64,000 nt of DNA from Savitreella phatthalungensis (taxonomy: Eukaryota): assembly GCA_051599415.1 (NCBI GenBank), contig AP039715.1, forward strand, positions 124,001-188,000, written 5' to 3'. The notes below the pieces were generated by a model. It was not told where the DNA came from and ran no database searches. It worked only from the letters and a program-made list of their open reading frames with translations. Shown here piece by piece: positions 1 through 64,000 of the stretch; positions within the stretch are counted from its first letter, which is position 1, and the number at the start of each line of letters is the position of its first letter. Made by a program: the position numbers and the translations under genes.

Positions 1-736
1 ACGAGTCTCGTGCCTCCTGGAGAACCTTCGGATCAATGCAACGCTGGTTGTGCTGTCTATGGACGACGGACACTGCGATGCTTATGAGATGCTCGTGGGC
101 CGGCGGGAGTGGTCTGAAGAGCTCCGAGCCGAGCTACGTGACGAACAGGTCGAGCGTGCGTATACTAGCCGCCGTTCCTCAACATCTTCTCGAGCCGTTT
201 CAGTTTCACGTCGAAAGCTCAGCATGCATGAAGAGGACCTCTCCCGTCCTTTGTCTTTCAAATTGCATGTGCCGATGCCGCCATGGAGCGGCACGTCAAC
301 GGATACTGAAGATGATGATGATGATGATGCCTTGCACTACGAGTCAGGTGATCTGCAAGCTGACCTGCTGCCGCCCAGTACGACCGTTGAGCACGCTGCT
401 GCACCACTTGACATACCCTCGCAGCCTGGAGCCACAACTATCACCTTCGCCCCTGCCCCGACGGACGCTCGCGAATACCGCGCTACTCAAGCACCGAGCC
501 CGACGTTCGATGATTTATCATGCAAAGCACAGCACCTAATCATCAATTCTTTGATTCGTGCTCAATCGGGCGAGACAGCGGTCGTCTTTACTACCCTACC
601 GCCACCAGATCGTGGCACTCACCGAGACGAGCATGCGTCTCGCAGATATCTAGAGAATCTGGCCGCCTTGACCGATGGTCTGCCACCGACCATTCTCATT
701 CACTCAAAGAGTCTTACGGTAACCACAGCCTTGTGA
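1..736 (+). CDS. 3' end of a cation-chloride cotransporter (SLC12/Vhc1-like); 5' part lies outside the window
   Basis: Frame open from window start; C-terminal motif TAVVFTTLPPP...YLENLAALTDGLPPTILIHSKSLTVTTAL typical of the fungal SLC12 C-terminal domain. Confidence 0.8.
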   Translation, partial: RVSCLLENLRINATLVVLSMDDGHCDAYEMLVGRREWSEELRAELRDEQVERAYTSRRSSTSSRAVSVSRRKLSMHEEDLSRPLSFKLHVPMPPWSGTSTDTEDDDDDDALHYESGDLQADLLPPSTTVEHAAAPLDIPSQPGATTITFAPAPTDAREYRATQAPSPTFDDLSCKAQHLIINSLIRAQSGETAVVFTTLPPPDRGTHRDEHASRRYLENLAALTDGLPPTILIHSKSLTVTTAL

Positions 737-785
737 ACCGGTTTCATCGGGAGAACAGAAATGCATGTAAAAATGAGAAGTCGAC

Positions 786-1503
786 CTAAAGATTGTGATT
801 CTCCGGTGTCGATTGTCCACAAGCTGCAAGCGACATGGAGTCGGATACATGTGTCAAGTCGTGAGACCCCCCAGTGCCTAGGTGAATGGCCATCAAGGTG
901 TCTGCCAGCATTGCAACACCATCTTCACACTCGTCTTCTTCAGCACGCGTCTCGGAAGGCGCAGACTTATCAGCAGCCTCCGAAACATACTCCCGTTGCT
1001 CTGCAACATAGCCTTCTATCCTGCCCTGTCGGGCCATTCCGGTGCTCGTTGACGTGCAGCAATCGGGAGCATCTTGGAATCGACCACTGTCGTATTCGTC
1101 CGCGAAGATTGATTCGCACTTCTTGACACCTGCTGTCGTCACTGATGTTGCTGGCGGAGCGCAGCGTGGAGCCGTATCGCGCCTTGGATGTGGTTCAATC
1201 CAGGCGCCCAGCAAAACTTTTCTCTCGCTTTCTTGGCCTCTCTTCTGCATTTGTGCTGGTTCATCAGGCGGCACATTCTCCTTCTGTGTGTCGAGTAGCC
1301 TAGAGAGTCAGCCTCAGTTTAATCACTCAACACAAACTGTCGATTGGACAGCTCATTGCATTATTCAACAAAGGGTTGTTCCGCTCTTACGCGTGATATT
1401 CTGCACGTAGATGACGATAGGCGCTATCAAGCTCAACGTGTGCTTGCTGCAGCTTGGCAAAGTCTCGTTGCAGCTGGAGGTACGCCTCAGCGATCGAAGC
1501 CAT
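786..1503 (-). CDS. Spliced 208-aa orphan protein: N-terminal coiled coil followed by KEN box (exons 1503-1391 and 1299-786)
   Basis: ATG at 1503; 91-nt intron 1390-1300 with GTAAGA donor, GCTGAC branch, TAG acceptor; splicing joins MASIAEAYLQLQRDFAKLQQAHVELDSAYRHLRAEYHA to LLDTQKENVPPDE in frame with ORF 786..1274. Confidence 0.65.
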
Positions 1504-1665
1504 TCTTTTTCACGGCTCGACTCGAGCTGTCGAATCGCCATATATTCAGAATCTCCAGCAATGCGATAAAAATGATCGATTGCTATCTCGGCTGTGGTCC
1601 CGTAAGGCAAGCTCAGCGCTGTCTACGATATATGTGCCGCGGTACTTGACGGCGCTCTAGAATAG

Positions 1666-2445
1666 CTACGAGGCCTGTTTGTCGTTGGCGTCTTCGACTG
1701 TTTTGCCCTTGGCAAGGACACCGCCAAAGCCTCCGCCAAATCCTCCGCCAATACCGCCACCGAAGCCTCCACCGAAGCCAATGCCACCGAGCCCTCCCAA
1801 GCCTCCGAGTCCTCCTAGCCCTCCAAATCCTCCAAGGAGGGGAAACCCACCAAGTCCGAAACCCAGGCCGAGTGACGACGACAGAAATCCGCCGATGCCG
1901 GCAGAAAATGCCCCACCGAGTCCTAGACCGCCAAGGCCCAGGCCGCCACCAAGACCAAAACCGAGGCCGCCTCCCAAACCAAGTCCGCCGCCAAGACCGA
2001 AGCCACCCAGTCCGAGGCAGAGAGAGCGACCGAGGGTTGTCTTCTGCTCAGTGGAGAGCGTCTTGAGATCGCCGAAGCCGCCGTCACTGAGTGCTTTCGA
2101 GATCACCGGCGACGGGTCGGTGTTGTTACGAGCAGCATCGACGACGGCTGCACGCGCGACAGCAATGGCCGACTGCTGTGCCGGCGTAAATTGGGACGTC
2201 ACATTGGCTTCGACAGACTTGGCGTATGCAGAGAATGCTTTGGCGACCTTTTCTTTCGTGACAGTGGACGATGCGTCGGCCTGAGCGTCAGGGGCTGTAG
2301 ACGTCGGCGTTGGAAGATCATCTCGCTTGTGGATGGCTGCATCCCAAGAGTCAATGTGAGGAACGGCTACTGCCACAGAATCAGGCCGAGCCAGGGGCAT
2401 AGCAGAAGCGGCAAGAATGAAGCATGCGATTGTGCGAGTGAACAT
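1666..2445 (-). CDS. Secreted protein with Gly/Leu/Phe-rich low-complexity C-terminal half
   Basis: Hydrophobic signal peptide, KR dibasic site (IHKRDD), ~100 aa of GGLGLG/GGFGG repeats. Confidence 0.8.
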   Translation of the reverse strand: MFTRTIACFILAASAMPLARPDSVAVAVPHIDSWDAAIHKRDDLPTPTSTAPDAQADASSTVTKEKVAKAFSAYAKSVEANVTSQFTPAQQSAIAVARAAVVDAARNNTDPSPVISKALSDGGFGDLKTLSTEQKTTLGRSLCLGLGGFGLGGGLGLGGGLGFGLGGGLGLGGLGLGGAFSAGIGGFLSSSLGLGFGLGGFPLLGGFGGLGGLGGLGGLGGIGFGGGFGGGIGGGFGGGFGGVLAKGKTVEDANDKQAS

Positions 2446-2665
2446 TGCTGGATTTGCTGTCGCTTTCGGGGATTGGTTATCTCTTTGTGAGGATCGACCT
2501 TCGGCTTAAGTAGACTGCTTTATGCCTGGCTCGAACCTATACTCCAGTGTGAAGCAAGTGTTTCGTGCTCAGCATTTGGTGAAGGCTGGAACGATCGCCA
2601 CCTCGAAGGTCAGTGCGTGCGTAATCCTCATGGACCGTGCATTTTATATCGAAGTCGTGAGAGGA

Positions 2666-4675
2666 TCAGAAAGCTCCTGGCATACGTTGATCCTCTCTAT
2701 CTTCCTGGACGCGGCTGTCGTTGTCGCTTTCATCCGTCTCATCAGCTTCAGTGCGCGAGACTTCCATCGGTCCACCAAGGAGCCCAAAGAGGCGTTCCAT
2801 GTATCGGGCCAGTGTACCGTGAGCAGGTGCAGCATCTGCTTGTTCAGTTGTGTCAGCGCCGGCGTCTTCTACTCGGACATCTTCAAGCATCTCCTGAATT
2901 TGCTGCTGCATTGCGATTTCGTCTGCAGCTTCGTGAACACCATTGCCGTTTGGCCGGCCTGCGCCGATCGCTTGCTGGAGCAGTTCTTGCAGAAGTCGCG
3001 GGACACTCTCAAGACCTCCACTTGCACCGTCGCTACTGCGAGATGGCATGTACTCGTCAAGATATGATGGTTGTGAGTTTTCTGGCGGAATAGGATCCCA
3101 TGCGAGCATCATGTGGGGATTGTTCGTGATGTGTTTTGGCAGATGATGTAGTAGTGTGCGCTCGTCGAGGAGTAGAACATGTCTGTACACTGCATAGGGA
3201 AGCTGTGAAGAATATGCTTTCTCAAGGCTCTTGGTAAGTTCAGAATCGCACTTGGCTGCTTGTGCTGCCTTCATAAGTAGTGCTGTCGCCTCAGGCGTTG
3301 CCCAGATATCGCGACACCGCAGGACGTACAGGTCGGTCAACAGCTGGGTCCGCGGTCCAGCAGGCTCGCAAGCTTGTAAGGTCTCCGGGACCGGTCTTTC
3401 AAGCGCTTTGAGTAGATCTCTTGCAATCATCGGCCAGCTCTCGATGGCAGAGACGAGAGCGGTATGCGCAAAACCAGCATCTTTCGTGACAGAGCTTGCG
3501 AGAGCTTTTGTGTATGCCCAATGTTTCAAGCGATCTCTTGGCTCGTCATCGCTGTGCTCGAGAATCACAGGCAGCGAATTTGCCAGGTAATCCCACTTGC
3601 GTGCTTTGAAAGCATAGTAGTCCAAGGAAAGAAGGGTCGCGTATGGGTCAAACTCTGGATCGAGCGCGTAGATCAGGCGATTGAACTCGAACGCTGTGGT
3701 CCAGCACGCTCTACGCCCGAGTGTCTGGATATATCTGTAGGCTGCCAGGTAGAATGGTCGGTTCTCTTGAATCTCAAAAGGCAGACGTGCGAGACCGAGC
3801 CCAAGGTTGAAGAGTGGATGCATTGCTCGATCAAAGGCATAAAGCGCACGAGTCAAAAGATCGAGTGAGCCTTCCCCATCGCCTTGGTGTCTAAGAATCT
3901 CACTGCACTGCAGCAGCGTGTCGATGTGGAACGGTGCTCGAGATAGCAGATTCATCAACAGCTGTGGGTCGCCTGCTTGCGTCGTCGACAGGAATGCGAG
4001 CTGGAATTGACGATAACGCGCGCCGTGAGTGAAAGCAAAGTCACGACAGCCGTCGTCGTACTTCTGCAACAAGTCCATTGACAGATTGCCGCGGATATCT
4101 GACGGCCAATTGTCCTCAATGGGCACGAGGATACTCTTGCGAGCATTTCTACTCGGAGTGTTTCGTTTAGTTCGCTCACCGTCGATCACTTTGCTGCCGA
4201 AGAGCTTGCGCATCTCCACGTTCGGGTCTAGACCTTTGATATCGACTTGCAGACATTTGATAAGGTCTCCGGGTCGGCGAGCTGGAGTTTCTTTCTCTTG
4301 TAGACTTAGCTGTGCCTGATGCTCTGCTAGTATAGAGTCTAGCGGGTCGTCGTGAGCTTCTGATTCTGTAGCTTGCTTTTGTTTCTGCTGCTTTGCCTTC
4401 TTCTTCTTCTTCTTCTGGCGAGCTTTGGTCGGGGTCGATCCGACTTCTTCAGCTTTCAGCTGTTCCTCCTCTGAAGATACATCGTTGTTATTCTCGTTCG
4501 TGTCGTTCTCTACCTCAGACTCATTCAGCAAATCAAAGGGGTTGCGCACAGGTGCAGTGCCTTCGTCCTCACCATCGTTCTCATCGCCGCTATCTTCAGC
4601 TTCAGCTTCTCTAGCAGCCTGTGCCAGCTGATCCTCCAACTGCTGCTTCTTCGCACGTCGTAATGCTCGTGACAT
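2666..4675 (-). CDS. RQC1: Ribosome quality-control protein Rqc1/TCF25
   Basis: Acidic/basic N-terminus, LDPNVEMRKLFG, PFHIDTLLQCSE, ENRPFYLA...RRACWTTAFEF, DPY motifs of the TCF25 family. Confidence 0.85.
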   Translation of the reverse strand: MSRALRRAKKQQLEDQLAQAAREAEAEDSGDENDGEDEGTAPVRNPFDLLNESEVENDTNENNNDVSSEEEQLKAEEVGSTPTKARQKKKKKKAKQQKQKQATESEAHDDPLDSILAEHQAQLSLQEKETPARRPGDLIKCLQVDIKGLDPNVEMRKLFGSKVIDGERTKRNTPSRNARKSILVPIEDNWPSDIRGNLSMDLLQKYDDGCRDFAFTHGARYRQFQLAFLSTTQAGDPQLLMNLLSRAPFHIDTLLQCSEILRHQGDGEGSLDLLTRALYAFDRAMHPLFNLGLGLARLPFEIQENRPFYLAAYRYIQTLGRRACWTTAFEFNRLIYALDPEFDPYATLLSLDYYAFKARKWDYLANSLPVILEHSDDEPRDRLKHWAYTKALASSVTKDAGFAHTALVSAIESWPMIARDLLKALERPVPETLQACEPAGPRTQLLTDLYVLRCRDIWATPEATALLMKAAQAAKCDSELTKSLEKAYSSQLPYAVYRHVLLLDERTLLHHLPKHITNNPHMMLAWDPIPPENSQPSYLDEYMPSRSSDGASGGLESVPRLLQELLQQAIGAGRPNGNGVHEAADEIAMQQQIQEMLEDVRVEDAGADTTEQADAAPAHGTLARYMERLFGLLGGPMEVSRTEADETDESDNDSRVQEDREDQRMPGAF

Positions 4676-5292
4676 ACGTCTGTTCCCCTTCCTGAAGACT
4701 ATATGGCCTTCTGTGATGACCTTCGACTTGCCTCAAGGACGGACTAGCTGGAAGGTATGAGTTCAATTTTGTGGGAAAGCACGTACGCTTTCGACGTCAT
4801 ACAAACCAATCAATATTATTTTTTATGCTTGGGCACTGCATCTGAAGTTGTGGATACATTGCATGAGATCCAGAATCGAACGAGAGTATACATGTGTTCT
4901 CTTGATCATGCTGAGGTTCGCTGTAAGGACGTACGATCGAGTGTGCGTGGCCAGAGGTAGTCTAGCGGCCGTCAATGTAAGCTTGAAAGATCTGCTGAGC
5001 TACAGGTCAGGTTTTTACATTGATGCATATTGACAAGACCACGTAGGTTCAATCGTTTGGTTACTTGCTCTCGGAAGCGAAGCTATTCGCCTGATCCGAC
5101 GAGCGAGGACAATCAGATGTGTGAGCAGAGACGCAGAGGGGAATAAAGGGGGAGGATTGAAATATGTTACATATGACACTACGTCGAAGAAGCTTGAATT
5201 TGATGATAAGTTTTTGTGGTGCCAGAGTCAAAAAAGTTGGCGGTCAATGGGAGACGTTCGCATGTGTCGGACATCCGAATAGTATACGCTCT

Positions 5293-6894
5293 TTACAGAG
5301 TGTACCTGGTCTTGCCGAACTGGCGAGCGGGCGTTCCGGCATCGAATGCCTTCTGGATCTCCCAGAAGGTCATCTTGTCCATGTTGGGAATGCGGAAGAA
5401 TGTGTATGTAACGCACATGAGACCGCAAGCAGCCCAAATGAAGCCAACCTTGCCACCGATGTACGTGTCGGATGAGTTGTTGATGAAGTATGGTTGGATT
5501 GTACCGGCGAGCAGACCGACAATGTTGTAAATGATACGAGCGAGACCGATCGTCTTGTTGCGGAGAGCGACGGATGGCACCTCGGCGATGACGGAGTAAG
5601 TGACCGGGGCGAAGACGTCGTAGACAGCCACGAACAGGAACATGAAAGAGGCCTGTGCCCAGGTAGCGCTGTCGGTTCCAGGGATCGAGCAGGCGCCGAC
5701 GATGGTCATGATGACAACGAGCATGGACATGGTGACGAGGATGATGTTGCGCTTGCTGAAGTAAGCCATGAGGACCCAGGAGACGAATGTTCCGCAAACA
5801 CCGATGGCAAACTGTCCTGCGCCGAGGGAGTATGCAGCGGTAGACGAGAGACCGACAGTGGTGAAGAAGTAGATCGAAGAGCCTGCGAACGGCGAGCCAG
5901 ACAGCTGCTGCATGACCCAGGTGAGGCAGGAAATCTCAGTGCGGCGGATGTTGGCGCGGTTGAAGCACGAGAAGTAGGTAGCGTTCTTGGTGGCCTCTGC
6001 CTCAACTTCGTTCGTCTTGACAATCATGGCCAGATAGGCGTCAATGTCGACCTTTCCGGGGCTGGTAAGGCGCTCGAGAGCACGGCGGGCGTCTGCCTGG
6101 CGACCTTTGCGCTGCAGCCACCATGGGGACTCTGGAGCGAAGTAGATGCCGATCATGAGCGGCACGGGCCAGATCCATTGAAGGGCAAAGGGAATGCGCA
6201 CAGCCATGGCGTCTGTGCGGTGGACGAGACCCGTGAGGATGCCGGTAGCGAGCACCTGACCGATGCACCACGAGGCGTTCGTGAAAGCGGTCAGCTGGGA
6301 TCGAACTGCGACGGGTGCGATCTCAGAAGCGTAAGCTGGCGCAGCGGTGGAGAAGAAGCCCCATGGTAGACCGGCGAGCGCCTCGAAGATGATGAGCTGG
6401 GTCATGTTGGCCGAGAAGAAAATTCCGAAGAGGATGCCGATGATTGCGGTCAGGGAGAACAGGAAGCAGGGACGGTAGCCGAAACGCTTGATAGCAGGTC
6501 CACCGACGAGGACACCGATGATCTGGGTGACGAGAAGCATACCGTTCAGCAGGGACTGGTCGCGGGCGGAGATGTCCTTGACGATCTTGCCTGCATTGGC
6601 GCCAGAGTGGATGAGAATCTCCTTGCCGTAGAGCTCTTTGAAGGCAGGGTAGCCGATCAGCGAAGGAATGAGGATGGTGTCGTAGCCCTCCATGACGACG
6701 CACATAAGGAAGATGATGGAGAAGATGACTGCCTTTGGCCAAGTACGAATGGCCTCGCGAATGGTCATCTGGTGCTCAGTCTCCGTGGCAGCAAGGGCTG
6801 CGGCATTGAGCTCGCCGGTGGAGATCTTCTCCACACTGCCGCCATTCTCGACCTCCTCGACGTAAGTGTCCTGCTTTGTTTCTGTGATTGCCAT
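5293..6894 (-). CDS. MFS sugar porter, alpha-glucoside/maltose permease type
   Basis: 12-TM pattern; VVMEGYD, AYASEIAP, ALQWIWP, APESPWWL, RRTEI, IAEVPS motifs of the Mal11/Agt1-like clade. Confidence 0.9.
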   Translation of the reverse strand: MAITETKQDTYVEEVENGGSVEKISTGELNAAALAATETEHQMTIREAIRTWPKAVIFSIIFLMCVVMEGYDTILIPSLIGYPAFKELYGKEILIHSGANAGKIVKDISARDQSLLNGMLLVTQIIGVLVGGPAIKRFGYRPCFLFSLTAIIGILFGIFFSANMTQLIIFEALAGLPWGFFSTAAPAYASEIAPVAVRSQLTAFTNASWCIGQVLATGILTGLVHRTDAMAVRIPFALQWIWPVPLMIGIYFAPESPWWLQRKGRQADARRALERLTSPGKVDIDAYLAMIVKTNEVEAEATKNATYFSCFNRANIRRTEISCLTWVMQQLSGSPFAGSSIYFFTTVGLSSTAAYSLGAGQFAIGVCGTFVSWVLMAYFSKRNIILVTMSMLVVIMTIVGACSIPGTDSATWAQASFMFLFVAVYDVFAPVTYSVIAEVPSVALRNKTIGLARIIYNIVGLLAGTIQPYFINNSSDTYIGGKVGFIWAACGLMCVTYTFFRIPNMDKMTFWEIQKAFDAGTPARQFGKTRYTL

Positions 6895-9800
6895 TGTCGC
6901 TCCTAGCTTGCTGTGAAGTAGCTCTGGAGGTTTGTTGGGATTGAGGATGTCTGTGTCAAGATGGGACAGACGAGTGTACTTATAGACTTCAGTTGGACAT
7001 CATTGCCGAAGGGTTACGCGGAATGGGAAGTCTGAGTCGATCTGGTGGTTCAGGTCGACTGAGCGCGTGTGGAGTGCAATATCTTTTCGGCCGATAGACA
7101 CAAGGTTTAGGTGTTCTTGCTAGCCAGGAGTGACAGGCGGGCTGGGGTTGGGATTCCTTGCATGGATGTGGGGAGAGCGTCATGCGGGTGATCCGGCCGA
7201 GTGTGACAGAAACGCGTCGAGCACCACGAGCTTTCCGCAGTGGCCAAGTAATTATCATCTACCATTGGCACAGACATCCGCCTATAGTAGTGATGGCGAG
7301 TGCCGCGAATAGTGGGTTAAGGTCGTCGCTAAGGATGTACCAGCGCACGGAGCCATTGTGAATGGCTGCGTCTGGCATTCTAGCTCGATTGGTTGGAATA
7401 AATTGTGTTAATGCTGATGCAGGTCAAAGGATTGTTCCAAGTCATGGCTCTTCGGCCGTGAATTGAGATTTAAATTATGTAAAATGAAGCGAGTCAACTG
7501 ACAGGTGTGTGGGGAGAATTGAAATGAAAGCTTTTGCCATTCAAGTGGTTTAAACGTTCGAGAGCAACTGGGAGCAATTACGAATGAAAAATCGCCTGCC
7601 GAAACCCAAATGCAGAAGACAGTCGATCTACCAAAAAGCCAATGTTAATTTGCTGTCAGCTAGCTGGTTCAGCAATTTGGCTGTATGGGTGATGGGCGGT
7701 TGCCTGACCACAGTCTGAGCTTGTAAAAAGGTACTGAAAGCCTAACTATCGTGGGTGGAGCACTTTGTGGCGTTTCGCAATTGACTTGGGGTCTGTGCTC
7801 ATGGGGTGCCGTCAATAAATCCCCATGGAGATTGCTTTCCCATGGGGAGCAAATTCCTTCTACTCGAGATTGATATTGTCTTAAGCTGAAAAGCGCCTGA
7901 CGGATTCCAGCTGCAATGCATTTGGCTGGAATTTGAGGCTACGTGTTCAAGGCCAAGCTGGAAAAATCCTCTCAATTCAAGCCAAGCTAAGCTGCAGATC
8001 TGGGGTTCGGCCGCGGGCCTAATCAAGTTTGAAAATGATCGATTAGCCAACCATTCCTTTGTCCCTGAGCTATAATCAAAATCCAGCAGAATCTTTTGGA
8101 GAAAAAAAGGGGGCGGAGCCAAGCTCAGGGTGGTCGCGTGACACCGCCGATATCTCTACCAATAGTAGGCTGAATGGCGAGGTGGAATTCTTCTTGACTT
8201 GCTCAATATCACAGAGGGCGAACTTTCCGTCCTGGGATGGCTTCTCCATTGGTGCTGAGCATCAAGCTAGATACCGCTAAAATTTTACAAAGCACGAAAT
8301 TACGTCGTAAAGCCAGGACAGCTAGTATTTCCTTCAAGTACACTGAATTGAGTAATTAGAGATGGGAAGCATCAAGCTAGACAATATGATATCCTATCCG
8401 TCTTCGGGCCGATAGAATTTCGCGGCGCCCGTCTGATCGCGATCGATCATGTTTAATTGATCTTGATTGGAGCATCCAGGATGCCATCCATCGCCGGTCT
8501 CAAGGCACTTGAATCTCTATGCGAAAGGACTGCCCATACATCTGCTTGTGCACGGAACAGGGGAGCATAGTCTCGCTAAGCGCGCCACGCGATCTGATTC
8601 ATATGCATGCACCCATATACTCCAACAACCAGTCGATAGACTGGGGATCGTCTGAGCATCGGCGCCCGTGACCAGCTGGACTTCAGACCACGCGCAGAGT
8701 GACCACTAAGATATCTCCGTGTGGAAGACCCTATGACCATAGCCAATTTCTCCACAAGTTGCATACTTTGCTTCTGTGCAAGTAGCCTGGTCTCAGCGTA
8801 GGTCTGAGCAGAAGTCTGACACGGTCTTTGCACAGGAGCAGCAAGCTTTCTGCTGGACGACGTCAGAGCGAAAGACTCATGATATCGGCTTCAATGAATC
8901 ACGAGTCACCCGCAAACGCTCGCTTCCGCTGAACACCGCAAATTCATACGGCACACGCACTCCATGGGGTATACACGCGTAGGATTGTAAGGTGACCTAG
9001 CTGTGCCGATGAGCAAGACTCGATCGACCAATGGTTCAACCGATCGCACGTACGTCAACCCGCAAAAGTGCCTATCCCGCTTCCGGCCCGAAGATTCATC
9101 TTTCACATAAAGACCTTGGCCAGCTAAAAGATTTACACAACTGGGAAAATGTAGCTGGAATTATGTGTATTCAATACGCTGGGAAATTCTGTCCAACATT
9201 TGGGAACCAAGATTGCTGAGACATAGAGTCGCTGCGTTCGTCGACGGACTTATTCCCGGACTAATACCTTTCTCTGCCTTTAGAGATTTACCTTGCGTGT
9301 CTGTGCGTCCCACAATGTATCCCACGTATTGAAAATGATTTCTCTTTCCATATTGAAACTAACTGTTTTATATCGTGCATCACTGTTCCTGTGAAGCGCA
9401 AAAGCGGAGATTCTGGAGACTAAATGGACTCACCCTTAGCATCGGATGCAAGCATCTTGTTTGCTTTGAACATCTCCCCAAGGACCTGCGTGGAGATGGA
9501 AGACAGAACGTCACGGATCGCAAGTTTTCCGCAGGGAGAATGAGAAGGCAAAGCTTCGCTGGTAAATTCGATGAAGATAGATAGCTCGTCATATATTTGG
9601 AAAACGCCTTCCGTAAATCAGAGTTCATTTCGTACACTGATTTGCAAATCGACTTTTACTTGATATTTGGCTGTAGGTATGCATATGGCCATCCGTGGGC
9701 ATGTCATCAATTGGCAGATGCATCAATACTGTTCAGGCATCAAATGCCACATGCAGCTATAGTTAGCCAACCCATATGTGTCAAGCTACGAAGATCATGC

Positions 9801-9961
9801 AATTGATCACTCAAACTTCGGCCGAACTCTGACCTCGGGCTATGGGACTGCATGGAGAGTTGTACACAGCTACAGGCTGTTCTTCGAGACTTGCTCCTAG
9901 TCATCCAATGCGTGAAGTGTTGTACCGCGGTTTATAAGTCCCTGGCAGCCCGCCAGAATCA

Positions 9962-11680
9962 ATGTCTCCCCTAGCATCTTCAGCATCCACAGCCAGCATG
10001 ACCATTGCGTGGTGGAAGACAGCCACTGTCTATCAGATCTATCCACAGAGCTACCTCGATAGTAATGGAGATGGAGTTGGAGACTTTCCAGGTATCACCT
10101 CCAAGTTAGACTACATCAAGTCCTTGGGCGTCGATGTCATCTGGGTCTGTCCGCACTACAAGTCGCCTCAGGTTGACATGGGATATGATGTGTCGGATTA
10201 CGAGGACGTCTACGAGGGCTATGGCACTCTACAGGATGCTCAGACATTCATCGATGAATCTCACAAGCGCGGCCTCCGCGTGATCTTCGACCTCGTCGTC
10301 AACCACACATCTGACCAGCATGCTTGGTTCAAGGAATCTCGTTCTTCGAAGACAAACCCGAAGGCAGACTGGTACATGTGGAAGGACGCAAAATACGTGG
10401 ACGGCAAGCGCATGCCACCAAACAACTGGAAGGCACATTTCGGCGGAAGTGCCTGGGAGTGGTGTGAAGAGCGTGAACAGTACTACCTCCATTACTTTGC
10501 CGTCGAGCAACCGGATCTCAACTGGGAGCTTGAAGAGGTCCGTCAAGCGATTTACAAGACAGCCATCCTGTTCTGGCTAGAGCGTGGCGTCGACGGTTTC
10601 CGTGTCGATACAAGCAACATGTATTCCAAGAACCTCGAGTTCCCAGACGCCGACATTGTCGACCCCGACAACTTCGAGCAGCCCGCAACGAAATACTACT
10701 CGAATGGCCCCCGCATCCACGAATTCCTACAAGAGATGAACCGGGAGACTTTTGCCAAATACGACGCGATGACCGTCGGAGAAGCTCCGCACATCTTCTC
10801 AGTCGATGTACTTGCCCCTTTCGTCTCGGCAGCACGCAAGGAGTTTGACATGGTTTTCGAGTTTGACATTGCAGAGATGGACTGTGGCAAGGCCCCGCTC
10901 CACAGAATGCGTCGCGATTGGAAGATTTCGGATTTCAAGAAGAGTACCGCCAAATCGCAGTCCTACATCGACGGCACCGATCTGTGGATCACAGCCTACC
11001 TCGAGAACCACGATCGCTCACGTATGGTAACGCGTTTCGGAGACGATTCTCCAGAATTCCGTGGACCGACAGCCAAGATGCTAGCGACATACTTGCTCAC
11101 CCTTTCGGGAACCATCTTCATGCACCAGGGAGGTGAAATTGGCATGATCAACGCTCCAAAGACATGGTCAATCGAGGACTACCGCGATCTGGATGCCATT
11201 CAGTGGCATGCAGAGCAGGCAAAGCGTGGAGACGATGCTTGGACGAAGAAGGTGCTCGATGACCTCCAGCACCTGTCCCGCGACCACGGCCGGCTGCCGA
11301 TGCAGTGGGACAATTCAAAGAATGCCGGCTTCACGACTGGAACACCTTGGTTGCGCGTCCATGACGAGTACGAGGTGCTGAATGTCGCTGAGCAGGAGAA
11401 GGATCAGAATTCAGTGCTCAACTACTACCGTGCGCTCATCGCACTCCGCAAGCGCCACCCAGCCCTGGCTCTCGGCCACTTCGAGTTGCTCGACCCGGAG
11501 TCCGAGACTACCATGTGCTACACGAAGGAGTACCTTCAGGAGAAGCTTCTCGTCCTGCTGAACTTCTCAAAGGAGTCTCAGCGTGTGGACATCCCTGACG
11601 GCGCTCGCCTCCTGATCGGCACAGAAGCCTCTGCCAAATCCCTGTCGGCTTACGAGGCGAGGGTCTACCTTCTTTCTTGA
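9962..11680 (+). CDS. GH13 alpha-glucosidase (maltase/oligo-1,6-glucosidase)
   Basis: WWK..VYQIYP, DLVVNHTS, GFRVD (nucleophile), TVGE (acid/base), YLENHD, RDHGRLPMQW; alternative start MTIAWW at 9998. Confidence 0.95.
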   Translation: MSPLASSASTASMTIAWWKTATVYQIYPQSYLDSNGDGVGDFPGITSKLDYIKSLGVDVIWVCPHYKSPQVDMGYDVSDYEDVYEGYGTLQDAQTFIDESHKRGLRVIFDLVVNHTSDQHAWFKESRSSKTNPKADWYMWKDAKYVDGKRMPPNNWKAHFGGSAWEWCEEREQYYLHYFAVEQPDLNWELEEVRQAIYKTAILFWLERGVDGFRVDTSNMYSKNLEFPDADIVDPDNFEQPATKYYSNGPRIHEFLQEMNRETFAKYDAMTVGEAPHIFSVDVLAPFVSAARKEFDMVFEFDIAEMDCGKAPLHRMRRDWKISDFKKSTAKSQSYIDGTDLWITAYLENHDRSRMVTRFGDDSPEFRGPTAKMLATYLLTLSGTIFMHQGGEIGMINAPKTWSIEDYRDLDAIQWHAEQAKRGDDAWTKKVLDDLQHLSRDHGRLPMQWDNSKNAGFTTGTPWLRVHDEYEVLNVAEQEKDQNSVLNYYRALIALRKRHPALALGHFELLDPESETTMCYTKEYLQEKLLVLLNFSKESQRVDIPDGARLLIGTEASAKSLSAYEARVYLLS

Positions 11681-12055
11681 GCGTCCCTCTCGGACTTCTC
11701 ATTATCCCGACGCTTCTTCGGAATGTAGTCGGTAGCTGTATGGCAGCTTGTCCATAAGCAGCCTGCACTTTCTTTGTGTCAAAAGTTGTAATGAATCATG
11801 GTCCATGAGCTCAGCTATTGAAGTGTCATCTTAAACGACCCAGCTTGCGGTTGATCCGCAGCCAGCCATGATGTTTCCTCCGTCGAAATGTCTATCGTCA
11901 AGCTACCCTGGTAGATGTCGTCCGGCCAAGCAAAGTCCGCTATCGGAATATATGTAGCCAACGCCGATATTCGGTCTACATTGAATGGCTTCGCAGTCCT
12001 AAGTTCGTGTAACTTGATTCCACGACTAGTCATTACATATCATTATTTGTAGCCA

Positions 12056-12646
12056 TTAAGCAGCCGCGTCTGCATCCTCGTCGTCAGAATCATCATCATC
12101 GTTGTCGTCGTCAGCATCTGCTCCAGCGTTCTTGCGGCCTTTGCCAGTCTTGCGCTTGGGCAGAGCACCGCAGAGTGGTAGTCCAAGTGCCTTGCACTGC
12201 GCATTCTCCTGCTCGAGGATGCGGGAGAGGTATGCATTTGATTGTCCCTGGAGCTCCACAATCGCGCCACGCGCTGCAGCAACCCATGACTGTCGGTTCT
12301 TTCGAGCTTCGACGTCGTCGTCTGAGCGCCCAGGCTTGCTCGATTCGTTCTCCTCGACCTTGTCAGTGAATGCTTCTAGCTCGAGTGTCGTATAATGCTT
12401 CGTTGGAAGTCGCGTCACCCGTGGGCTCGCTGCGGCCGACTCCGGTGGACGGAGACCATAGGCATCGTCTTCAGGCGGGTTTGTGGCCTCGCGAGTCGGC
12501 AGGAGCCAGTCGCCTGAGGCCTGTGCTGCACCGGATGGGTTGAACGGCAAATGGATCGTCTCCGAGACAGTCTGACCCGCCGGTAGGTCAGCTTCGTGAA
12601 GCAGCGTCGCCTTCAGCGTGCCAGGTCGAGGCAATGACTCCATCAC
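12056..12646 (-). CDS. Probable Gon7/Pcc2-like EKC/KEOPS subunit
   Basis: Helix ARGAIVELQGQSNAYLSRILE resembles the Gon7 core (LRxxLxxLQxxINxFLTxxME) followed by basic then acidic tail; similarity judged by eye. Confidence 0.5.
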   Translation of the reverse strand: MMESLPRPGTLKATLLHEADLPAGQTVSETIHLPFNPSGAAQASGDWLLPTREATNPPEDDAYGLRPPESAAASPRVTRLPTKHYTTLELEAFTDKVEENESSKPGRSDDDVEARKNRQSWVAAARGAIVELQGQSNAYLSRILEQENAQCKALGLPLCGALPKRKTGKGRKNAGADADDDNDDDDSDDEDADAAA

Positions 12647-12888
12647 TATAGGATGGCGAGCACTGAACGAGCACGTATGAGAATATATGAATGTCTCCTA
12701 GACACATGGTTTTATTCATGTGATCGACCTATATGGGCAAATTACAGAACTCGATTTTGCACGTCAAATACATACACGGCTCAGCCTGGATCGGCTACGC
12801 ACTTCCGCGACAGTCGATTGCGCGCAATGAGTTGGACATTACCCGGTGATTGTCCAATCTACGGGAACTGCAGCCAGATCTGCAAGTT

Positions 12889-15800
12889 CTATAGAATCTG
12901 CTCCATTTGTTGTTGCTCTTCCGCCGCGATGGCTTTCTCGCGTTCGCGCTTGTCGTAAGTATCGACATCGATCGAGTCTAGTGTGATGAACCGATGGACG
13001 TGAACTTTTTGTCGTTGGCCGTAGCGCAGCGCTCTGCCAATAGCCTGTGTCTCTTGAGAGGTGTACTTGGTGAGAGAGTCCGCTAGAATGGGAGACACGA
13101 AAATGACGTGGTTCGCGCCTGTAAGATTAGCACCAGAGGCGGATTCGTCGGTGATGTTGAGAACAAGCACCTTTGTTGGGCCGTCCTCAGAAGACTCCTG
13201 TTGGAAACGCTGAAGTGCCTTTGACTTCTGCGACGCGCTGCCAACGATTCTGAGATACTGCACCTCGTGATGCTCCAGCGCAATCACAACCTTTTCCGTG
13301 AGATCCTTGAACTGACAGAAGAGCAGGACTTTCTCATCCTTCGGCAGAGAGTTGATCAGCTTGATGACTTCTTCGAGCTTTGTGCCAAAGTGCTTCTGAA
13401 TGACGGACTCTTTCGCAATATCTTCTTCCTCGCCAAGAGATGTCGATCGCACAATCACATTCATCACGCCGGGGGACTGACAGCCCTCAGCAGGACATGA
13501 TTGTGTGCGCGAGGCAAGCTCAAGACATTCATAGCAACCGACATGACCGCAAGTTGAGAATACACAGACGTCGGCGAGTTGCAGCGCGAGTCTCTCGCCG
13601 TCGGCACTACGATGAGTGCAATTTGGGCCCGGGCAGACAAATTTGACACTCGGCTTGACATGCTCGGGCAATGAGCTCGAGTTTAGTCGCTGAAGATCAC
13701 GCACGACCTCGAAGAAGCGCAATGATCTCTCCCTTCCAACAAGTTCCTTCTCTAGGCGCTTCAGCTGATGAGATTTGTCCTTGAAGCGACGTCGAAGATC
13801 GTCAATGGCGTCCGGTTGCCGTGAGATGAGCTTCTCAGGGTCTTCCTCGTACGTGACACGCGTATATGCCGACTCATGCGGAACATTGTCCGACGTGCTC
13901 TCAAGCACGCGTTGTCGATCGATGAAAGCTGCAGTGTGGCGTTGCGGTAAATCTGGCATGCGCTTTGAGTCAATGGCTCCCTCACACAGGCTGATCATGC
14001 CCTGAATTCTGTTCGTGGCATCTGCATCATCTGCGCGGTTGCGCATGTGCATGAGCCAATTACGCAGGATGCTCTCGGGGTCGTAAAGGTGCTTGCGATT
14101 CTTTCGCTCCTCCCTAAGCAGTTCCCAAACGTGGCGATAGAGATCGAGCTCACAATCGCGCAGCTGCTTTGTGCGCTCCGCCACGAGAGCATCACACATC
14201 AGAATCGCATTGCCGTCCTTGTCGTGTTCCCTATCGAGGTCGAAATGCGAGCAGCGCTTGAGAAGCGCCTCTTCCGCAGAGTCACTTTCTCCGAACGCAT
14301 CTGCGATCCTCATCTCGCGGTCAGATCTGTCGCCCTTGCGGATCTTCTTTATATTCATATCGAGAGCTTGGAGATGGTGCAGGAGCTCGAGATAGATGGC
14401 CCGCTCTGCCGCTGGCAGAATAATCTCGTGGCGCAGCTCCACGGACGGGATCTCATCGATCTCGGCCTTGTTCTGGCGAACGAACTTACGGAGGAAGCGC
14501 TCAGCCTGTCTGTATCTGGAAAGATGCCATGCAGATGACTTGACCTCACGGAACGAGTGGAACTTTTCTGTTTGTGTACTGTCTCGCGCAGGTTTGACAT
14601 CATCGACACCAAGATTTATACCGAGGAACACGGAGATCGTCTTGATGGCTGCAAAGTCGTCAACTGGAGGTGTGCCAGATAGAATCCATCTGCGATCGGC
14701 GCGCATATGCATTGCCATGCGGTGAAGAATTGGCGTCTCCTCTAGATACGTGTACTCGTCAATCACAAGTCGAGACCAGTGGAAGAGCTCGAGAGTGGGA
14801 CACAACATCTTTGACGCGTCCTTTGCTTTCCGCAAGCCCCATGGATCAGCCGAGCCTCGAATTCGTTCGTGAGCAGAGCTTGGCTTCTGCTTCAGCAATT
14901 CGACTGTCTCCTTGAGCCCGGCAAGAGCCTCGGAATGGCACTGCTGGAAGTGTCTTCCCTTGGTCAACGGGATCTTAGTCGACGCGCCAAGTGCGGACAG
15001 ATTCTGTAAATACGCTTCCATCTTGAAGAGCGACACCTGAACACAGACTATGTCCGCAGCCTGGATTTCCTGCACAGTGAGTCTCTTGAGGTGAGCCATG
15101 TTCTCAATCTTGATGCACCGAGTCGAGTGACCTAAGAACTTTTCCACTTCCGCAGGCCACTGCTTGATCAAGTGCGCAGGGACGATGATCAGTGTAGCCT
15201 TGGTAGAGACATAGCCGTACGTATCAGGTGGAGTGATTTCGGGAGACGCAGCGATAAGTCCAAGAGAAATGGCCGTCTTTCCGTATCCGACTTCGTCAGC
15301 GAGCACACCGCCTCGAACATGGACTTCTCGCGTGGCTCGAACCTCAGCACGCCAACCTAGTGGGGACAAAAGCGCCTCCACTGTCTCTTCTTCCACGAAG
15401 GGCGTGACATCTTCTCGCTCCTGGGCGAGCATCCACGTCAAAGAGCGAAGTTGCTCCCTGCGTAACGGCAGGCGGAATCCTGGAGGCTGTTCCGACTCAA
15501 CCTCAGCCTTATTAGAGTTCTTTGCGAGCTCCCTTGAGAATGAGGGAAGGATGCGCTGGCGCTCAATATAGGTATTGTCAAGACGCCACGAGCAAATCGC
15601 AGGTGCTCCTCTGTCGGGAAGCCTCGAAATGGCAAGATGCGCCATCGATGCGATATTGAGGCCAATGCGGAATTGCGCTTGCCCATCGCGGAGTCGGTAT
15701 TGCGCGGCAAATGCAGGCGGGCGCTTTTTGAGAGCCTGCTCGTACGCGCCAGCCTCGCCGATATCTTCAATGCCCACAATTTTGCGACCTGCACCCTCAC

Positions 15801-18800
15801 GGAAACGAATTCTCGGTGGCGTTGGAGCACATCGAGCACAGTCTTCGAATGGACCAGAGATCTTCTGCCAAGATGCAAAGTCCCCGAGTTGCAGCCTGAG
15901 GCGTTCAGTCAACCACGAGAGTTTCTTGAAGATGCGAGCTTCGTGCAATTTATCCACCTGTTGCCAATCAGTCGGCCAGCTTTGACTCTCCAGAGGCAGC
16001 TGTAGGCTTAATAAGCAGTCAGCTCCAGAGCAATCATGGGCAGACGCCTCGAACACAGGAGTCATACTTGAGAGCCTTGCAAGCTGGTGAGGCACGGGCT
16101 CAAGAACGACATCGCTGTCTCTCCAGACGCCTTCGATGGATACAGTCGAAGTTGATACCTTGTTGGGATTGGTCGTGCTTGGATTCTGGCGCCACTCCGG
16201 CGCAACTACTGCTGTGACAGCACGAACCTCGCCGTACTCGAGGCGTCGGTGGTTGATGGCGAAGACGAATGAGTCCATGCTGTTTGGTGTACATCTACCT
16301 GGATCGAGGAAGAAGAAAAGGCCCGAATCGTCCGAGAAATGAAGCGAGTTACCCGCGGCAGCGCACTTGTCATGCAGGTGATATCGGCCAGAGATCGGCC
16401 GATCGAGGACTCCATCAGCCGATGGATCCACGGCGATATCAAGATACCGCCAGACGCGTTTGTTCTTGATCTCTGGAGTTTGAATGCCGAGTGACATCTC
16501 CCATGACGGAACGAGGTCACCAAAATCCTCTGCGCTAGACGAATTGACGCCGATACCAGTCTCGCCACCTGTAAAAGTCGCCTTGAAAGAGTGCTTTTCC
16601 GGAGTCAGTACCTGCCACTGACCGTCAAGGAGACTGGAGTTCCGGTCAAGGACAAGTCTCGCAACAGGTTGTGAGAATCTTTTCCGGTCAGCGGAGTTCG
16701 AAGCAAGGTTTTTGTCCGGGATGACGAACAGCCGCCATTCCGGTAGCGCAGGGTCGAGGACGAGTTCGAGTGTGGCAACATCAGATGCGTATCCGGCAGT
16801 CCAGATCTCTCGCCGCTGGAGACCTGTGAACCGGAGCTCGCTTGTAAGAGCGCGCTGCACACTCCCATCGTCCGAGGTGCCCTTGAAAAGAAGTCTCATG
16901 GGTAAGTCCTGCTTGAGCGCTTTCGCGAACTCAAGCGGATCAATCCGATCGACACTGAGAAGCTCGAAGTTATGCTGTGGACGACCCATGCAGCGAGAGC
17001 ATGCTGTGAACCCGCAATCTCGGCACTGGTAGATCTTACGCGCCGTAATGTTGGACTGCCCTTCACATGCGCAAAGTCGTCTGGACCGCTGGGCTTGTGA
17101 CAACCAATCAGCAACCTTCGCATGGGATACTGCTCCTAGATCGAACTCAGTCGTTTGCATAGCACTGCTGCGAACACTGGTGATATCATCAGTCCTTTCC
17201 TGTACCATCGATACGTCGCGATCCTTGATTCTATGCTCGGAGAGGGTGAGCGCTGCAAGAATAACCGCGCCGATGACCGTGGTGCTCATGGCGTTGCCTG
17301 CCAAGTCCATACAATTATCTTCTGTCTCTCTTGTGAGAAGCAACTTGTCGAGAGGAAGACCTTGCATGCCGAGTGCTTCGTAGCCAGTCATGGGGCCACC
17401 GCGATTGGATATGTATGGAATCATGGACGGTGTCATACATGGACAAAGTCCACCTCTCGGATATCCAATGCGATCGACGTTTTGCGAGAGGTTCCAGACC
17501 ATCGTCTTGTAGGCGGCGTCGACACCTTTGATTGCGTAGCGCATGATGGAAATGTCAAGTAAGTCGAGCACACGCTCGGGTTGGAGCACGGCCCAGTCGT
17601 TCCAGGCATAGTCCGGCATCGTGCAACCACCGCCTTCAACCCATAAGGTTAGCGGACGTCGGTCGCCAAGCTCTTCGGTAAAGCGGGCATTGCGATGACG
17701 CACCTCACATCTCGCCCAGTCAATGGCGTTGCGGGACGACTGTGCATTCGCGAGAGCAGTCCTTGCTTTGATAGTTCTGGGGTCGTCCTCGGCCATCAGG
17801 AACGCCTCAATTGGGGACGATGCAGGTCGCGCCATACCTTGAACAAGGGATCGCCATTTGTGTGGAATTGTCTCTCCTAAGGTCTTTTCCCCTCGATCGA
17901 TCGCACACATATACCCTCGCTGCCTCGTGTGCGGGATGTAATAGGATTTCGTGTCCACCCGTAGCCACTCAGCATCATATCCGGCCGCCCTAAACTTTGG
18001 GCACACGCTCTTCTCCCACGGCGCGCTGAGGACGTTTTCGAGGATGACGACGGTCGGCCTGTGCTTCTTGACCCATCTAAGCATGCCTCCGAAAGTGCGA
18101 GCCGATTGGCCGGTGCCGTCGATCTCTTGCTTGCTGTTGTTGAGGTTGGAGAAGTCTACGCAGGACGTGCCTGCAATCAGGATATCAATGTCTCCAGGTA
18201 CTTTGACCTTGGCTCCGTAAGCCGTCGTCGCGAATTCGTCGCCGAGTTCACAAACGTCGCGGAAGAGTAGCGGTGGCTGGAAATTACGCTCAATGTAAGC
18301 CTGCTTGAAGGGCTCGATCTCGCATGAGAAGACATGCTCAACAGCCAGTGATTTGCCGTAGACACGCGACACGAGTGGTGCGATGACAGACAGCGCAAGG
18401 AGCGGCGACTCTGTGCCGGAGCACATCGTCGCAACTCGTAGCTTCCTGCCGTCCAGCTTGCGGAGAAGCTTCTCGAATCCAGCGGCCCGAAGCCTCTCAC
18501 CACGAATCATGTCTTCAAACATCTCATTCAGGTCATTGATCGGTGGCAGGTGTGTAAGGTCCATTGGTGTCTTTACAGCAGATTCTTTAGGTCCTGTAGT
18601 AGAGGTTGTACTGGTCTTGACGCGTTTGGTTGGTCGCTTTAGTGTTGGCTCTGACAACACGTCGGACACATCGTCATCACTATCCGCATCGATGTCGTCA
18701 GCGTCATCGTCACCGACACGTCGAAAGTCAACCTCAGCACCATCCTCCTCGGAGTCCTGCTTGAATTGAGAGCTTTCGCTACTGCTGACGGACTCTGCGT

Positions 18801-19137
18801 CGCTAGGTTCGAAGTCGTCGTCGCTATCAACGCGCTTCCGCTTCCGCGTCTTAGGCAGCTCTTCGTCTTCAGCCTCATCCTCAGACTCAGATACTGCTTG
18901 TTTGACAATGACAACTCTAGACGCTGCTCTCGGCCTCTTCAGAAGCTGTACGACGGATTTCGGGCTCACTGTGGGCTTTGCTCCAGATTCGGACTTCGGG
19001 ATCGAGTTTGGCGCTGAAGCTTGCTGATAAATCACCACTTTCGGGACCGGCTTTGGTTCGTATGGAGTCAGCGGCTTAAAGAAGCTACTCAGTATAGCCT
19101 GCTTCCCCTTTGCAGCCGGCTGCTGAGGTCTGGCCAT
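12889..19137 (-). CDS. DNMT5: DNMT5-type cytosine-5 DNA methyltransferase fused to SNF2 ATPase with RING-like insert
   Basis: MTase motifs TMCSGTESP, SCEIEPFK, AGTSCVDFS (SC catalytic motif), ILENV, PHTRQRGY, LAGNAM; SNF2 motifs GGVLADEVGYGKT, VIDEY, LSGTP, QAIGRALRYGQ; Cys clusters CRDC..CSRC and CGHVGCYEC..CPAEGC; intronless 2082 aa. Confidence 0.92.
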   Translation of the reverse strand: MARPQQPAAKGKQAILSSFFKPLTPYEPKPVPKVVIYQQASAPNSIPKSESGAKPTVSPKSVVQLLKRPRAASRVVIVKQAVSESEDEAEDEELPKTRKRKRVDSDDDFEPSDAESVSSSESSQFKQDSEEDGAEVDFRRVGDDDADDIDADSDDDVSDVLSEPTLKRPTKRVKTSTTSTTGPKESAVKTPMDLTHLPPINDLNEMFEDMIRGERLRAAGFEKLLRKLDGRKLRVATMCSGTESPLLALSVIAPLVSRVYGKSLAVEHVFSCEIEPFKQAYIERNFQPPLLFRDVCELGDEFATTAYGAKVKVPGDIDILIAGTSCVDFSNLNNSKQEIDGTGQSARTFGGMLRWVKKHRPTVVILENVLSAPWEKSVCPKFRAAGYDAEWLRVDTKSYYIPHTRQRGYMCAIDRGEKTLGETIPHKWRSLVQGMARPASSPIEAFLMAEDDPRTIKARTALANAQSSRNAIDWARCEVRHRNARFTEELGDRRPLTLWVEGGGCTMPDYAWNDWAVLQPERVLDLLDISIMRYAIKGVDAAYKTMVWNLSQNVDRIGYPRGGLCPCMTPSMIPYISNRGGPMTGYEALGMQGLPLDKLLLTRETEDNCMDLAGNAMSTTVIGAVILAALTLSEHRIKDRDVSMVQERTDDITSVRSSAMQTTEFDLGAVSHAKVADWLSQAQRSRRLCACEGQSNITARKIYQCRDCGFTACSRCMGRPQHNFELLSVDRIDPLEFAKALKQDLPMRLLFKGTSDDGSVQRALTSELRFTGLQRREIWTAGYASDVATLELVLDPALPEWRLFVIPDKNLASNSADRKRFSQPVARLVLDRNSSLLDGQWQVLTPEKHSFKATFTGGETGIGVNSSSAEDFGDLVPSWEMSLGIQTPEIKNKRVWRYLDIAVDPSADGVLDRPISGRYHLHDKCAAAGNSLHFSDDSGLFFFLDPGRCTPNSMDSFVFAINHRRLEYGEVRAVTAVVAPEWRQNPSTTNPNKVSTSTVSIEGVWRDSDVVLEPVPHQLARLSSMTPVFEASAHDCSGADCLLSLQLPLESQSWPTDWQQVDKLHEARIFKKLSWLTERLRLQLGDFASWQKISGPFEDCARCAPTPPRIRFREGAGRKIVGIEDIGEAGAYEQALKKRPPAFAAQYRLRDGQAQFRIGLNIASMAHLAISRLPDRGAPAICSWRLDNTYIERQRILPSFSRELAKNSNKAEVESEQPPGFRLPLRREQLRSLTWMLAQEREDVTPFVEEETVEALLSPLGWRAEVRATREVHVRGGVLADEVGYGKTAISLGLIAASPEITPPDTYGYVSTKATLIIVPAHLIKQWPAEVEKFLGHSTRCIKIENMAHLKRLTVQEIQAADIVCVQVSLFKMEAYLQNLSALGASTKIPLTKGRHFQQCHSEALAGLKETVELLKQKPSSAHERIRGSADPWGLRKAKDASKMLCPTLELFHWSRLVIDEYTYLEETPILHRMAMHMRADRRWILSGTPPVDDFAAIKTISVFLGINLGVDDVKPARDSTQTEKFHSFREVKSSAWHLSRYRQAERFLRKFVRQNKAEIDEIPSVELRHEIILPAAERAIYLELLHHLQALDMNIKKIRKGDRSDREMRIADAFGESDSAEEALLKRCSHFDLDREHDKDGNAILMCDALVAERTKQLRDCELDLYRHVWELLREERKNRKHLYDPESILRNWLMHMRNRADDADATNRIQGMISLCEGAIDSKRMPDLPQRHTAAFIDRQRVLESTSDNVPHESAYTRVTYEEDPEKLISRQPDAIDDLRRRFKDKSHQLKRLEKELVGRERSLRFFEVVRDLQRLNSSSLPEHVKPSVKFVCPGPNCTHRSADGERLALQLADVCVFSTCGHVGCYECLELASRTQSCPAEGCQSPGVMNVIVRSTSLGEEEDIAKESVIQKHFGTKLEEVIKLINSLPKDEKVLLFCQFKDLTEKVVIALEHHEVQYLRIVGSASQKSKALQRFQQESSEDGPTKVLVLNITDESASGANLTGANHVIFVSPILADSLTKYTSQETQAIGRALRYGQRQKVHVHRFITLDSIDVDTYDKREREKAIAAEEQQQMEQIL

Positions 19138-19187
19138 GGCTGTAGTTCAGCTCTCCACCCCAAGCTCCTGTGTTAAACCTTGCTCAA

Positions 19188-19211
19188 GCGCGTCCCAGTA
19201 GAGACGCGTCT
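19188..19211. promoter_or_regulatory. MCB-like elements upstream of DNMT5
   Basis: ACGCGT at 19204-19209 inside palindrome AGACGCGTCT and a second CGCG at 19189-19192, within ~75 bp of the ATG. Confidence 0.35.
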
Positions 19212-19475
19212 GAGATATTAATAGATGTCTCATAATCCGTTGCAGGCACGTGTATTTCAGTGCTCCGATCGAGATCATGTGTATGTTCAGGAAAGTTCTT
19301 GTTTTTGCTCGGATGGATTTCTCGCTTTATTGGCTTCCGAATATTCGAGGATCAGGTAGGCAGGAGGCTGGTCCAAATGATCGAGACAATGAAACAAGAG
19401 AAGCATGGCCATGCAATTGTACTACTCTGTCCCGGGTTCGCGACTGTTTGCCCGGGCTCTCGTGCGGGTCATACT

Positions 19476-19839
19476 CTACTTCTTGACCTCGTTGGCAGCT
19501 TCTTGAGCCTTCTCGGCTGCCTTCTGACCTGTACCGCCAATGGCGCCGTCCTTCTCAAATTGCTTGCCAATTGCGCCACTGTGATTGAGTCAGTATGTCT
19601 TCCTCTCGTGATCCAGCACGATGTGGCAGGCGATTCACTTACTCCTTAGAAAAAGCACCGCCTACATCCTTCTCAAACTTCTGTCCGATTTCGCCCTTGC
19701 TGGTGAACTTGCTGCCAATCTCTCCATCAGCCTTGAATTTGCCTGCAACCTCCTTGACCTTCTCAGCAGCCTTGTCAATGGCGCTCTTGTCATTGCGACG
19801 AATAGCTGCAGTGGCGAAAGAGCGGCGAAGAGCAAACAT
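19476..19839 (-). CDS. Spliced 99-aa hydrophilic LEA-like repeat protein with probable mitochondrial presequence (exons 19839-19643, 19578-19476)
   Basis: 64-nt intron 19642-19579 GTAAGT...TACTGAC...CAG; product MFALRRSFATAAIRR...FKADGEIGSKFTSKGEIGQKFEKDVGGAFSKDGAIGKQFEKDGAIGGTGQKAAEKAQEAANEVKK. Confidence 0.85.
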
Positions 19840-19875
19840 GGTGTCGTAATGACTAGGTGACTACGGCGGAGTTCG

Positions 19876-19914
19876 TATATATATTCGCCTAGCTATTTTT
19901 TCGTGTGACGTCAC
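19876..19914 (-). promoter_or_regulatory. TATA box and palindromic ATF/CRE site upstream of the LEA-like gene
   Basis: TATATATA at 19876-19883 and GTGACGTCAC at 19905-19914 (overlapping the stop codon of the upstream gene). Confidence 0.45.
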
Positions 19915-21989
19915 GAAGGCCTACTGAAGAAGTCCCATATTTGTTGCTGCTTCAGCTTCGAAGCAGCAGCCTCTTGCGCTGGAGATGATACAGGTACAAG
20001 AACGGGCGGGGACGGATGCACGCGAGGCGGCGGTGGAGGCGGCGGAGGGGGTCCTGGTGTGTAAGGCGAATACTGCGAGTGATGTGGTGGCCATGTATGA
20101 TGAGGAGGATACGCGTGCATATGGTGTTCTGGTCGTGTGTACGAGGACGAGTAGTGAGTTGGTGTGCTGCGAAAAGGATCCGGATATAGCGGTGGGGGCG
20201 GCGGAGGAAGCTCTGGAACCTGTGGAACTGAGCGATGCTGGGGCAAAGGCGTGCTCGCGAGCTCGTCCGGCACCACATTCTCCTTCTTTCTGCGCTTTTC
20301 CTTCTTGGTCTGCTTCGTGTCAAACATAGCGATAAACTTGCGGTCCTCGTCGCTGAGCGCGTAAGAAATTCGCTTAGCCTTCGGCATGTGCTCCTCTAGT
20401 TGACGAAGCTCTTCCTCTGACACGTCATATTTGAGCCGTTTGCTCGTCGGCTTAGCCTGTACCATCTCCTTCGTTTCTGAGCGCTTCTCCTCCGGATTCA
20501 CGGATGTACGAGCTGAGCTTGTAGCAACGGATGCTGTGGTCCTTGATGTTGCAGTATTTTGCACAGCAATGGGCGCAGGGGCAGGTGCTGGGGCAATCGC
20601 AGGAGCAGGGGCAGGTGCTGGGGCAATCGCAGGAGCAGGAACAGCAGCACTCTGAGCTACCGGTAGGCGTGTAGGCTCTGGCTTGGTCTTTGCTGGCTTC
20701 CGCTGCTTTGCCCGCTGCTCGTCCTGCAAACGCTTCAGTAATCTCAACATTGCCTGCTTTTCGTGTTCCTCCTCGTCGAGCTCCTCTTTGCTCTTCTTAC
20801 GCTTGACACGCTTGATCACGGTGCCATCATTGCGGACCGATCGCGTGCACTCCCCACAAGCACCGTATCGCTTTTGCCTCGAAGAGAGCTTGGAGTGGTC
20901 TTCGAAACTTAGCCAATCGAAGCCGAGCTTTCTTTCTCTCCGTTTTCGACGTTTCCGTTCTAGCGGTGACTCGAGCACTTTGCGTACACATCTTTCAATC
21001 TGCCGTCCCGTGTAGCAGGCATGAAGCCGTCCTGTTTCCTGTTTGAAGTCCCGCAACTCCTGCTCGAGCGATCCGGAGTCGATCAAGTCGATCAGCTCGA
21101 CTGCTGCAAGACCCATTAAGTAGATCGAGTCTTCCGGCCACATGCACAGCCTCATGGCCTCTAGGAGCCGCTCGTGCAGAGGCTCAAACTGCTCTTTCGC
21201 ACGTTGAAATTGAGCTATCGTCGGCGTTTTGAAGCGTCCTAGGCCATCAGAGATGCTGTCCCAATCAAGCATGCGTACGCGTCTGGCGATGTAGATGATG
21301 AGGAGATCGTGCGAAGTATAAACGTCATTCTTTGGCCGATTGAAGTACGTCGCAGCTGATTGTGCTGCCGTCTGAATGTAGGTTGGCAATTCTGGTTCTG
21401 GCGAAGGCTCCTTTATCGCTGGAGGTCGGTCAGTCGATGGAGAATCTGCGGGCGCAGGTTGCTCTGCTTGTGGCGCCGCTTCCACGGGCACGACGGGAGG
21501 TGCGGCTGGTGATACCTCGAGTGGTGGAGTGGGCTCACGCTCGACTGGCAACGGACCAGTTGCACTGAAGACGCCGTCGTGCTTTCGTTTCCGACCTGAT
21601 GGTAAATCTTCCATCTTGTCCTCCGGCCGTCTCGACAACCTAGCAAATTCTTGTTTGAGTGCCCACTGGATTAGGTTCTCCTCTGATTGCGAGTCGAATC
21701 CATCCATCATATATCCACGTATCATCTCCTTTGCGATGCACCAGACCGGGTGCATCTGCTGCAATATTTCGGCCTTTCCGCGGGATGCAACCTGTCTCAT
21801 GACGCGTAGCTGTGTATCTGTGATACCGTCGAATGACCTCAGCCTGTCCGCACAGGTTCGCAACCTTGCATTGAGCGTGTTGACTGTGATATCGAAATAG
21901 GTGGCGACGACAGGTCTTTGAATGACTGTATATCGACACGCGACATCGATAGCCAGATAATCGACGATAGAGACGGACTGGCCTGGCAT
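19911..21989 (-). CDS. 692-aa uncharacterised protein with TFIIB/cyclin-repeat-like N-terminus, Pro-rich linkers and C-terminal PIP box; may have additional 5' exons
   Basis: Long ORF; GQSVSIVDYLAIDVACR...VVATYFDITVNTLNARLR resembles a TFIIB repeat; ends QQQIWDFFSRPS. Confidence 0.7.
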   Translation of the reverse strand: MPGQSVSIVDYLAIDVACRYTVIQRPVVATYFDITVNTLNARLRTCADRLRSFDGITDTQLRVMRQVASRGKAEILQQMHPVWCIAKEMIRGYMMDGFDSQSEENLIQWALKQEFARLSRRPEDKMEDLPSGRKRKHDGVFSATGPLPVEREPTPPLEVSPAAPPVVPVEAAPQAEQPAPADSPSTDRPPAIKEPSPEPELPTYIQTAAQSAATYFNRPKNDVYTSHDLLIIYIARRVRMLDWDSISDGLGRFKTPTIAQFQRAKEQFEPLHERLLEAMRLCMWPEDSIYLMGLAAVELIDLIDSGSLEQELRDFKQETGRLHACYTGRQIERCVRKVLESPLERKRRKRRERKLGFDWLSFEDHSKLSSRQKRYGACGECTRSVRNDGTVIKRVKRKKSKEELDEEEHEKQAMLRLLKRLQDEQRAKQRKPAKTKPEPTRLPVAQSAAVPAPAIAPAPAPAPAIAPAPAPAPIAVQNTATSRTTASVATSSARTSVNPEEKRSETKEMVQAKPTSKRLKYDVSEEELRQLEEHMPKAKRISYALSDEDRKFIAMFDTKQTKKEKRRKKENVVPDELASTPLPQHRSVPQVPELPPPPPPLYPDPFRSTPTHYSSSYTRPEHHMHAYPPHHTWPPHHSQYSPYTPGPPPPPPPPPRVHPSPPVLVPVSSPAQEAAASKLKQQQIWDFFSRPS
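20575..20639. repeat. Perfect 30-bp tandem duplication inside CDS (PAPAIAPAPA)
   Basis: GCAGGGGCAGGTGCTGGGGCAATCGCAGGA twice plus 5 nt. Confidence 0.95.
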
Positions 21990-24532
21990 CTGCAGTGTCG
22001 CCTTGTCGTGCTTCAGCTAGTGCGTCTCAAATCCTCAAAAGCATCCAGCCTCAGCTTGCTAGATTTGCGATGATGTCGCTGTCCCGCCGGTCGAGCCCTT
22101 CACTAAAACGCTGAACAGTTCCGAAGCAATTCCTCTGATGTGCCGTGCGTTAGTATCGTATTGAGCTGCCGTGCGACTTGGGTGTAATGTGATGCGATTG
22201 AATGAGACGCGCAGTGCTTTCGGCGTTGGTGATGGGATTGTGTGCCGATGCTGCATCTACGACACGTAGTGAGATATCTCCAGCTCGATGGCGGTGAGAC
22301 TGATTGAGCGAGTGTTTGCATGTATGCGAGTGAATGCGCGCGAGAGAGAGCAGGTGAATGCTCCAGTTTTAGCCGCGGAGGTATGAGGAACGCGATCTGA
22401 CCTGCTCTGAATATCAAACAACGGGAAATGCGAAAAAGAGAAAAAAGGACGATCGGACTTGTGACGGATTCCTGTTTGGATTTGTGGATCATGCGTGGCG
22501 TCCGAATCTGAAGAAAGCCAGAGTATTCTCACTCCTTCTCCAGATACAAATTTTGAATTTGCTGTATAAAATCAAAGAGTTTACAAAATTCTCGCAAGCA
22601 ATTCGAGCGGACAATCTATTTGACGAACCTTTCCACAGATTCCTTTCGTAGACTCTTATTGCACAATCGACAATAGAAAGACACACGTCTATCAATTGTC
22701 GGTGCCACTGATTGATAACTTCAAGTCGGCTTCAGAGCACCAGGCATCTTTGAAGATCGCTCGCAAAGTTAAGCGACATGTGGCCCCGTGGAAGGTGTGT
22801 ATAACATCATCATGCTTGACAGACGGAAGCCAATTGAGATTGCAGCGAATATATTTTTTCAGTTCGCATGTTAAATCTCGCTTCCTGTATTCGGCGGGAC
22901 AATAAGGCCCCCAGTGGGGTGCTGCATCTTGAAATTCAAAATGGTCCACCAGCCCGAGTAAAATGCAACGTGTAGCGTATATACCACCAAAAGTGAAGCA
23001 GTCTGAACAGCGTACACATATAACATCTGTGGGTCATACACATCAGATCACGCTATCCGAATGACGCGCTTAGACGCGATTGAGCGTGTCTCTCGAAGAA
23101 GCTCATCCACTTCAGGTCGTACGAGCCTGGAGGTTGCGCAGCGCGTTTGACGGGAACGAGAATTTATCAATGCCCGGTCAGGAAAAGAGATTCTGTACTC
23201 GCATGGTCCTTCGGGCCACTGGAACTTGTGATGTGCCAGGAAGATGCTCCAGAGACCGCTCTTGCGTCCTTGCTGCTGATTGCGAAGCATGTTCGCTAGC
23301 CAGTGATTCCATGTGGCTACAATCAATAATCAATGTAGGCCATGCGGGTTCCAGAAAGCATCTTTTGAATATGATCAGACAAGGTGGCCACGACAGATCT
23401 GCAAGATCCCCTGTGTCTAGCTACCTCGGCGATTGTCCTTTCCCGAGCTATCGCCCAGTCTTTCTCTATGACCGGCAAATTCAAAGTGTATCCTCGGCAT
23501 CGCGTGTATAATTTGATGCAGAAACAGTCTTGGTGGAATTTCGCCCATGTGAAAAGCCCCGCAAGCCGCCGAGTTCAGACTTTCAGGGTTCAACCGGACA
23601 GCAGCCGATCGATCTGGAATTGATGAAGAACTACGGATTGATGGATATGCCCGGTACCTTATGTGGCCCACGATGCATTCTAGTCTAGTTGAGATTCCGC
23701 TCAGGACGACCGTGTGTCAATGGATTCTCCGACTTCCTGGTCACTAATACCAGGACAAAGAGCAAGCAACGTGATTCGTCCCTCCTGCCACTGACTGCCG
23801 TGACAGCAGACTGAATCATCATCTATTAAGAGCACGCGGGTGAGCTGGATTCAAACTAAGCTGAGGTTCAAATTGGTCTCGATCTTGGTTGTATCGAGCT
23901 CGGCATCTACAAATCCTTGGAGCGCCAAGTTCAAAATCAATTTTTCATTTCTCCGGTCCAGATCAATTCTCCATGTACAGATAGTATAATGCTGCCACAG
24001 GTGCTACTCCCGCTGCTGCTACTGCTGCTGCTGCTTTGAGGTACTGTACATGAAAACCTACAGCTGATAGGTCTCTGCCCGTGACCAGATTAATTCCTGC
24101 ATACATACGTACGTGCGCATATATGCAGGTCTCGGTGAGATAGAGCTGTGTGTGTGTTTTATTGGTACAGTATCAAGTGATCGAGTTGCACTAGTTTGCA
24201 CGGCACACACAAGACCAGTGCAGTAGAGTTCAGTAGAGTCCAGTAAAGATAGCTCTACCTATAGTCCTGGATACAGATCACTCTGATTCTGGCAAGACTA
24301 CACGTATAGTGTCATCTCTCTCGCTGCGCACAATCTACGGAGCTCTATCACGGCTGTTGATTCTCCCTGCCAGGCTTCTCCGTCCGTCGACGCGTAGCAG
24401 CGCAGATTTCAGCTGTATCTTGCCCACAAAATACGTGAACCGTATATCCTGAGAACATCTGACGCGACGTCGACCTTGCTGCTTGAGGTCTAGCGCCCGC
24501 TCGACCGAGACATCTCGATCGCCCCGCCAGTC

Positions 24533-24775
24533 ATGCTCCCCTTGTCTGGCAATCTCACGACATGGGTGACAACAGAGCTCTGGCTGACAAGGACATGCTT
24601 ATTCCTCTCCTTTGCCATCATGGCCCCGACCATTATTCTCATCATTCTAGACTGCCTGTTATGGGTCTTCCGCGCAGGTGAGAGACGCGGTCGGAATGTC
24701 GTGCGCGCCTCTCAGCAATCTTTTACGAAACGACTTTCCAATGCCTCACCCGCGACTGTGCCGAAGCAGTCTTGA
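24533..24775 (+). CDS. 80-aa small membrane protein
   Basis: ATG start, long hydrophobic segment ELWLTRTCLFLSFAIMAPTIILIILDCLLWVFR followed by basic tail. Confidence 0.6.
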   Translation: MLPLSGNLTTWVTTELWLTRTCLFLSFAIMAPTIILIILDCLLWVFRAGERRGRNVVRASQQSFTKRLSNASPATVPKQS

Positions 24776-24872
24776 AAACTTACGCCGGCCAACGACCTAG
24801 ACAAAATCATTAGACAAATTGCGACATTCTGTTAGTACGTATTTTACAATCACGACATATGATATTCTTTGG

Positions 24873-27248
24873 ATGACGACAACGTCGATGAGCGCAATAT
24901 TAGACTATGCCGTTCCCTCGATCCTGCTCTTGTGGTGGGTATTTGCACCGGCGGGAAGTCAGGCTGTCGTCCGCGGCGCTCACATCACGATCTTCCTCAT
25001 CCTCGCCGCATTACTTCTCACAATCACTGGAGAGGCAGCATCTATCATCGTTCATGCATTGACAAAGCCTGGCTGGTACGCCCCTCAGCACCGCATCGTC
25101 TATTTGCTTGGCAGTTTCTGTGTCTGGTCGGGTGTCCTTGCAAGTCTTGTTGGCTCACCTCGCCAGCTGTGGAGTATTCAGACAGTCGGAGGATTCGCAT
25201 CGGGATTCCTGTTCGAGGGCGTCAGGCTCGTGCTGACGGCGAAATGGTCTTCGCGGTGGCAAGCGATTGCGCTAGGCCTCGTCTCCGCGAGGACGACTCT
25301 CCTTGCCGCTGCATTCGTCATTGCTCTCGCCGCCCCGCGCAATCCTTCAGAAACGCAGCCGCTCCTGCATGAACCAGAGGCACCCGCCGCACGGCCCGTC
25401 AATCACGCGACACCGTACCAGAAGGATGCCATGCCGCCGAAGTCTACGGGCGGCGCAATTACTTACCTTCGAAAGTTCTTCGTCTTCTTCCCACATCTCT
25501 GGCCGAAGGATGATCGCAAGCTCCAGCTCGTTGTTATGTTCTGCTTTGTGCTTCTGCTCGCGGCACGCGTCATAAACGTCCTTGTTCCCCGCCAGCTTGG
25601 CATTGTGACTGACGGCCTCGCTCATTCGGAGTCGAACGTATGGTGGTCGGTGCTTATCTACGTCTCCCTGCGCTTTCTGCAGTCCAATATGGGTGTCCTT
25701 GGCGCCCTCCGAACTCAGCTATGGATTCCCGTTGGTCAATACACCTACAGGTCATTGGCGACCTCATCTTTCGAGCACGTGCATTCTCTGTCCCTCGACT
25801 TCCACATCGGCAAGAAGACGGGCGAAGTCCTGTCCGCGCTCGATAAGGGTTCGGCTATCAACTCCTTCCTCGAGCAACTCGTCTTCAACGTCCTTCCAGT
25901 CATCGTCGACCTTTTCGTGGCTGTCGTATACTTTCTCGTCGAGTTCGATGCGCTGTTTGCTATGATAGTCGGCGCCATGACGGTCGCCTACCTCTTTGCG
26001 ACAGTCAAGATTACCGAATGGCGTACAAACATCCGCAGAGACATGGTCAACAAGTCGCGCGATGAGTATGGCGTCAAGGCTGACTCCATCACCAACTATG
26101 AAACCGTCAAGTATTTCAATGCGGAGCGTTGGGAATTTGCCCGCTACCGCAAGGCCGTCGAAACCTTCCAGGCGGCAGAGTGGAAGGTCCTTTCATCCCT
26201 CAACCTCATGAACGTTACGCAAAATTTGATATTCACGCTCGGTCTCTTGGCAGTCTGTCTCCTGTCTGCCTATCGAGTGAGCTTCGGACAAAGCACGGTG
26301 GGTGGCTTCGTTGCCATTCTTACATACATGGCTCAGCTTCAAGGGCCATTGAACTTCTTCGGTACCTTGTATCGCTCATTGCAGAGCAATCTCGTGAACG
26401 CTGAACGCATGCTGGAGCTTTTCACACAAGGCGCTACCGTGAAAGACGCCGATGACGCCCGTGAACTCGTTTTGTCTGCTGGCCAGGTCCGATTTGACGA
26501 TGTCACATTCTCCTACGACGGCCGGCGACCCGCCCTACAGAACCTCTCCTTCGTTGCTCGTCCCGGTCAGACTGTTGCTCTGGTCGGAGAGTCTGGCGCG
26601 GGCAAGACGACCATTCTCCGCTCGCTGTTCCGTTTCTACGATGTCACATCCGGCAGTATCACGATCGATTCTCAAGACATCCGCAGTGTCACCATGGACT
26701 CTTTGCGGCGCACGGTCGGCGTCGTTCCACAGGACACAGTCCTGTTTAATGACACCATTCTCTTCAACATTCGATATGCGAAGCCGGACGCCACGATCGA
26801 AGAAGTCCATGAGGCCGCTCGGCAGGCGCAGATTCACGACAAGATCGTTTCTTGGCCGGACGGCTATGAGTCGAAGGTGGGCGAACGCGGTTTGCGCCTT
26901 TCCGGTGGAGAGAAACAGCGCATTGCGATTGCTCGAACAATCCTGAAGAATCCGTCTGTGATCCTCCTCGATGAGGCCACATCAGCCCTCGACACGACCA
27001 CGGAGCGGCATATCCAGCGGGCACTCGATACACTGTCTCAAGGCAGGACGACGATCGTGATTGCACATCGTCTGTCGACTGTCATTCACGCCGACCAGAT
27101 CCTCGTCCTGGCTGGAGGCAAAGTCGTCGAGTCTGGAACGCACCAGGATCTGCTGGAAGTAAAAGACGGGGTGTATCATGGCATGTGGCAGAAGCAGATC
27201 ACACGTGATCTAGACGCTGCGAAGGAAGTTCCGAAGGCGACAGAATAG
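24873..27248 (+). CDS. HMT1: Half-size ABC transporter, heavy-metal tolerance protein (ABCB6/Hmt1 type)
   Basis: N-terminal TMD0, HVHSLSLDFH..KKTGEV, NYETVKYFNAE, Walker A GESGAGKT, LSGGEKQR, ILLDEATSALD; first ATG 24873. Confidence 0.9.
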   Translation: MTTTSMSAILDYAVPSILLLWWVFAPAGSQAVVRGAHITIFLILAALLLTITGEAASIIVHALTKPGWYAPQHRIVYLLGSFCVWSGVLASLVGSPRQLWSIQTVGGFASGFLFEGVRLVLTAKWSSRWQAIALGLVSARTTLLAAAFVIALAAPRNPSETQPLLHEPEAPAARPVNHATPYQKDAMPPKSTGGAITYLRKFFVFFPHLWPKDDRKLQLVVMFCFVLLLAARVINVLVPRQLGIVTDGLAHSESNVWWSVLIYVSLRFLQSNMGVLGALRTQLWIPVGQYTYRSLATSSFEHVHSLSLDFHIGKKTGEVLSALDKGSAINSFLEQLVFNVLPVIVDLFVAVVYFLVEFDALFAMIVGAMTVAYLFATVKITEWRTNIRRDMVNKSRDEYGVKADSITNYETVKYFNAERWEFARYRKAVETFQAAEWKVLSSLNLMNVTQNLIFTLGLLAVCLLSAYRVSFGQSTVGGFVAILTYMAQLQGPLNFFGTLYRSLQSNLVNAERMLELFTQGATVKDADDARELVLSAGQVRFDDVTFSYDGRRPALQNLSFVARPGQTVALVGESGAGKTTILRSLFRFYDVTSGSITIDSQDIRSVTMDSLRRTVGVVPQDTVLFNDTILFNIRYAKPDATIEEVHEAARQAQIHDKIVSWPDGYESKVGERGLRLSGGEKQRIAIARTILKNPSVILLDEATSALDTTTERHIQRALDTLSQGRTTIVIAHRLSTVIHADQILVLAGGKVVESGTHQDLLEVKDGVYHGMWQKQITRDLDAAKEVPKATE

Positions 27249-27263
27249 ACTCGCTCGCTGTCC

Positions 27264-27752
27264 GCACCGATGCGTCACACAATCCCGGAAGGACATGAGA
27301 ATACATTGTAGTGAATCACTCATCTAAATTGCATGGTCATGCATTAGAAGGCTCCTCTTCGCAGACGATTTAGACTCACGGTCTGTCTCCGGACCGATGT
27401 AAACGGGCAATTGACAATCGCAAGATTGTAACAACGGCGTGAATCCAGCGGCTGACTCACTCCGATGCGGTGCAAGGCTTTCACCAAACCTACGGCCTCC
27501 GCCGGCATCTGCCTCCGGAGCGGGAGAGAATCCCAAAAGAATTGCTTTTCGTTAGGGTGGGCATAAGCCTGACATGCACGAGCTTGCAATGCACCTGACC
27601 CCCGAAATAGCTTTCCGCCTACCGAGGGGGGTTATGCCCGTGCGAAACGGTCCTTCGTCCAGCAGCAGGAGCAAGCATTGGCAAAACAGGCATTCTCTGA
27701 AAATGTCACACTGTCAATCGCATATGCCACGCAGTGAACGTCAATCCGGTGC
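27264..27752 (-). ncRNA. Candidate structured ncRNA with telomerase-RNA-like core (template ACCCUAAC)
   Basis: At least 10 nested or crossing helices; G-U wobbles mostly favour minus strand; 8-nt match to the TTAGGG C-strand at 27551-27558 directly 3' of an 8-bp helix. Confidence 0.45.
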
Positions 27753-28411
27753 CAGTTGATGGCTGTATTTTGTCAAATCAAGTATCTCGCTGGGACGATT
27801 CCGAGATGTCACGAATTTTCGATCAATTGATCAAGTCAAGGGGGTGAGACTTTGAACACGCTGCTGAAGGTAATTGGTGACGCGTTGTATCAACAGGCGA
27901 TGCGCTCGAGACTGTGCTGGCGTATTTGAGTGCATGTGCTACAATCAAGAGCACCGGACATGACTGTACTTGGTATTATTGCATCTTGGAAAAATTTGAA
28001 TATGAAGATGGAATTGCTGCATCTTTCAACAATCCAACCTAGAATTAGGAAATTTCCACCTTCGATCGTGCTCAGGTGTACAAAATATTATTTTCCATTG
28101 GACTGGACAATTCCTGGCTGGAAAACATCATTGCCACTAACTATTGTTACCCCATACACGGAAACCTTCTATCGTGTCGAAAACTTCCTAACGGGGATCT
28201 CGAAATGCAAATCCAGATGATTACGGAGATCTGCTTCAAATTACATCAGATCAATCAAAGTGGGATTGCTTTACAGGTGGTATGGATTGGTTTAAGCAGG
28301 CAGGCAGGCAGGGGGGCAAGCATATGTATATACAGGCAATTGTTGACCTTCACGCAATCGGTCATTTCACTAAAACATGTGCAAAAGTTGCTGTAAATAG
28401 ATTCATGCACG

Positions 28412-28446
28412 ATCAATCTAGCCATGGTGCATCAATCTAGCCATGG
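28412..28446. repeat. 16-bp direct repeat in promoter of the 28621 gene
   Basis: ATCAATCTAGCCATGG at 28412-28427 and 28431-28446; partial third copy near 28501; TATATAA at 28562. Confidence 0.85.
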
Positions 28447-28620
28447 ACTTACGGATAATTAGGACAGTTCACGCTGCGGTACACCACATGCAATGACGCG
28501 CTAAGCCATGGCCGCAGCGAGACCCAGCGTGTCTGAAACTGATGGTCATCACCATCAATCGTATATAACCTCAAGAGTCAAGAGTGACGAAGATAGTCAC
28601 TCGACTTTGAACCATACAAT

Positions 28621-29460
28621 ATGACCACTGCAACGACACCTCATTACAACGCAGATAGTCAGTCCCAGGCAGCAGAAGTACAATCTCTACCACCCAGATA
28701 CTCCGATCTCGGCATCGAAGGATCCTCGAGCATCGACGACGCAGACGGATTCAAGGCAACCAGCCAATTCTACATCCATGCGAATGGCTACACCCTCGGT
28801 CAGGCGCTGTATGGCAAGACCCTTGAAAATACCTACATTTACAGAGTCGACACAAGCGAGCTAGCTTATACATCCGTCCGAACGAAGCGCAAATCGAATT
28901 CGTGCGCCCTGGTACGTGGAAGCGATGGGCCGCCTCTGATCGCAACAATCTACCGGCGGGGCCCGTTCCGACATGCGAGAATGCGTATCTACGCGCCAGG
29001 AGCTGTTAAGACTGTCGACGACGCCATCAACTCAGACTGGGAGGACGAGGATGGTGACCTGGTCAAGGTCGAGTCCAAATCCATCTTCACGCACACGCAG
29101 AAGTTCGACACACCTTATGGCACGTTCGAATGGCGCGACGGCTCGAAGCGGGAGAGGAAAGATGCAGCGGCTGATGCAACGACGTTGATGATCATGGAAA
29201 GGCACGATCTTGGAAACGAGGCAGTACCTGTTGCTAGGTTTGTCCGCACTCCGGAATTCCGCACTCCTGGCACGAAGAAGGACGTGATCGGGGAGAGAGG
29301 CGCAGGTGGCAGACTCATGCTAGATCTGACCTCTTGGCGGGACCAGAAAGTCGAGATTGACGATGTCGAAGCATTCATCGTTGCAAGCTGCATCTGCATG
29401 ATCAAGAGAGAGACTGATCGCTACATTGAACAATCCCAGGCTGTCGTGATGGGAGTCTGA
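28621..29460 (+). CDS. 279-aa uncharacterised fungal protein (beta-rich domain ending in a hydrophobic helix, tubby/LURP-like layout)
   Basis: ATG downstream of a TATA box; GTFEWR and FIVASCICMIKRE segments. Confidence 0.75.
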   Translation: MTTATTPHYNADSQSQAAEVQSLPPRYSDLGIEGSSSIDDADGFKATSQFYIHANGYTLGQALYGKTLENTYIYRVDTSELAYTSVRTKRKSNSCALVRGSDGPPLIATIYRRGPFRHARMRIYAPGAVKTVDDAINSDWEDEDGDLVKVESKSIFTHTQKFDTPYGTFEWRDGSKRERKDAAADATTLMIMERHDLGNEAVPVARFVRTPEFRTPGTKKDVIGERGAGGRLMLDLTSWRDQKVEIDDVEAFIVASCICMIKRETDRYIEQSQAVVMGV

Positions 29461-29676
29461 ACGGTAGACTGAAGCAAACTCTCATTAGAACTGGGGAAAC
29501 GGTGCTGCAAGTGCATTTGCTTCCTCAGATGACTGAATCGCACAAATATGATTGTCTATAGTGTTGACACGTCGACCTGTTTCCGTAATCAAGAAGAGGC
29601 GAAAGACAATTGTCAGCATCCTGGCCTGCCCTCGCATCTTTGATTCATATTGTCTTGTATCGCCTTTCGTGCTCAA

Positions 29677-29790
29677 GGCGAAGTGCCGCAGCGGTTCACC
29701 GGGAAGCATTAGAATGTTCAAATTCGAGAAATCGAATCCTGACATATGCTTTGGACTTTGTCCTCGTGTGTTCGAATCACACCTTCGTCG
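29677..29790 (+). tRNA. tRNA-Ser(AGA) with 31-nt intron (29715-29745)
   Basis: Acceptor GGCGAAG/CTTCGTC, D-arm CCG/CGG, anticodon stem AAGCA/TGCTT with AGA at 29711-29713, long variable arm GGAC/GTCC, T-arm GTGTG-TTCGAAT-CACAC, discriminator G, downstream T-runs. Confidence 0.93.
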
Positions 29791-30179
29791 TCATTACTTT
29801 TCTTTTATTTTTCCACATTCCTACCTTTATTTTTGATCCCCAGCAGTCGTAAGATGTGACTGGAGCACATATCTGAGCGCGCACATGAAGGTTGACCTGG
29901 CTTTTGCCACGGCACGCGGCAGTGGTATCGCAGGCAAGTAGTCAGTCAGAAGGCCACCGGATCAAGTGCCGGTATGTGTCCTTCGAGTTGCCCCCGGCAT
30001 TGACAATGATCGACAAGGTGAAGCAGAGATATTCATACATATGAGCGCGATATCTGTGTTACAGCATGCATAAGTCTGCCTTTCCGTCCTGGTTTCTACC
30101 GTAATTATTCCATTGTGAGCCTCTGTTGGCATGTTGTACAGTCGCAAGACGCGAAGATCCCGATGGGGAGAATCTCCAG

Positions 30180-31163
30180 CTACGGCAGTGAAACTTCACG
30201 TAGCTCCTCTGCCTGAGTGTCATTTCGCCAATACTCACACTCGACGCGCAGAAAGATCCATACCCACCTGCGCATAAGCTCAATCAGCTCGAATGAGAAG
30301 ATGGAGACATCAGATTCGCTTACAATCAGCTTGACAAGCCAAGAGAAGCGCAGAAGCGTATCTGCGAATATGGCAGCATAGCAAAAGACCTTGGAGAACG
30401 TCATCCTCGCACGAAGCCGCGGCAAGCGAAAGTCCCAGTCTCTGTGGATGTCCCACCATAGTGCATAAGTCGAGTTGACGGCACAAGCGACCAGCCACGC
30501 AGCTCGAAGATGCTTGTCTGACACGTAGCTCCCAACGGGTCCGCCAGCCTCACGCTCTCCCTGAAGTGCCGATATGATGATAACCGGGAAAGCGGTCGAA
30601 TACTTTGCTGCGTTCGCGAGATGTCTGCTTGATCCAGAGCGAGAGTGCTCAATCAGACACTGCCGTAGCCGGATCAGGTACGGGTATGAGATTGCGACGG
30701 CTGCGAAGAATCGTCCGTTCAAGCCCAGCAGTAATACCAGATCACCAAAGACACGGGCGTACGATGTCAGCACGTCTGCGACCACAATGTCGAGAAACTT
30801 GTCACCATCTCGTGCAGAGATTCCCCCGATCGAGAGCCGGGCAAGCTGCTTCACCGCATCGTACCGTTCTCGAACATACGCTACCGGCACAAATCCGGGT
30901 GCCGCGAGGATTAGCAGCATCCCTGGAAACATGAGCTGCGGGAGGCTGAACAAGAAACAGGCTGCAATGATGCACAGCCATGCGATCGCGACATAGTAGC
31001 TGGCATGAGTCGCGTTTGTCCCGAGGTTCAAGAGTTTACCAGTAGGCAAGTCGAGCCGTCTGAGTAGTGTCAAATTCGTGCCGTATAGGAAGACGCCGAG
31101 GGCGACGAGGAAAGGTGGGCGATATACGAGCTCTGTTGCGGAGGTCAAGGACTCGATAATCAT
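30180..31163 (-). CDS. ERD1: EXS-family membrane protein (Erd1-like)
   Basis: FLDIVVADVLTSY, IRLRQCL, HLANAAKYST, NSTYALWWDI..DW, ELMRRWVWIFLRVECEY; no SPX domain. Confidence 0.8.
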   Translation of the reverse strand: MIIESLTSATELVYRPPFLVALGVFLYGTNLTLLRRLDLPTGKLLNLGTNATHASYYVAIAWLCIIAACFLFSLPQLMFPGMLLILAAPGFVPVAYVRERYDAVKQLARLSIGGISARDGDKFLDIVVADVLTSYARVFGDLVLLLGLNGRFFAAVAISYPYLIRLRQCLIEHSRSGSSRHLANAAKYSTAFPVIIISALQGEREAGGPVGSYVSDKHLRAAWLVACAVNSTYALWWDIHRDWDFRLPRLRARMTFSKVFCYAAIFADTLLRFSWLVKLIVSESDVSIFSFELIELMRRWVWIFLRVECEYWRNDTQAEELREVSLP

Positions 31164-31287
31164 AGCGGCCACAATTGTGCACGCTCAAAAGCGGGTCTAC
31201 CGCGACGCGTCTGACAGACGCTTTTGTCTTTACAAAATGACGCAAATATAAAATATGCGCGCGGGAAAGGGTGCGCGTGAGGACAAC

Positions 31288-31983
31288 ATGCAGCCGTATG
31301 CGCCAACACCGCTCATTCCAGATACATTACACGATGATCTCGGGCTGAGTGAGGAGATCAAGCTGTATGAAGGCGGGAGTCGCGATCGAGACTTGTATGA
31401 GACCCTTTCCGTCGTCTTTAGCATCCTCGTCCAGCTCGAATTTCTCGAGAAGGCGTTCGTACGGGACGCGGTATCAGTAGAGCAGTACCGCGAACGATGC
31501 AGCAGACTCATAGCACAGTACATCTCACTAAGTGGCACACTGGATCTGACACTGACGGAATTCTGCTCGCGATACCATCTGGCTTACCCACTGGCTGTCG
31601 CACGACTCCAGAACGGACAACCTGCAGGTGAGGTGGTAATACCAGACAAGGAGACTCCGACGACTGTTCCAACGCAACCAATACACTCAGGGCTGAAGGT
31701 TGCAGAGACTGTGCAATGCTTTATCACGCTCATGGATGCCCTCAAGCTGTCATTCAGGTCAAAAGATCAGCTCCATCCGCTTCTTTCAGACTTGATGAGC
31801 AGTATTGCCGAGGAGGAAGAAGTGATCGCGCTGGCCGGTCGACCAAAGCTTGTCAAGTGGCTTATCAGCGTGAACGGCATGGACGTTAATCAAGAGCTTT
31901 CGGACGACGAGGCACGAGACTTGTTCAGCGACATCGAGGGCCTCTACAATGAATATCTCGCCCTATTACAACAAGATCGATAG
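31288..31983 (+). CDS. VPS28: ESCRT-I subunit Vps28
   Basis: EEIKLY, LEFLEKAFVRD, VAETVQCFITLMDALKL, KDQLHPLLSDL. Confidence 0.93.
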   Translation: MQPYAPTPLIPDTLHDDLGLSEEIKLYEGGSRDRDLYETLSVVFSILVQLEFLEKAFVRDAVSVEQYRERCSRLIAQYISLSGTLDLTLTEFCSRYHLAYPLAVARLQNGQPAGEVVIPDKETPTTVPTQPIHSGLKVAETVQCFITLMDALKLSFRSKDQLHPLLSDLMSSIAEEEEVIALAGRPKLVKWLISVNGMDVNQELSDDEARDLFSDIEGLYNEYLALLQQDR

Positions 31984-32092
31984 ATCGTCATTGGTCAAAT
32001 GCAAAATATCGCGACAATAAAAAGAAGACACGGCAGTCCTGACAATTGTCACTTGGGAAGGAAGGGAGACTGAGCGCCTGCGGACTCTACAA

Positions 32093-32779
32093 ATGTCAGT
32101 CCGACCAGGGGAGACATTGATCAAGCAAGGTGCAGAAGCGCTTGCCCTGAAGTCGACCTTGCCAGGAACAGACGTTGTCGCGTTGAGAAAGCATCGGCCT
32201 GCGAAAAGCTACCGTTTGCCCGAACTAGATCGGAAGTTGACGCGTCAACGAATCACAGCTGAAGCGCGACTGTTGCAGGTGTGCAAGGATGCGGGCATCG
32301 ATGTGCCGCAGCTCATGCGGACTGAGCCGGCGAATGGTGATCTCTACATGGAATTTGTCGAGGGACGCAGTGTCAGGGATGTTCTGCGAGAGAGCACGTC
32401 GATCGACGAGGCTGGTGGGATGATGCGAGACATTGGTCACGTCATCGCACAGCTCCATATCCTTGGCGTCATCCACGGCGACCTCACGACCTCTAACCTC
32501 CTCGTTCGGGAACCAAGCGGGAGCATCTGCATCATTGACTTTGGCTTGGGCTCGCGTTCGAGGTATCCATGGTCAGGCGAAGCTCCCGCAGTCGACCTTT
32601 ACGTTCTCGAACGCGCGTTCGTGTCTACACACCCCGGGGCTGCTCATTTGTTCGGGCAAGTACTCAGTAGCTACGAGGAAACGTATGTCGCGGCAGGTAA
32701 GCAGGATATTGGCAAGGCAGTCATGAAACGGCTTGAGATTGTAAGAATGCGTGGCAGAAAGAGGTCTATGGTCGGCTGA
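32093..32779 (+). CDS. BUD32: EKC/KEOPS atypical kinase Bud32
   Basis: KQGAEA, IHGDLTTSN, IDFGL, AVDLYVLERAF, RMRGRKRSMVG C-terminus. Confidence 0.95.
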   Translation: MSVRPGETLIKQGAEALALKSTLPGTDVVALRKHRPAKSYRLPELDRKLTRQRITAEARLLQVCKDAGIDVPQLMRTEPANGDLYMEFVEGRSVRDVLRESTSIDEAGGMMRDIGHVIAQLHILGVIHGDLTTSNLLVREPSGSICIIDFGLGSRSRYPWSGEAPAVDLYVLERAFVSTHPGAAHLFGQVLSSYEETYVAAGKQDIGKAVMKRLEIVRMRGRKRSMVG

Positions 32780-32830
32780 GCTACTCAAGCCGGACTATTT
32801 CTCAATATACGGCAGGGACACTCCAGTCAA

Positions 32831-33787
32831 TCATGCGGCGACTTTGGGAGCCTCTGTGCGATCACCGTACGACTTTTGATATGTCTCGCGGAAGCGACGC
32901 ATCATGTGCTCGTGGATCGTCAGACCTTGCTCGTATTTCGCATCTTCGCCGTCCAGCACGATGGGGTCCAGGAGGAAGTCGAGGTTGCCGTCGACGAAGA
33001 AGGCAATTGAGTACCTCTCTCTGGAAGACTTGTTGATGACGCGATGCAGATTTGCATTGTAACGACCGTTGGAAATTCGGCGGAGCTTATCGCCGATGTT
33101 GACCACGAGAGCTCCGCGCTGTGGAGGTACTGGGAAGTACGCTTGGGTCTCTGCATCGAATACCTCCAGTCCACCGACATCGTCCTGCAGCAAGATTGTC
33201 AGCCCAGAGAAGTCGAAGTGAGCGCCTACGCCGCGCTGGTTTGACGGCGCATCCTTCGGCATTGGCGGGTAATGGAGCATGCGCTGTAGACATGCTTGGT
33301 CGCGAGCAAAGTCGCGGAAGTAATCTGGTCCGACGCCCATGGCCTCGCCAAGAAGCTCAAGCAAGGTCTCCGACAGGCTTTTCGTCTTTGAGAAGTACTC
33401 TTTTGCAATGGCGTTGAAAGATGGCGATTCTTCTGACCACTGATTATCGCCGAACGTTGTGCCCGTCCAGGCGTGTCCCTCGTCGCCGCAATTGAAGCAC
33501 TCTTTCAGGTCTGCGACAGTGCCCTTTTCAATGATCTGTGTACCGATCGGCTCATACCCCTGCTTTCGATTCTCAACACTTCTCTCGACCTTCATCTTTG
33601 CCTGTAGCGGGAGAGCGAAAAAGTCAGCCATGGCAGAGAGGACTCTGTCATGGAGCTCAGGGCCACTATCATGGCCAACCAGCTGGAAGAAGCCGGATGT
33701 TCGACAGGCGTGATCTATCTCGCGAATGACTGCTTCCCGGTCTTGTGCTAGACGGGAGATGTCAATCGTGGCAATTGAGGGAGACAT
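32831..33787 (-). CDS. 2-oxoglutarate/Fe(II) dioxygenase, IPNS/DIOX_N family
   Basis: ACRTSGFFQL, HFD...H iron triad (HFDFS, NLHRV), RYS. Confidence 0.92.
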   Translation of the reverse strand: MSPSIATIDISRLAQDREAVIREIDHACRTSGFFQLVGHDSGPELHDRVLSAMADFFALPLQAKMKVERSVENRKQGYEPIGTQIIEKGTVADLKECFNCGDEGHAWTGTTFGDNQWSEESPSFNAIAKEYFSKTKSLSETLLELLGEAMGVGPDYFRDFARDQACLQRMLHYPPMPKDAPSNQRGVGAHFDFSGLTILLQDDVGGLEVFDAETQAYFPVPPQRGALVVNIGDKLRRISNGRYNANLHRVINKSSRERYSIAFFVDGNLDFLLDPIVLDGEDAKYEQGLTIHEHMMRRFRETYQKSYGDRTEAPKVAA

Positions 33788-34760
33788 ATCGCGAAGGAAA
33801 TAGAGATAGAGAGATTGTAAGAAGTTGAGGAAGAGCGAAAGAGGAAGAGGGTGAGAAAAGGAGATAGAGCTTGTAACGAATTGATGATTGAATAGACAGG
33901 GTTCAGCAGCAAGTCACCAAGGGAGTGTGCTGAGGCTGTATGTATGCTTGTCGGAGAAGCTGGAGGTGTTGTGAATGTGTGTCTGTCTACCTGGAGCTTC
34001 ACTACGCGCAAGCAATACGGGGGAAGTACTATTGCTTTTTGCCTAAGGGAGACTCATCGCATATTGTGGGCGGGATGTGGAGATTTAGATCATATGATGA
34101 CATGAAGTGCATGCTTCGGCACATTTTACGCGCCTGCCAACTCCACACACACACTCTATCCGAGCGATTGGAGCATACGAACAATTCAAATCATACGAAC
34201 AATCCAAATCCAAAAAAATAAAAAGGGAAATGGCAAGAGCTGTCATATATGTACTCATCCTCACTCAGATATCCAATCACACACTTCATCATACATTTCA
34301 TCACACATCTCCATGGCTGCAAAAGTGGTTAGGCAGCTATAGCACCAACAAATCAAGGATCTTGGCTTTTTGGTCAGCCTAACTGCTTTCGCTATTGGAT
34401 ATGCTTCCGATTCAGATCTAGTCTGAATATACTAGCTATTTCAATCACTTCCACCAAGCTGGCTGAGAGTACTGAGTATTCAAGTGGTGCTGTAACTCAA
34501 AGAGAATACTATAAATTGGCCTGACATTATCTGAGCCCCTACTTTTTCAGATGGAACTTTAGTAGTTACATATTTGTCAGTGGTGAATAGTTTGAGCCCC
34601 TCTGACACAGACATCAGCCGCTTCTTCAGTCTCTCTTTTCAACCGTGTCAGATATGGATTCTCAGCTTCAACAGCATTGAAGACTCATGCATTCAAATAT
34701 AATATGTCGATATGGCTGCGATTCTTAAGGATCTCACCATTCTCTATCTCGTTCTGTAGC

Positions 34761-34941
34761 TATTATCTACGGCTATCATCTACAGCTATTATATATCTAC
34801 AGCCATAATATATTTACAGCCATTATATATCTACAGCAATTATCTACAGCTATTATCTTCAGCTATCATCTACAGCTATCATCTTCAGCTATTATCTACA
34901 GCTATTATCTCCAGCTATTATCTTCAGCTATTATCTACAGC
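34761..34941. repeat. 13-bp minisatellite, 13 units of consensus TATTATCTACAGC (three units expanded to 17 bp)
   Basis: Units read directly; variants TATCAT, CTTCAGC, CTCCAGC and one CTACGGC. Confidence 0.95.
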
Positions 34942-35213
34942 CTTCTCATATGAACCTCACTTTTTTTTCGCACGTGCCTCAGACCGTTAAGCACACGTGT
35001 GCATGTATATGCAATTGACGTCACACCTTCACGTCCATCAAGAGCATCAATCTACACCACGGAAATCTATCACACCTAGAGCTATATTGGTCAGTTGTCA
35101 GTTACCATCGATCTACAAGAGAGAAACTCAAGTGATCAAGTGCTAGTCAAAGTCAGTCAACTCCAGAGTCAAGTCCGAGAGTATCGGCAAGTGCTTACTC
35201 TGGGTCTCTGACC

Positions 35214-37043
35214 ATGTCGCTCAACTCGCTCTTGTCGCGCAAGCAGCGAGAAGACTTTGTCCTGCTCGTTGCAGATGCTACTGACCGTATGCGTGCACGC
35301 CTGCACGCCACGTTCACCTACAAGCAGGACGACCTCGTCACAGCCGCTAAGCAACTGACCGTGGAAAGTACCGAAAATGGCGAGGACACAGAGAAGCTCG
35401 ACACAACGCCGGCACCATGGGCAAAAGATATCCAGGATCCATCGCTCGAAGCTTTTGACTCATGGCGCACTGCGCTATTGCAAAGACTCGGCGAGGTAGT
35501 CAATACAAACGACTCTCAGGAATCGACGAAAGAATCCACCGGCAAAGCTCAGTTTCCATCCACCGACGACGATAAGCTGATACAGCTACCACCGTCGATC
35601 GACACGCCTCTGAAAGAATTGCCCTTAGAATACCGCGCAATGCTGCTGAATGCGCTACTTCTCCTACTCTTGTCTCTTGAGAGATACTCTCCACAGTCAC
35701 GGACGTTGCTCAAGACAATCGCTGCGTCTCTTGACCTCACACCAAGCCTATTGTTCGAGGTCGAAGCAGAAGTCGCCGGTCAGTTACAAAAAGCAGCAGA
35801 TCTCTCTCATCAGGCTGATGGGGCGAAGAAGAACGAGTCCTCTTCATCTAAATGGAAGATCGGCCTCGCATCCGTCGCAGGCGCAGCGCTGGTTGGCATC
35901 ACCGGCGGGCTTGCCGCGCCGCTTGTCGCAGCAGGTCTCGGTAGCGTACTTGGGGGTATTGGACTCGGAGGCACTGTCGCTGCCGGCTATCTCGGTGCCA
36001 TGGCCGGCTCATCAGTCCTTGTTGGTGGACTATTCGGCGCTTACGGCGCCAAGATGGCGGGAGAGACGATGCGAAAGTATGCAGCAGAAGTCGAAGATTT
36101 CGCATTCATGCCCCTCGGCGACAAGACACAGCGACTTTCAGTAACAATCGGAATATCCGGCTGGCTTGAGGACGACACTGAAGTCACGAGGCCATGGACT
36201 GTCTTATCGAGAGACGTTGCTGACCCCTACGCACTCAGGTATGAGGTGAAGGCACTCTCAGCTCTAGGTACGGCACTTTCCGACCTAGTATTCTCGACCG
36301 CATTCTCCTATGCGAAGCGCGAGATCATTCGTCGCACAGTACTTGCCTCGCTCATGGCAGCGTTGTGGCCTTTGGCCTTCCTCAAAGTTGGTCGTATTCT
36401 TGATAATCCCTGGCGGATTGCGTTTGTGCGCTCACAAAAGGCAGGTGTCGTATTAGCAGATGCACTGTGCGAAGGTGTACAGGGCAATCGTCCAGTAACA
36501 CTCGTTGGCTTCTCGCTCGGTGCACGCGTCATCTTTGAGTGCTGCAAAGAACTTTCTCGCCGGCGTCAGTTCGGCGTGATTGAGTCTGTCGTTCTCATGG
36601 GTGCCCCTGTACCGTCAGACGCGAGTGACTGGGCATGTGTTCGCTCAGTGTGCTCCGGTCGAGTGGTCAACTGCTATTCCGAATCAGACTACATTCTCGG
36701 CTTCCTCTATCGCACGGCATCAGTACAATTCGGCGTGGCTGGTCTGCAGAAGGTCGACCTGCCAGGAATTGATAATTGTGACGTTTCCGATCTCGCGAAG
36801 GGCCATCTTCGGTATCGGTATCTCGTAGGCACCATCCTTCGCGAGCGCGTCGGTCTCGAAGGCGTTGATTCTCAAGCTGTGCGCCTACAGGAAAAGAAGC
36901 TCGAGGAGCTCGTCGAGAAGGAGCAAGCTGTCGACCGTCAGGCCGAGTCACAAGTCGTCTTCGACGCTGATGAGAAGCATGACAAAGATGCGACCAAGTC
37001 GGCGGAAATAACAACGGACACGGATAAGGCAAAGCAGTCTTAA
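35214..37043 (+). CDS. DUF726/TMCO4 (Mil1-like) alpha/beta-hydrolase-fold membrane protein
   Basis: GAALVGITGGLAAPLV, IDNPW-like ILDNPW, RPVTLVGFSLGARVI, GRVVNCYS..DYIL, GHLRY. Confidence 0.9.
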   Translation: MSLNSLLSRKQREDFVLLVADATDRMRARLHATFTYKQDDLVTAAKQLTVESTENGEDTEKLDTTPAPWAKDIQDPSLEAFDSWRTALLQRLGEVVNTNDSQESTKESTGKAQFPSTDDDKLIQLPPSIDTPLKELPLEYRAMLLNALLLLLLSLERYSPQSRTLLKTIAASLDLTPSLLFEVEAEVAGQLQKAADLSHQADGAKKNESSSSKWKIGLASVAGAALVGITGGLAAPLVAAGLGSVLGGIGLGGTVAAGYLGAMAGSSVLVGGLFGAYGAKMAGETMRKYAAEVEDFAFMPLGDKTQRLSVTIGISGWLEDDTEVTRPWTVLSRDVADPYALRYEVKALSALGTALSDLVFSTAFSYAKREIIRRTVLASLMAALWPLAFLKVGRILDNPWRIAFVRSQKAGVVLADALCEGVQGNRPVTLVGFSLGARVIFECCKELSRRRQFGVIESVVLMGAPVPSDASDWACVRSVCSGRVVNCYSESDYILGFLYRTASVQFGVAGLQKVDLPGIDNCDVSDLAKGHLRYRYLVGTILRERVGLEGVDSQAVRLQEKKLEELVEKEQAVDRQAESQVVFDADEKHDKDATKSAEITTDTDKAKQS

Positions 37044-37451
37044 CGTCAAATGTCAATGGGTAGCCATCTTGCCATATGCCATTCGAACTCACTTCTCCAG
37101 ACCCAGTCGACGGAGATGCGTGTGGGGCAAAGCAGGCGTTGGCACGGATGACATGCCAGACATGAGGCGTAGGTTTATGTAACATGTTCAGATCAAATAT
37201 TTGGATTGATCGATCACAGTTTTATGGAGATCGAATGATCAACGTTCTATGCATCACGCAAAGCTACAGACCTTCAAATCAGAGTGCACAGACAAATAGG
37301 TATTGCACAAACGCGGGTTAATCACATCACACATTACAGCCAAGACCAAGCACCACTCGCGCTGGACAGCGGACCTACTGATCCGTTGACTTATCGGGTG
37401 TAGGGACAAGTGTACTCATCATCACGGATTCCCGTGTCCGGTGGTTGCAGG

Positions 37452-38033
37452 ATGGAGGACGAGCTGGGTTCATCTGCTACGTACCGACCACAGGGAGCAG
37501 AGCGTTCACTGGACGAGTACGCGAAACTGGATGCAGAGGACGCGTCATTGGCAAAGTGGAAGGCATCCCTCGGCATCACAAACGATGCCGCAGCCATCAT
37601 TCACGACTCCTCTCGTGACGACAAGGTCCTGATCGATGCAATCGAACTCAGAACCCCAGGTCGTGAACCCATCCGAATCGACCTCTCGACCGCCGACAAA
37701 GTCGCAGCCCTCCGCAAGTCTCCCTTTGCCATCAAGGAAGGTATCCCCTACAGACTTGCGGTCGTCTTTCGTCTTCAGCGGGGCGTGGTCAGTGGGCTTC
37801 GGTATGTGCAGGTGGTCAAGCGACTAGGCGTCACGGTCGATCGGACAGAGGAGATGATGGGATCGTACGGTCCTGCGGCTGACCCGTACACGAAGGTGTT
37901 TACGGAAGAGGAAGCGCCGTCTGGGTTGATGGCTAGAGGCAAATATGAGTGTAGATCGAGGTTCATCGACGACGACGGTCACTGTCACCTCGATCTTGAC
38001 TGGGCACTCACTATCACCAAATCTTGGCCATAA
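37452..38033 (+). CDS. RDI1: Rho GDP-dissociation inhibitor
   Basis: LDAEDASLAKWKASLG, IKEG, GLRYVQ, MMGSYGP, EEAPSGLMARGKY..SRFIDDD. Confidence 0.95.
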   Translation: MEDELGSSATYRPQGAERSLDEYAKLDAEDASLAKWKASLGITNDAAAIIHDSSRDDKVLIDAIELRTPGREPIRIDLSTADKVAALRKSPFAIKEGIPYRLAVVFRLQRGVVSGLRYVQVVKRLGVTVDRTEEMMGSYGPAADPYTKVFTEEEAPSGLMARGKYECRSRFIDDDGHCHLDLDWALTITKSWP

Positions 38034-38162
38034 CCCCGGAAAAGACGGTGGTTCCAAGACGTCACCATTTTTACGCAAGTAATGCTTTGATACACTACGG
38101 GTCTAAGGGGAAGAAAGAGATCTCCTCATGCAAGGGTCCCCGTAGACAAATGACTGTATTCG

Positions 38163-39206
38163 TCATCCTCGAGAGTACCGCCAACGTGAACTCGAACCTA
38201 AGTCTGTGGCGGTGTGACTGGTGGCAGCCGAGGTCGACAAGGTGGTCGTGTTTGTGCTCTTAGCGTTGCGCAGGGATAACCGTGTCGACGGTGATTCAGC
38301 TGCCGGTGAGCCTCCATGATGTGGTGTTCCCGTCGTAGACGCTGGGCTTGGTGTGACGTTGCGAGGATATCTTGGCGGGGTGACGTGTCGGGCTGGAGAT
38401 GAGGCTGCTCCCGCCTGTTGAGCTGATTCATTGCTACGGGTGCCGTTGCCGCCACTTGAGCCTGCGCTTGGAGGCAGATTCAACAATTTCCGCTGACCGG
38501 GCGTCAATGCCACTCCCTTCTGCAGCAGCGCAGTCTCGGCCTTTACCCCGACAGCCCCAAGACTACCACCTGCAGCTCCAGCTCTCACAAACCTCATCAA
38601 GCCCTCGCAAATATTATACACAAGCAGCAGGACGACTGCGTACTTGATGACGCGATACCACGTTGGCAGCGTCGCTGCTGCTGCCATGCCTGTGATGCCA
38701 CCATTGCCTTCATTCAGACTGCTTCTAGCCGTTTCGGTACTCCCCAGAATGCTGAGAAGTATCGTTTCCACCCACGGGCTAACCCGCCAGATCAGCCAGC
38801 CTGCAACGCCATTATACATCACCCGTCGAACCGTTCCGTCATCAGCACCACGCACACGATGTTCCAATGCGAGCTCCTGGATGGCAGGGTGTGCCCACTT
38901 TCCCGTCGGCGTGTCCGCGGCTGTCTGTTTCGGCGGTGCGATTGGTGACGGGTACTGCTCAGGTGTGCCGACGGCCTGATGCCCATGACGATGTGGTGAC
39001 TGTGGTGATCTGTAGCTGCCGTGGCCTAAGCTGCTACCGTCCCTCCCTTCGGTAGTAGCAGCCTTCGCACCCGGACTGTGACGGGCGTGAGCCTTGCCGC
39101 CGCCGCCAGAGACATCCAGAGGACGTCGGACGATGCGAGGCGAACCTGCCGGAGGAGTCTGCCCACCAGCGTACAGCGATCGTGCGAATTCACTCGAGAA
39201 GCTCAT
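38163..39206 (-). CDS. POM34: Nuclear pore membrane protein, Pom34-like
   Basis: TPTGKWAHPAIQEL, two TM segments, LTPGQRKLLNL motif, S/T-P-rich tail. Confidence 0.7.
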   Translation of the reverse strand: MSFSSEFARSLYAGGQTPPAGSPRIVRRPLDVSGGGGKAHARHSPGAKAATTEGRDGSSLGHGSYRSPQSPHRHGHQAVGTPEQYPSPIAPPKQTAADTPTGKWAHPAIQELALEHRVRGADDGTVRRVMYNGVAGWLIWRVSPWVETILLSILGSTETARSSLNEGNGGITGMAAAATLPTWYRVIKYAVVLLLVYNICEGLMRFVRAGAAGGSLGAVGVKAETALLQKGVALTPGQRKLLNLPPSAGSSGGNGTRSNESAQQAGAASSPARHVTPPRYPRNVTPSPASTTGTPHHGGSPAAESPSTRLSLRNAKSTNTTTLSTSAATSHTATDLGSSSRWRYSRG

Positions 39207-39489
39207 CTTCAGTGAAGAAGATTGAGACTCCTTTATGTCAGACCCCAGGTCAGCGAGAGCCTCGATGAATGGCGACAGCGATTCTGCACGCGCTCTATCC
39301 GACGGGCGCCTATCAACTATACGTAGATGTGACAGAAGATCTTGCTATGGACCGGGCTTTACGTGCATTGACACAACAATTACAAAACAATTATAAGAGG
39401 TAGAATATGAATCTCAAAGTAACAAATAGTGTTTGTAATGTAACACAAAAAGAAAGGTTTGTAGATTGACCATCGGCCAGTCCTTCATT

Positions 39490-40329
39490 TCATGCTGGTA
39501 ACGCAGGGACCGACGACACGGGCAAGTCACTACCTTCCATCCGTGGAGTGATGGTTGACTTGACTGATTGCCATTTGACGTCAAGATCCCGGTCGCTATC
39601 GCTGCTGTCCTCTGGTGTGATAATTTCATCTTCTTCGTCGCTGCTGCTGCTCTCGCTGCTCTCGTCATCGTGATATCCATTTGATGATGCTTCTGTTTCC
39701 GTCATGTCACCGTCATCCTCTTCCTCAATCCCAACCTCATGCAGATACTCAATTGGCTGCGCGTCAGCCTGTAAGACCACGTCCTCAGATTCTTCAAAGT
39801 CGCCTACAAGCTCGTCCTCGTCCTCTTCGTCGTCAATCGCGGCAGCTTGCGTGGAAGCCTCGATACGCAGTGCCTCGGCAAATCTGGCGACGGCGTGTAT
39901 AATCCGTTCCTCCGCCTTCGTCAGACTAAGCGCGACGAGTTTCGGATTCAAACACATAAGCTCATCCCACATGGTCAAGCTGACGTAGTCGCCCAACGCA
40001 GTCAATGCATCCAGTAGATTCTTCGACTCGAGCGCGAGTTGCGTCCGCGTCCTGAATGGCGGCAGGACACATCTCCGCAGGATGCTTTCGAATGTTGATA
40101 GTGAGACAAGGACCTTTGCCATGATTTTGCAAATACTTGCTGTCCTGCTGGCTAGCTTCTGCTTGCAGTTATCATGACATACAAGCACTGACCGTGTCGC
40201 GCGATTCAACTCGTTGCAGAGCTCGATCGTCGATGGGCCGTAGGTATCCGGCACTGGCTTGTGATCGATATGAGGTACCGCGCAAGCAGGCGCGTCGCTT
40301 GCAAACTTGACACTGCTTTCTTCGCTCAT
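39490..40329 (-). CDS. Uncharacterised protein, helical N-terminus and acidic C-terminus
   Basis: ~280-codon ORF with coding-like composition; first ATG 40329. Confidence 0.65.
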   Translation of the reverse strand: MSEESSVKFASDAPACAVPHIDHKPVPDTYGPSTIELCNELNRATRSVLVCHDNCKQKLASRTASICKIMAKVLVSLSTFESILRRCVLPPFRTRTQLALESKNLLDALTALGDYVSLTMWDELMCLNPKLVALSLTKAEERIIHAVARFAEALRIEASTQAAAIDDEEDEDELVGDFEESEDVVLQADAQPIEYLHEVGIEEEDDGDMTETEASSNGYHDDESSESSSSDEEDEIITPEDSSDSDRDLDVKWQSVKSTITPRMEGSDLPVSSVPALPA

Positions 40330-40538
40330 CGTCGGCGTCTGCGCGGCCAAGATTTGTCGTATGTACTCCTGCCGTCTCTAGGACTAGCTTACTCCATGCG
40401 CTAAGATGAATGCCCTGGCTTTACTGTTGAACGTGCAAAGTATAAAGTATCTTTGGCGTGTGCGTCCACGAGTCGAGGGATCTATCTAGTAGTGATGGTA
40501 GCGCGTCTGATGAGCAGTGCAATGGTGCGATCAGTGGC

Positions 40539-40932
40539 GATCAAAAAGTCGTGCCCTGGAGGAGAGGACGGTCGTGCGCTTGCCGTGTAGCAGACTCCTT
40601 CGGACGCTTGGTCGGTGTGAAAGTCGGTCAATCGAAATGTAGATCGATAGACCGACCCTGTGACCCTCGCCCAGTAGGACGCTACGGCTGATCTGATCGG
40701 ACAGTCCGCGGAATTTTGCCCCTGCTTGAGGCTTGCTGTTGGGGATGCTCAGCTTAACTGGTGAATTTGCGCGTGTCCAGTGTCTGTATAAATCTGTGGA
40801 AGGCAGAATGGGAGTGAAGAGGTTGAATGCTCGCACGCGCGCTGATCTTTTGTCCCTCCCAGTCGCCATGAGTTGCCATGGAGAAACTTGGCCAACATCT
40901 TCGCCCTCGAGGCTTTAGGAAACGATTTGATC
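40539..40932 (+). ncRNA. Candidate structured ncRNA with RNase MRP/P-like architecture
   Basis: End-pairing helices, long irregular hairpin 40582-40688 followed by GGACAGTCCGCGGA (CR-I-like), TATAAA at 40441. Confidence 0.4.
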
Positions 40933-42339
40933 CATGGGCGCAAAAGCCAGACGCCAGCCGCCACAGAATCTGGAATTTCATGCTGGTCAAGGTCAAGAGT
41001 TGCCTTACACAGATAGAAGCAAATTCAAAACCCAGATTGGACGCAGCAGGTTACAGATAATAGGTAGCCAGACGCTTGCATTATTTTTCCCCTGATTGGA
41101 GCAGGAAACGAACTTGCTTCAGCAGACCGGCTCAAGACCTTCGGCATTGGGTCCAGTGGGGAAGTCTAAATAATTTGCCACTCTAGATTGAGCATAATCT
41201 GGACAAGGAGGCAAATCGGCCTATATACCAGTTCACAAAGGGAAGAACCAAGCGCAATAGGATTGAAAGTAGGGAAAAATATTCAGTCGAGGGGCGGATC
41301 AGACTTTCCGAACGCCGTCAAGTTTGATCACAAAGCACTTTAGTGCCAGTCCATTCACTCTAAATCTGGATCTTTTGCAAGGCTGCAAAAGGTCAAGATC
41401 GAAAACCGAATTCTATATCCAACCTCGGCCAGATACGTATTCAGAGCAATTCGACTTTTGTTCACAGTCCTGAAGAAACAAACTGGTGTAGATCAGAAGG
41501 AGGAACTTGAAAACGTGTGTCGATCTTCCTTCGACGATCCAGAAACTTCACATTGTACGCCGCGTTGCCTTCTAATCGTCTGTCACTCGAATATGGACTA
41601 GCATTGAAGCTCGAACAGTGATTACATATTCCAACACACGACACGAAGATTGAAGGCCTACCGGACATAAACATATGTCCGTCGTACTGCTCACTCGTCG
41701 CAGTCGTGCTCTCCCGCTGCTGTGGATAGGGAGGTCTCGTTCATGATTTGTGATTTATTACGCACTCACAGGATTGGCAGCCATGCAAAATCACTTTCGG
41801 ATAGCACTCGGGTCCAATTAAGGTCATGCTTGTTTTTGACCTTCTTCAGATTGTGTGAGTGTATTCATTCTGTTGTATCAGGGACTGGTGAATCTGGTTG
41901 ATGCCGACGGATGCACATTGGATGTCGTTCTGCAGCACTTTGCCATTCTGGTCATGCTGGGTTGACTTTCATTCAAAATCCTGTATCCTGAGAGTTTGTA
42001 GTATAGTCCGCGAGACAGCCGATTTTTCCGTTCACCTTCAGGCACTTGCATTGGGTGGTGCGATTGTGCATGGACTGCCAAGAACACGGATAATCCGCTC
42101 AAACAGTCGACTGATTATGCATCCGATCTCATCTAGGGACTTCGAGCTACCATAATCAAGCAATATACAGTAAACATGTTAATCCTATTCCACACAACAA
42201 ATAAAGTTTCTACTGTAAATGACGACATATGCGCATGACCCCGGTCAACTCTCCCAAGCTGAAGCCGCCCAGCCGAGTTGCGCTGAAACAGGAGTTTGAG
42301 CCCCACCTTTTATGTTCCTGAAAGGGTATACCGCCAGGC

Positions 42340-42419
42340 CACGTCACATCCCCCACGTCATCCGGCACGAAACAGTTAGAAAGGGATGCGAAACGCTTCG
42401 GCAGTCACGAGTCACGTCA
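42340..42419. promoter_or_regulatory. Cluster of three CACGTCA (CRE/M26-like) sites
   Basis: CACGTCA at 42340, 42354 (includes ACGTCAT = reverse complement of ATGACGT) and 42413, all within 90 bp of the ATG at 42427. Confidence 0.45.
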
Positions 42420-42426
42420 CGACAAC

Positions 42427-43260
42427 ATGGCTGCTGCAGTTCTGAATTCGGCACTTTGGGTGCTTAGACAGGTCCATGACGATACACGTGTTACTGTAGG
42501 CAAAAGTTATGCAATCAAGCGTCATTGTTCACCTTTTGTGTTCTACAACAGATTCGACACTACCATCAATGTCACCGTCTATGGTAGATTCGGCGCAGAG
42601 CTAGGTCCTGGCAGGCGTGTCTTCCTGCAGCGTCGTGGATTCCGCACTGGTCTGCTAGGGTGGACACTCGGAGGTCTGCTTGGCGGTACAGTCGGTAAAG
42701 ACATCGAGATTACGCCAACAGACATTGCAAAGTCGACTTCTGTCAAGGATGTCGAAGATCCAATCGTCTCTAAACAAGATTTCCGCCCGCTTGAAACAAA
42801 CGCACTTCACATTCCGGCACGTGCGGTCGATGGCTACTACCGCATTCGCGTCACGACCTCCAACCCATCTCACAATATCGTCGCCACACCGACCTTCCGA
42901 CTCCTCTCGTCCTCGCTCGACACGGCTAGTCCACGAGGCGCAACGCTTTACCAGATCCCATTCGAGACTGGTGCTCAGGCTGCCGTCAAGTCAGCGCAGG
43001 TGGCGGCATGGTCGGCTGCTTATGCGCTCTTCCCATTTCTAGCAGTTGGCTCTTGGGTACCGGGCGTTTCGGGCATGTCGCGAACGGCGATCGACGCGCT
43101 CTGGCGATGGGCCGGCGGACAGAAAGTCACTGACCAAGTAGGCTCTCATGTTGCAGCTGCAGACCAGACAATCCCCTGGGGGGCCGTCGGCGTTCGACGT
43201 CAATTCGATATCGACGAAGACACCAAACGAGGACCTCGTGGCTCAGTATACCGATACTAG
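42427..43260 (+). CDS. 277-aa uncharacterised protein (beta-rich domain plus hydrophobic C-terminal helices)
   Basis: ATG in good context, long ORF, DGYYRIRV and GAVGVRR segments. Confidence 0.7.
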   Translation: MAAAVLNSALWVLRQVHDDTRVTVGKSYAIKRHCSPFVFYNRFDTTINVTVYGRFGAELGPGRRVFLQRRGFRTGLLGWTLGGLLGGTVGKDIEITPTDIAKSTSVKDVEDPIVSKQDFRPLETNALHIPARAVDGYYRIRVTTSNPSHNIVATPTFRLLSSSLDTASPRGATLYQIPFETGAQAAVKSAQVAAWSAAYALFPFLAVGSWVPGVSGMSRTAIDALWRWAGGQKVTDQVGSHVAAADQTIPWGAVGVRRQFDIDEDTKRGPRGSVYRY

Positions 43261-45218
43261 CGGAAGAGCTCACCAATCAGAAGCGCCGGTACCAGAGAAC
43301 CAGTTGGCAGCTCCCCACGCTCCTCACTTTGCGCCGGCAAGCAGAGGAATGCATTACAAGAGAGCAGCGAGCCGACGCGAGAAGATCGTTGCCCGCCCGT
43401 TGTGATGGCTTCAAGTGTACCATCGGGCTTTGCATGGACCTGCACGCGGTGGTATTCTGGACGTGGGTCGAGCTTGACGGCAGACTGGAGTTTGACCCAG
43501 ATAGTCGGCAGACTTGCGGTTTGTAGCGAGTACCCAGACATCCGTCTGAGAGCCGGAAGCACGAATAGGTGGAAAGTCACTAGCGCAGAAGCCGGATTGC
43601 CAGGCAATGCAAAAATGAGCTTTCTACCGACCGTTGCAAAAGTCGTCGGCTTTCCCGGCTTCATCGCTACTCGCCCAAAATGGATCGAGCCGCTGAGCTC
43701 TCGCTCGATCGTCGGTTTTAGCAAGTCAAGCTCGCCCATTGACACACCTCCTGTCGTGATGATGACATCACACTTCTCAAGCGCTTGTTGTAGCACATCT
43801 CTCAAAGATCCAGCCTGGTCTCGTGCGATGCCAAGGTCAATAGCTCTGTAGCCGCGGGATGTCACCGCTGCAAGCAATGAGACCCTGTTGGAATCTCGAA
43901 TCTCTCCCACCCGGAGCTTGCGCGAGTCGCCAGGCGATACAAGTTCATCGCCCGTCGACAGGACTCCCACTGTGGGCGACTTATAGCATTTCACCTCGTG
44001 ACATCCGGCAGATGCGAGCATACCGATTTCACCACCATTAGCGCTCAGCTGAACGCCATGTGAAAGTAGGGGCTGACCGACCTCAATGTCACTCCCGGCC
44101 TCACGCACCATATTTCCAGTGGCCCTACCTTCCAGAATCTCAATCTGCTCCTCTTCTTTCCCATCATTTGTCGTTTTGACGAGGCGAGTGTCCTCAACCA
44201 TGATGACCTCATCTGCCCCTTGAGGTAGAGGTGCTCCTGTGGTGATTCGTGCCACCTGACCGGGAGTCAGGGTCAGCGGTTCAGACCCAGCAACGCTAGC
44301 CCCAACGACGGGATAGGTGCCCGGACCAGTGTCTGCGCATACTGCATAGCCATCGACGATGGAGGCGCGGAATGCCGGCACTGATTCAAGAGCCTTTACG
44401 TCTTCGGCCACTGTCCTGCCAAGCAACTCAGGATCCTCCACAGACAAGGACTCCGTGTCGAGCAACTCTGCGCGCGTCAATATCATCGTTAAGGCATCCT
44501 CAACGGAGACCATCGGATAGGGTGACGCTCTAGCACGTCGAGTGACCCCTGCAGCTGGATCATTAGATGAGTGCTCAGCCCCACGATCAGCACGACCATG
44601 GTGATGTCCACCGCACATGTGGCCTCCTGAAGCAGCTAACACTGGAGCAGGCGTACCCGGCACCAGGCCTGCCTGCTGTTCGAGGGAAGTTGTCCCTTTG
44701 GCATGTACTTGGCGCGATATCACGGCTTCCTTGGCGAGATCGGACGCATGGGGCAGCAACTTGAGCACAGCTGCCACATTTTCTGTAGCACCTTTCGGGC
44801 TACCTGGGACACACAGGATGATAGTTCCACCGCGAACTCCCGCGGCTAGCCGTGCCATTGCACCGAGCGGTGTGATCTTTAGGGACTCTGCAAACATCAC
44901 GTGCACAAGTCCTGGAGCGTCCTTCTCGAAAAGTGGCTTGACGGCCTCGGGTGTGATGTCTCGCTTCGCGAACCCGGTTCCGCCTGCGGTAATGACGAGA
45001 TCCACTTTCTCGAGGTCACATAGCCGAGTGACTACATCGGCAATGTCTTTCTTCTCGTCCGGCGCGATCTTGACCCCAGATATAGTGAACTTGTCCGAAT
45101 ACGCAGAGCTCTCGATCAGTGCCCGCAGCCGCGGACCTGTTTGGTCTGACGATGCGTCCTTGAAGCACGTATCACTGACCACCACCACAGCAACGCTCCG
45201 TAAACGTGAGATCGACAT
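43257..45218 (-). CDS. cnxE: Gephyrin/CnxE molybdopterin adenylyltransferase-molybdenumtransferase (MogA-MoeA fusion)
   Basis: G domain VVVSD, TAGGTGF..RDITPEA, PGSPKGA; E domain SIVDGYAV, ITTGAPLP, STGDEL, TTGGVSMG, MKPGKP, LPGNPAS. Confidence 0.95.
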   Translation of the reverse strand: MSISRLRSVAVVVVSDTCFKDASSDQTGPRLRALIESSAYSDKFTISGVKIAPDEKKDIADVVTRLCDLEKVDLVITAGGTGFAKRDITPEAVKPLFEKDAPGLVHVMFAESLKITPLGAMARLAAGVRGGTIILCVPGSPKGATENVAAVLKLLPHASDLAKEAVISRQVHAKGTTSLEQQAGLVPGTPAPVLAASGGHMCGGHHHGRADRGAEHSSNDPAAGVTRRARASPYPMVSVEDALTMILTRAELLDTESLSVEDPELLGRTVAEDVKALESVPAFRASIVDGYAVCADTGPGTYPVVGASVAGSEPLTLTPGQVARITTGAPLPQGADEVIMVEDTRLVKTTNDGKEEEQIEILEGRATGNMVREAGSDIEVGQPLLSHGVQLSANGGEIGMLASAGCHEVKCYKSPTVGVLSTGDELVSPGDSRKLRVGEIRDSNRVSLLAAVTSRGYRAIDLGIARDQAGSLRDVLQQALEKCDVIITTGGVSMGELDLLKPTIERELSGSIHFGRVAMKPGKPTTFATVGRKLIFALPGNPASALVTFHLFVLPALRRMSGYSLQTASLPTIWVKLQSAVKLDPRPEYHRVQVHAKPDGTLEAITTGGQRSSRVGSLLSCNAFLCLPAQSEERGELPTGSLVPALLIGELFR

Positions 45219-45525
45219 TGCGACACGGCCACAATGAGTAGCTATTGCCTCGCAATCTATAGAGCAAGAATCGTGTCCGATGATCGTAGTGGAAAGTAGG
45301 GATCTGGAAGACCGATGCGCATAACTGCGGAGCCGGAGGACAGATAGCAGCCCTGGGCAGCTCGGGCTGCGGGCTCAGAGCTCAGGCTCAGGCTTGGCTA
45401 CAATATCGATCACACAGCATTTGCACGTACGTCGATCTGAATTTAAAAAACACGTGCTACGTTTACGAAAGAGAAGTAGATTGAAAGGAAACCTTAGCCT
45501 GACGTTACCACATATGTTAGACCCT

Positions 45526-46809
45526 TCAAGTGTACCATGTCGGCTTCGGCAGACGACCTTCGAGGTAGTAAGCACCGACTTCGGTCTTCTTGTAGGCGAT
45601 GGGGTCGTGCAGCGTGTGAGTCCGGACGTTCCTCCAGAATCTGTCGAGGCCTACCTTTGAGGAAGTGGCGCGGGCGCCCGTAAGCTCGTACACCTTGCTC
45701 GTCAGGTGGAGTGCGTGGTCGACAATAGATACCTTGGCCGTAGCAACCTCTGCCGCGATGATGCCACGCTGTTCTGGCGTCAGCGATTCCTTCGGCGCAT
45801 GAGCCAGTTTTGAGATTGCAGCACCGACCTGGTCGTGCAGCGCCTCGGAAGCACGCACTCCAGCGTAGAGGACACCATAACCTTCCAGGATGTACCACTC
45901 CTCGAGCGCGTTATCGTGTCCACGGCCGCCCTCTGAAGCCGGCCACGGGCGCGTCTTGCTGGTCGTGTACTGCTGGGCGAAGCGGAGACCTCCGATGGCG
46001 ATACCGAGGTACTTGTTGGAGAAGTTGTGCTGAATCAGCGGCAGTGTGATTGTGTGGTATGGAATCGGTGTGTAAGTCTTGGCGACGGGGTCCCAGCCGG
46101 CAGCACCTTCCCATGGCACACGGACATCGTCAATCACGACGCCACCGGATTCCGTTAGGCGCTGTCCAAGAGCATCCCAGTCGCCCTTGAACTGGATGCC
46201 TGGCTGGTTCGTAGGAACGAAGGAGAAAATGTGCTTGTCAGTGCCATCGAGGACGCCTTCGAGGACGGTGACATCGGAGATACGACCACCAGTCGAGAAG
46301 GACTTGACGCCATTGAAGACGATCGAGTCTCCCTCGTCGCGAATCGTTAGGTCGGCGTCGCGCGGGTTGACCGCACCACCAAAGAAGCTGCGGTTGCGGG
46401 TGTGCGGCTCGATGAAGGCTTCGTACTTCTCGTTGTCGAAGAGCACGTACGCTAGCCATGACCAGAGCAAGTGGTATCCAAGTAGCTGGCCGATCGAGCC
46501 ATCGTACTCAGAGATCGTCCGAATCAGCTTGTACGCCACCTCCCACGTGCCGCCACCGCCGCCGAACTTGGCTGGCTGCAGATAGGTGATAAGGCCAGCC
46601 TGTTTGAGAAGGTTGACTTCGTGTTCAGGCTTGCCGTTCGCCTTGTCGCGCTCTACTGCATCAACTTCAAGGATCCGACCGACCTCGCGAGCCTTCTCAA
46701 TCCACTCTACTGGAGAAGAAGGCTGAGTGGATGAGAGCTGAGGAATGATCTTCTTGTCTATTGCTGGAGCTCCACCATTGTTGGCGGTAGTCGTCGTTAC
46801 GGAGGGCAT
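45526..46809 (-). CDS. Acyl-CoA-dehydrogenase-fold flavin monooxygenase, DszC/SfnB (desulfurising) family
   Basis: DGSIGQLLGYH, GGAVNPRD, GVKSFSTG, DWDALGQRLTESG, GLDRFWRNVRTHTLHDP, PTWYT. Confidence 0.9.
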   Translation of the reverse strand: MPSVTTTTANNGGAPAIDKKIIPQLSSTQPSSPVEWIEKAREVGRILEVDAVERDKANGKPEHEVNLLKQAGLITYLQPAKFGGGGGTWEVAYKLIRTISEYDGSIGQLLGYHLLWSWLAYVLFDNEKYEAFIEPHTRNRSFFGGAVNPRDADLTIRDEGDSIVFNGVKSFSTGGRISDVTVLEGVLDGTDKHIFSFVPTNQPGIQFKGDWDALGQRLTESGGVVIDDVRVPWEGAAGWDPVAKTYTPIPYHTITLPLIQHNFSNKYLGIAIGGLRFAQQYTTSKTRPWPASEGGRGHDNALEEWYILEGYGVLYAGVRASEALHDQVGAAISKLAHAPKESLTPEQRGIIAAEVATAKVSIVDHALHLTSKVYELTGARATSSKVGLDRFWRNVRTHTLHDPIAYKKTEVGAYYLEGRLPKPTWYT

Positions 46810-46974
46810 CTTGAAAGACAGAGAACTCGTTAGGATCGGCCATATGTGGCCACGACCTGCTTCTTATACCTTTCACTGCATCTTACCTTGTCACATGAAA
46901 TCCTCCGTGACAATGTGCGTGCATAATTGCTCGCGCCGTACGCATGGAATATGGTGAAATCTGTCGCAATCAGT

Positions 46975-48498
46975 CAAAAATCTCCTTTCGTAACACAGCC
47001 AGCTGAAATTCGAGTGGGAGTGTGCAGAAGGGTCTGTTTTGTGGATAATGTGGGGCACGGATTTAATGCAAGACCACAGTGGTCGATCACTCGATTTAGT
47101 GCCTTCCCTTCAATGTAGCTGAGTCGATTGGATCTGTGCACTGTCCCATGGATAAAGATCAGCGATGGCGTGCTTGCCCCTCGACCAGCAGCAGAGGTCA
47201 GCCCTCTCAGACATCTTATTCATGTTTGATTGCGATAGGCTTGCCATACCGCTTGCACGCGTGCTGACCTGACCCTTATCCGCGTTTCATCGCTACGGCT
47301 TACTGCTCACCGACAGCGCAGGACAATCCAATTGGGGCTCATGGCTGTTTCAGCAGCTCACGGAGATGAAATGCGGAAAAGAGTCGCGACGGCAGGCCGT
47401 GCGGATTGTGGTTGAAAGCACCTAAGCGCTTTTCTTAGTCCAAAGATTGCCCATGCGGAAGCTTAACGGGAAGAACAGAGCTCCTGCCCAGCATGCCACC
47501 TGATGGACAAGTTGGTACTTTGACTCTCACAAGGGCGAGGTCCCATCTAGTGGACAACAGGCAGAGTCATGCTCAAAAATTCCTTTGCTTCCGCGCAAAG
47601 AATATCTCTCAGCTGGACAGGCAAGGAGATCGTGTGTAGCTGCAGATAAGCACCGTAAGCTGCTTTGTGGATCAGAGACTGCGCGTCCATGCGACGTGCT
47701 TTGCCTCCAGCGGTCAAGAACAGGGTAGAGAAAACCGCGAATGGGGACCGCCCAGGCGCCCTTTTCCTTGTGAGAGAAGGACGCAATCTACACGACTAGT
47801 AGCCTCGAGTCACGCCCATCGAGCAAGCTCGGTCGGGTATCGCGAGATCACGGACAACGTTCGCATACGTAACGCGCCATAGCCTGGGGTGGGGTCGATC
47901 GCCATCGCTGTGCATGGCGGTGGACCTGTCGATAGAGATCGGCTGAAGGAAGGTGTCCGTACCGAGCCACAAGCCACGGCTCGAGATCTTGGAACCAGTG
48001 ATGTGTTCTCACTGCGGAGGATCCTCTGGCGCCGCGCCGACCGCGACGCTTTCTGAAGGATCACATGGCTATGAGCACCGTCGTGTGTAAGAGCATGGGT
48101 TTGCGACCTAGGACATCCTTCTTCAAACTCAGCGATCGCGCCAGCACAAAGACGATAAACTGACTTAGGGTTAAGTGAGGAGACATCTCGCACTCGCTGC
48201 TGACCACTTTGAAATCGTAGTGCTAGTAGCGAGCGTCGAGAGATGGCTCCTGAACTATTTGGGATGTCAGTCAGCCTTGAAGGCGCTCTGGATAAGGAAC
48301 GATCATACCTGCGGGGGTACTCTGCTTGTGGACTTGTCTTGTGTCCTGGGGATGGGTTGTGATGTACAATGAAACACGAGACACGGTGCTAGGCAGCCCA
48401 GCGTATGTAAGACGCGGCAGATTGGCGCCACAAATGCACGATCGAGTGAGTGAGTGAGCGAGCAAGCTGTTCCTTGCAAGACTGCGAAAATCGATATC
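46975..48498 (-). ncRNA. Candidate telomerase RNA (TER); core 47574-48498, possible 3' extension to ~46975
   Basis: Template UAACCCUAA (48173-48165) 5 nt 3' of a long hairpin; pseudoknot with UUUUCUC loop; core-enclosing helices; Sm site AAUUUUUG at 47581-47574; no credible ORF in the 2-kb spacer. Confidence 0.65.
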
Positions 48499-48812
48499 AT
48501 TAATTCGAATCAGTCACGACTGCACACCATACATGGACTGACGACGATTGACAATTAATGCAATGAACGCAGAGAATGTAAGATATGTACGTATGGCAGG
48601 GAGACAACCGAGCGAGACATGAGCAGACACTGGAATGGCAAGTCAATGAAAGTCGGTGGTGCAATGAACATTCATACGTATATCCGACATACTGTCAGAC
48701 TGCTCCACAGGAGCGACTGGTGACGGATTTGTCGTGCGAACGTAACCCTTAAGCGTGAAAGCACGTGGGAACGAGCGCAAGAACGAGTATGCATCAGAGT
48801 AGAATCGGTTTA

Positions 48813-49316
48813 TTACTCGACGACCTCGTTCAGAGACTCTGCTCGTTCAGCGTCCTCGAGCTCAACCATCTTTTGGACCACCTTGAAGACGAATGGCGGG
48901 ATTGTCTGCTCGTAGATTCGTGTGAGCTCGGCTGGCTGGGGGTACATCTTGAGTGCTCGCCAGAAGCAAATTGCAGCGTCAAACTTATGCGGTTCACCAC
49001 CTGCGTAGAGCTGCTCACCACGAGCGACCTCTGTCATGAACTGCTGTTCACGCTCCTCTGCCGATGTGGGCAAAGGTGCCGAGCGCGCGAGTCTCAGTGC
49101 CTCAAGCGTTGCTTCCTCTTCTCCTTGCTCTGCCTGACGCTGCTTCTCCTTCTCGAGTCCCGCGAGACGTTTGTGCTCTCGTCTGATAGCCTTGCGGAAT
49201 TCTGGGTCATTTCTCCGCTTCCAGTCGAAGTAAATGCAATAGCCGACAACGCCGGCAGAGACAGCTGCCAGAGATGCTAGGACTGTTGTTCGTGAAATTG
49301 ACAGGTCGGATGACAT
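48813..49316 (-). CDS. TOM20: Mitochondrial import receptor Tom20
   Basis: TM anchor then GYCIYFDWKRRNDPEFRK, FMTEVARGE, ALKMYPQP. Confidence 0.95.
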   Translation of the reverse strand: MSSDLSISRTTVLASLAAVSAGVVGYCIYFDWKRRNDPEFRKAIRREHKRLAGLEKEKQRQAEQGEEEATLEALRLARSAPLPTSAEEREQQFMTEVARGEQLYAGGEPHKFDAAICFWRALKMYPQPAELTRIYEQTIPPFVFKVVQKMVELEDAERAESLNEVVE

Positions 49317-49958
49317 GATTGATGAATCAAGGAGAAAGATCTCGGGAGTGCTGCTTTTACCTGCGCTGGACGCACTGTTTATATTCTGATTCTTATCCTT
49401 TTCTCGGTGCCCACCTGATCAGCCTTTGTATTGCGGGCCTTCAGAAGCTTGACTGATACGTAGCGTTGCTTTGCGTCGACTTGTGGGTAGCGTTTCGATC
49501 AATGGCTTCTTTTCATGTCGGATAAATTTTGTGCTAGTTTGTGCGTACACCCGTGCGGCAACTTTTGGCATCGCTGCATCAGTGCCATATATAAATATAT
49601 GGATGCATGACAATTAGCAGGAGTCACTCACTGAGCTTTTTAGTATGGGAAGGAGATCTGTGTATCAATTGTGTAAAATTTTAAATTCTCTATTACTGGC
49701 AGCTCTATGAACATATAAAATATGATCGAGGACGCGCGCAATTACTCAATCGGAGAAAATGCGATGTTCAAGCACGTGTTGTTCATGAACAGCTGCTATC
49801 ATCACAGATGCAGCCTCATAGGCGTGGAGATACAATCCACGTACACACATATACACAAGAGACCTCAGCAAGCAACCACATCCCCACTGGACGCAGATCC
49901 CACGTTTCCTGGCAAGACAGCTGCCAGAGGAGTGACGGCTGTTCACTGAGCTGAAGCT

Positions 49959-51965
49959 ATGGCTTCGCTGCGGAAGAAGAAAACCAATGATGCATTGCCA
50001 CGGCGAATCTCTACATTCGATGGCATGCCAACAGCTCCACAAGTCGTCGTTGGATCGAAAGAGAAGAACAAGGTGCAAGACAAGATCAAGCGCAGGCTGT
50101 CCGTACGTATGGGTCTACCTACCGGTCAGCGACAGCAGCGTCCAGCTCTTCCGCCAGGCGCGCTCTCCAACCTTCAAACAACGCGCTTGAATGTCAAGCC
50201 GCCGCTGCAGAGCTCAGAGCGCAAAGCATCTGTGCCCTACATCGCTCCAATACGTCCGGTGTACGATCCAGTCGTCTTCAACGATCCAAATTTCGATGCA
50301 GAAAGCTACGTCAAGCGTATGCTCCAGACTGCCACTCCAACAGAGCTCGATGACTTCTTTCAGACACTCCAAGAACAACGAACGACAAATTCAGGAGCTC
50401 AGCAACGTGATACCTTCTCCAATCATCGCGAGTTCATCACAATCAGCAAGGAGGTCAGCACACTGGACACGGACGTCTCTGCCATCCGCAACATGCTTGG
50501 CGAGCTCCGTGGCGTAGCACAGCGCCTCGCCGTAGATACTGACCAGACTGATCTCGGAAGGCGGGATGATGGGCGAAGAGCTGGGCGAAACTCCATAGTC
50601 GACTTTCACCAGTTGAACAAGAACAATCTACAGTTGCTCTGGCAGCAGGTGGAAGGTTCGCGAAAGTTCCTGCCTGCAGAAGAAGGTCGAAGAGTGGTTC
50701 GAGAATCGGGCGCCTGGACCGAGCTCAACTCAGCAACCTGGCGTGTCAAGCAAAAGGTTCACGTCGTCTTGCTGAATGATCACATCCTTCTAGCGGCCCG
50801 CAGGCAGAAGCCGAACGGCTCTGGCCAGCGCTTGATAGCGCAACGGTGCTTCAGCTTGATGGATGTTCAGATCAGCGAGCTTCGGGACAAGGAGATGGAA
50901 GATGCCATCATGATTCACCTCATTTCCACGCGGGACAAGTTTGTTCTGCGCGCCGACACCCTGGAAGAAAAGAGAGTGATGTACCTTGCAATGCAGCGAG
51001 AACTCGCAGAGCTGGAGGCAGGCGTGAAGCGAGAATCGCAGCTCGACCTCGAAAGATCAACCGGCAGAGTTGCGCAGGACACATCTCGTCAAGGTCAGAT
51101 CAAGCGGCTATCTCGCCGACTATCGAAGCGGATAGACAAACCCACAACAACAACTGGTGTCAATGGTGAGCAGATTGATCTGACATGGATTCAAGAGCGC
51201 ATCGACGATCTGGACCAGAAGATTGCACACAGACAATACAGTGCCGCCGTCCGCTCGCTGCATCGAGGCCGCGCACTTGTCAAAGATGCGTCTGCGGACG
51301 ACCTTGCGGGTGCGCTAGTGGCTCTCCGCCTCGACGAGCGTGCCGATCACCTAGCAGCAAGACTAGCAGAAGAGCTGTCGCAAGAGGCGCTATCACGGCG
51401 AACACGAGTCATAACCGAGCTTGTCGGATGTCTCTCGTCGATTGACCGAAGTCAGCTTGCCCATGAGACTTTCTTCGCCGCACGCACGGAGCTCATTGTG
51501 AAAAGATTGGGAGGCATTCAGTTCGAGGGAGACGTGCTGCTTTACATTTCGGATGTCTCCCTTGTTCATTTCCACTTGATCAGACAGACCGCTGTTCTGT
51601 ACAACGAGACATTTGCTTCCAATCGTGAGCTCTCGATCGATCGTAAGCGCACTTCTTCCCCTTCACGAGCTTCATCGGAGCCAGATCGTCCAACGACAGT
51701 GGCTGTCGGCGCTGCTTTGATCGCGTGGGCACGGGATGAGGCAGACAAGTTTGCAGACGTTTTCTCAAGGCAGCTCTACGGTATGGCGACCCACGCCGAC
51801 CTCTACCAAGAAGCCCTTGCCGCAGTCTCTCGCAACATCTCGACTCTGCGCGACATTGGCATGGACCTTTCTTTCTGGCTGCAGCACAGACTCGCTCAGC
51901 GAGCGGACGCCTCTGCAAATGACGACATTGCCCAGGGTATGTCTCAGCTTACCGTCTCTGCATAG
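49959..51965 (+). CDS. EXO84: Exocyst subunit Exo84
   Basis: FDAESYV, NHREFITISKEVSTL, QVEGSRKF, PH domain WTELNSATW..VVLLNDHILLA, FEGDVLLYI. Confidence 0.9.
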   Translation: MASLRKKKTNDALPRRISTFDGMPTAPQVVVGSKEKNKVQDKIKRRLSVRMGLPTGQRQQRPALPPGALSNLQTTRLNVKPPLQSSERKASVPYIAPIRPVYDPVVFNDPNFDAESYVKRMLQTATPTELDDFFQTLQEQRTTNSGAQQRDTFSNHREFITISKEVSTLDTDVSAIRNMLGELRGVAQRLAVDTDQTDLGRRDDGRRAGRNSIVDFHQLNKNNLQLLWQQVEGSRKFLPAEEGRRVVRESGAWTELNSATWRVKQKVHVVLLNDHILLAARRQKPNGSGQRLIAQRCFSLMDVQISELRDKEMEDAIMIHLISTRDKFVLRADTLEEKRVMYLAMQRELAELEAGVKRESQLDLERSTGRVAQDTSRQGQIKRLSRRLSKRIDKPTTTTGVNGEQIDLTWIQERIDDLDQKIAHRQYSAAVRSLHRGRALVKDASADDLAGALVALRLDERADHLAARLAEELSQEALSRRTRVITELVGCLSSIDRSQLAHETFFAARTELIVKRLGGIQFEGDVLLYISDVSLVHFHLIRQTAVLYNETFASNRELSIDRKRTSSPSRASSEPDRPTTVAVGAALIAWARDEADKFADVFSRQLYGMATHADLYQEALAAVSRNISTLRDIGMDLSFWLQHRLAQRADASANDDIAQGMSQLTVSA

Positions 51966-52068
51966 AGCCAGTCAGCATGCTCCCGCCATGCACATATGAC
52001 AGCTAGCACTACTGTGGACCACATGAAATGACATGACACGTATGACTTGACTATGATACAGAACCTCT

Positions 52069-53157
52069 TTAGAAAATACTTGTCTTGATGTCGTATTCCT
52101 GACGCCAGACGGCCTCCTCCACAAGCTCTTCACCGATCGGACAAGCAGCATCACATGTGTAGATGTTGAGGAGTCCAAAGTCCAGCGAATATTTGTCGAG
52201 CGGGTCGACCTCTGGCAAGTAGTTGAGGAGCGTAGGCAAAATCTGGCACTCGAGTGAGCGCTTGCCTTTGCACCGCGGGCATGTAGGGACATCAGAGCTC
52301 GGCAATTTGCCAGCAGAAGATATCCACAGGGCACCACGCGCTTCATCAGCGTCCATCATCCCCGTAATCCCTTCAATCAGCTCCGACTCTCCATCATCGT
52401 CGTCTGACCATTCGTCTTCGTCTTCGTTATTGATCGTGCCGTTTGCCTTCTGCGCGGCCTTTACCCTGCCAGCTGCACCGTCCGCTCGACTGACTGTCTG
52501 AGGTAGTGCGGCGGTCTGTGCCGGTGGCGCGGGTGGCGGAATCGTTCGTGCTCGCTTCGATGGCCGCTCTTCAACGCGCAGGTACCGAAGAACTTGCTCC
52601 GGCGCGCGTGCCAGGCGCCGTTCAAACCGATAGAATTGCGCATCGCCACCGACTTTCTGGTATGTCTCTGTTCCGTCGTTCTCCGCCATCAGCGGCGCAA
52701 ACTCCTGGCTGCTACTCGGCTTCTTCGATTTTCCATCTGCAGGCTCGGCAGGTTCGACCTCACTAACAATCTCCTGCGGCGCAAAGCTCTTCGACGCACC
52801 TTCGCCAACAAAATCGTGCTGCTCGACGGCTTTCTTCGACGTCGCCTTGTCTGCCTGAGCCCGGAAGACTTTGAGTGATGGCGACCAGCCAGCCGTCGCA
52901 CATCTGTTATCGGTGCAGGTGAGGACGTAGATGACGCGAGCATAGGCGTCCGGCCGATCCGTGCCTTCCGGCGCAGACAGCTGCAATAACAAAGCTAGCG
53001 GTCGCTGACACTTCCCGCACCTCGGCGGCGTTCCCCACGACCGCCCGGCGAACGCACATACGGGCCCGCCAACTCGAGATGTGAAAATGTCCGCAATGAC
53101 CTCCTGACGGTCACTGTCGCTCTCAAGCGGCTCGACATAGCCCAGAACAGGTGCCAT
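52069..53157 (-). CDS. TSR4: PDCD2/Tsr4-family uS5 chaperone
   Basis: VLGY, SRVGG, CGKC..LLLQL, PEQVLRY, CPRC..ECQILPTLL, LDFGLLNIYTC, EEAVWRQ. Confidence 0.8.
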   Translation of the reverse strand: MAPVLGYVEPLESDSDRQEVIADIFTSRVGGPVCAFAGRSWGTPPRCGKCQRPLALLLQLSAPEGTDRPDAYARVIYVLTCTDNRCATAGWSPSLKVFRAQADKATSKKAVEQHDFVGEGASKSFAPQEIVSEVEPAEPADGKSKKPSSSQEFAPLMAENDGTETYQKVGGDAQFYRFERRLARAPEQVLRYLRVEERPSKRARTIPPPAPPAQTAALPQTVSRADGAAGRVKAAQKANGTINNEDEDEWSDDDDGESELIEGITGMMDADEARGALWISSAGKLPSSDVPTCPRCKGKRSLECQILPTLLNYLPEVDPLDKYSLDFGLLNIYTCDAACPIGEELVEEAVWRQEYDIKTSIF

Positions 53158-53227
53158 GATGCAGATGGTCTTGGAATGTGTTCTCAGTATGGGATGCTGT
53201 TCAGCGCGTCGGTGACAGGCTTTTGGT

Positions 53228-53241
53228 GCCTGACGTCAGGC
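53228..53241. promoter_or_regulatory. Perfect 14-bp palindrome containing CRE (GCCTGACGTCAGGC) in a 171-bp divergent promoter
   Basis: Read directly; lies between the TSR4-like and EIF1AD-like start codons. Confidence 0.5.
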
Positions 53242-53328
53242 TATCCTCACATGTTCGAGATGCATTACTAGCATAATTAATTCGACCATCTTCAGTACTG
53301 AACAATATACTGTTCAACGCGCCAGAGG

Positions 53329-53817
53329 ATGGGCAAGCGCCGTGATCAGGAGAGCCTCTTGGTAGACCCACCAGACGCTCTGCCTGATATTCACGTCATC
53401 TGCAAGGTCGTTCAGCTATGTGGCAACAACCTATACTCCGTATCAATGCCGCCATCACAGCCACAGTCCGAGGAACTTCCGGCCAGCACCGACGAGAGGA
53501 CTGTCCTCGTGGAGCTGCCACCACGCTTTCGCAACACGCTGTGGATTCGACGTGGGGGTTTTGTTGTCGTCGATCTTGGCGCCCTCAATGACGCCCGGGA
53601 GAACAAGCTTGCCGGAAGTATCTCTGCCGTAATTCATGATGAGCGACCCTGGCGCAAGATGCCGTACTGGCCTTGGCCGGCCTCTGCAGCCGCTCAGAAG
53701 AACAGTACAATAAGTCAGCGGGAGACATTCGTAGCTGGGCCAAACGAAGATTCAGACGAAGACGATCTACTTCAAGCAAATCCGAACCGGCGACAGTACG
53801 ACTCAGAGAGCGATTGA
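53329..53817 (+). CDS. EIF1AD: eIF1A-domain (OB-fold) protein EIF1AD
   Basis: GNNLYSV, LVELPPRFRNTLWIRRGGFVVV, WP motif, NPNR acidic tail. Confidence 0.85.
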   Translation: MGKRRDQESLLVDPPDALPDIHVICKVVQLCGNNLYSVSMPPSQPQSEELPASTDERTVLVELPPRFRNTLWIRRGGFVVVDLGALNDARENKLAGSISAVIHDERPWRKMPYWPWPASAAAQKNSTISQRETFVAGPNEDSDEDDLLQANPNRRQYDSESD

Positions 53818-53876
53818 ACGGCAAGCATGCCGTCTCACAGTATACGAAGTGAAGTGTGAGGTCATCATTATGGTCA

Positions 53877-55322
53877 TTATGCTAGTGATGGTCGATTGGA
53901 AGGACGGACACTGAAATCGAGCGTGCCGCCAAACTCGCTCATGTCGTCGCCGTCGATATCGTCAAAGTCAAAGTCATCATACCCGTCGTCAGAGTCGAGG
54001 TCTGCTGCAGTAGCGATGCGAGTGGCCATCCGAGGCTCAAATCGCGTTCCTAGCCCGTATGGGACGAAGGACGGCCTTCCCCCGGCTGGTCCAGACAAGA
54101 TCTCTACCACCTGTTTGGTTTCAAGCTCATGCTTGCCAGGCCAAGATTCGTCGATGGTCTTGGACGGCCATTGGAGTGGTCGAGTTGTACTGGATGAGTT
54201 CGTGAGGGTTGACGAGATTGGTGAGGCTGCCGAATCGCTATCGGAATGCGTACGTGTGGTGAGCAAGGCCGGCAGACTATGGGTTGGCGCCGTCTTTGCC
54301 GTTGCTTCTGTGCTTGTCTCTACGTTACGCTGCCTCTTGTTCGCTTTCAGACTGCTTGCGCCTGCACGTGAAGTCATCAGAAAGTGAAGAACCAGACAGG
54401 TGACCAACAAATCGGTTGCGCAGCAGAGTTGTGCTACCCAGAGAGGTTCCTTGCCATCGAATACCGCAAGCTGGACGCCATTGAACAAGGTGAAGAGGGA
54501 CGAGAGGGCGCATGCAAGAATCGTCCTCTTTGCCAATCGCTTCATCCGCCTTTGCGTCGCCAACTCTGCGTCCGTGGGAGCCGGAACAGACTTTGGTTGT
54601 TCTGCTTGCTGTTCATCCTGACGCAGTACTGCAGCCTTCAAGGCACGAAGCTTGGCTGATAAACTCATCCAGGGTGTGAGAAATTGCAGCGTGAGCGAGA
54701 AATTGACCAGCATGTCGAGGGCGAAGAAGGAGATGATCAAGGGGAGCCCGACTTGCACCTTGCAAGTACCGTCCTCAAATGCCCTGTGGTTCTGCAGATT
54801 CACCAGGACGTACAGCGGGACCATCGGCAAAATGACGATGAGGTTGAGGAGGTAGATTGGATCTCGCAGTCTGCTTGGTCGTCTGCGGACGATAAAGCCA
54901 CGCTCGATCAGGAAGAGGAAGACGGTGACGCGAGTAATGCCCCAGACATTGACATCCATCCCCATTGCCACGCGGCACAGTGAGTCGCTCGCAAATGGTT
55001 GGAGGTGTTGCAGGAGAAGAAGCCCGCCGATAGAGATTTTGCTCAATACAAGCACGAGCCAGAGTAGCCAGGTCGTTGTGCTGATCATCTTGCATCGCTT
55101 GAAAATGCTGATATGACGCGTCTCCTTGGCGAACAGTGGAGACCGTACAAGGCGTTGTGAGAGCATGCCGACTACCAGGCACTCTGCAATCAGGTAGTAA
55201 ATGCTAGTGACAGTATAGAGAGGCGTGAACCACTTGACCGGGTGGTTGTTGCCGTTCCATAGACGAACATCGCTCGTTGCAGCCATGGCCTCGCGAACGG
55301 TCCCTTTTGCAATCCCATTCAT
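53877..55322 (-). CDS. Multi-pass (probably 7TM, GPCR-like) fungal membrane protein
   Basis: Seven hydrophobic segments, FLIER after TM3, extracellular Cys (DSLC, DGTC), long third loop and Ser/Thr/acidic tail. Confidence 0.7.
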   Translation of the reverse strand: MNGIAKGTVREAMAATSDVRLWNGNNHPVKWFTPLYTVTSIYYLIAECLVVGMLSQRLVRSPLFAKETRHISIFKRCKMISTTTWLLWLVLVLSKISIGGLLLLQHLQPFASDSLCRVAMGMDVNVWGITRVTVFLFLIERGFIVRRRPSRLRDPIYLLNLIVILPMVPLYVLVNLQNHRAFEDGTCKVQVGLPLIISFFALDMLVNFSLTLQFLTPWMSLSAKLRALKAAVLRQDEQQAEQPKSVPAPTDAELATQRRMKRLAKRTILACALSSLFTLFNGVQLAVFDGKEPLWVAQLCCATDLLVTCLVLHFLMTSRAGASSLKANKRQRNVETSTEATAKTAPTHSLPALLTTRTHSDSDSAASPISSTLTNSSSTTRPLQWPSKTIDESWPGKHELETKQVVEILSGPAGGRPSFVPYGLGTRFEPRMATRIATAADLDSDDGYDDFDFDDIDGDDMSEFGGTLDFSVRPSNRPSLA

Positions 55323-56759
55323 TGTCCGTGGTCGTGCCTTTATACCCCGCCAGTCGAGGTCCGTGCAAGGCCTTTCGCCGCGATCGCCACTGTTGTGCAC
55401 GGACCTTGCAGATCGTCAAGTGAGAGGGTCCGTGCGCAGGCACTCATCTTCTTCTTATTGTAGCCTGTCGTACGCATTATCGGTCAATTTCATAGGTTAC
55501 CGCCCCACGGGCTCGACCTTCTCGCTACACCTTGTCTTGGACCTGTGCTCTCCTTCTCTGTATCTAGGTCCATGGCCAGGCACTCGGGCGAGGAACGATG
55601 TCTCAGACACAGATCTTGCCAACTATAGCCCCACCCCGCTAACCAATCGGCCAAAGACCCTTTTGACCAGTCAACCATTGTGCTTCATTCAGCCGCGGAA
55701 GCATAGACTAGCTCAGTCAAATTTCGAATGTGGTTTGACGACGTGGCTGTCATAAAATTGCGACGTTCTATCCTGATCGAGAAATGACCTCGAGCATCTC
55801 CGTTCGACCAGCACCTCAATGCCATTGTTTGTCTTGTCTCATTCCAGATAGACCGGTATACTCGGAATTTGTTTTTCGTAAGTTCATATGGGGCTTGTGG
55901 GATTCAAGTATACCTGGAGCTGACATCCTAGGAAAGTCGCAGGTTCTGGCTCGCTCCTGTCAAATTAGACCGAGAGTAAGTTTTCGCGTCAAAGTCTCCG
56001 CTCCGAGCAGTACATTGAGTTTCAGCGCTTCGATCTAGACATCCCCCAGAATACCGACCTCGCTTGATGTTATTGGCTCATGGGCCGTCCACCCGTTGTT
56101 GTGGATCGAGACTTTCAGAGCTGTCTCATCGTTCAACAAGTCTGAAGAAGTTTCATTCGGGCTCGGTTTTGCTTAATAGCTCGATTCACTCGATTGACGA
56201 TTCACGTCAGGTCAACCTAGCCCAGCCAACAGCGGACGCAAGGCCAAATCCGGAGTGAACCCACTGGTGGTATGAAGACACGCGACCATTGTAGGTGGCA
56301 GCCATCTACGAAGCACAGACCTCAATAAGCCGTGCACTGAAATTGGAATGTGTGTCTCCGATAGCCATGGCACAGACATGGATTTTGTCCGAGTTTGCCC
56401 TGCCATTCCACCCGTGATCGTGACAATGCCAATACTCGTGCCCATCGATCTGTCTACTGTTGTCGTGGCCCTCCTCTTCCCATACATTCCCCCACACGGT
56501 CTCAGAATGTGAGCTAGCGTATCACTCGTGTCCAGTCAACCGGCACGTTCCAAGGAAATGGATCATCTGCAGGAAGCAGTGTCAATTACCCCTTCGAGTC
56601 TTTCCAGCCATGGATAGTCGTTGAATCTTACAGTGTCGTGTGTGTGTCGGGGCAGTAGGAAGAAAACATTGCTCACGGGCATGTTCTCTTCCGGTCATTG
56701 AGCGCACTGTCAGTCGTGAGTTCTTCTGGGATCTCAAAAGGGCAAGTCCTGCTCAAACC

Positions 56760-57329
56760 TCACAAGCCACCCTTGCGAAACTTATGCGGGATGTTCTCAA
56801 GCGGATCCTGGTGACTGCCGCCGTGATACTGCTCATCGTGCTTCTTGAAATGAGCGATATCTTCGGGATGATTCCATTTCGATTCATCTTGGTCGTTCGG
56901 GTCAGAGTGGAAGATCTCGACATGATGAATATCAAACTCGGTTTCCTCATCCTCGTGATGGCCAGCATACCCAAAGTCAGGCAGCATGCCTCCCAATGAC
57001 TTGAAAGCCACAAATTCATCACGTGTGATACGGTCATCTCCATCGCGATCCATCATGCGGAGAATCGTGTCCTCAATCTCGCGGACTTTCTCCATCGGCA
57101 CGTCGTTGTCCTGCTCTTTACCTCCCTTTGCGCCGTACAACGAGCTGATGTCCTCGCGCGTCCACACACCGGATCTATCAAGATCGTGGATGCGGAAGAA
57201 TGCGTCATTGTCGAAACTCTGCAGATGATGCTCGTTCCGCATGTGACGAGCTTCCCAGCTAGATGAATCCTCCTGAGCCGAGACTGCTAGCAGTGACATC
57301 CACAGCAGTGCCAATATACCCGCGAGCAT
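56760..57329 (-). CDS. SSP120: Secreted EF-hand protein, Ssp120/MCFD2-like
   Basis: Signal peptide, WEARHMRNEHH, two EF hands, LPDFGYAGHH, HPEDIAHFKKH, NIPHKF. Confidence 0.88.
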   Translation of the reverse strand: MLAGILALLWMSLLAVSAQEDSSSWEARHMRNEHHLQSFDNDAFFRIHDLDRSGVWTREDISSLYGAKGGKEQDNDVPMEKVREIEDTILRMMDRDGDDRITRDEFVAFKSLGGMLPDFGYAGHHEDEETEFDIHHVEIFHSDPNDQDESKWNHPEDIAHFKKHDEQYHGGSHQDPLENIPHKFRKGGL

Positions 57330-57748
57330 GACCGTGATTGTGTTGAGTTGTGAATAGGTCCCCACGCTTAGAACTCGTCGAAGGGTTGTGTGTCAATGAA
57401 GTCGAAAAGACGCGTACGTTCAGCTGACCGCTTTAGCTCTATGTTGAACTGGTTGTCTCAATCGATTGAACGCTGTGCAGGCTGTTGTTCGATCACCGTA
57501 CCTATTACGCGCTTCAGACCGTTTCAACTAAGATCGCGCCTGAACATGGATGAGATGCACGAATTGATGCAAACCCGTGTAAACTATTCAGTACGTGTAT
57601 CTGTGACGTACGATGTCAAGGGGGATCACCTCAGATATCAACAACACAAAGAACTACCCACAACCACACAAGCCACTAGATGTATCAAGAAACTTGTAGC
57701 TAGGCAGCAGCAAGTCTCAGAGCAGTTGGTGCGGACGCTGTTGAGGGA

Positions 57749-60175
57749 ATGCAGAGTCCTCATACAGACTGGCGCGAGCGCGACTCTGACGCGCAAAGCC
57801 TACTCAGTCGCCATGCCCTCACTGAGGATTCCCGTCTGCCACTCTTCATGGATTCTTCCGGAGAGCGCGATATCACTGGCGCACTCCATCTTGTGACTGA
57901 TGAATCCATGCAACGTCTGATTGATACGCAAGGCGCTGTACGGTTGCTCAGACAATTCGCAGAGGATCTTGCTCGGAGAGATGTCGAGATCAGTGAGCTC
58001 AGGAGGCACACAGAAAAGCGCGAGCGCGTTTTGAAAGCGATGTTGCTTGAAGCTGGTGTCGGACGACCCGAAGTCGAGCGCAGGCTGCTCGGCATCGCAG
58101 ACGAGAGCGATCGGGATCAGACTGAGCGGATACGTCACGAGACGCTCGATGACAGCCTACAGCAAGCCATTCAAGACACATGTCCAGAACCGCGAGCCAT
58201 GAGCGAACCAAGGACGACCACAAGCACGCTTCAGCGCAAGTCGTCACTGGCAAAATGGTCGATGGGTCTATTCGGCGGTCGCGCTCGACGGAGCGCTCCA
58301 GTGACGCGACCACAATCGATGCGCAAGGCGAGCACGCAGTCAGCCAAGGGTGTCGCGGTAGCACAACGAATAGTGACTGGTCAGCGTGGCTATGATTACT
58401 CAAAGGACATGCCAGGAGAACTTGAGGGAAAGCTCAAATTGGAATTGTACCCTCGCAGAAGGCCGCCACCCCACTTTCTCGCGCTTGTACGAAGCAGGGA
58501 GATCCCTGATGCCGATCTACGTACACTGTGGGCAAAGAAACGAATCGCCTCGATGGCAGAAGATTTAATCACGAGTGGGATTGTATGCCTCGAAGAACCG
58601 CGAAAAGAGGTAAATGAGGATCCCCAATTGGCTTACCCTGAACCATCACGACAACCGGCACGAGACTCGCGTGGCTGGTCCTTGCGCGAGACAGCGCAAA
58701 GTGTGCTGCCGAGCGCGATCGTCATGTCTGACGAATCGGAAGATGACGGTCCGGTTGAGATGAACACATTTGTGCCGGAGATCGAGCGACCGCCAACCAT
58801 GTTCCCGGCTTGGAACAGCAACGGAGCGCTCCGAACGCATCAGGTGCTGACAGACAGATTTGGCTTCAAATTGTCAGACGTCAGACAGCGTCAGAGGGAG
58901 CTTTCTGGCATGTTCCCTCCTCGTGAACATTCGTCCGCAAGCGAGGACGACACATCCGCGACACGCACTGCCACGCCAGCATCTCCACCACTATCGATTG
59001 ACAACGGCAAGAGGGCCCTACCACTCGCAAGCGTCGCGAATGTACGACCGCTTACGCCGGAGACGTCATTTGGGCAGACGTCAGCCACGTTTGATCACGA
59101 TGAAGGCTCTCAAGCGCGTTTGCTCATGCTTTCCCAACTGGATCTGTACGGATCAGACAAGGCGAAAAGTGAGGCATGGGATACATTCCTGCGAAAGTGT
59201 CGAAAGGATCGACGGCGTGAGTCCAGGATCGCTGCCAACATCGACGACCAGCTGATTGGCCTAGCTGGACTTGCCAACAGTAAACATGGACGTGAACGTC
59301 GGCGAGAGCTCTCTCGACTTGTGCTGAACGGCATCCCGATCGCGTACAGGCCGCAGATCTGGGGTGAGTGCACGGGTGCATACCTCCTGAAAGAGCCGTC
59401 ATACTACGAGGACCTGCTTCGACACGGGCAGGATTTGGACCCTGTGTGCGTGCAGCAGATCGACATGGATGTGCATCGGACGATGCCGAGTAACGTATTT
59501 TTCGCCGGCACGGGCCCCGGCACAATCAAACTCCGACGGGTGCTGCTAGCGCTATCAAGGCACAATCGAGAGATCGGATACTGTCAGGGGATCAACAATT
59601 TGGCTGCGACGCTGCTCTTGACACATCCGACAGAGGAGGATGCCTTCTTCGTGCTCGTCAGCATCGTCGAGAAGATCCTGCCCGAACGATACTTCACGCC
59701 GGACCTGCTGACTTCACGAGCTGATCAACAGATCCTTGCAAGTCTGGTACGTCAGGTCCTGCCTCGGCTGTTCACCCACCTTGATGAGGTCGTCGGTGTG
59801 GAACTCCAGGCTGTGACTTTTGGCTGGTTCTTGAGCGTGTTTACGGAATGCCTGCCTGCGGAGCACCTGTTTCGGTGCTGGGACGTGCTCTTCCTGGAAG
59901 GTCACGCGTACCTGATGGCGATCGCCCTCGCCATCCTGAAGACGGAAGAACGTGGACTCCTGGCACTCGAAAGCCCAGCGCAGGTCTACACCGCCCTGAA
60001 GGAACTCGCACGTGTGCGTGAGCTTCACGTCGACGAATTCATCTCCACCACAGCACACATGCACCACCTCCTCACCAGATCACACAAGGTCAACCTGGAG
60101 CAGCGTCAAGCTGATATCGTCAAGGAGCTGCTCGACCCTGGACCATCGTCCTTGTCGGCTGGCAACATGAAATGA
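57749..60175 (+). CDS. TBC-domain Rab GTPase-activating protein
   Basis: GIPIAYRPQIW, QIDMDVHRT (R finger), GYCQGINNL (Q finger), WFLSVF, RCWDVLF. Confidence 0.92.
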   Translation: MQSPHTDWRERDSDAQSLLSRHALTEDSRLPLFMDSSGERDITGALHLVTDESMQRLIDTQGAVRLLRQFAEDLARRDVEISELRRHTEKRERVLKAMLLEAGVGRPEVERRLLGIADESDRDQTERIRHETLDDSLQQAIQDTCPEPRAMSEPRTTTSTLQRKSSLAKWSMGLFGGRARRSAPVTRPQSMRKASTQSAKGVAVAQRIVTGQRGYDYSKDMPGELEGKLKLELYPRRRPPPHFLALVRSREIPDADLRTLWAKKRIASMAEDLITSGIVCLEEPRKEVNEDPQLAYPEPSRQPARDSRGWSLRETAQSVLPSAIVMSDESEDDGPVEMNTFVPEIERPPTMFPAWNSNGALRTHQVLTDRFGFKLSDVRQRQRELSGMFPPREHSSASEDDTSATRTATPASPPLSIDNGKRALPLASVANVRPLTPETSFGQTSATFDHDEGSQARLLMLSQLDLYGSDKAKSEAWDTFLRKCRKDRRRESRIAANIDDQLIGLAGLANSKHGRERRRELSRLVLNGIPIAYRPQIWGECTGAYLLKEPSYYEDLLRHGQDLDPVCVQQIDMDVHRTMPSNVFFAGTGPGTIKLRRVLLALSRHNREIGYCQGINNLAATLLLTHPTEEDAFFVLVSIVEKILPERYFTPDLLTSRADQQILASLVRQVLPRLFTHLDEVVGVELQAVTFGWFLSVFTECLPAEHLFRCWDVLFLEGHAYLMAIALAILKTEERGLLALESPAQVYTALKELARVRELHVDEFISTTAHMHHLLTRSHKVNLEQRQADIVKELLDPGPSSLSAGNMK

Positions 60176-61168
60176 GGAAGCAATTGAGGGAATACACCTC
60201 CTCTATTCAGTGATCAAGGAAATCTCGAGTATAGAGAAGACTAGATGTGGAAGTGTAAATTTCCACTCGAAAGTTTAACGAAATGAATGATGGTATCAAA
60301 GACTTTGAAGAGGACGAACGAGGAGGAATGAAGAGTACTGAGAAGGCTTTCAATGGAGGATCTAATGTCGAGACGAGTCAAAGTAGCAGTTGCGTTGATC
60401 GAATGTCATGTATCGTATACGTGCTTTCCGACGATGTGGACTCTACATGTGGGAATATTGATTGTCACAGTAGGTGATAAGTGCTATTGATATGAGATGA
60501 CGGTTTGACTCGATTGAACAGTCTTGCTGCTGTTTGGGTTGCCGTGTGTTTATAGGGTTTCAGAAGAGTGGCGAGTTGAGCGTATGCGATTTGGAAATGG
60601 TTTTGTATCTTCGATCATCATTTAAACTAAATTTAGTACTTGAGAAGCTGCTGCCCGTGTATACGTACGTACATACGGGATTCACCGCTCGGAAGTAGAG
60701 TCGTAATCCCCGACGGCTGGGCTTGGCGTTTGAGCATTCCGTGGCTCCACACCTGTTTTTGGCAATATTGTAGGTGGGATTAGAAACTGATCAATAATAC
60801 TGAGTTCAAGATCGTCAAACAGTCAATCTGATTCAGATCAGATATCTCCTGAGATACCCGAACATGAATTATAGTATCCCGTGTCCGTGCATTGATATGT
60901 CCAAACGTCCTCCTTTCCTCCCTTGTACTCCCGCCTATTCATTCTGTCTCACCAGAATGCATTGCCATGGCTTGCAAGTTTATACGATTCGAACGAAGCT
61001 TTGGATCATGCCTTCAATTATCTGAGATCGATAAAAGTTATAAATTGTACTAAACAAAAGAACAGGAAGAATGATTAGACTTTAAAACTTGAGATCTGGA
61101 CTGACCTACGCATGCATTTTATTAGACTAAAGTGTATGTATGCATATACGTGTGATCAGCCAGTGAGC

Positions 61169-61224
61169 GAGTGAGTGAGTGAGTGAGTGAGTGAGTGAGT
61201 GAGTGAGTGAGTGAGTGAGTGAGT
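61169..61224. repeat. (GAGT)14 microsatellite
   Basis: Read directly. Confidence 0.97.
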
Positions 61225-61737
61225 GTGAAGCGTGTCTGATCAGTCTCCACCAATACACGCATACACAGCACACTTACCCTTGACCTTCAACACTTTCCAA
61301 CATCAAGATCGACCTCCATCAATCCTCATACTCCCCTTCTTCATCCTAGTCCTCTAGTGACTAGACAGAAAGAAAGGAAGCTTGAGCCATCAGTCTCAGA
61401 TTTCCCCAGACTCAAATTCCTTTTCTCTCTCAAATACAGGTCGGTTCACACAGACGCGCTCGACCCAAGCGATCACGTCTAAGCGCAATCCTTGAAGCTC
61501 GTCATTTGGAAGGGCGGACGTGGCTGAAACTTGACACTGTGAGTGAGTCTCAAGTATCGAGTCTGTCACAGACATACACAAAAGTCTCACAATCTTGCGT
61601 CTGTAGTGACGCCTCCGCATCTCTCACACAACCGCGAAACCTATTCCCGATTCCCCTGCCAACCAGCCAGCCAACACCACTGTCACCTGCCTTATCCTTC
61701 AGACGCCTGACAAAATCACCTTTTGCAACTGCCGGGT

Positions 61738-63636
61738 ATGGCAGACGGCTCACCGATGTCCACAGCAACTGTCACAACCACAACCACAACCACAACCCAT
61801 ACAGCTGATGGCTCTCTGAACAACAGCTCCGCGTCATTGGCACCTCTCACGGCTTCACCTCCTGCAGGTGATCCAGCCTCCACTAGACATCACAAGGCCA
61901 CCGGACAGATGTCTACAAGGCTAAAAAACCTTTTCAAGCTCAATCTTCGCGACAGATCAAGAGATCGCAGTGTCTCCAGCCCGAAGCCCTTGACACAACC
62001 TCTAGCAAGTCCGCCAGCTGCAGGCTCACGCGCAGTCTCGGGCGCAGGCACGCCGACCACAGTCAGTCCCACACCAGTCTATGCTACCCCTCCGGAGCGG
62101 CTCAGTCCTGCCACAACTCAAGATGGACCAGAAAAGGAGAATACGCTCGCCGTACCGAAGCCGCAGCTTCGACGTATCGCTTCTGCGCCGGATTCCAAAG
62201 CAATCCTCGCCCAAGAGTCCTCCAATACCGCTCCGCCACTGGCGGGCGATGAGGTAGATAGCGCTGCACTCACAGACGGAGACGATCTGCTGGAGGGCGA
62301 GGAATTTGACGACGAAAATACTGCTCCACTTTCCGCCAGTGTACCCATCGGCACCTCTACACGCGACCGTAAGAAAGGATTCCGGAGAACATACTCCAAC
62401 AACACACTCAGGAGCCGTGCAGTCGAAGTTGGACCTTCCTCGTTTGACAAGCTCAAATTACTCGGAAAGGGTGACGTAGGCAAGGTCTACCTCGTCAGAG
62501 AGAAGAAGACCAGCAGGCTGTACGCGATGAAGGTCCTCAGCAAATCTGAAATGATCAAGCGCAACAAGATCAAGCGCGTCCTTGCAGAGCAGGAGATTCT
62601 CGCCACTTCGAATCACCCCTTCATCGTCACTCTCCATCACTCCTTCCAGTCCGATGAGAATCTCTACCTTTGTATGGAGTATTGCATGGGAGGCGAGTTC
62701 TTCCGCGCCCTGCAAAGTCGACCAGGCAAATGTCTGCGCGAGGAGGATGCTCGTTTTTATGCAGCAGAAGTCACGGCCGCACTCGAGTATCTCCACCTTA
62801 TGGGATTCATCTACCGCGACCTGAAACCGGAGAACATCCTTCTTCATCACACAGGTCACATCATGTTGTCGGACTTTGACTTGTCAAAACAGTCAACCTC
62901 GCAAGGCGTTCCCGGCATGGTTGTATCTTCCAAAGGTACCTCGATCCACAGCCTTCCTGCAGTGGACACAAGGTCAGTGATAGCAAACTTCCGGACAAAC
63001 TCCTTTGTCGGCACGGAAGAGTACATTGCGCCAGAAGTTATCAACGGCAACGGGCACACTATTGCGGTCGATTGGTGGACGCTCGGCATCCTGCTGTATG
63101 AGATGCTCTACTCAACAACACCCTTCAAGGGCAAGAATCGCAATGCCACCTTTGCAAAAATCCTCAAGAACGATGTGCCGTTCCCGGAATCGCCGCTCGG
63201 GCAGAACGTCTCGTCGAACTGCAAGAATGCGATTCGTAAGCTGCTTACCAAGGACGAGCACCGTCGCCTCGGTTCAAAGGCGGGAGCGTCCGACGTCAAG
63301 AGTCTACCGTTCTTCAAGACGATCCAGTGGGCTCTCTTGCGACATACCAAGCCACCCATCATTCCCGCACCTGGCCGCGGTATCGAAGCCGTCAACTTCC
63401 GCACCATGAAGGAATCCGCTTCGATCGACATTTGCAATGCCGCCGCCATCACCTCAAACCTCCGAGGCGTGCCCATGGGAGCCCAGACACCTTCTCACAC
63501 ACTCGAATTCGACCCTTTCACCTCCTTCAACTCCATCACACTCCATCACGACTATGACGACTCCTCACGTCAACACATCGACCATGAGCATCTCCAACGC
63601 CAGCAAAACGCATCCTCACGAGGCGACTCTAGTTGA
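61738..63636 (+). CDS. AGC Ser/Thr kinase of the Fpk1/Kin82/Nrc-2 (flippase kinase) family
   Basis: [37 protein letters not shown] (DFD variant), [15 protein letters not shown]. Confidence 0.93.
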
Positions 63637-64000
63637 TCCGGTGGCGTGAAGGAGAAGTCGCGAAGGACAATTGAAGACGACGAAGGGTTGGAACTTTTTG
63701 TACAATTTGGTAGACTTGACGAGAACCGGATGAGCATCGATGATTGACGTTACCATGTCCTCTGACCTGCTACTTACTTGAGCCAGTCGGGCAAGTACTT
63801 GTTGCCAAGATAAAGCGAAGCGATGCAGAACAGCGCAACGATCACCGATGTCAGCGTCAGCATCATCACAGTCTGCATGTCCAATTGCTCTGTGGCCTGA
63901 GTGAACTCCCTCGTCTTTGGCATCGGTATCGGTTTCTTTGTCGTCGAGTCACTGATCTTATCTCCGCCTGACTTGTCTGCATTTCCAGAACTCGAGCTCT

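What the first reader, a model, noticed from the sequence alone, without database searches (positions are those of the whole stretch)
19078..19211. DNMT5 with an N-terminal PCNA PIP box and MCB promoter instead of a chromodomain
Seen: residues 13-20 are QAILSSFF (19101-19078), a canonical QxxLxxFF PIP box; the ~200 aa before the MTase domain are low-complexity with no recognisable chromodomain; ACGCGT lies 67 bp upstream of the ATG. Established: Cryptococcus Dnmt5 is an ATP-dependent CG maintenance methyltransferase recruited via an H3K9me-binding chromodomain/Swi6 and Uhrf1; MCB boxes drive G1/S expression in yeasts. Inference: replication-fork-coupled targeting through PCNA, convergent with mammalian DNMT1.
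Basis: partly seen in the sequence, partly recalled or inferred. Interest (0 to 1): 0.72.

Follow-up and report, generated by a model that had tools for sequence, protein, structure and literature searches.

The report
DNMT5 methylase with PCNA-docking tail
This fungal gene encodes DNMT5, the enzyme that copies DNA methylation marks, and its floppy front end carries a short tag of the kind that hooks proteins onto the DNA replication clamp; the tag is conserved in many fungi, which suggests the enzyme often travels with the replication machinery.

Summary
Window 12889-19137 (-) is one uninterrupted 2082-aa DNMT5 gene (C5-methyltransferase, RING-like Cys cluster, SNF2 ATPase). QAILSSFF is residues 13-20 (19101-19078). 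ACGCGT lies 67 nt upstream of the ATG, with a second ACGCG core 16 nt away. There is no chromodomain and no room for an upstream exon.

The feature is not peculiar to this genome. A strict PIP box (Q-x-x-[LIM]-x-x-[FY]-[FY]) sits in the otherwise unalignable N-tail of 77 of the 119 nearest homologs, against 0.02 expected from shuffles. None occurs in 248,733 residues outside the tails. It is found in Agaricomycetes, Pezizomycetes, Taphrinomycotina, several lichen-forming ascomycete classes and chytrids, sometimes together with a chromodomain. It is degenerate or lost in most Dothideomycetes, in rusts and in the Cryptococcus lineage, the only one studied biochemically.

The MCB hexamer is unremarkable inside this window. 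However, clustered ACGCG cores recur upstream of all 13 distinct PIP-bearing DNMT5 loci I could fetch (30 seen, 6.1 expected).

Best reading: S-phase-expressed, PCNA-tethered maintenance methylation, ancestral in fungal DNMT5. PCNA binding and periodic expression are untested. None of the papers I searched or read describes a DNMT5 PIP box, and a 2026 review states that DNMT5 acts independently of the replication apparatus.

The parts
12889..19137 (-). DNMT5 coding sequence, 2082 aa, one uninterrupted ORF (stop codon included)
   Evidence: Pfam domains. Nearest solved structure is C. neoformans DNMT5 7r76, E=0, 1361.9 bits.
19078..19101 (-). PIP box QAILSSFF, residues 13-20, flanked by KGK before it and K after it
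   Evidence: Q13 and F20 are the only nearly invariant tail columns besides M1 in a 22-sequence alignment of hand-picked motif-bearing homologs. Local pLDDT island with a helix at 16-19.
18550..19137 (-). Disordered N-terminal tail, residues 1-196: basic start carrying the PIP box, then acidic and Ser-rich blocks, then a basic and Thr-rich end
   Evidence: Composition. pLDDT below 50 and no secondary structure for residues 25-189. No Pfam family.
18832..18852 (-). KTRKRKR, residues 96-102, a basic cluster that looks like a nuclear localisation signal (inference only)
   Evidence: Sequence. Not tested.
17749..18345 (-). C5 cytosine methyltransferase domain, Pfam best stretch residues 265-463. 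The conserved core starts at LPPI, residue 197, and motif I (MCSGTES) is at 238-244.
   Evidence: Invariant columns C239, G241, C326, E367, N368.
13480..13620 (-). RING-like Cys/His cluster, residues ~1840-1886
   Evidence: Nearly invariant C1840, C1863, H1865, C1871, C1881, C1886. Pfam does not call a RING domain in this protein.
14611..15453 (-). SNF2-related ATPase domain, residues 1229-1509. Walker A G1286-K1287-T1288 and DE box D1460-E1461.
13018..13380 (-). Helicase C-terminal domain, residues 1920-2040
19204..19209 (.). MCB hexamer ACGCGT (palindrome), at -72 to -67 from the ATG
19188..19193 (-). Second MCB-like core, ACGCGC, at about -56
19138..19475 (-). 338-nt intergenic and promoter interval between the stop of the upstream same-strand gene and the DNMT5 ATG. 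It holds no coding potential for a domain.
   Evidence: Open frames are at most 75 aa. None matches any Pfam family at E<=10.
19476..19839 (-). Neighbouring small two-exon gene (intron 19579-19642). It bounds the DNMT5 promoter and is not part of DNMT5.
   Evidence: A contig in public run X6 joins 19578 to 19643 (GT..AG on the minus strand) and runs on to 19426.

Best explanation
The gene encodes an intact DNMT5-type CG maintenance methyltransferase (MTase, RING-like cluster, SNF2 ATPase). Its only recognisable targeting element is a canonical PIP box 13 residues from the N-terminus of a ~195-residue disordered tail. The proposed mechanism has four steps. (1) Clustered MCB cores just upstream of the ATG place transcription under the fungal Res/MBF-type G1/S factor, so the enzyme is made as S phase begins. 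(2) The PIP box, with its basic flanks, docks in the hydrophobic pocket of PCNA on newly replicated DNA. (3) The long flexible tail lets the tethered MTase-SNF2 core scan the hemimethylated CG sites just behind the fork. (4) The core methylates those sites in the ATP-dependent way shown for the Cryptococcus enzyme. Shown here: the motif, its setting in disorder, its conservation in orthologs, the intact catalytic motifs, and the recurrence of MCB cores in orthologous promoters. Inferred: PCNA binding, periodic expression and methylation activity. The same arrangement is the common and probably ancestral state of fungal DNMT5. The Cryptococcus lineage lacks the PIP box and has an N-terminal H3K9me-reading chromodomain.
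For: Motif and coordinates. Chance in this protein's own tail: 10 of 20,000 shuffles.

Conservation, counted in four sets.
- Nearest homologs: a strict PIP box lies in the tail of 77 of 119, against a shuffle mean of 0.02 and maximum of 1. No strict motif occurs in 248,733 residues outside the tails. The median position is residue 13, and 67 of 77 lie within the first 20 residues.
- Representatives of 50%-identity clusters: 16 of 130, against 0.12 in shuffles.
- Pooled homologs with tails of 60 aa or more: 83 of 270, against 0.2.
- Metagenome loci: 22 of 80.

In an unsupervised MAFFT alignment of 22 hand-picked motif-bearing proteins from three phyla, Q13 and F20 are the only nearly invariant tail columns besides M1. 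The flanks are basic in the window and in the 98-sequence profile. AlphaFold2 predicts a disordered tail whose only local order is at residues ~7-24, with a helix at 16-19.

The enzyme is intact: Pfam domains, catalytic, Walker A and DE-box columns, and the nearest solved structure is 7r76.

MCB: all 13 distinct PIP-bearing loci have at least one ACGCG core within 300 nt of the ATG, and 8 of 13 have the full ACGCGT. There are 30 distinct cores against 6.10 from dinucleotide shuffles, and 0 of 500 shuffles reach 30. Fisher's combination over 10 lineages gives p = 4.9e-7. The cores lie at -22 to -264; the window's are at -72 and -56. A third group of DNMT5 loci without a PIP box shows no enrichment: 14 against 12.49.

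Literature. MCB is the G1/S element in S. pombe and C. albicans and is the likely ancestral motif in Dikarya (PMC5448814, passages). The DNMT5 SNF2 domain belongs to the Rad5/HLTF/SHPRH subfamily linked to replication forks (bioRxiv 10.1101/2020.01.05.895227, passages).
Against: No binding data exist, and the complex prediction was not run. No RNA data cover the gene, so neither the start site nor periodic expression is shown.

Within this window the promoter is not distinctive. It has 2 cores, as do 3 of 20 other ORF-upstream regions, and 12.7% of sliding 300-nt windows have at least 2.

The PIP box is not universal. It is absent or degenerate in 42 of the 119 nearest homologs and in 114 of the 130 representatives. 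It is absent from most Dothideomycetes, rusts and Tremellomycetes. DNMT5 can therefore work without it, as in Cryptococcus.

The homolog sets are phylogenetically lopsided, with many Agaricomycetes, so the counts overstate the number of independent events. Some apparent absences are truncated gene models: 27 of 119 tails are shorter than 60 aa.

PIP-like motifs can bind partners other than PCNA (recalled). The whole genome is not held, so PCNA, Uhrf1, HP1 and other DNMT genes could not be checked, and no methylation data exist for this organism. CpG o/e in the window is 1.03 with no depleted stretch.
Confidence: 0.72

Rival explanations
1. The PIP box is real and functional, but the ACGCG cores upstream are incidental. 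The gene would then be expressed constitutively, with coupling to replication achieved through PCNA alone.
For: In this window the hexamer occurs 25 times, about 0.1 per 340 nt. Three of 20 other ORF-upstream regions also have 2 cores, and 12.7% of sliding windows do. No expression data exist.
Against: The cores recur at -22 to -264 in all 13 distinct fungal loci. There are 30 against 6.10 expected, and 0 of 500 dinucleotide shuffles reach 30. Six further loci with degenerate motifs give 14 against 4.44. Fisher's p is 4.9e-7 for 10 lineages. Among those 10, the only upstream-region match is one 26-nt stretch between L030 and L074. A PIP-less group of loci shows no enrichment.
Confidence: 0.25
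2. The motif is a PIP degron. PCNA-bound DNMT5 would be ubiquitinated by CRL4-Cdt2 and destroyed in S phase or after damage, which would restrict methylation rather than target it.
For: The motif is canonical with basic residues nearby. In orthologs position 5 is Thr in 42 of 98 and position +4 is Lys in 38 of 98. PIP degrons operate in fission yeast, a member of the same subphylum (PMC3152358; search listing and abstract only).
Against: By the rule as I recall it (Thr-Asp at positions 5-6 and a basic residue at +4), the window protein fails both: it has Ser-Ser at 5-6 and Thr at +4. Asp at position 6 occurs in only 4 of 98 orthologs. Destruction in S phase would oppose both a maintenance enzyme's task and G1/S-type promoter elements.
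Confidence: 0.07
3. The motif binds a partner other than PCNA that accepts PIP-like peptides (for example a Rev1- or Mlh1-type site), or it serves another role such as nuclear import.
For: Overlap between PIP, RIR and MIP motifs is known (recalled; not checked in any paper here). No binding test could be run.
Against: Where the motif is present the full eight-residue PCNA pattern is kept, including Q1, in 97 homologs. RIR and MIP motifs do not need Q1 (recalled). The position at the extreme N-terminus with basic flanks matches known PCNA clients such as DNA ligase I/Cdc9 (PMC1865074; listing and abstract only).
Confidence: 0.08
4. The motif is a chance match or is not translated, because the true start is M193 and the tail is 5' UTR.
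For: M193 lies just before the conserved LPPI block. No transcript data are available.
Against: The 196 codons upstream of the conserved core are free of stops, and the frame closes three codons before M1. The chance of the motif in the tail is 10 in 20,000. Orthologs have the same motif at the same distance from their own M1 (median residue 13).
Confidence: 0.03

Closest known systems
Cryptococcus neoformans Dnmt5 (PDB 7r76, 7r77, 7r78, 7t02; deposited as 'DNA repair protein Rad8')
   Same: The order is the same: C5-MTase, RING-like cluster, then a SNF2 ATPase of the Rad5/HLTF type. The match is E=0 at 1361.9 bits. The catalytic, Walker A and DE-box columns are conserved. It is an ATP-dependent, hemimethylated-CG-specific maintenance enzyme (bioRxiv 10.1101/2020.01.05.895227 and 10.1101/149385, passages).
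   Different: The Cryptococcus-lineage proteins carry an N-terminal H3K9me-reading chromodomain (residues 69-176 in P0011, P0072 and P0118) and no PIP box. The window protein has the reverse arrangement. Their recruitment runs through H3K9me, Swi6 and Uhrf1.
Mammalian DNMT1 N-terminal PCNA-binding domain
   Same: It is a maintenance CG methyltransferase whose N-terminal region holds a PCNA-binding element that concentrates it at the replication fork (review PMC13297926, Fig. 5 legend).
   Different: The catalytic and regulatory architecture is unrelated (RFTS, CXXC, BAH; no SNF2 ATPase). The resemblance would be convergent. The DNMT1 motif sequence is recalled and was not compared here.
N-terminal PIP boxes of replication and repair enzymes, such as DNA ligase I/Cdc9
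   Same: A Q-x-x-h-x-x-a-a motif sits within the first tens of residues of a disordered N-terminus with basic flanks. The yeast PCNA-Cdc9 peptide complex has been solved (PMC1865074; listing and abstract only).
   Different: Those clients are DNA-synthesis or repair enzymes. Here the client is an epigenetic writer. A phmmer search of residues 1-40 against PDB chains found nothing.
Rad5 / Rad8 / HLTF / SHPRH SNF2-RING proteins
   Same: The DNMT5 SNF2-RING module belongs to this subfamily, which acts at replication forks. Many DNMT5 database entries are named rad8 or RAD5 (PMC7862722).
   Different: Those proteins lack the methyltransferase domain. Their link to PCNA is as its ubiquitin ligase (recalled), not through an N-terminal PIP box tested here.
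Tetrahymena AMT1-AMT6 6mA maintenance complex
   Same: It is a maintenance DNA methyltransferase complex recruited by PCNA to restore methylation after replication (review PMC13297926, section 4.2.2).
   Different: It carries out adenine methylation with an MT-A70 enzyme in a ciliate, and recruitment is through a separate subunit.
MBF/Res-MCB G1/S regulon of fungi
   Same: ACGCGT or ACGCG cores are clustered within a few hundred nt of the start codon. MCB occurs in G1/S promoters of S. pombe and C. albicans and is the likely ancestral motif (PMC5448814).
   Different: Neither DNMT5 nor DMT5 appears in any passage I saw of the MCB paper PMC5448814, and none of my searches looked for DNMT5 among reported MBF targets. 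Factor binding and periodic expression are untested here.

Membership tests
DNMT5 (MTase-RING-SNF2 maintenance methyltransferase) | C5 cytosine methyltransferase domain with motif I, the catalytic Cys of motif IV and ENV of motif VI | tested here: met
   PF00145, E=2.9e-15. Invariant columns C239, S240, G241, C326, E367 and N368 in 22 full-length homologs.
DNMT5 (MTase-RING-SNF2 maintenance methyltransferase) | C-terminal SNF2 ATPase with Walker A, DE box and a helicase C domain | tested here: met
   PF00176, E=1.9e-19, and PF00271, E=8.5e-11. G1286, K1287, T1288, D1460 and E1461 are invariant.
DNMT5 (MTase-RING-SNF2 maintenance methyltransferase) | RING finger within the SNF2 region | tested here: inconclusive
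   Pfam calls no RING domain in the window protein. The Cys/His columns C1840, C1863, H1865, C1871, C1881 and C1886 are nearly invariant. Orthologs give sub-threshold zf-RING hits towards the C-terminus, before Helicase_C where that domain is reported.
DNMT5 (MTase-RING-SNF2 maintenance methyltransferase) | Closest relative among characterised proteins is DNMT5 itself | tested here: met
   The only PDB match at E<=1e-10 is 7r76 and its companion entries. Homologs include one named 'DNA (cytosine-5-)-methyltransferase dmt5' (P0072).
DNMT5 (MTase-RING-SNF2 maintenance methyltransferase) | N-terminal chromodomain, given as a family character in bioRxiv 10.1101/149385 | tested here: not met
   None at E<=1, no fold in the tail and no upstream exon. 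However, only 8 of 119 homologs have any chromodomain, and in four of those it lies inside the SNF2 region. It therefore does not define the family.
DNMT5 (MTase-RING-SNF2 maintenance methyltransferase) | ATP-dependent methylation specific for hemimethylated CG | not testable with these tools
   A biochemical property, shown only for the Cryptococcus enzyme.
Canonical PIP box (PCNA-interacting peptide) | Q-x-x-[LIM]-x-x-[FY]-[FY] | tested here: met
   QAILSSFF, residues 13-20
Canonical PIP box (PCNA-interacting peptide) | Lies in an accessible disordered region or terminus and forms a short helix | tested here: met
   pLDDT below 50 for residues 25-189, with a local island at ~7-24 and a helix at 16-19. 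Composition. This is a prediction, not a measurement.
Canonical PIP box (PCNA-interacting peptide) | Conserved in orthologs although the surrounding sequence is not | tested here: met
   77 of 119 against 0.02 expected. 16 of 130 against 0.12. Q13 and F20 are the only nearly invariant tail columns besides M1.
Canonical PIP box (PCNA-interacting peptide) | Binds the hydrophobic pocket of PCNA under the interdomain connecting loop | not testable with these tools
   No cognate PCNA sequence was available because no genome is held. The complex job was not folded.
PIP degron (CRL4-Cdt2 substrate) | Thr-Asp at motif positions 5-6 and a basic residue at +4 (rule recalled from memory) | tested here: not met
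   Ser-Ser at positions 5-6 and Thr at +4. Asp at position 6 in 4 of 98 orthologs.
MCB / MBF-type G1/S promoter | ACGCGT or ACGCG cores, usually clustered, within a few hundred nt upstream | tested here: met
   ACGCGT at -72 to -67 and ACGCGC at about -56
MCB / MBF-type G1/S promoter | More than chance in this promoter alone | tested here: inconclusive
   2 cores against 0.27 in dinucleotide shuffles, reached by 2.3% of them. But 12.7% of sliding windows and 3 of 20 other ORF-upstream regions have 2.
MCB / MBF-type G1/S promoter | Conserved in orthologous promoters | tested here: met
   All 13 distinct loci have at least one core. 30 against 6.10, with 0 of 500 shuffles reaching 30. Fisher's p = 4.9e-7 over 10 lineages.
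MCB / MBF-type G1/S promoter | Bound by Res/Mbp1-Cdc10/Swi6, with mRNA peaking at G1/S | not testable with these tools
   No RNA holder was listed for the gene.

The most novel reading that the evidence does not exclude
Tethering to PCNA through an N-terminal PIP box, together with G1/S-type MCB promoter control, is the ancestral mode of action of fungal DNMT5, still kept in many lineages. The one enzyme studied so far, from Cryptococcus, would be a derived exception that lost the PIP box and relies on a chromodomain, Swi6 and Uhrf1. The statement that DNMT5 works independently of the replication apparatus would then be wrong for many fungi. Because the SNF2-RING module is of the Rad5 type, the PCNA-resident enzyme might also use its RING to mark PCNA or nearby chromatin; this last step is pure speculation.
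Probability: 0.45. Interest if true: 0.78.

Novelty: new variant of a known kind. Interest (0 to 1): 0.66.

Why it matters
How DNMT5 finds freshly replicated, hemimethylated DNA is known only for Cryptococcus, where it depends on H3K9 methylation, Swi6 and Uhrf1. In that work DNMT5 is drawn as a chromodomain enzyme (bioRxiv 10.1101/149385). A 2026 review says it acts independently of the replication apparatus (PMC13297926).

The data here show that many fungal DNMT5 proteins have no chromodomain and instead keep a canonical PCNA-docking motif at the very N-terminus. Their promoters also keep G1/S-type elements. If the motif works as its conservation suggests, faithful CG-methylation inheritance in mushrooms, truffles, lichen fungi, chytrids and this Taphrina-like ascomycete would be coupled to the fork as DNMT1 is in mammals, by a convergent route.

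It also gives a simple handle, an FF-to-AA mutation, for separating replication-coupled from chromatin-guided maintenance. The window's gene adds a DNMT5 in a Taphrinomycotina lineage with no close relative in the databases searched.

Tried and rejected
- Whole genome: none is held for this window. PCNA, Uhrf1/SRA, HP1/Swi6, Clr4 and other DNMT genes of this organism could therefore not be sought.
Names for the PIP-less group came instead from a second homolog search.
- RNA evidence: no RNA holder is listed for the stretch. The four runs laid cover only the neighbouring small gene (19426-19837) and nothing of DNMT5.
I did not pursue it further.
- A phmmer search of residues 1-40 against PDB chains gave 0 matches at E<=10.
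- Upstream chromodomain exon: the frames in 19138-19554 are at most 75 aa and match no Pfam family at E<=10. The first attempt failed on stop codons.
- PIP-degron reading: rejected on positions 5-6 and +4.
- Relaxed 'core' motif [LIMV]xx[FY][FY]: found in 29 of 187 tails that lack a strict motif, against 6.07 expected. Three of these, in P0011, P0072 and P0118, lie at or within the C-terminal edge of the Pfam chromodomain stretch and are not PIP-like. A fourth, in P0130, has the same sequence as the P0118 one, but P0130 was not scanned. I therefore use this count only as a hint that some Dothideomycetes keep a Q-less version.
- Third group of 43 metagenome loci (39-40% identity, short tails): I had labelled them 'marine' in scripts by guess, and no call shows their origin. 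They have no strict PIP box in the contiguous ORF. In 23 distinct loci there is none in any frame of up to 1.5 kb upstream, and less where the contig ends sooner.
- CpG o/e is 1.03 across the window with no depleted 1-kb stretch. This says nothing either way about methylation in a gene-rich region.
- The first two tree scripts failed or timed out. The tree uses only 620 residues of the core and FastTree, and it does not resolve where the window protein belongs.
- The scan's own notes hold nothing for this genome and nothing on a DNMT5 PIP box.
Full report
**1. What is in the sequence**

The minus strand of window 12889-19137 is a single open reading frame of 2082 codons starting at ATG 19137-19135. 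The frame is closed by a stop three codons upstream of that ATG. ACGCGT lies at 19204-19209, 67 nt from the ATG. A second core, ACGCGC, lies at 19193-19188.

Pfam finds a C5 DNA methylase domain (residues 265-463), an SNF2-related domain (1229-1509) and Helicase_C (1920-2040). It finds no chromodomain even at E<=1. The only solved structure that matches at E<=1e-10 is Cryptococcus neoformans DNMT5 (7r76, 7r77, 7r78, 7t02), at E=0 and 1361.9 bits.

In an alignment with 21 full-length homologs, the following columns are invariant or nearly so:
- motif I (C239, G241), the catalytic Cys326 and E367-N368;
- the Walker A G1286-K1287-T1288 and the DE box D1460-E1461;
- a RING-like Cys/His cluster (1840-1886).

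The gene therefore looks intact and is a DNMT5.

**2. The N-terminal tail and the missing chromodomain**

The conserved core begins at LPPI (residue 197). The 196 residues before it are rich in S, D, K, P and E and hold seven aromatic residues. AlphaFold2, given a 22-row alignment, folds the methyltransferase part confidently (block pLDDT mostly 70-94). Residues 25-189 get pLDDT below 50 and no secondary structure. The single local island is residues ~7-24 (block mean 66), with a one-turn helix at 16-19 inside the PIP box.

An upstream chromodomain exon is very unlikely.
- The next gene on the same strand is a small two-exon gene ending at 19476. A contig in public run X6 joins 19578 to 19643 across a GT..AG intron and continues to 19426.
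- The remaining 338 nt hold no open frame longer than 75 aa, and none matches any Pfam family at E<=10.
- Orthologs carry the same motif at the same distance from their own first Met.

**3. Is the PIP box more than chance?**

In this protein alone, shuffling the tail produces a strict motif (Q-x-x-[LIM]-x-x-[FY]-[FY]) in 10 of 20,000 trials. Shuffling the whole protein does so in 79 of 2,000. The decisive test is conservation, and I examined four sets.

(a) *Nearest homologs.* These are the 119 nearest homologs, out of 897 with E<=1e-10; only the best 120, the query's own entry among them, are listed. I defined the tail as everything before the LPPI block.
- 77 of 119 have a strict motif in the tail (64 of 92 with tails of 60 aa or more).
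- 500 shuffles of the same tails give a mean of 0.02 and a maximum of 1.
- There are no strict motifs in the 248,733 residues outside the tails, against 77 in 12,667 tail residues.
- The median position is residue 13, and 67 of 77 lie within the first 20 residues.
- 27 of the 119 tails are shorter than 60 aa. Several gene models start just before LPPI, or at a Met inside the motif (for example P0101), so some absences are annotation artefacts.

(b) *Cluster representatives.* These are 150 representatives of 50%-identity clusters from an exhaustive HMMER search. 130 have a locatable motif I, and 16 of those 130 have the strict motif, against 0.12 in shuffles. Two strict motifs occur in 244,430 residues outside the tails.

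(c) *All homologs pooled.* Of 351 homologs, 270 have tails of 60 aa or more.
- 83 have a strict motif, against 0.2 expected.
- 112 have the core [LIMV]xx[FY][FY], against 7.4 expected.
- Among the 187 without a strict motif, 29 have the core, against 6.07 expected. Examples in Dothideomycetes are ...RITSFF...DIRTFF and ...SIQDYF. The three hits in P0011, P0072 and P0118 lie at or within the edge of the chromodomain and must be discounted; a fourth, in P0130, matches the P0118 sequence but was not scanned.

(d) *Metagenome loci.* Of 80 metagenome loci encoding DNMT5 relatives, 22 have the strict motif in the ORF upstream of the core.

MAFFT, run without guidance on 22 hand-picked motif-bearing proteins, aligns the motifs. 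It reports Q13 and F20 as the only nearly invariant tail columns besides M1. The profile of 98 motifs is K-A-R-x-K-G-Q-K-S-I-T-S-F-F-[GK]-[GK]-P-K-K-K. The window reads PAAKGK-QAILSSFF-KPLT, so the basic flanks are shared.

**4. Who has it and who does not**

| State of the motif | Lineages |
|---|---|
| Strict motif present | Many Agaricomycetes; Pezizomycetes (Terfezia, Peziza, Ascobolus); Saitoella (Taphrinomycotina); Sarea, Candelaria, Piccolia, Sclerophora, Chaenotheca; Taxawa; chytrids (Borealophlyctis, Rhizophlyctis, Fimicolochytrium, Chytridium, Blyttiomyces) |
| Absent or degenerate | Most Dothideomycetes; the Orbiliomycetes sampled; Pucciniales; a Microbotryomycete; Tremellomycetes |

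A FastTree of 61 cores (618 columns, with the tail left out) puts the window protein on a long branch (0.81). It is unresolved among Pezizomycetes, Orbiliomycetes, Agaricomycetes, Saitoella and chytrids, and its best identity is 58%. It has no close relative in the databases searched.

A neighbouring ABC transporter has its best named matches in Protomyces (74% over 83% of the query), Taphrina deformans (64%) and Pneumocystis (53%). The organism is therefore probably a Taphrinomycotina member near the Taphrinomycetes. No Taphrina or Protomyces DNMT5 is among the 120 proteins listed.

*Chromodomains.* Only 8 of the 119 nearest homologs carry PF00385. Pfam places these domains as follows:

| Protein(s) | Extra domain and position | PIP box in the tail |
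|---|---|---|
| Three Tremellomycete proteins | Chromodomain at the N-terminus (69-176) | None |
| Borealophlyctis | Chromodomain at the N-terminus (17-66) | Yes, at 146 |
| Four Spizellomycetales proteins | Chromodomain inside the SNF2 region (~1455-1605) | Strict at residue 35 in P0083; degenerate (QSSMDMFV) in P0024; cut by the gene-model start in P0101; none found in P0061 |
| Blyttiomyces | MBD at 140-185 | Yes, at 330 |

The chromodomain is thus a scattered addition. The PIP box is the more widespread element, and it co-occurs with a chromodomain in chytrids. 'Instead of a chromodomain' describes the contrast with Cryptococcus, not the history.

**5. The MCB element**

Inside this window the evidence is weak.
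- ACGCGT occurs 25 times, against 16.5 +/- 3.9 in shuffles.
- Paired cores within 25 nt occur at five places in 64 kb.
- The DNMT5 upstream 300 nt has 2 distinct cores. So do 12.7% of sliding windows and 3 of 20 other ORF-upstream regions.
- Dinucleotide shuffles of the 300 nt give 0.27, and 2.3% of them reach 2.

Across species the picture changes. From the 22 PIP-bearing loci I kept those with an ATG in the ORF, the motif within 35 residues of it, 300 nt of upstream sequence and a distinct upstream region. That left 13. The nine dropped were L005, L016, L017, L018 and L071 as duplicates, L008 and L009 for having no ATG, and L073 and L076 for too little upstream sequence.
- All 13 have at least one ACGCG core in -300..-1, and 8 have the full ACGCGT.
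- Counting a palindrome once, there are 30 cores against 6.10 from dinucleotide-preserving shuffles. None of 500 shuffles reaches 30; the maximum is 17.
- Empirical p-values from sliding windows elsewhere in each locus combine by Fisher's method to 1.8e-10 for the 13 loci.
- For ten lineages, taking one locus per motif-flank type, the combined p is 4.9e-7. The only match among those ten upstream regions is a 26-nt stretch shared by L030 and L074.
- The cores sit at -22 to -264, usually two or three within 6-40 nt. The window's pair at -72 and -56 fits this pattern.

Six hand-picked loci with degenerate motifs give 14 against 4.44, with 0 of 500 shuffles reaching 14. They represent about two lineages. 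Seven loci of a third, PIP-less group give 14 against 12.49, and 170 of 500 shuffles reach that. This control is weak because their true first exon may lie further upstream.

MCB is the G1/S element in S. pombe and C. albicans and is the likely ancestral Res-type motif in Dikarya (PMC5448814, passages).

**6. Non-fungal DNMT5**

Forty-three loci match residues ~164-202 to 2064 (or to the contig end) at 39-40% identity. They have short tails without the motif. In 23 distinct loci of this group no frame within up to 1.5 kb upstream holds a strict motif. Their origin is not shown by any search. That note made me run the upstream scan. The PIP box may therefore be a fungal feature, but this is not settled.

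**7. How it most likely works**

*Shown:*
- a canonical PIP box with basic flanks at the tip of a long disordered tail;
- its conservation where nothing else in the tail is conserved;
- intact catalytic and ATPase motifs;
- recurrent MCB clusters in orthologous promoters.

*Inferred:*
- the gene is switched on at G1/S by the Res/MBF-type factor;
- the PIP box docks on PCNA left on newly replicated DNA;
- the ~175-residue linker lets the MTase-SNF2 core reach hemimethylated CG sites behind the fork;
- the core methylates those sites in the ATP-dependent manner shown for the Cryptococcus enzyme (bioRxiv 10.1101/2020.01.05.895227).

The SNF2 module belongs to the Rad5/HLTF/SHPRH subfamily associated with replication forks (same preprint), which makes a location at PCNA plausible. 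The PIP-degron alternative fails on positions 5-6 (Ser-Ser) and +4 (Thr) by the rule as I recall it.

**8. Comparison with what is in print**

- The Cryptococcus work describes the family as 'characterized by an N-terminal chromodomain' and recruits Dnmt5 through H3K9me, Swi6 and Uhrf1. The word PCNA does not occur in that preprint (10.1101/149385, find) or in the biochemical preprint.
- A 2021 review of fungal DNMT domain structures does not contain the word 'chromodomain', and none of the passages shown mentions a PIP box or PCNA; I did not search it for those terms (PMC7862722, find).
- The full-text search for DNMT5 with PCNA returned 18 papers, 11 of them listed. I read the relevant passages of five and none links the two.
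- Searches for DNMT5 with 'replication fork' and with 'S phase' added nothing. The search combining DNMT5 with PIP terms listed only papers without DNMT5 among its top 20 of 543.
- Subscription papers (Huff and Zilberman 2014, and the 2022 cryo-EM paper) were not searchable, and preprint supplements were closed. 'Not in print' therefore means not in the library I could search.

**9. Verdict**

The inference of PCNA coupling is well supported by comparative evidence but has not been tested directly. I rate it a new variant of a known kind, namely a known enzyme family and a known docking motif in an unreported and testable combination.

Noticed in passing
window 19476-19839 (-): A small two-exon gene lies directly upstream of DNMT5. 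It has a presequence-like start (MFALRRSFATAAIRR) and repeated G-x-IG-x-KFEKD units, and neither exon matches a Pfam family. Spliced contigs 95-99% alike occur in four public runs.
   Followed up: partly
window 19911-21989 (-): A 692-aa ORF has no Pfam family at E<=1e-5. The same is true of the ORFs at 12056-12697, 28597-29460, 38163-39344, 39490-40377, 42322-43260 and 53877-55415.
   Followed up: no
P0014 (Blyttiomyces DNMT5), residues 140-185: A chytrid DNMT5 carries a methyl-CpG-binding domain (PF01429, E=4.7e-6) in its N-tail, together with a PIP box at residue 330. That would put a 5mC reader, a writer and a clamp hook in one protein.
   Followed up: partly
P0024, P0061, P0083, P0101 (Spizellomycetales DNMT5), residues ~1455-1605: The chromodomain is inserted inside the SNF2 region rather than at the N-terminus. 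This position differs from the one in Tremellomycetes and Borealophlyctis and suggests independent acquisitions.
   Followed up: partly
L014-L080 (43 loci, e.g. L025, L031, L078): A large group of DNMT5 loci matches residues ~164-202 to 2064 (or to the contig end) at 39-40% identity. They have short tails and no PIP box in the ORF, and in 23 distinct loci none within up to 1.5 kb upstream. Their origin is unknown and they may be non-fungal.
   Followed up: partly
window 24801-27248 (+) and whole window: The best named matches of the Hmt1-type ABC transporter are Protomyces (74%), Taphrina (64%) and Pneumocystis (53%), so the window probably comes from a Taphrinomycotina fungus. No Taphrina or Protomyces DNMT5 is among the 120 nearest DNMT5 hits.
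   Followed up: partly
window 1-64000: CpG observed/expected is 1.03 overall, and no 1-kb stretch is below 0.6. This gene-rich region shows no sign of methylation-driven CpG loss.
   Followed up: no
L001 and L002, about 6000-6520 and 4775-5290: In Pezizomycete-like DNMT5 loci the PIP box (KQLSMMNFF and KQLSMMSFF) lies in an ORF with no Met before it. The first exon must therefore lie further upstream, as in the Terfezia and Peziza models, where the motif is at about residue 100.
   Followed up: no

What the first reader, a model, noticed from the sequence alone, without database searches (positions are those of the whole stretch)
47574..48498. Strong unannotated telomerase RNA candidate between TOM20 and the DszC-like gene
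Seen (minus strand, 5' to 3'; plus coordinates): stacked long-range helices 48493-98/47601-06, 48471-77/47621-27, 48437-43/47628-34, 48393-98/47638-43 and 48382-90/47649-57 enclose a core; a long hairpin 48250-48179 ends 5 nt before UAACCCUAA (48173-48165, 1.5 copies of the TTAGGG complement); an arm 48133-47942 follows; then an H-type pseudoknot: 47785-79/47688-82, GCGGU/ACCGC (47738-34/47714-10), loop UUUUCUC, CUGUU(C)UUG (47723-15) pairing with CAAAGCAG (47667-60) right before the enclosing helix; Sm site AAUUUUUG at 47581-74. G-U wobbles favour the minus strand. Established: fungal TERs have boundary helix, template, (yeast) Est1 arm, pseudoknot with U-rich loop, core-enclosing helix and 3' Sm site; human J2b/3 is UUUUUCUC. 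Inference: this is the species' TER, a gene class that homology searches usually miss.
Basis: partly seen in the sequence, partly recalled or inferred. Interest (0 to 1): 0.9.

Follow-up and report, generated by a model that had tools for sequence, protein, structure and literature searches.

The report
Probable fungal telomerase RNA gene
A gene-free stretch beside the TOM20 gene of a Taphrina-like fungus very probably encodes the RNA that telomerase copies to build chromosome ends, a known kind of gene that ordinary annotation misses, but no expression or cross-species evidence could be obtained here.

Summary

**Evidence above chance, judged against the window's own sequence:**
- UAACCCUAA (48173-48165, minus strand) is identical to the Neurospora crassa TER template (PMC3592445).
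- It is among the 0.1-0.4% most reliably unpaired 9-mers in four transcript models.
- A very stable hairpin ends 5 nt upstream of it: z -4.8, and 0 of 300 random sites match it.
- A telomerase-type pseudoknot follows. A strict descriptor finds 2 loci in 128 kb; a relaxed one finds 38.

**Weak or unsupported points:**
- The stacked long-range helices are only modestly unusual: 1.5% by chained base pairs, 7% by duplex energy.
- The G-U strand argument does not hold.
- The "Sm site = 3' end" reading is doubtful.

**New element.** I find a P5/P6/P6.1-like junction at 47553-47496, outside its coordinates. Its loop is ACCA, not the NUNGN consensus.

**Not obtained.** There is no Rfam hit. No genome, RNA reads or relatives' DNA were available.

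**Verdict.** The organism is Taphrinomycotina-like. This is a probable TER (about 0.7) and a new member of a known kind.

The parts
48382..48498 (-). 5' strands of five nested long-range helices (putative core-enclosing helices): 48498-93, 48477-71, 48443-37, 48398-93, 48390-82
   Evidence: Complementarity confirmed. Chain of 35 bp is reached by 1.47% of 1500 background pairs; duplex energy by 7.3%. Ensemble pair probabilities 0-0.64, dependent on assumed ends. Weak to moderate.
48179..48250 (-). Template boundary element: 72-nt hairpin ending 5 nt (4 nt with one more A-U pair) upstream of the template
   Evidence: -32.0 kcal/mol; top 0.2% of 3000 random 72-mers; 0 of 300 random sites have as stable an adjacent hairpin. 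z -4.82, 0 of 200 shuffles. Pair probability 1.0 in four transcript models.
48165..48173 (-). Template UAACCCUAA (1.5 copies of the TTAGGG complement); flanking bases U (5') and G (3') break the repeat, so exactly 9 nt
   Evidence: Identical to the NcrTER template given as 3'-AAUCCCAAU-5' in PMC3592445. Minimum unpaired probability 0.93-0.94, top 0.1-0.4% of 9-mers.
47942..48133 (-). Branched arm between template and pseudoknot; function unassigned
   Evidence: Folds as a multibranch arm, z -1.34, 21 of 200 shuffles as good. No support for an Est1-arm reading.
47660..47738 (-). H-type pseudoknot: S1 GCGGU 47738-34 / ACCGC 47714-10; loop 1 UUUCUCUACC 47733-24; S2 CUGUU(C)UUG 47723-15 / CAAAGCAG 47667-60 (alternative 3' strand CAAAGCA 47703-47697)
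   Evidence: Strict descriptor: 2 loci in 128 kb; relaxed: 38 loci. S1 pair probability 0.56-0.65. The U-tract in loop 1 and the U-A pairs next to the junction would allow U-A.U triples (inference). The nested MFE prefers an upstream GGCGGUC as the S1 5' strand.
47601..47657 (-). 3' strands of the five nested long-range helices, starting 2 nt after the pseudoknot's last strand
47447..47598 (-). Long arm carrying a candidate three-way junction (core 47553-47496): P5 47553-49/47500-496 and 47547-43/47506-02; P6 47542-35/47530-22 (8 bp, one bulge, loop CCUU); J = A 47521; P6.1 AAGU 47520-17 / ACUU 47512-09, loop ACCA; J = GU 47508-07
   Evidence: MFE of 47440-47600: z -2.51, 3 of 200 shuffles; helices listed. 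Core z -2.86, MFE is 56% of the ensemble. TWJ descriptor finds 6 loci in 128 kb. Pair probabilities 0.07-0.98, dependent on assumed ends. Loop does not fit NUNGN.
47574..47581 (-).
   Evidence: Partly paired or bulged in the MFE. No 5' splice site next to it.
47440..47448 (-). Degenerate Sm-like AAUCUUUGG directly after the junction arm; possible 3'-end region
   Evidence: motif only, unsupported.
47197..47279 (-). Near-matches to the filamentous-fungal TER 5' splice site AUAAGU: AUAAGG 47279-74 and AUAAGA 47219-14, with branch-point-like GCUGAC (CUGAC 47201-47197)
   Evidence: No exact AUAAGU, no pyrimidine-rich tract upstream, no YAG after CUGAC. Speculative.

Best explanation
The minus strand of the TOM20-to-acyl-CoA-dehydrogenase-like intergenic region encodes the telomerase RNA (TER) of a Taphrinomycotina-like ascomycete.

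**How it would work (inferred from known TERs):**
- TERT copies the 9-nt template UAACCCUAA (48173-48165) to add TTAGGG repeats.
- The stable hairpin 48250-48179 stops reverse transcription at the template's 5' edge.
- The pseudoknot at 47738-47660 has a U-rich loop and junction-proximal U-A pairs. It would form the triple helix that positions the template in the active site.
- Long-range helices (48498-48382 with 47657-47601) may close this template-pseudoknot core.
- A downstream arm (47598-47447) would present a compact P5/P6/P6.1 three-way junction to TERT.

**Extent.** Both ends are undetermined.

**Shown here:** the sequence elements, their thermodynamic stability and their rarity in the window.

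**Inferred only:** transcription, the strand (from template polarity), the species' telomere repeat, protein binding and processing.
For: - **Template identity.** It matches the experimentally validated N. crassa template (PMC3592445 passage). Taphrina, Saitoella and Pneumocystis carry TTAGGG telomeres (PMC7857110 passage).
- **Taxon.** The window's Exo84 is 49% identical to Taphrina deformans, 42% to Protomyces lactucae-debilis and 32% to Saitoella complicata. Its TOM20 is 66% identical to Protomyces.
- **Template accessibility.** Minimum unpaired probability 0.93-0.94 in 4 of 4 transcript models, top 0.1-0.4% of 9-mers.
- **Boundary hairpin.** z -4.82, 0 of 200 shuffles; 0.2% of 3000 background 72-mers; 0 of 300 random sites.
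- **Pseudoknot.** The strict telomerase-type descriptor hits only this site and one other in 128 kb.
- **Three-way junction.** The candidate has a published-like geometry: 8-bp P6, 4-bp P6.1, 4-nt loop. Core z -2.86; the descriptor finds 6 loci in 128 kb.
- **Element order.** Boundary hairpin, template, pseudoknot, closing helices, three-way junction: the same order as the N. crassa model.
- **Not coding, not repetitive.** 0 of 4 ORFs in the stretch match Pfam at E<=0.01. The stretch is single-copy in the window apart from a (CTCA)n run.
Against:
- **No comparative evidence.** None of the 49 metagenome TOM20 loci exceeds 53% identity (best 46% over a full-length match). 0 of 49 carries a same-strand template-like 9-mer.
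- **No genome.** The telomere repeat could not be read, and competing template sites elsewhere could not be excluded. A telomere-type 9-mer is expected about 2.9 times per 64 kb by chance.
- **No Rfam match.** No telomerase family at E<=10 in four scans.
- **Whole-region fold is unremarkable** on either strand: z -1.71 and -1.76.
- **Post hoc descriptors.** My pseudoknot and junction descriptors were written after seeing the candidate. The relaxed pseudoknot descriptor hits 38 loci in 128 kb.
- **Core-enclosing helices** have low ensemble probabilities.
- **P6.1 loop** is ACCA and lacks the U and G of the NUNGN consensus.
- **3' end.** There is no exact AUAAGU 5' splice site and no Sm site next to a splice site.
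Confidence: 0.7

Rival explanations
1. Ordinary intergenic DNA: the TOM20 3' UTR and terminator plus the promoter and 5' UTR of the acyl-CoA-dehydrogenase-like gene. It would contain a chance telomere-like 9-mer, and the helices are the product of searching around it.
For: - About 2.9 telomere-type 9-mers are expected per 64 kb by chance.
- Whole-region z is -1.7 on both strands.
- The long-range helix chain reaches only p about 0.015-0.07, and the relaxed pseudoknot descriptor is common (38 loci).
- There is no Rfam hit.
- Three genes run on the same strand with only 315 nt between the TOM20 stop codon and the first proposed helix.
- Other ORF-poor gaps of 2-3 kb exist in the window.
Against: Several features coincide:
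- a hairpin in the top 0.2% lies exactly beside the 9-mer (0 of 300 random sites);
- that 9-mer is among the 0.1-0.4% most accessible;
- a strict telomerase-type pseudoknot lies downstream (2 loci in 128 kb);
- a junction-like fold lies in the canonical order.

This combination is hard to get by chance even after discounting post hoc choices.
Confidence: 0.2
2. A different structured transcript: a long non-coding RNA, or a structured 3' UTR extension of TOM20 mRNA. The telomere-like 9-mer would be incidental.
For: Locally stable elements exist on the same strand as, and close to, TOM20. Element energies are similar on both strands, so structure alone does not prove the minus-strand RNA.
Against: No known RNA family matches. 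The specific combination of boundary hairpin, accessible 1.5-repeat template and U-rich pseudoknot is what defines TERs and has no other known use.
Confidence: 0.1

Closest known systems
Neurospora crassa / Pezizomycotina telomerase RNA (Qi et al. 2012, PMC3592445; Kuprys et al. 2013, PMC3603654)
   Same: - Identical 9-nt template.
- Helix-type template boundary a few nt upstream.
- Pseudoknot with a U-rich loop.
- Core-enclosing helices.
- Compact P5/P6/P6.1-type junction 3' of the core.
- Kilobase size, intergenic location.
   Different: - No detectable sequence or Rfam similarity.
- P6.1 loop is ACCA rather than NUNGN.
- No exact AUAAGU 5' splice site and no pyrimidine-rich tract before one.
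- Probably shorter (about 1.05-1.3 kb against 1.9-2.4 kb).
Taphrinomycotina TERs: Schizosaccharomyces pombe TER1 and Saitoella complicata TER (PMC3592445; PMC4299874)
   Same: - Same subphylum by protein similarity.
- These TERs keep the pseudoknot and a junction with a 4-bp P6.1 and a 4- to 5-nt loop, which fits the 4-nt loop here.
- TER1 is 1207 nt as reconstituted, a comparable size.
- Sm-type U-rich motifs are used at the 3' end.
   Different: - S. pombe has a divergent template and telomere repeat.
- Its Sm site overlaps a 5' splice site by one nucleotide. Here AAUUUUUG has no splice site beside it.
- I could not see the S. complicata sequence or figures, so no direct comparison was made.
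Vertebrate telomerase RNA (pseudoknot and CR4/5)
   Same: - Pseudoknot topology S1 / U-rich loop / S2 with no spacer before the S1 3' strand.
- The loop begins UUUCUC, like human J2b/3 (recalled, not from a call).
- The junction has a 1-nt A before a 4-bp P6.1 and GU after it (the human comparison is recalled).
   Different: - No H/ACA domain.
- No hit to the Rfam vertebrate model.
- Hairpin-type rather than P1-type template boundary.
Ustilago maydis TER, processed from the 3' UTR of Emi1 mRNA (PMC9564094)
   Same: The TER lies downstream of, and on the same strand as, a protein-coding gene. U. maydis TER also has an AUUUUU Sm-like motif near its 3' end.
   Different: It is a basidiomycete with a different host gene. 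Nothing here shows co-transcription with TOM20.

Membership tests
Fungal (Pezizomycotina/Taphrinomycotina-type) telomerase RNA | Template complementary to about 1.5 telomere repeats of the species | tested here: inconclusive
   UAACCCUAA is present and identical to the N. crassa template. The species' own telomere repeat could not be read because no genome is held. TTAGGG is reported for Taphrina, Saitoella and Pneumocystis.
Fungal (Pezizomycotina/Taphrinomycotina-type) telomerase RNA | Single-stranded template with a stable boundary helix just 5' of it | tested here: met
   Unpaired probability 0.93-0.94, top 0.1-0.4% of 9-mers. The hairpin ends 4-5 nt upstream; z -4.82; 0 of 300 background sites match it.
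Fungal (Pezizomycotina/Taphrinomycotina-type) telomerase RNA | Template-proximal pseudoknot with a U-rich loop able to form U-A.U triples | tested here: met
   Sequence-level pseudoknot with loop UUUCUC... and three U-A pairs near the junction. Strict descriptor 2 loci in 128 kb, relaxed 38. Triple-helix formation itself is inferred.
Fungal (Pezizomycotina/Taphrinomycotina-type) telomerase RNA | Core-enclosing helices joining the regions 5' of the template and 3' of the pseudoknot | tested here: inconclusive
   Five collinear helices exist. They are only modestly above background (1.47% and 7.3%) and have low ensemble probability.
Fungal (Pezizomycotina/Taphrinomycotina-type) telomerase RNA | Three-way junction with P6 and a 4-bp P6.1 and a 4-5-nt loop (Pezizomycotina consensus NUNGN), 3' of the core | tested here: inconclusive
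   Candidate at 47553-47496 has the right geometry and position. Its loop ACCA lacks the conserved U and G. The NUNGN hairpins at 47554-42 and 48045-33 do not sit in a P5/P6/P6.1 arrangement.
Fungal (Pezizomycotina/Taphrinomycotina-type) telomerase RNA | 3'-end module: Sm/U-rich site followed by a 5' splice site (AUAAGU type or S. pombe type), branch point and 3' splice site | tested here: not met
   No AUAAGU in 46810-48812 on the minus strand; only AUAAGG and AUAAGA, without a U-rich tract. AAUUUUUG at 47581-74 has no adjacent splice site. The feature may be divergent or lie elsewhere. The key paper (Qi 2015) is not held.
Fungal (Pezizomycotina/Taphrinomycotina-type) telomerase RNA | Sequence or profile similarity to known TERs | tested here: not met
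   No telomerase family at E<=10 in four Rfam scans. Published work says BLAST also failed between Pezizomycotina and Saitoella.
Fungal (Pezizomycotina/Taphrinomycotina-type) telomerase RNA | Expressed as a discrete non-coding RNA that associates with TERT and dictates the telomere sequence | not testable with these tools
No wet-lab data.
Fungal (Pezizomycotina/Taphrinomycotina-type) telomerase RNA | Conservation and covariation of the core elements in relatives | not testable with these tools
   Only distant TOM20 loci were retrievable (49 loci, 32-53% identity), and none is informative. Closer relatives exist only as protein records.

The most novel reading that the evidence does not exclude
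The TER is not an independent gene. It would be matured from the 3' part of the TOM20 transcript, and the acyl-CoA-dehydrogenase-like gene downstream might share that transcription unit. The basis is that all three lie on the same strand, with only 315 nt between the TOM20 stop codon and the first TER helix. This would be an ascomycete counterpart of the mRNA-derived TER of Ustilago maydis. It would come with a divergent P6.1 loop (ACCA) and a 3' end made without the AUAAGU-type spliceosomal cleavage thought to be ancestral in this group.
Probability: 0.06. Interest if true: 0.75.

Novelty: new member of a known kind. Interest (0 to 1): 0.5.

Why it matters
TER genes evolve so fast that they are missing from almost all fungal annotations. 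The only non-fission-yeast Taphrinomycotina TER named in the texts I could read is that of Saitoella complicata.

A TER from a divergent Taphrina/Protomyces-like lineage would add a data point between fission yeasts and filamentous ascomycetes. It would bear on how the pseudoknot, the P6.1 junction and spliceosomal 3'-end processing evolved. It would also give a handle for telomere work in that organism.

It is a useful annotation rather than a surprise. As it stands it is a prediction from one sequence.

Tried and rejected
- **Whole genome for telomere repeats and competing templates:** none is held.
- **Public sequencing runs for expression:** I did not repeat it.
- **Rfam,** four scans at E<=10 on 6 kb, 2 kb, 181 nt and 701 nt. 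Only spurious weak hits appeared: sR51 E 6, CRISPR-DR54 E 0.92, mir-6579 E 8.2.
- **Earlier findings of this scan:** nothing.
- **Synteny through TOM20 in metagenome contigs:**
  - 49 loci at 32-53% identity, and 0 of 49 has a C-strand telomere 9-mer on the TOM20 strand.
  - The 17-nt telomere-like run in L014 and L015 lies in the opposite orientation, directly upstream of a TATA-like sequence. I read it as a promoter motif, not a TER.
- **G-U wobble strand test:** rejected. There are 3 G-U in 40 bp, and energies are similar on both strands.
- **Alternative P6.1 candidates with NUNGN loops:**
  - 47554-42 has no P6 before it.
  - 48045-33 is really an 8-bp hairpin inside the template-pseudoknot core.
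  - 47827-15 has 3 G-U pairs in a 4-bp stem.
- **AUAAGU-type 3'-end module:** not found.
- **Repeat or MITE explanation of the hairpin:** there are no other copies in the window.
- **Papers and supplements I could not read:**
  - Qi et al. 2015 (Nat Commun 6:6105) is not held. What I say of it is recalled.
  - The supplementary PDF of Qi 2012, with the TER table and alignments, cannot be read here. It may bear on the junction and 3'-end comparisons.
Full report
**Setting.** The window is compact, gene-dense fungal DNA with long intron-poor ORFs.
- The finding lies in a 2003-bp gap between two minus-strand genes.
  - One is TOM20 (48813-49316; Pfam PF02064 on the identical database protein).
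  - The other is an acyl-CoA-dehydrogenase-family gene (45526-46809; PF08028, PF02770).
  - Exo84 lies on the other side of TOM20 (49959-51965, plus strand).
- Named relatives place the organism in or near the Taphrinomycotina.
  - Exo84 is 49% identical to Taphrina deformans, 42% to Protomyces lactucae-debilis and 32% to Saitoella complicata. Pezizomycotina are at 25-30%.
  - TOM20 is 66% identical to Protomyces.
  - The window is therefore not Saitoella, whose TER is published, nor a close Taphrina or Protomyces.
- Taphrina, Saitoella and Pneumocystis are reported to have TTAGGG telomeres (PMC7857110, passages).

**The observation.** All coordinates check.
- Seven of the eight listed helices are perfectly complementary with G-U allowed.
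- The eighth pairs as 8 bp with the single bulged C.
- UAACCCUAA is at 48173-48165 on the minus strand.
  - The bases on either side (U and G) break the repeat, so the match is exactly 9 nt.
  - It equals the N. crassa TER template, printed as 3'-AAUCCCAAU-5' in Qi et al. 2012 (PMC3592445, passage).
- The 9-mer alone means little. Twelve telomere-type 9-mers (six registers, two strands) are expected about 2.9 times in 64 kb, and one was found (my arithmetic).

**What stands out against the window's own background.**
- *Boundary hairpin 48250-48179.*
  - It folds at -32.0 kcal/mol, and only 0.2% of 3000 random 72-mers from the window do as well.
  - None of 300 random positions has so stable a hairpin ending 1-8 nt upstream.
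  - With flanks, z is -4.82 and 0 of 200 shuffles match it.
- *Template accessibility.*
  - In four transcript models with different ends, the template's minimum unpaired probability is 0.93-0.94.
  - Only 0.1-0.4% of 9-mers are as open, and the hairpin's pair probability is 1.0 in all four.
  - These two results did not depend on choices made after seeing the structure. They are the strongest evidence.
- *Pseudoknot.*
  - GCGGU / UUUCUCUACC / CUGUU(C)UUG / ACCGC ... CAAAGCAG has the telomerase topology. The U-rich loop follows stem 1 directly, stem 2 abuts the 3' strand of stem 1, and U-A pairs sit by the junction.
  - A descriptor with these rules hits this site and one other in 128 kb. A relaxed version hits 38 loci.
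  - I wrote the descriptor after seeing the candidate, so its weight lies between roughly 1% and 18%.
  - There are alternative partners: a second CAAAGCA at 47703-47697, and an upstream GGCGGUC that the nested MFE prefers.

**What is weak.**
- The five stacked long-range helices total 35 bp.
  - Same-geometry segment pairs drawn at random from the window reach this in 1.47% of 1500 trials, and reach the duplex energy in 7.3%.
  - Their ensemble pair probabilities are 0-0.64 and collapse when the assumed transcript is lengthened.
- The whole 925-nt stretch has z -1.71 on the minus strand and -1.76 on the plus strand.
- The arm 48133-47942 has z -1.34. Nothing identifies it as an Est1 arm, and Qi et al. 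saw no Est1- or Ku-like structures in filamentous TERs (section 19).
- G-U wobbles do not favour a strand.
  - There are 3 G-U in 40 bp.
  - The boundary hairpin scores -32.0 on the minus strand and -34.7 on the plus strand. The junction arm scores -58.3 and -52.6.
  - The strand follows only from the polarity of the template.

- Published fungal TERs need a second domain: a three-way junction with P6 and a 4-bp P6.1, located 3' of the template-pseudoknot core.
  - It is required for activity in N. crassa and S. pombe.
  - The loop is NUNGN in Pezizomycotina and 4-5 nt in S. pombe and S. complicata.
- Directly after the last closing helix, the MFE of 47600-47440 is a long arm (z -2.51, 3 of 200 shuffles). 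Its tip at 47553-47496 is such a junction.
  - P5 has 5+5 bp and P6 has 8 bp with one bulge.
  - One A follows, then P6.1 AAGU/ACUU with loop ACCA, then GU, then the P5 return strand.
  - The core has z -2.86, and its MFE makes up 56% of the ensemble.
  - A P5/P6/P6.1 descriptor finds six loci in 128 kb, so about 0.04 are expected in the 1 kb downstream of the pseudoknot.
- Points against it: the loop lacks the conserved U and G, and pair probabilities fall to 0.07-0.37 in longer transcript models.
The AAUUUUUG at 47581-47574 then sits in the basal part of the arm, partly paired, and not at the 3' end.

**The 3' end is unresolved.**
[quoted passage not shown] I recall, without a call, that the N. 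crassa TER uses the same AUAAGU site (Qi 2015).
- The minus strand of 46810-48812 has no AUAAGU.
- AUAAGG (47279) and AUAAGA (47219) lie near a GCUGAC (47201), but with no U-rich tract and no YAG after the branch point.
- A degenerate AAUCUUUGG follows the arm at 47448, and a second AUUUUUG lies at 46981.
- The 5' end is also unknown. Only 315 nt separate the TOM20 stop codon from the first proposed helix.

**Negative and missing evidence.**
- No telomerase family, and nothing credible, appears in four Rfam scans at E<=10. This fits the known failure of homology searches across these clades, but it is no support.
All are too distant, and none has a same-strand template-like 9-mer.
- Closer relatives exist only as protein records. 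Their TOM20 and Exo84 share contig lengths in at least five cases. Local synteny therefore seems conserved, and the decisive comparison can be made by anyone with those contigs.
- None of four ORFs in the stretch matches Pfam.
- The stretch is single-copy in the window apart from a (CTCA)n run at 48444-48458.

**Weighing.**
- A genome of this kind should hold several hundred chance template-like 9-mers and one TER.
- Three features coincide at this 9-mer: a top-0.2% adjacent hairpin, top-0.4% accessibility and a canonical pseudoknot. A junction-like fold lies in the right order, all within an ORF-free gap. This outweighs that prior even after a heavy discount for post hoc choices.
- The lack of any expression, conservation or telomere-repeat check keeps me at about 0.7.
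- Rivals: a chance motif in ordinary intergenic DNA (0.2), or another structured transcript (0.1).

**Comparison and novelty.**
- It works like, and is most simply filed with, the vertebrate-like TERs of Pezizomycotina and Taphrinomycotina.
- Membership tests:

| Test | Result |
|---|---|
| Template and template boundary | met |
| Pseudoknot | met at sequence level |
| Closing helices | inconclusive |
| Three-way junction | inconclusive |
| 3'-end module | not met |
| Profile similarity | not met |
| Expression and conservation | untestable here |

- It is a new member of a known kind. It is valuable as an annotation and as a data point from a sparsely sampled lineage, but it is not surprising.
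- The boldest reading not excluded is an mRNA-derived TER matured from the TOM20 transcript, as U. maydis TER is from Emi1 mRNA (PMC9564094, passages). I put that at about 6%.

**Papers and what I saw of them.**
- PMC3592445: outline, sections 18 and 19, passages. Its supplementary PDF is unreadable here.
- PMC3603654: outline, passages, sections 23 and 24.
- PMC4299874, PMC4993307, PMC7857110, PMC12449055, PMC9564094 and PMC6115765: passages only.
- Qi 2015 (Nat Commun 6:6105): nothing seen. What I say of it is recalled.
- The human J2b/3 and CR4/5 sequences used for comparison are also recalled, not from a call.

Noticed in passing
L015:12231-12247 (and L014:2595-2611): A 17-nt perfect telomere-type run (ACCCTAACCCTAACCCT on the strand opposite TOM20) lies 1.84 kb downstream of TOM20 in two metagenome contigs of a distant fungus. 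It sits directly upstream of a TATATATGATAT stretch. It looks like a telomere-repeat-like promoter element rather than a TER template.
   Followed up: partly
window 46810-46890, minus strand: An intron-like module lies just upstream of the acyl-CoA-dehydrogenase-like ATG (46809): GUAAGA at 46885, a second AUAAGA at 46867, CUAAC at 46833, and a poor AAG acceptor abutting the ATG. It is probably a 5' UTR intron. Its relation to the upstream RNA is unknown.
   Followed up: no
window 46975-46981, minus strand: A second exact AUUUUUG Sm-like motif lies about 170 nt upstream of the acyl-CoA-dehydrogenase-like start codon.
   Followed up: no
window 48444-48458 and 61168-61225: A (CTCA)n/(GAGT)n microsatellite. 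A short run lies inside the proposed 5' region of the RNA, and a longer array lies near 61.2 kb.
   Followed up: no
window 47697-47703 / 47660-47667 and 47745-47751 / 47734-47738, minus strand: Both pseudoknot stems have duplicated partner sequences: CAAAGCA occurs twice and GCGGU twice. This allows alternative pseudoknot registers, either a possible conformational switch or coincidence.
   Followed up: partly
This suggests the TOM20-Exo84 adjacency is conserved across this lineage, including Protomyces lactucae-debilis.
   Followed up: no
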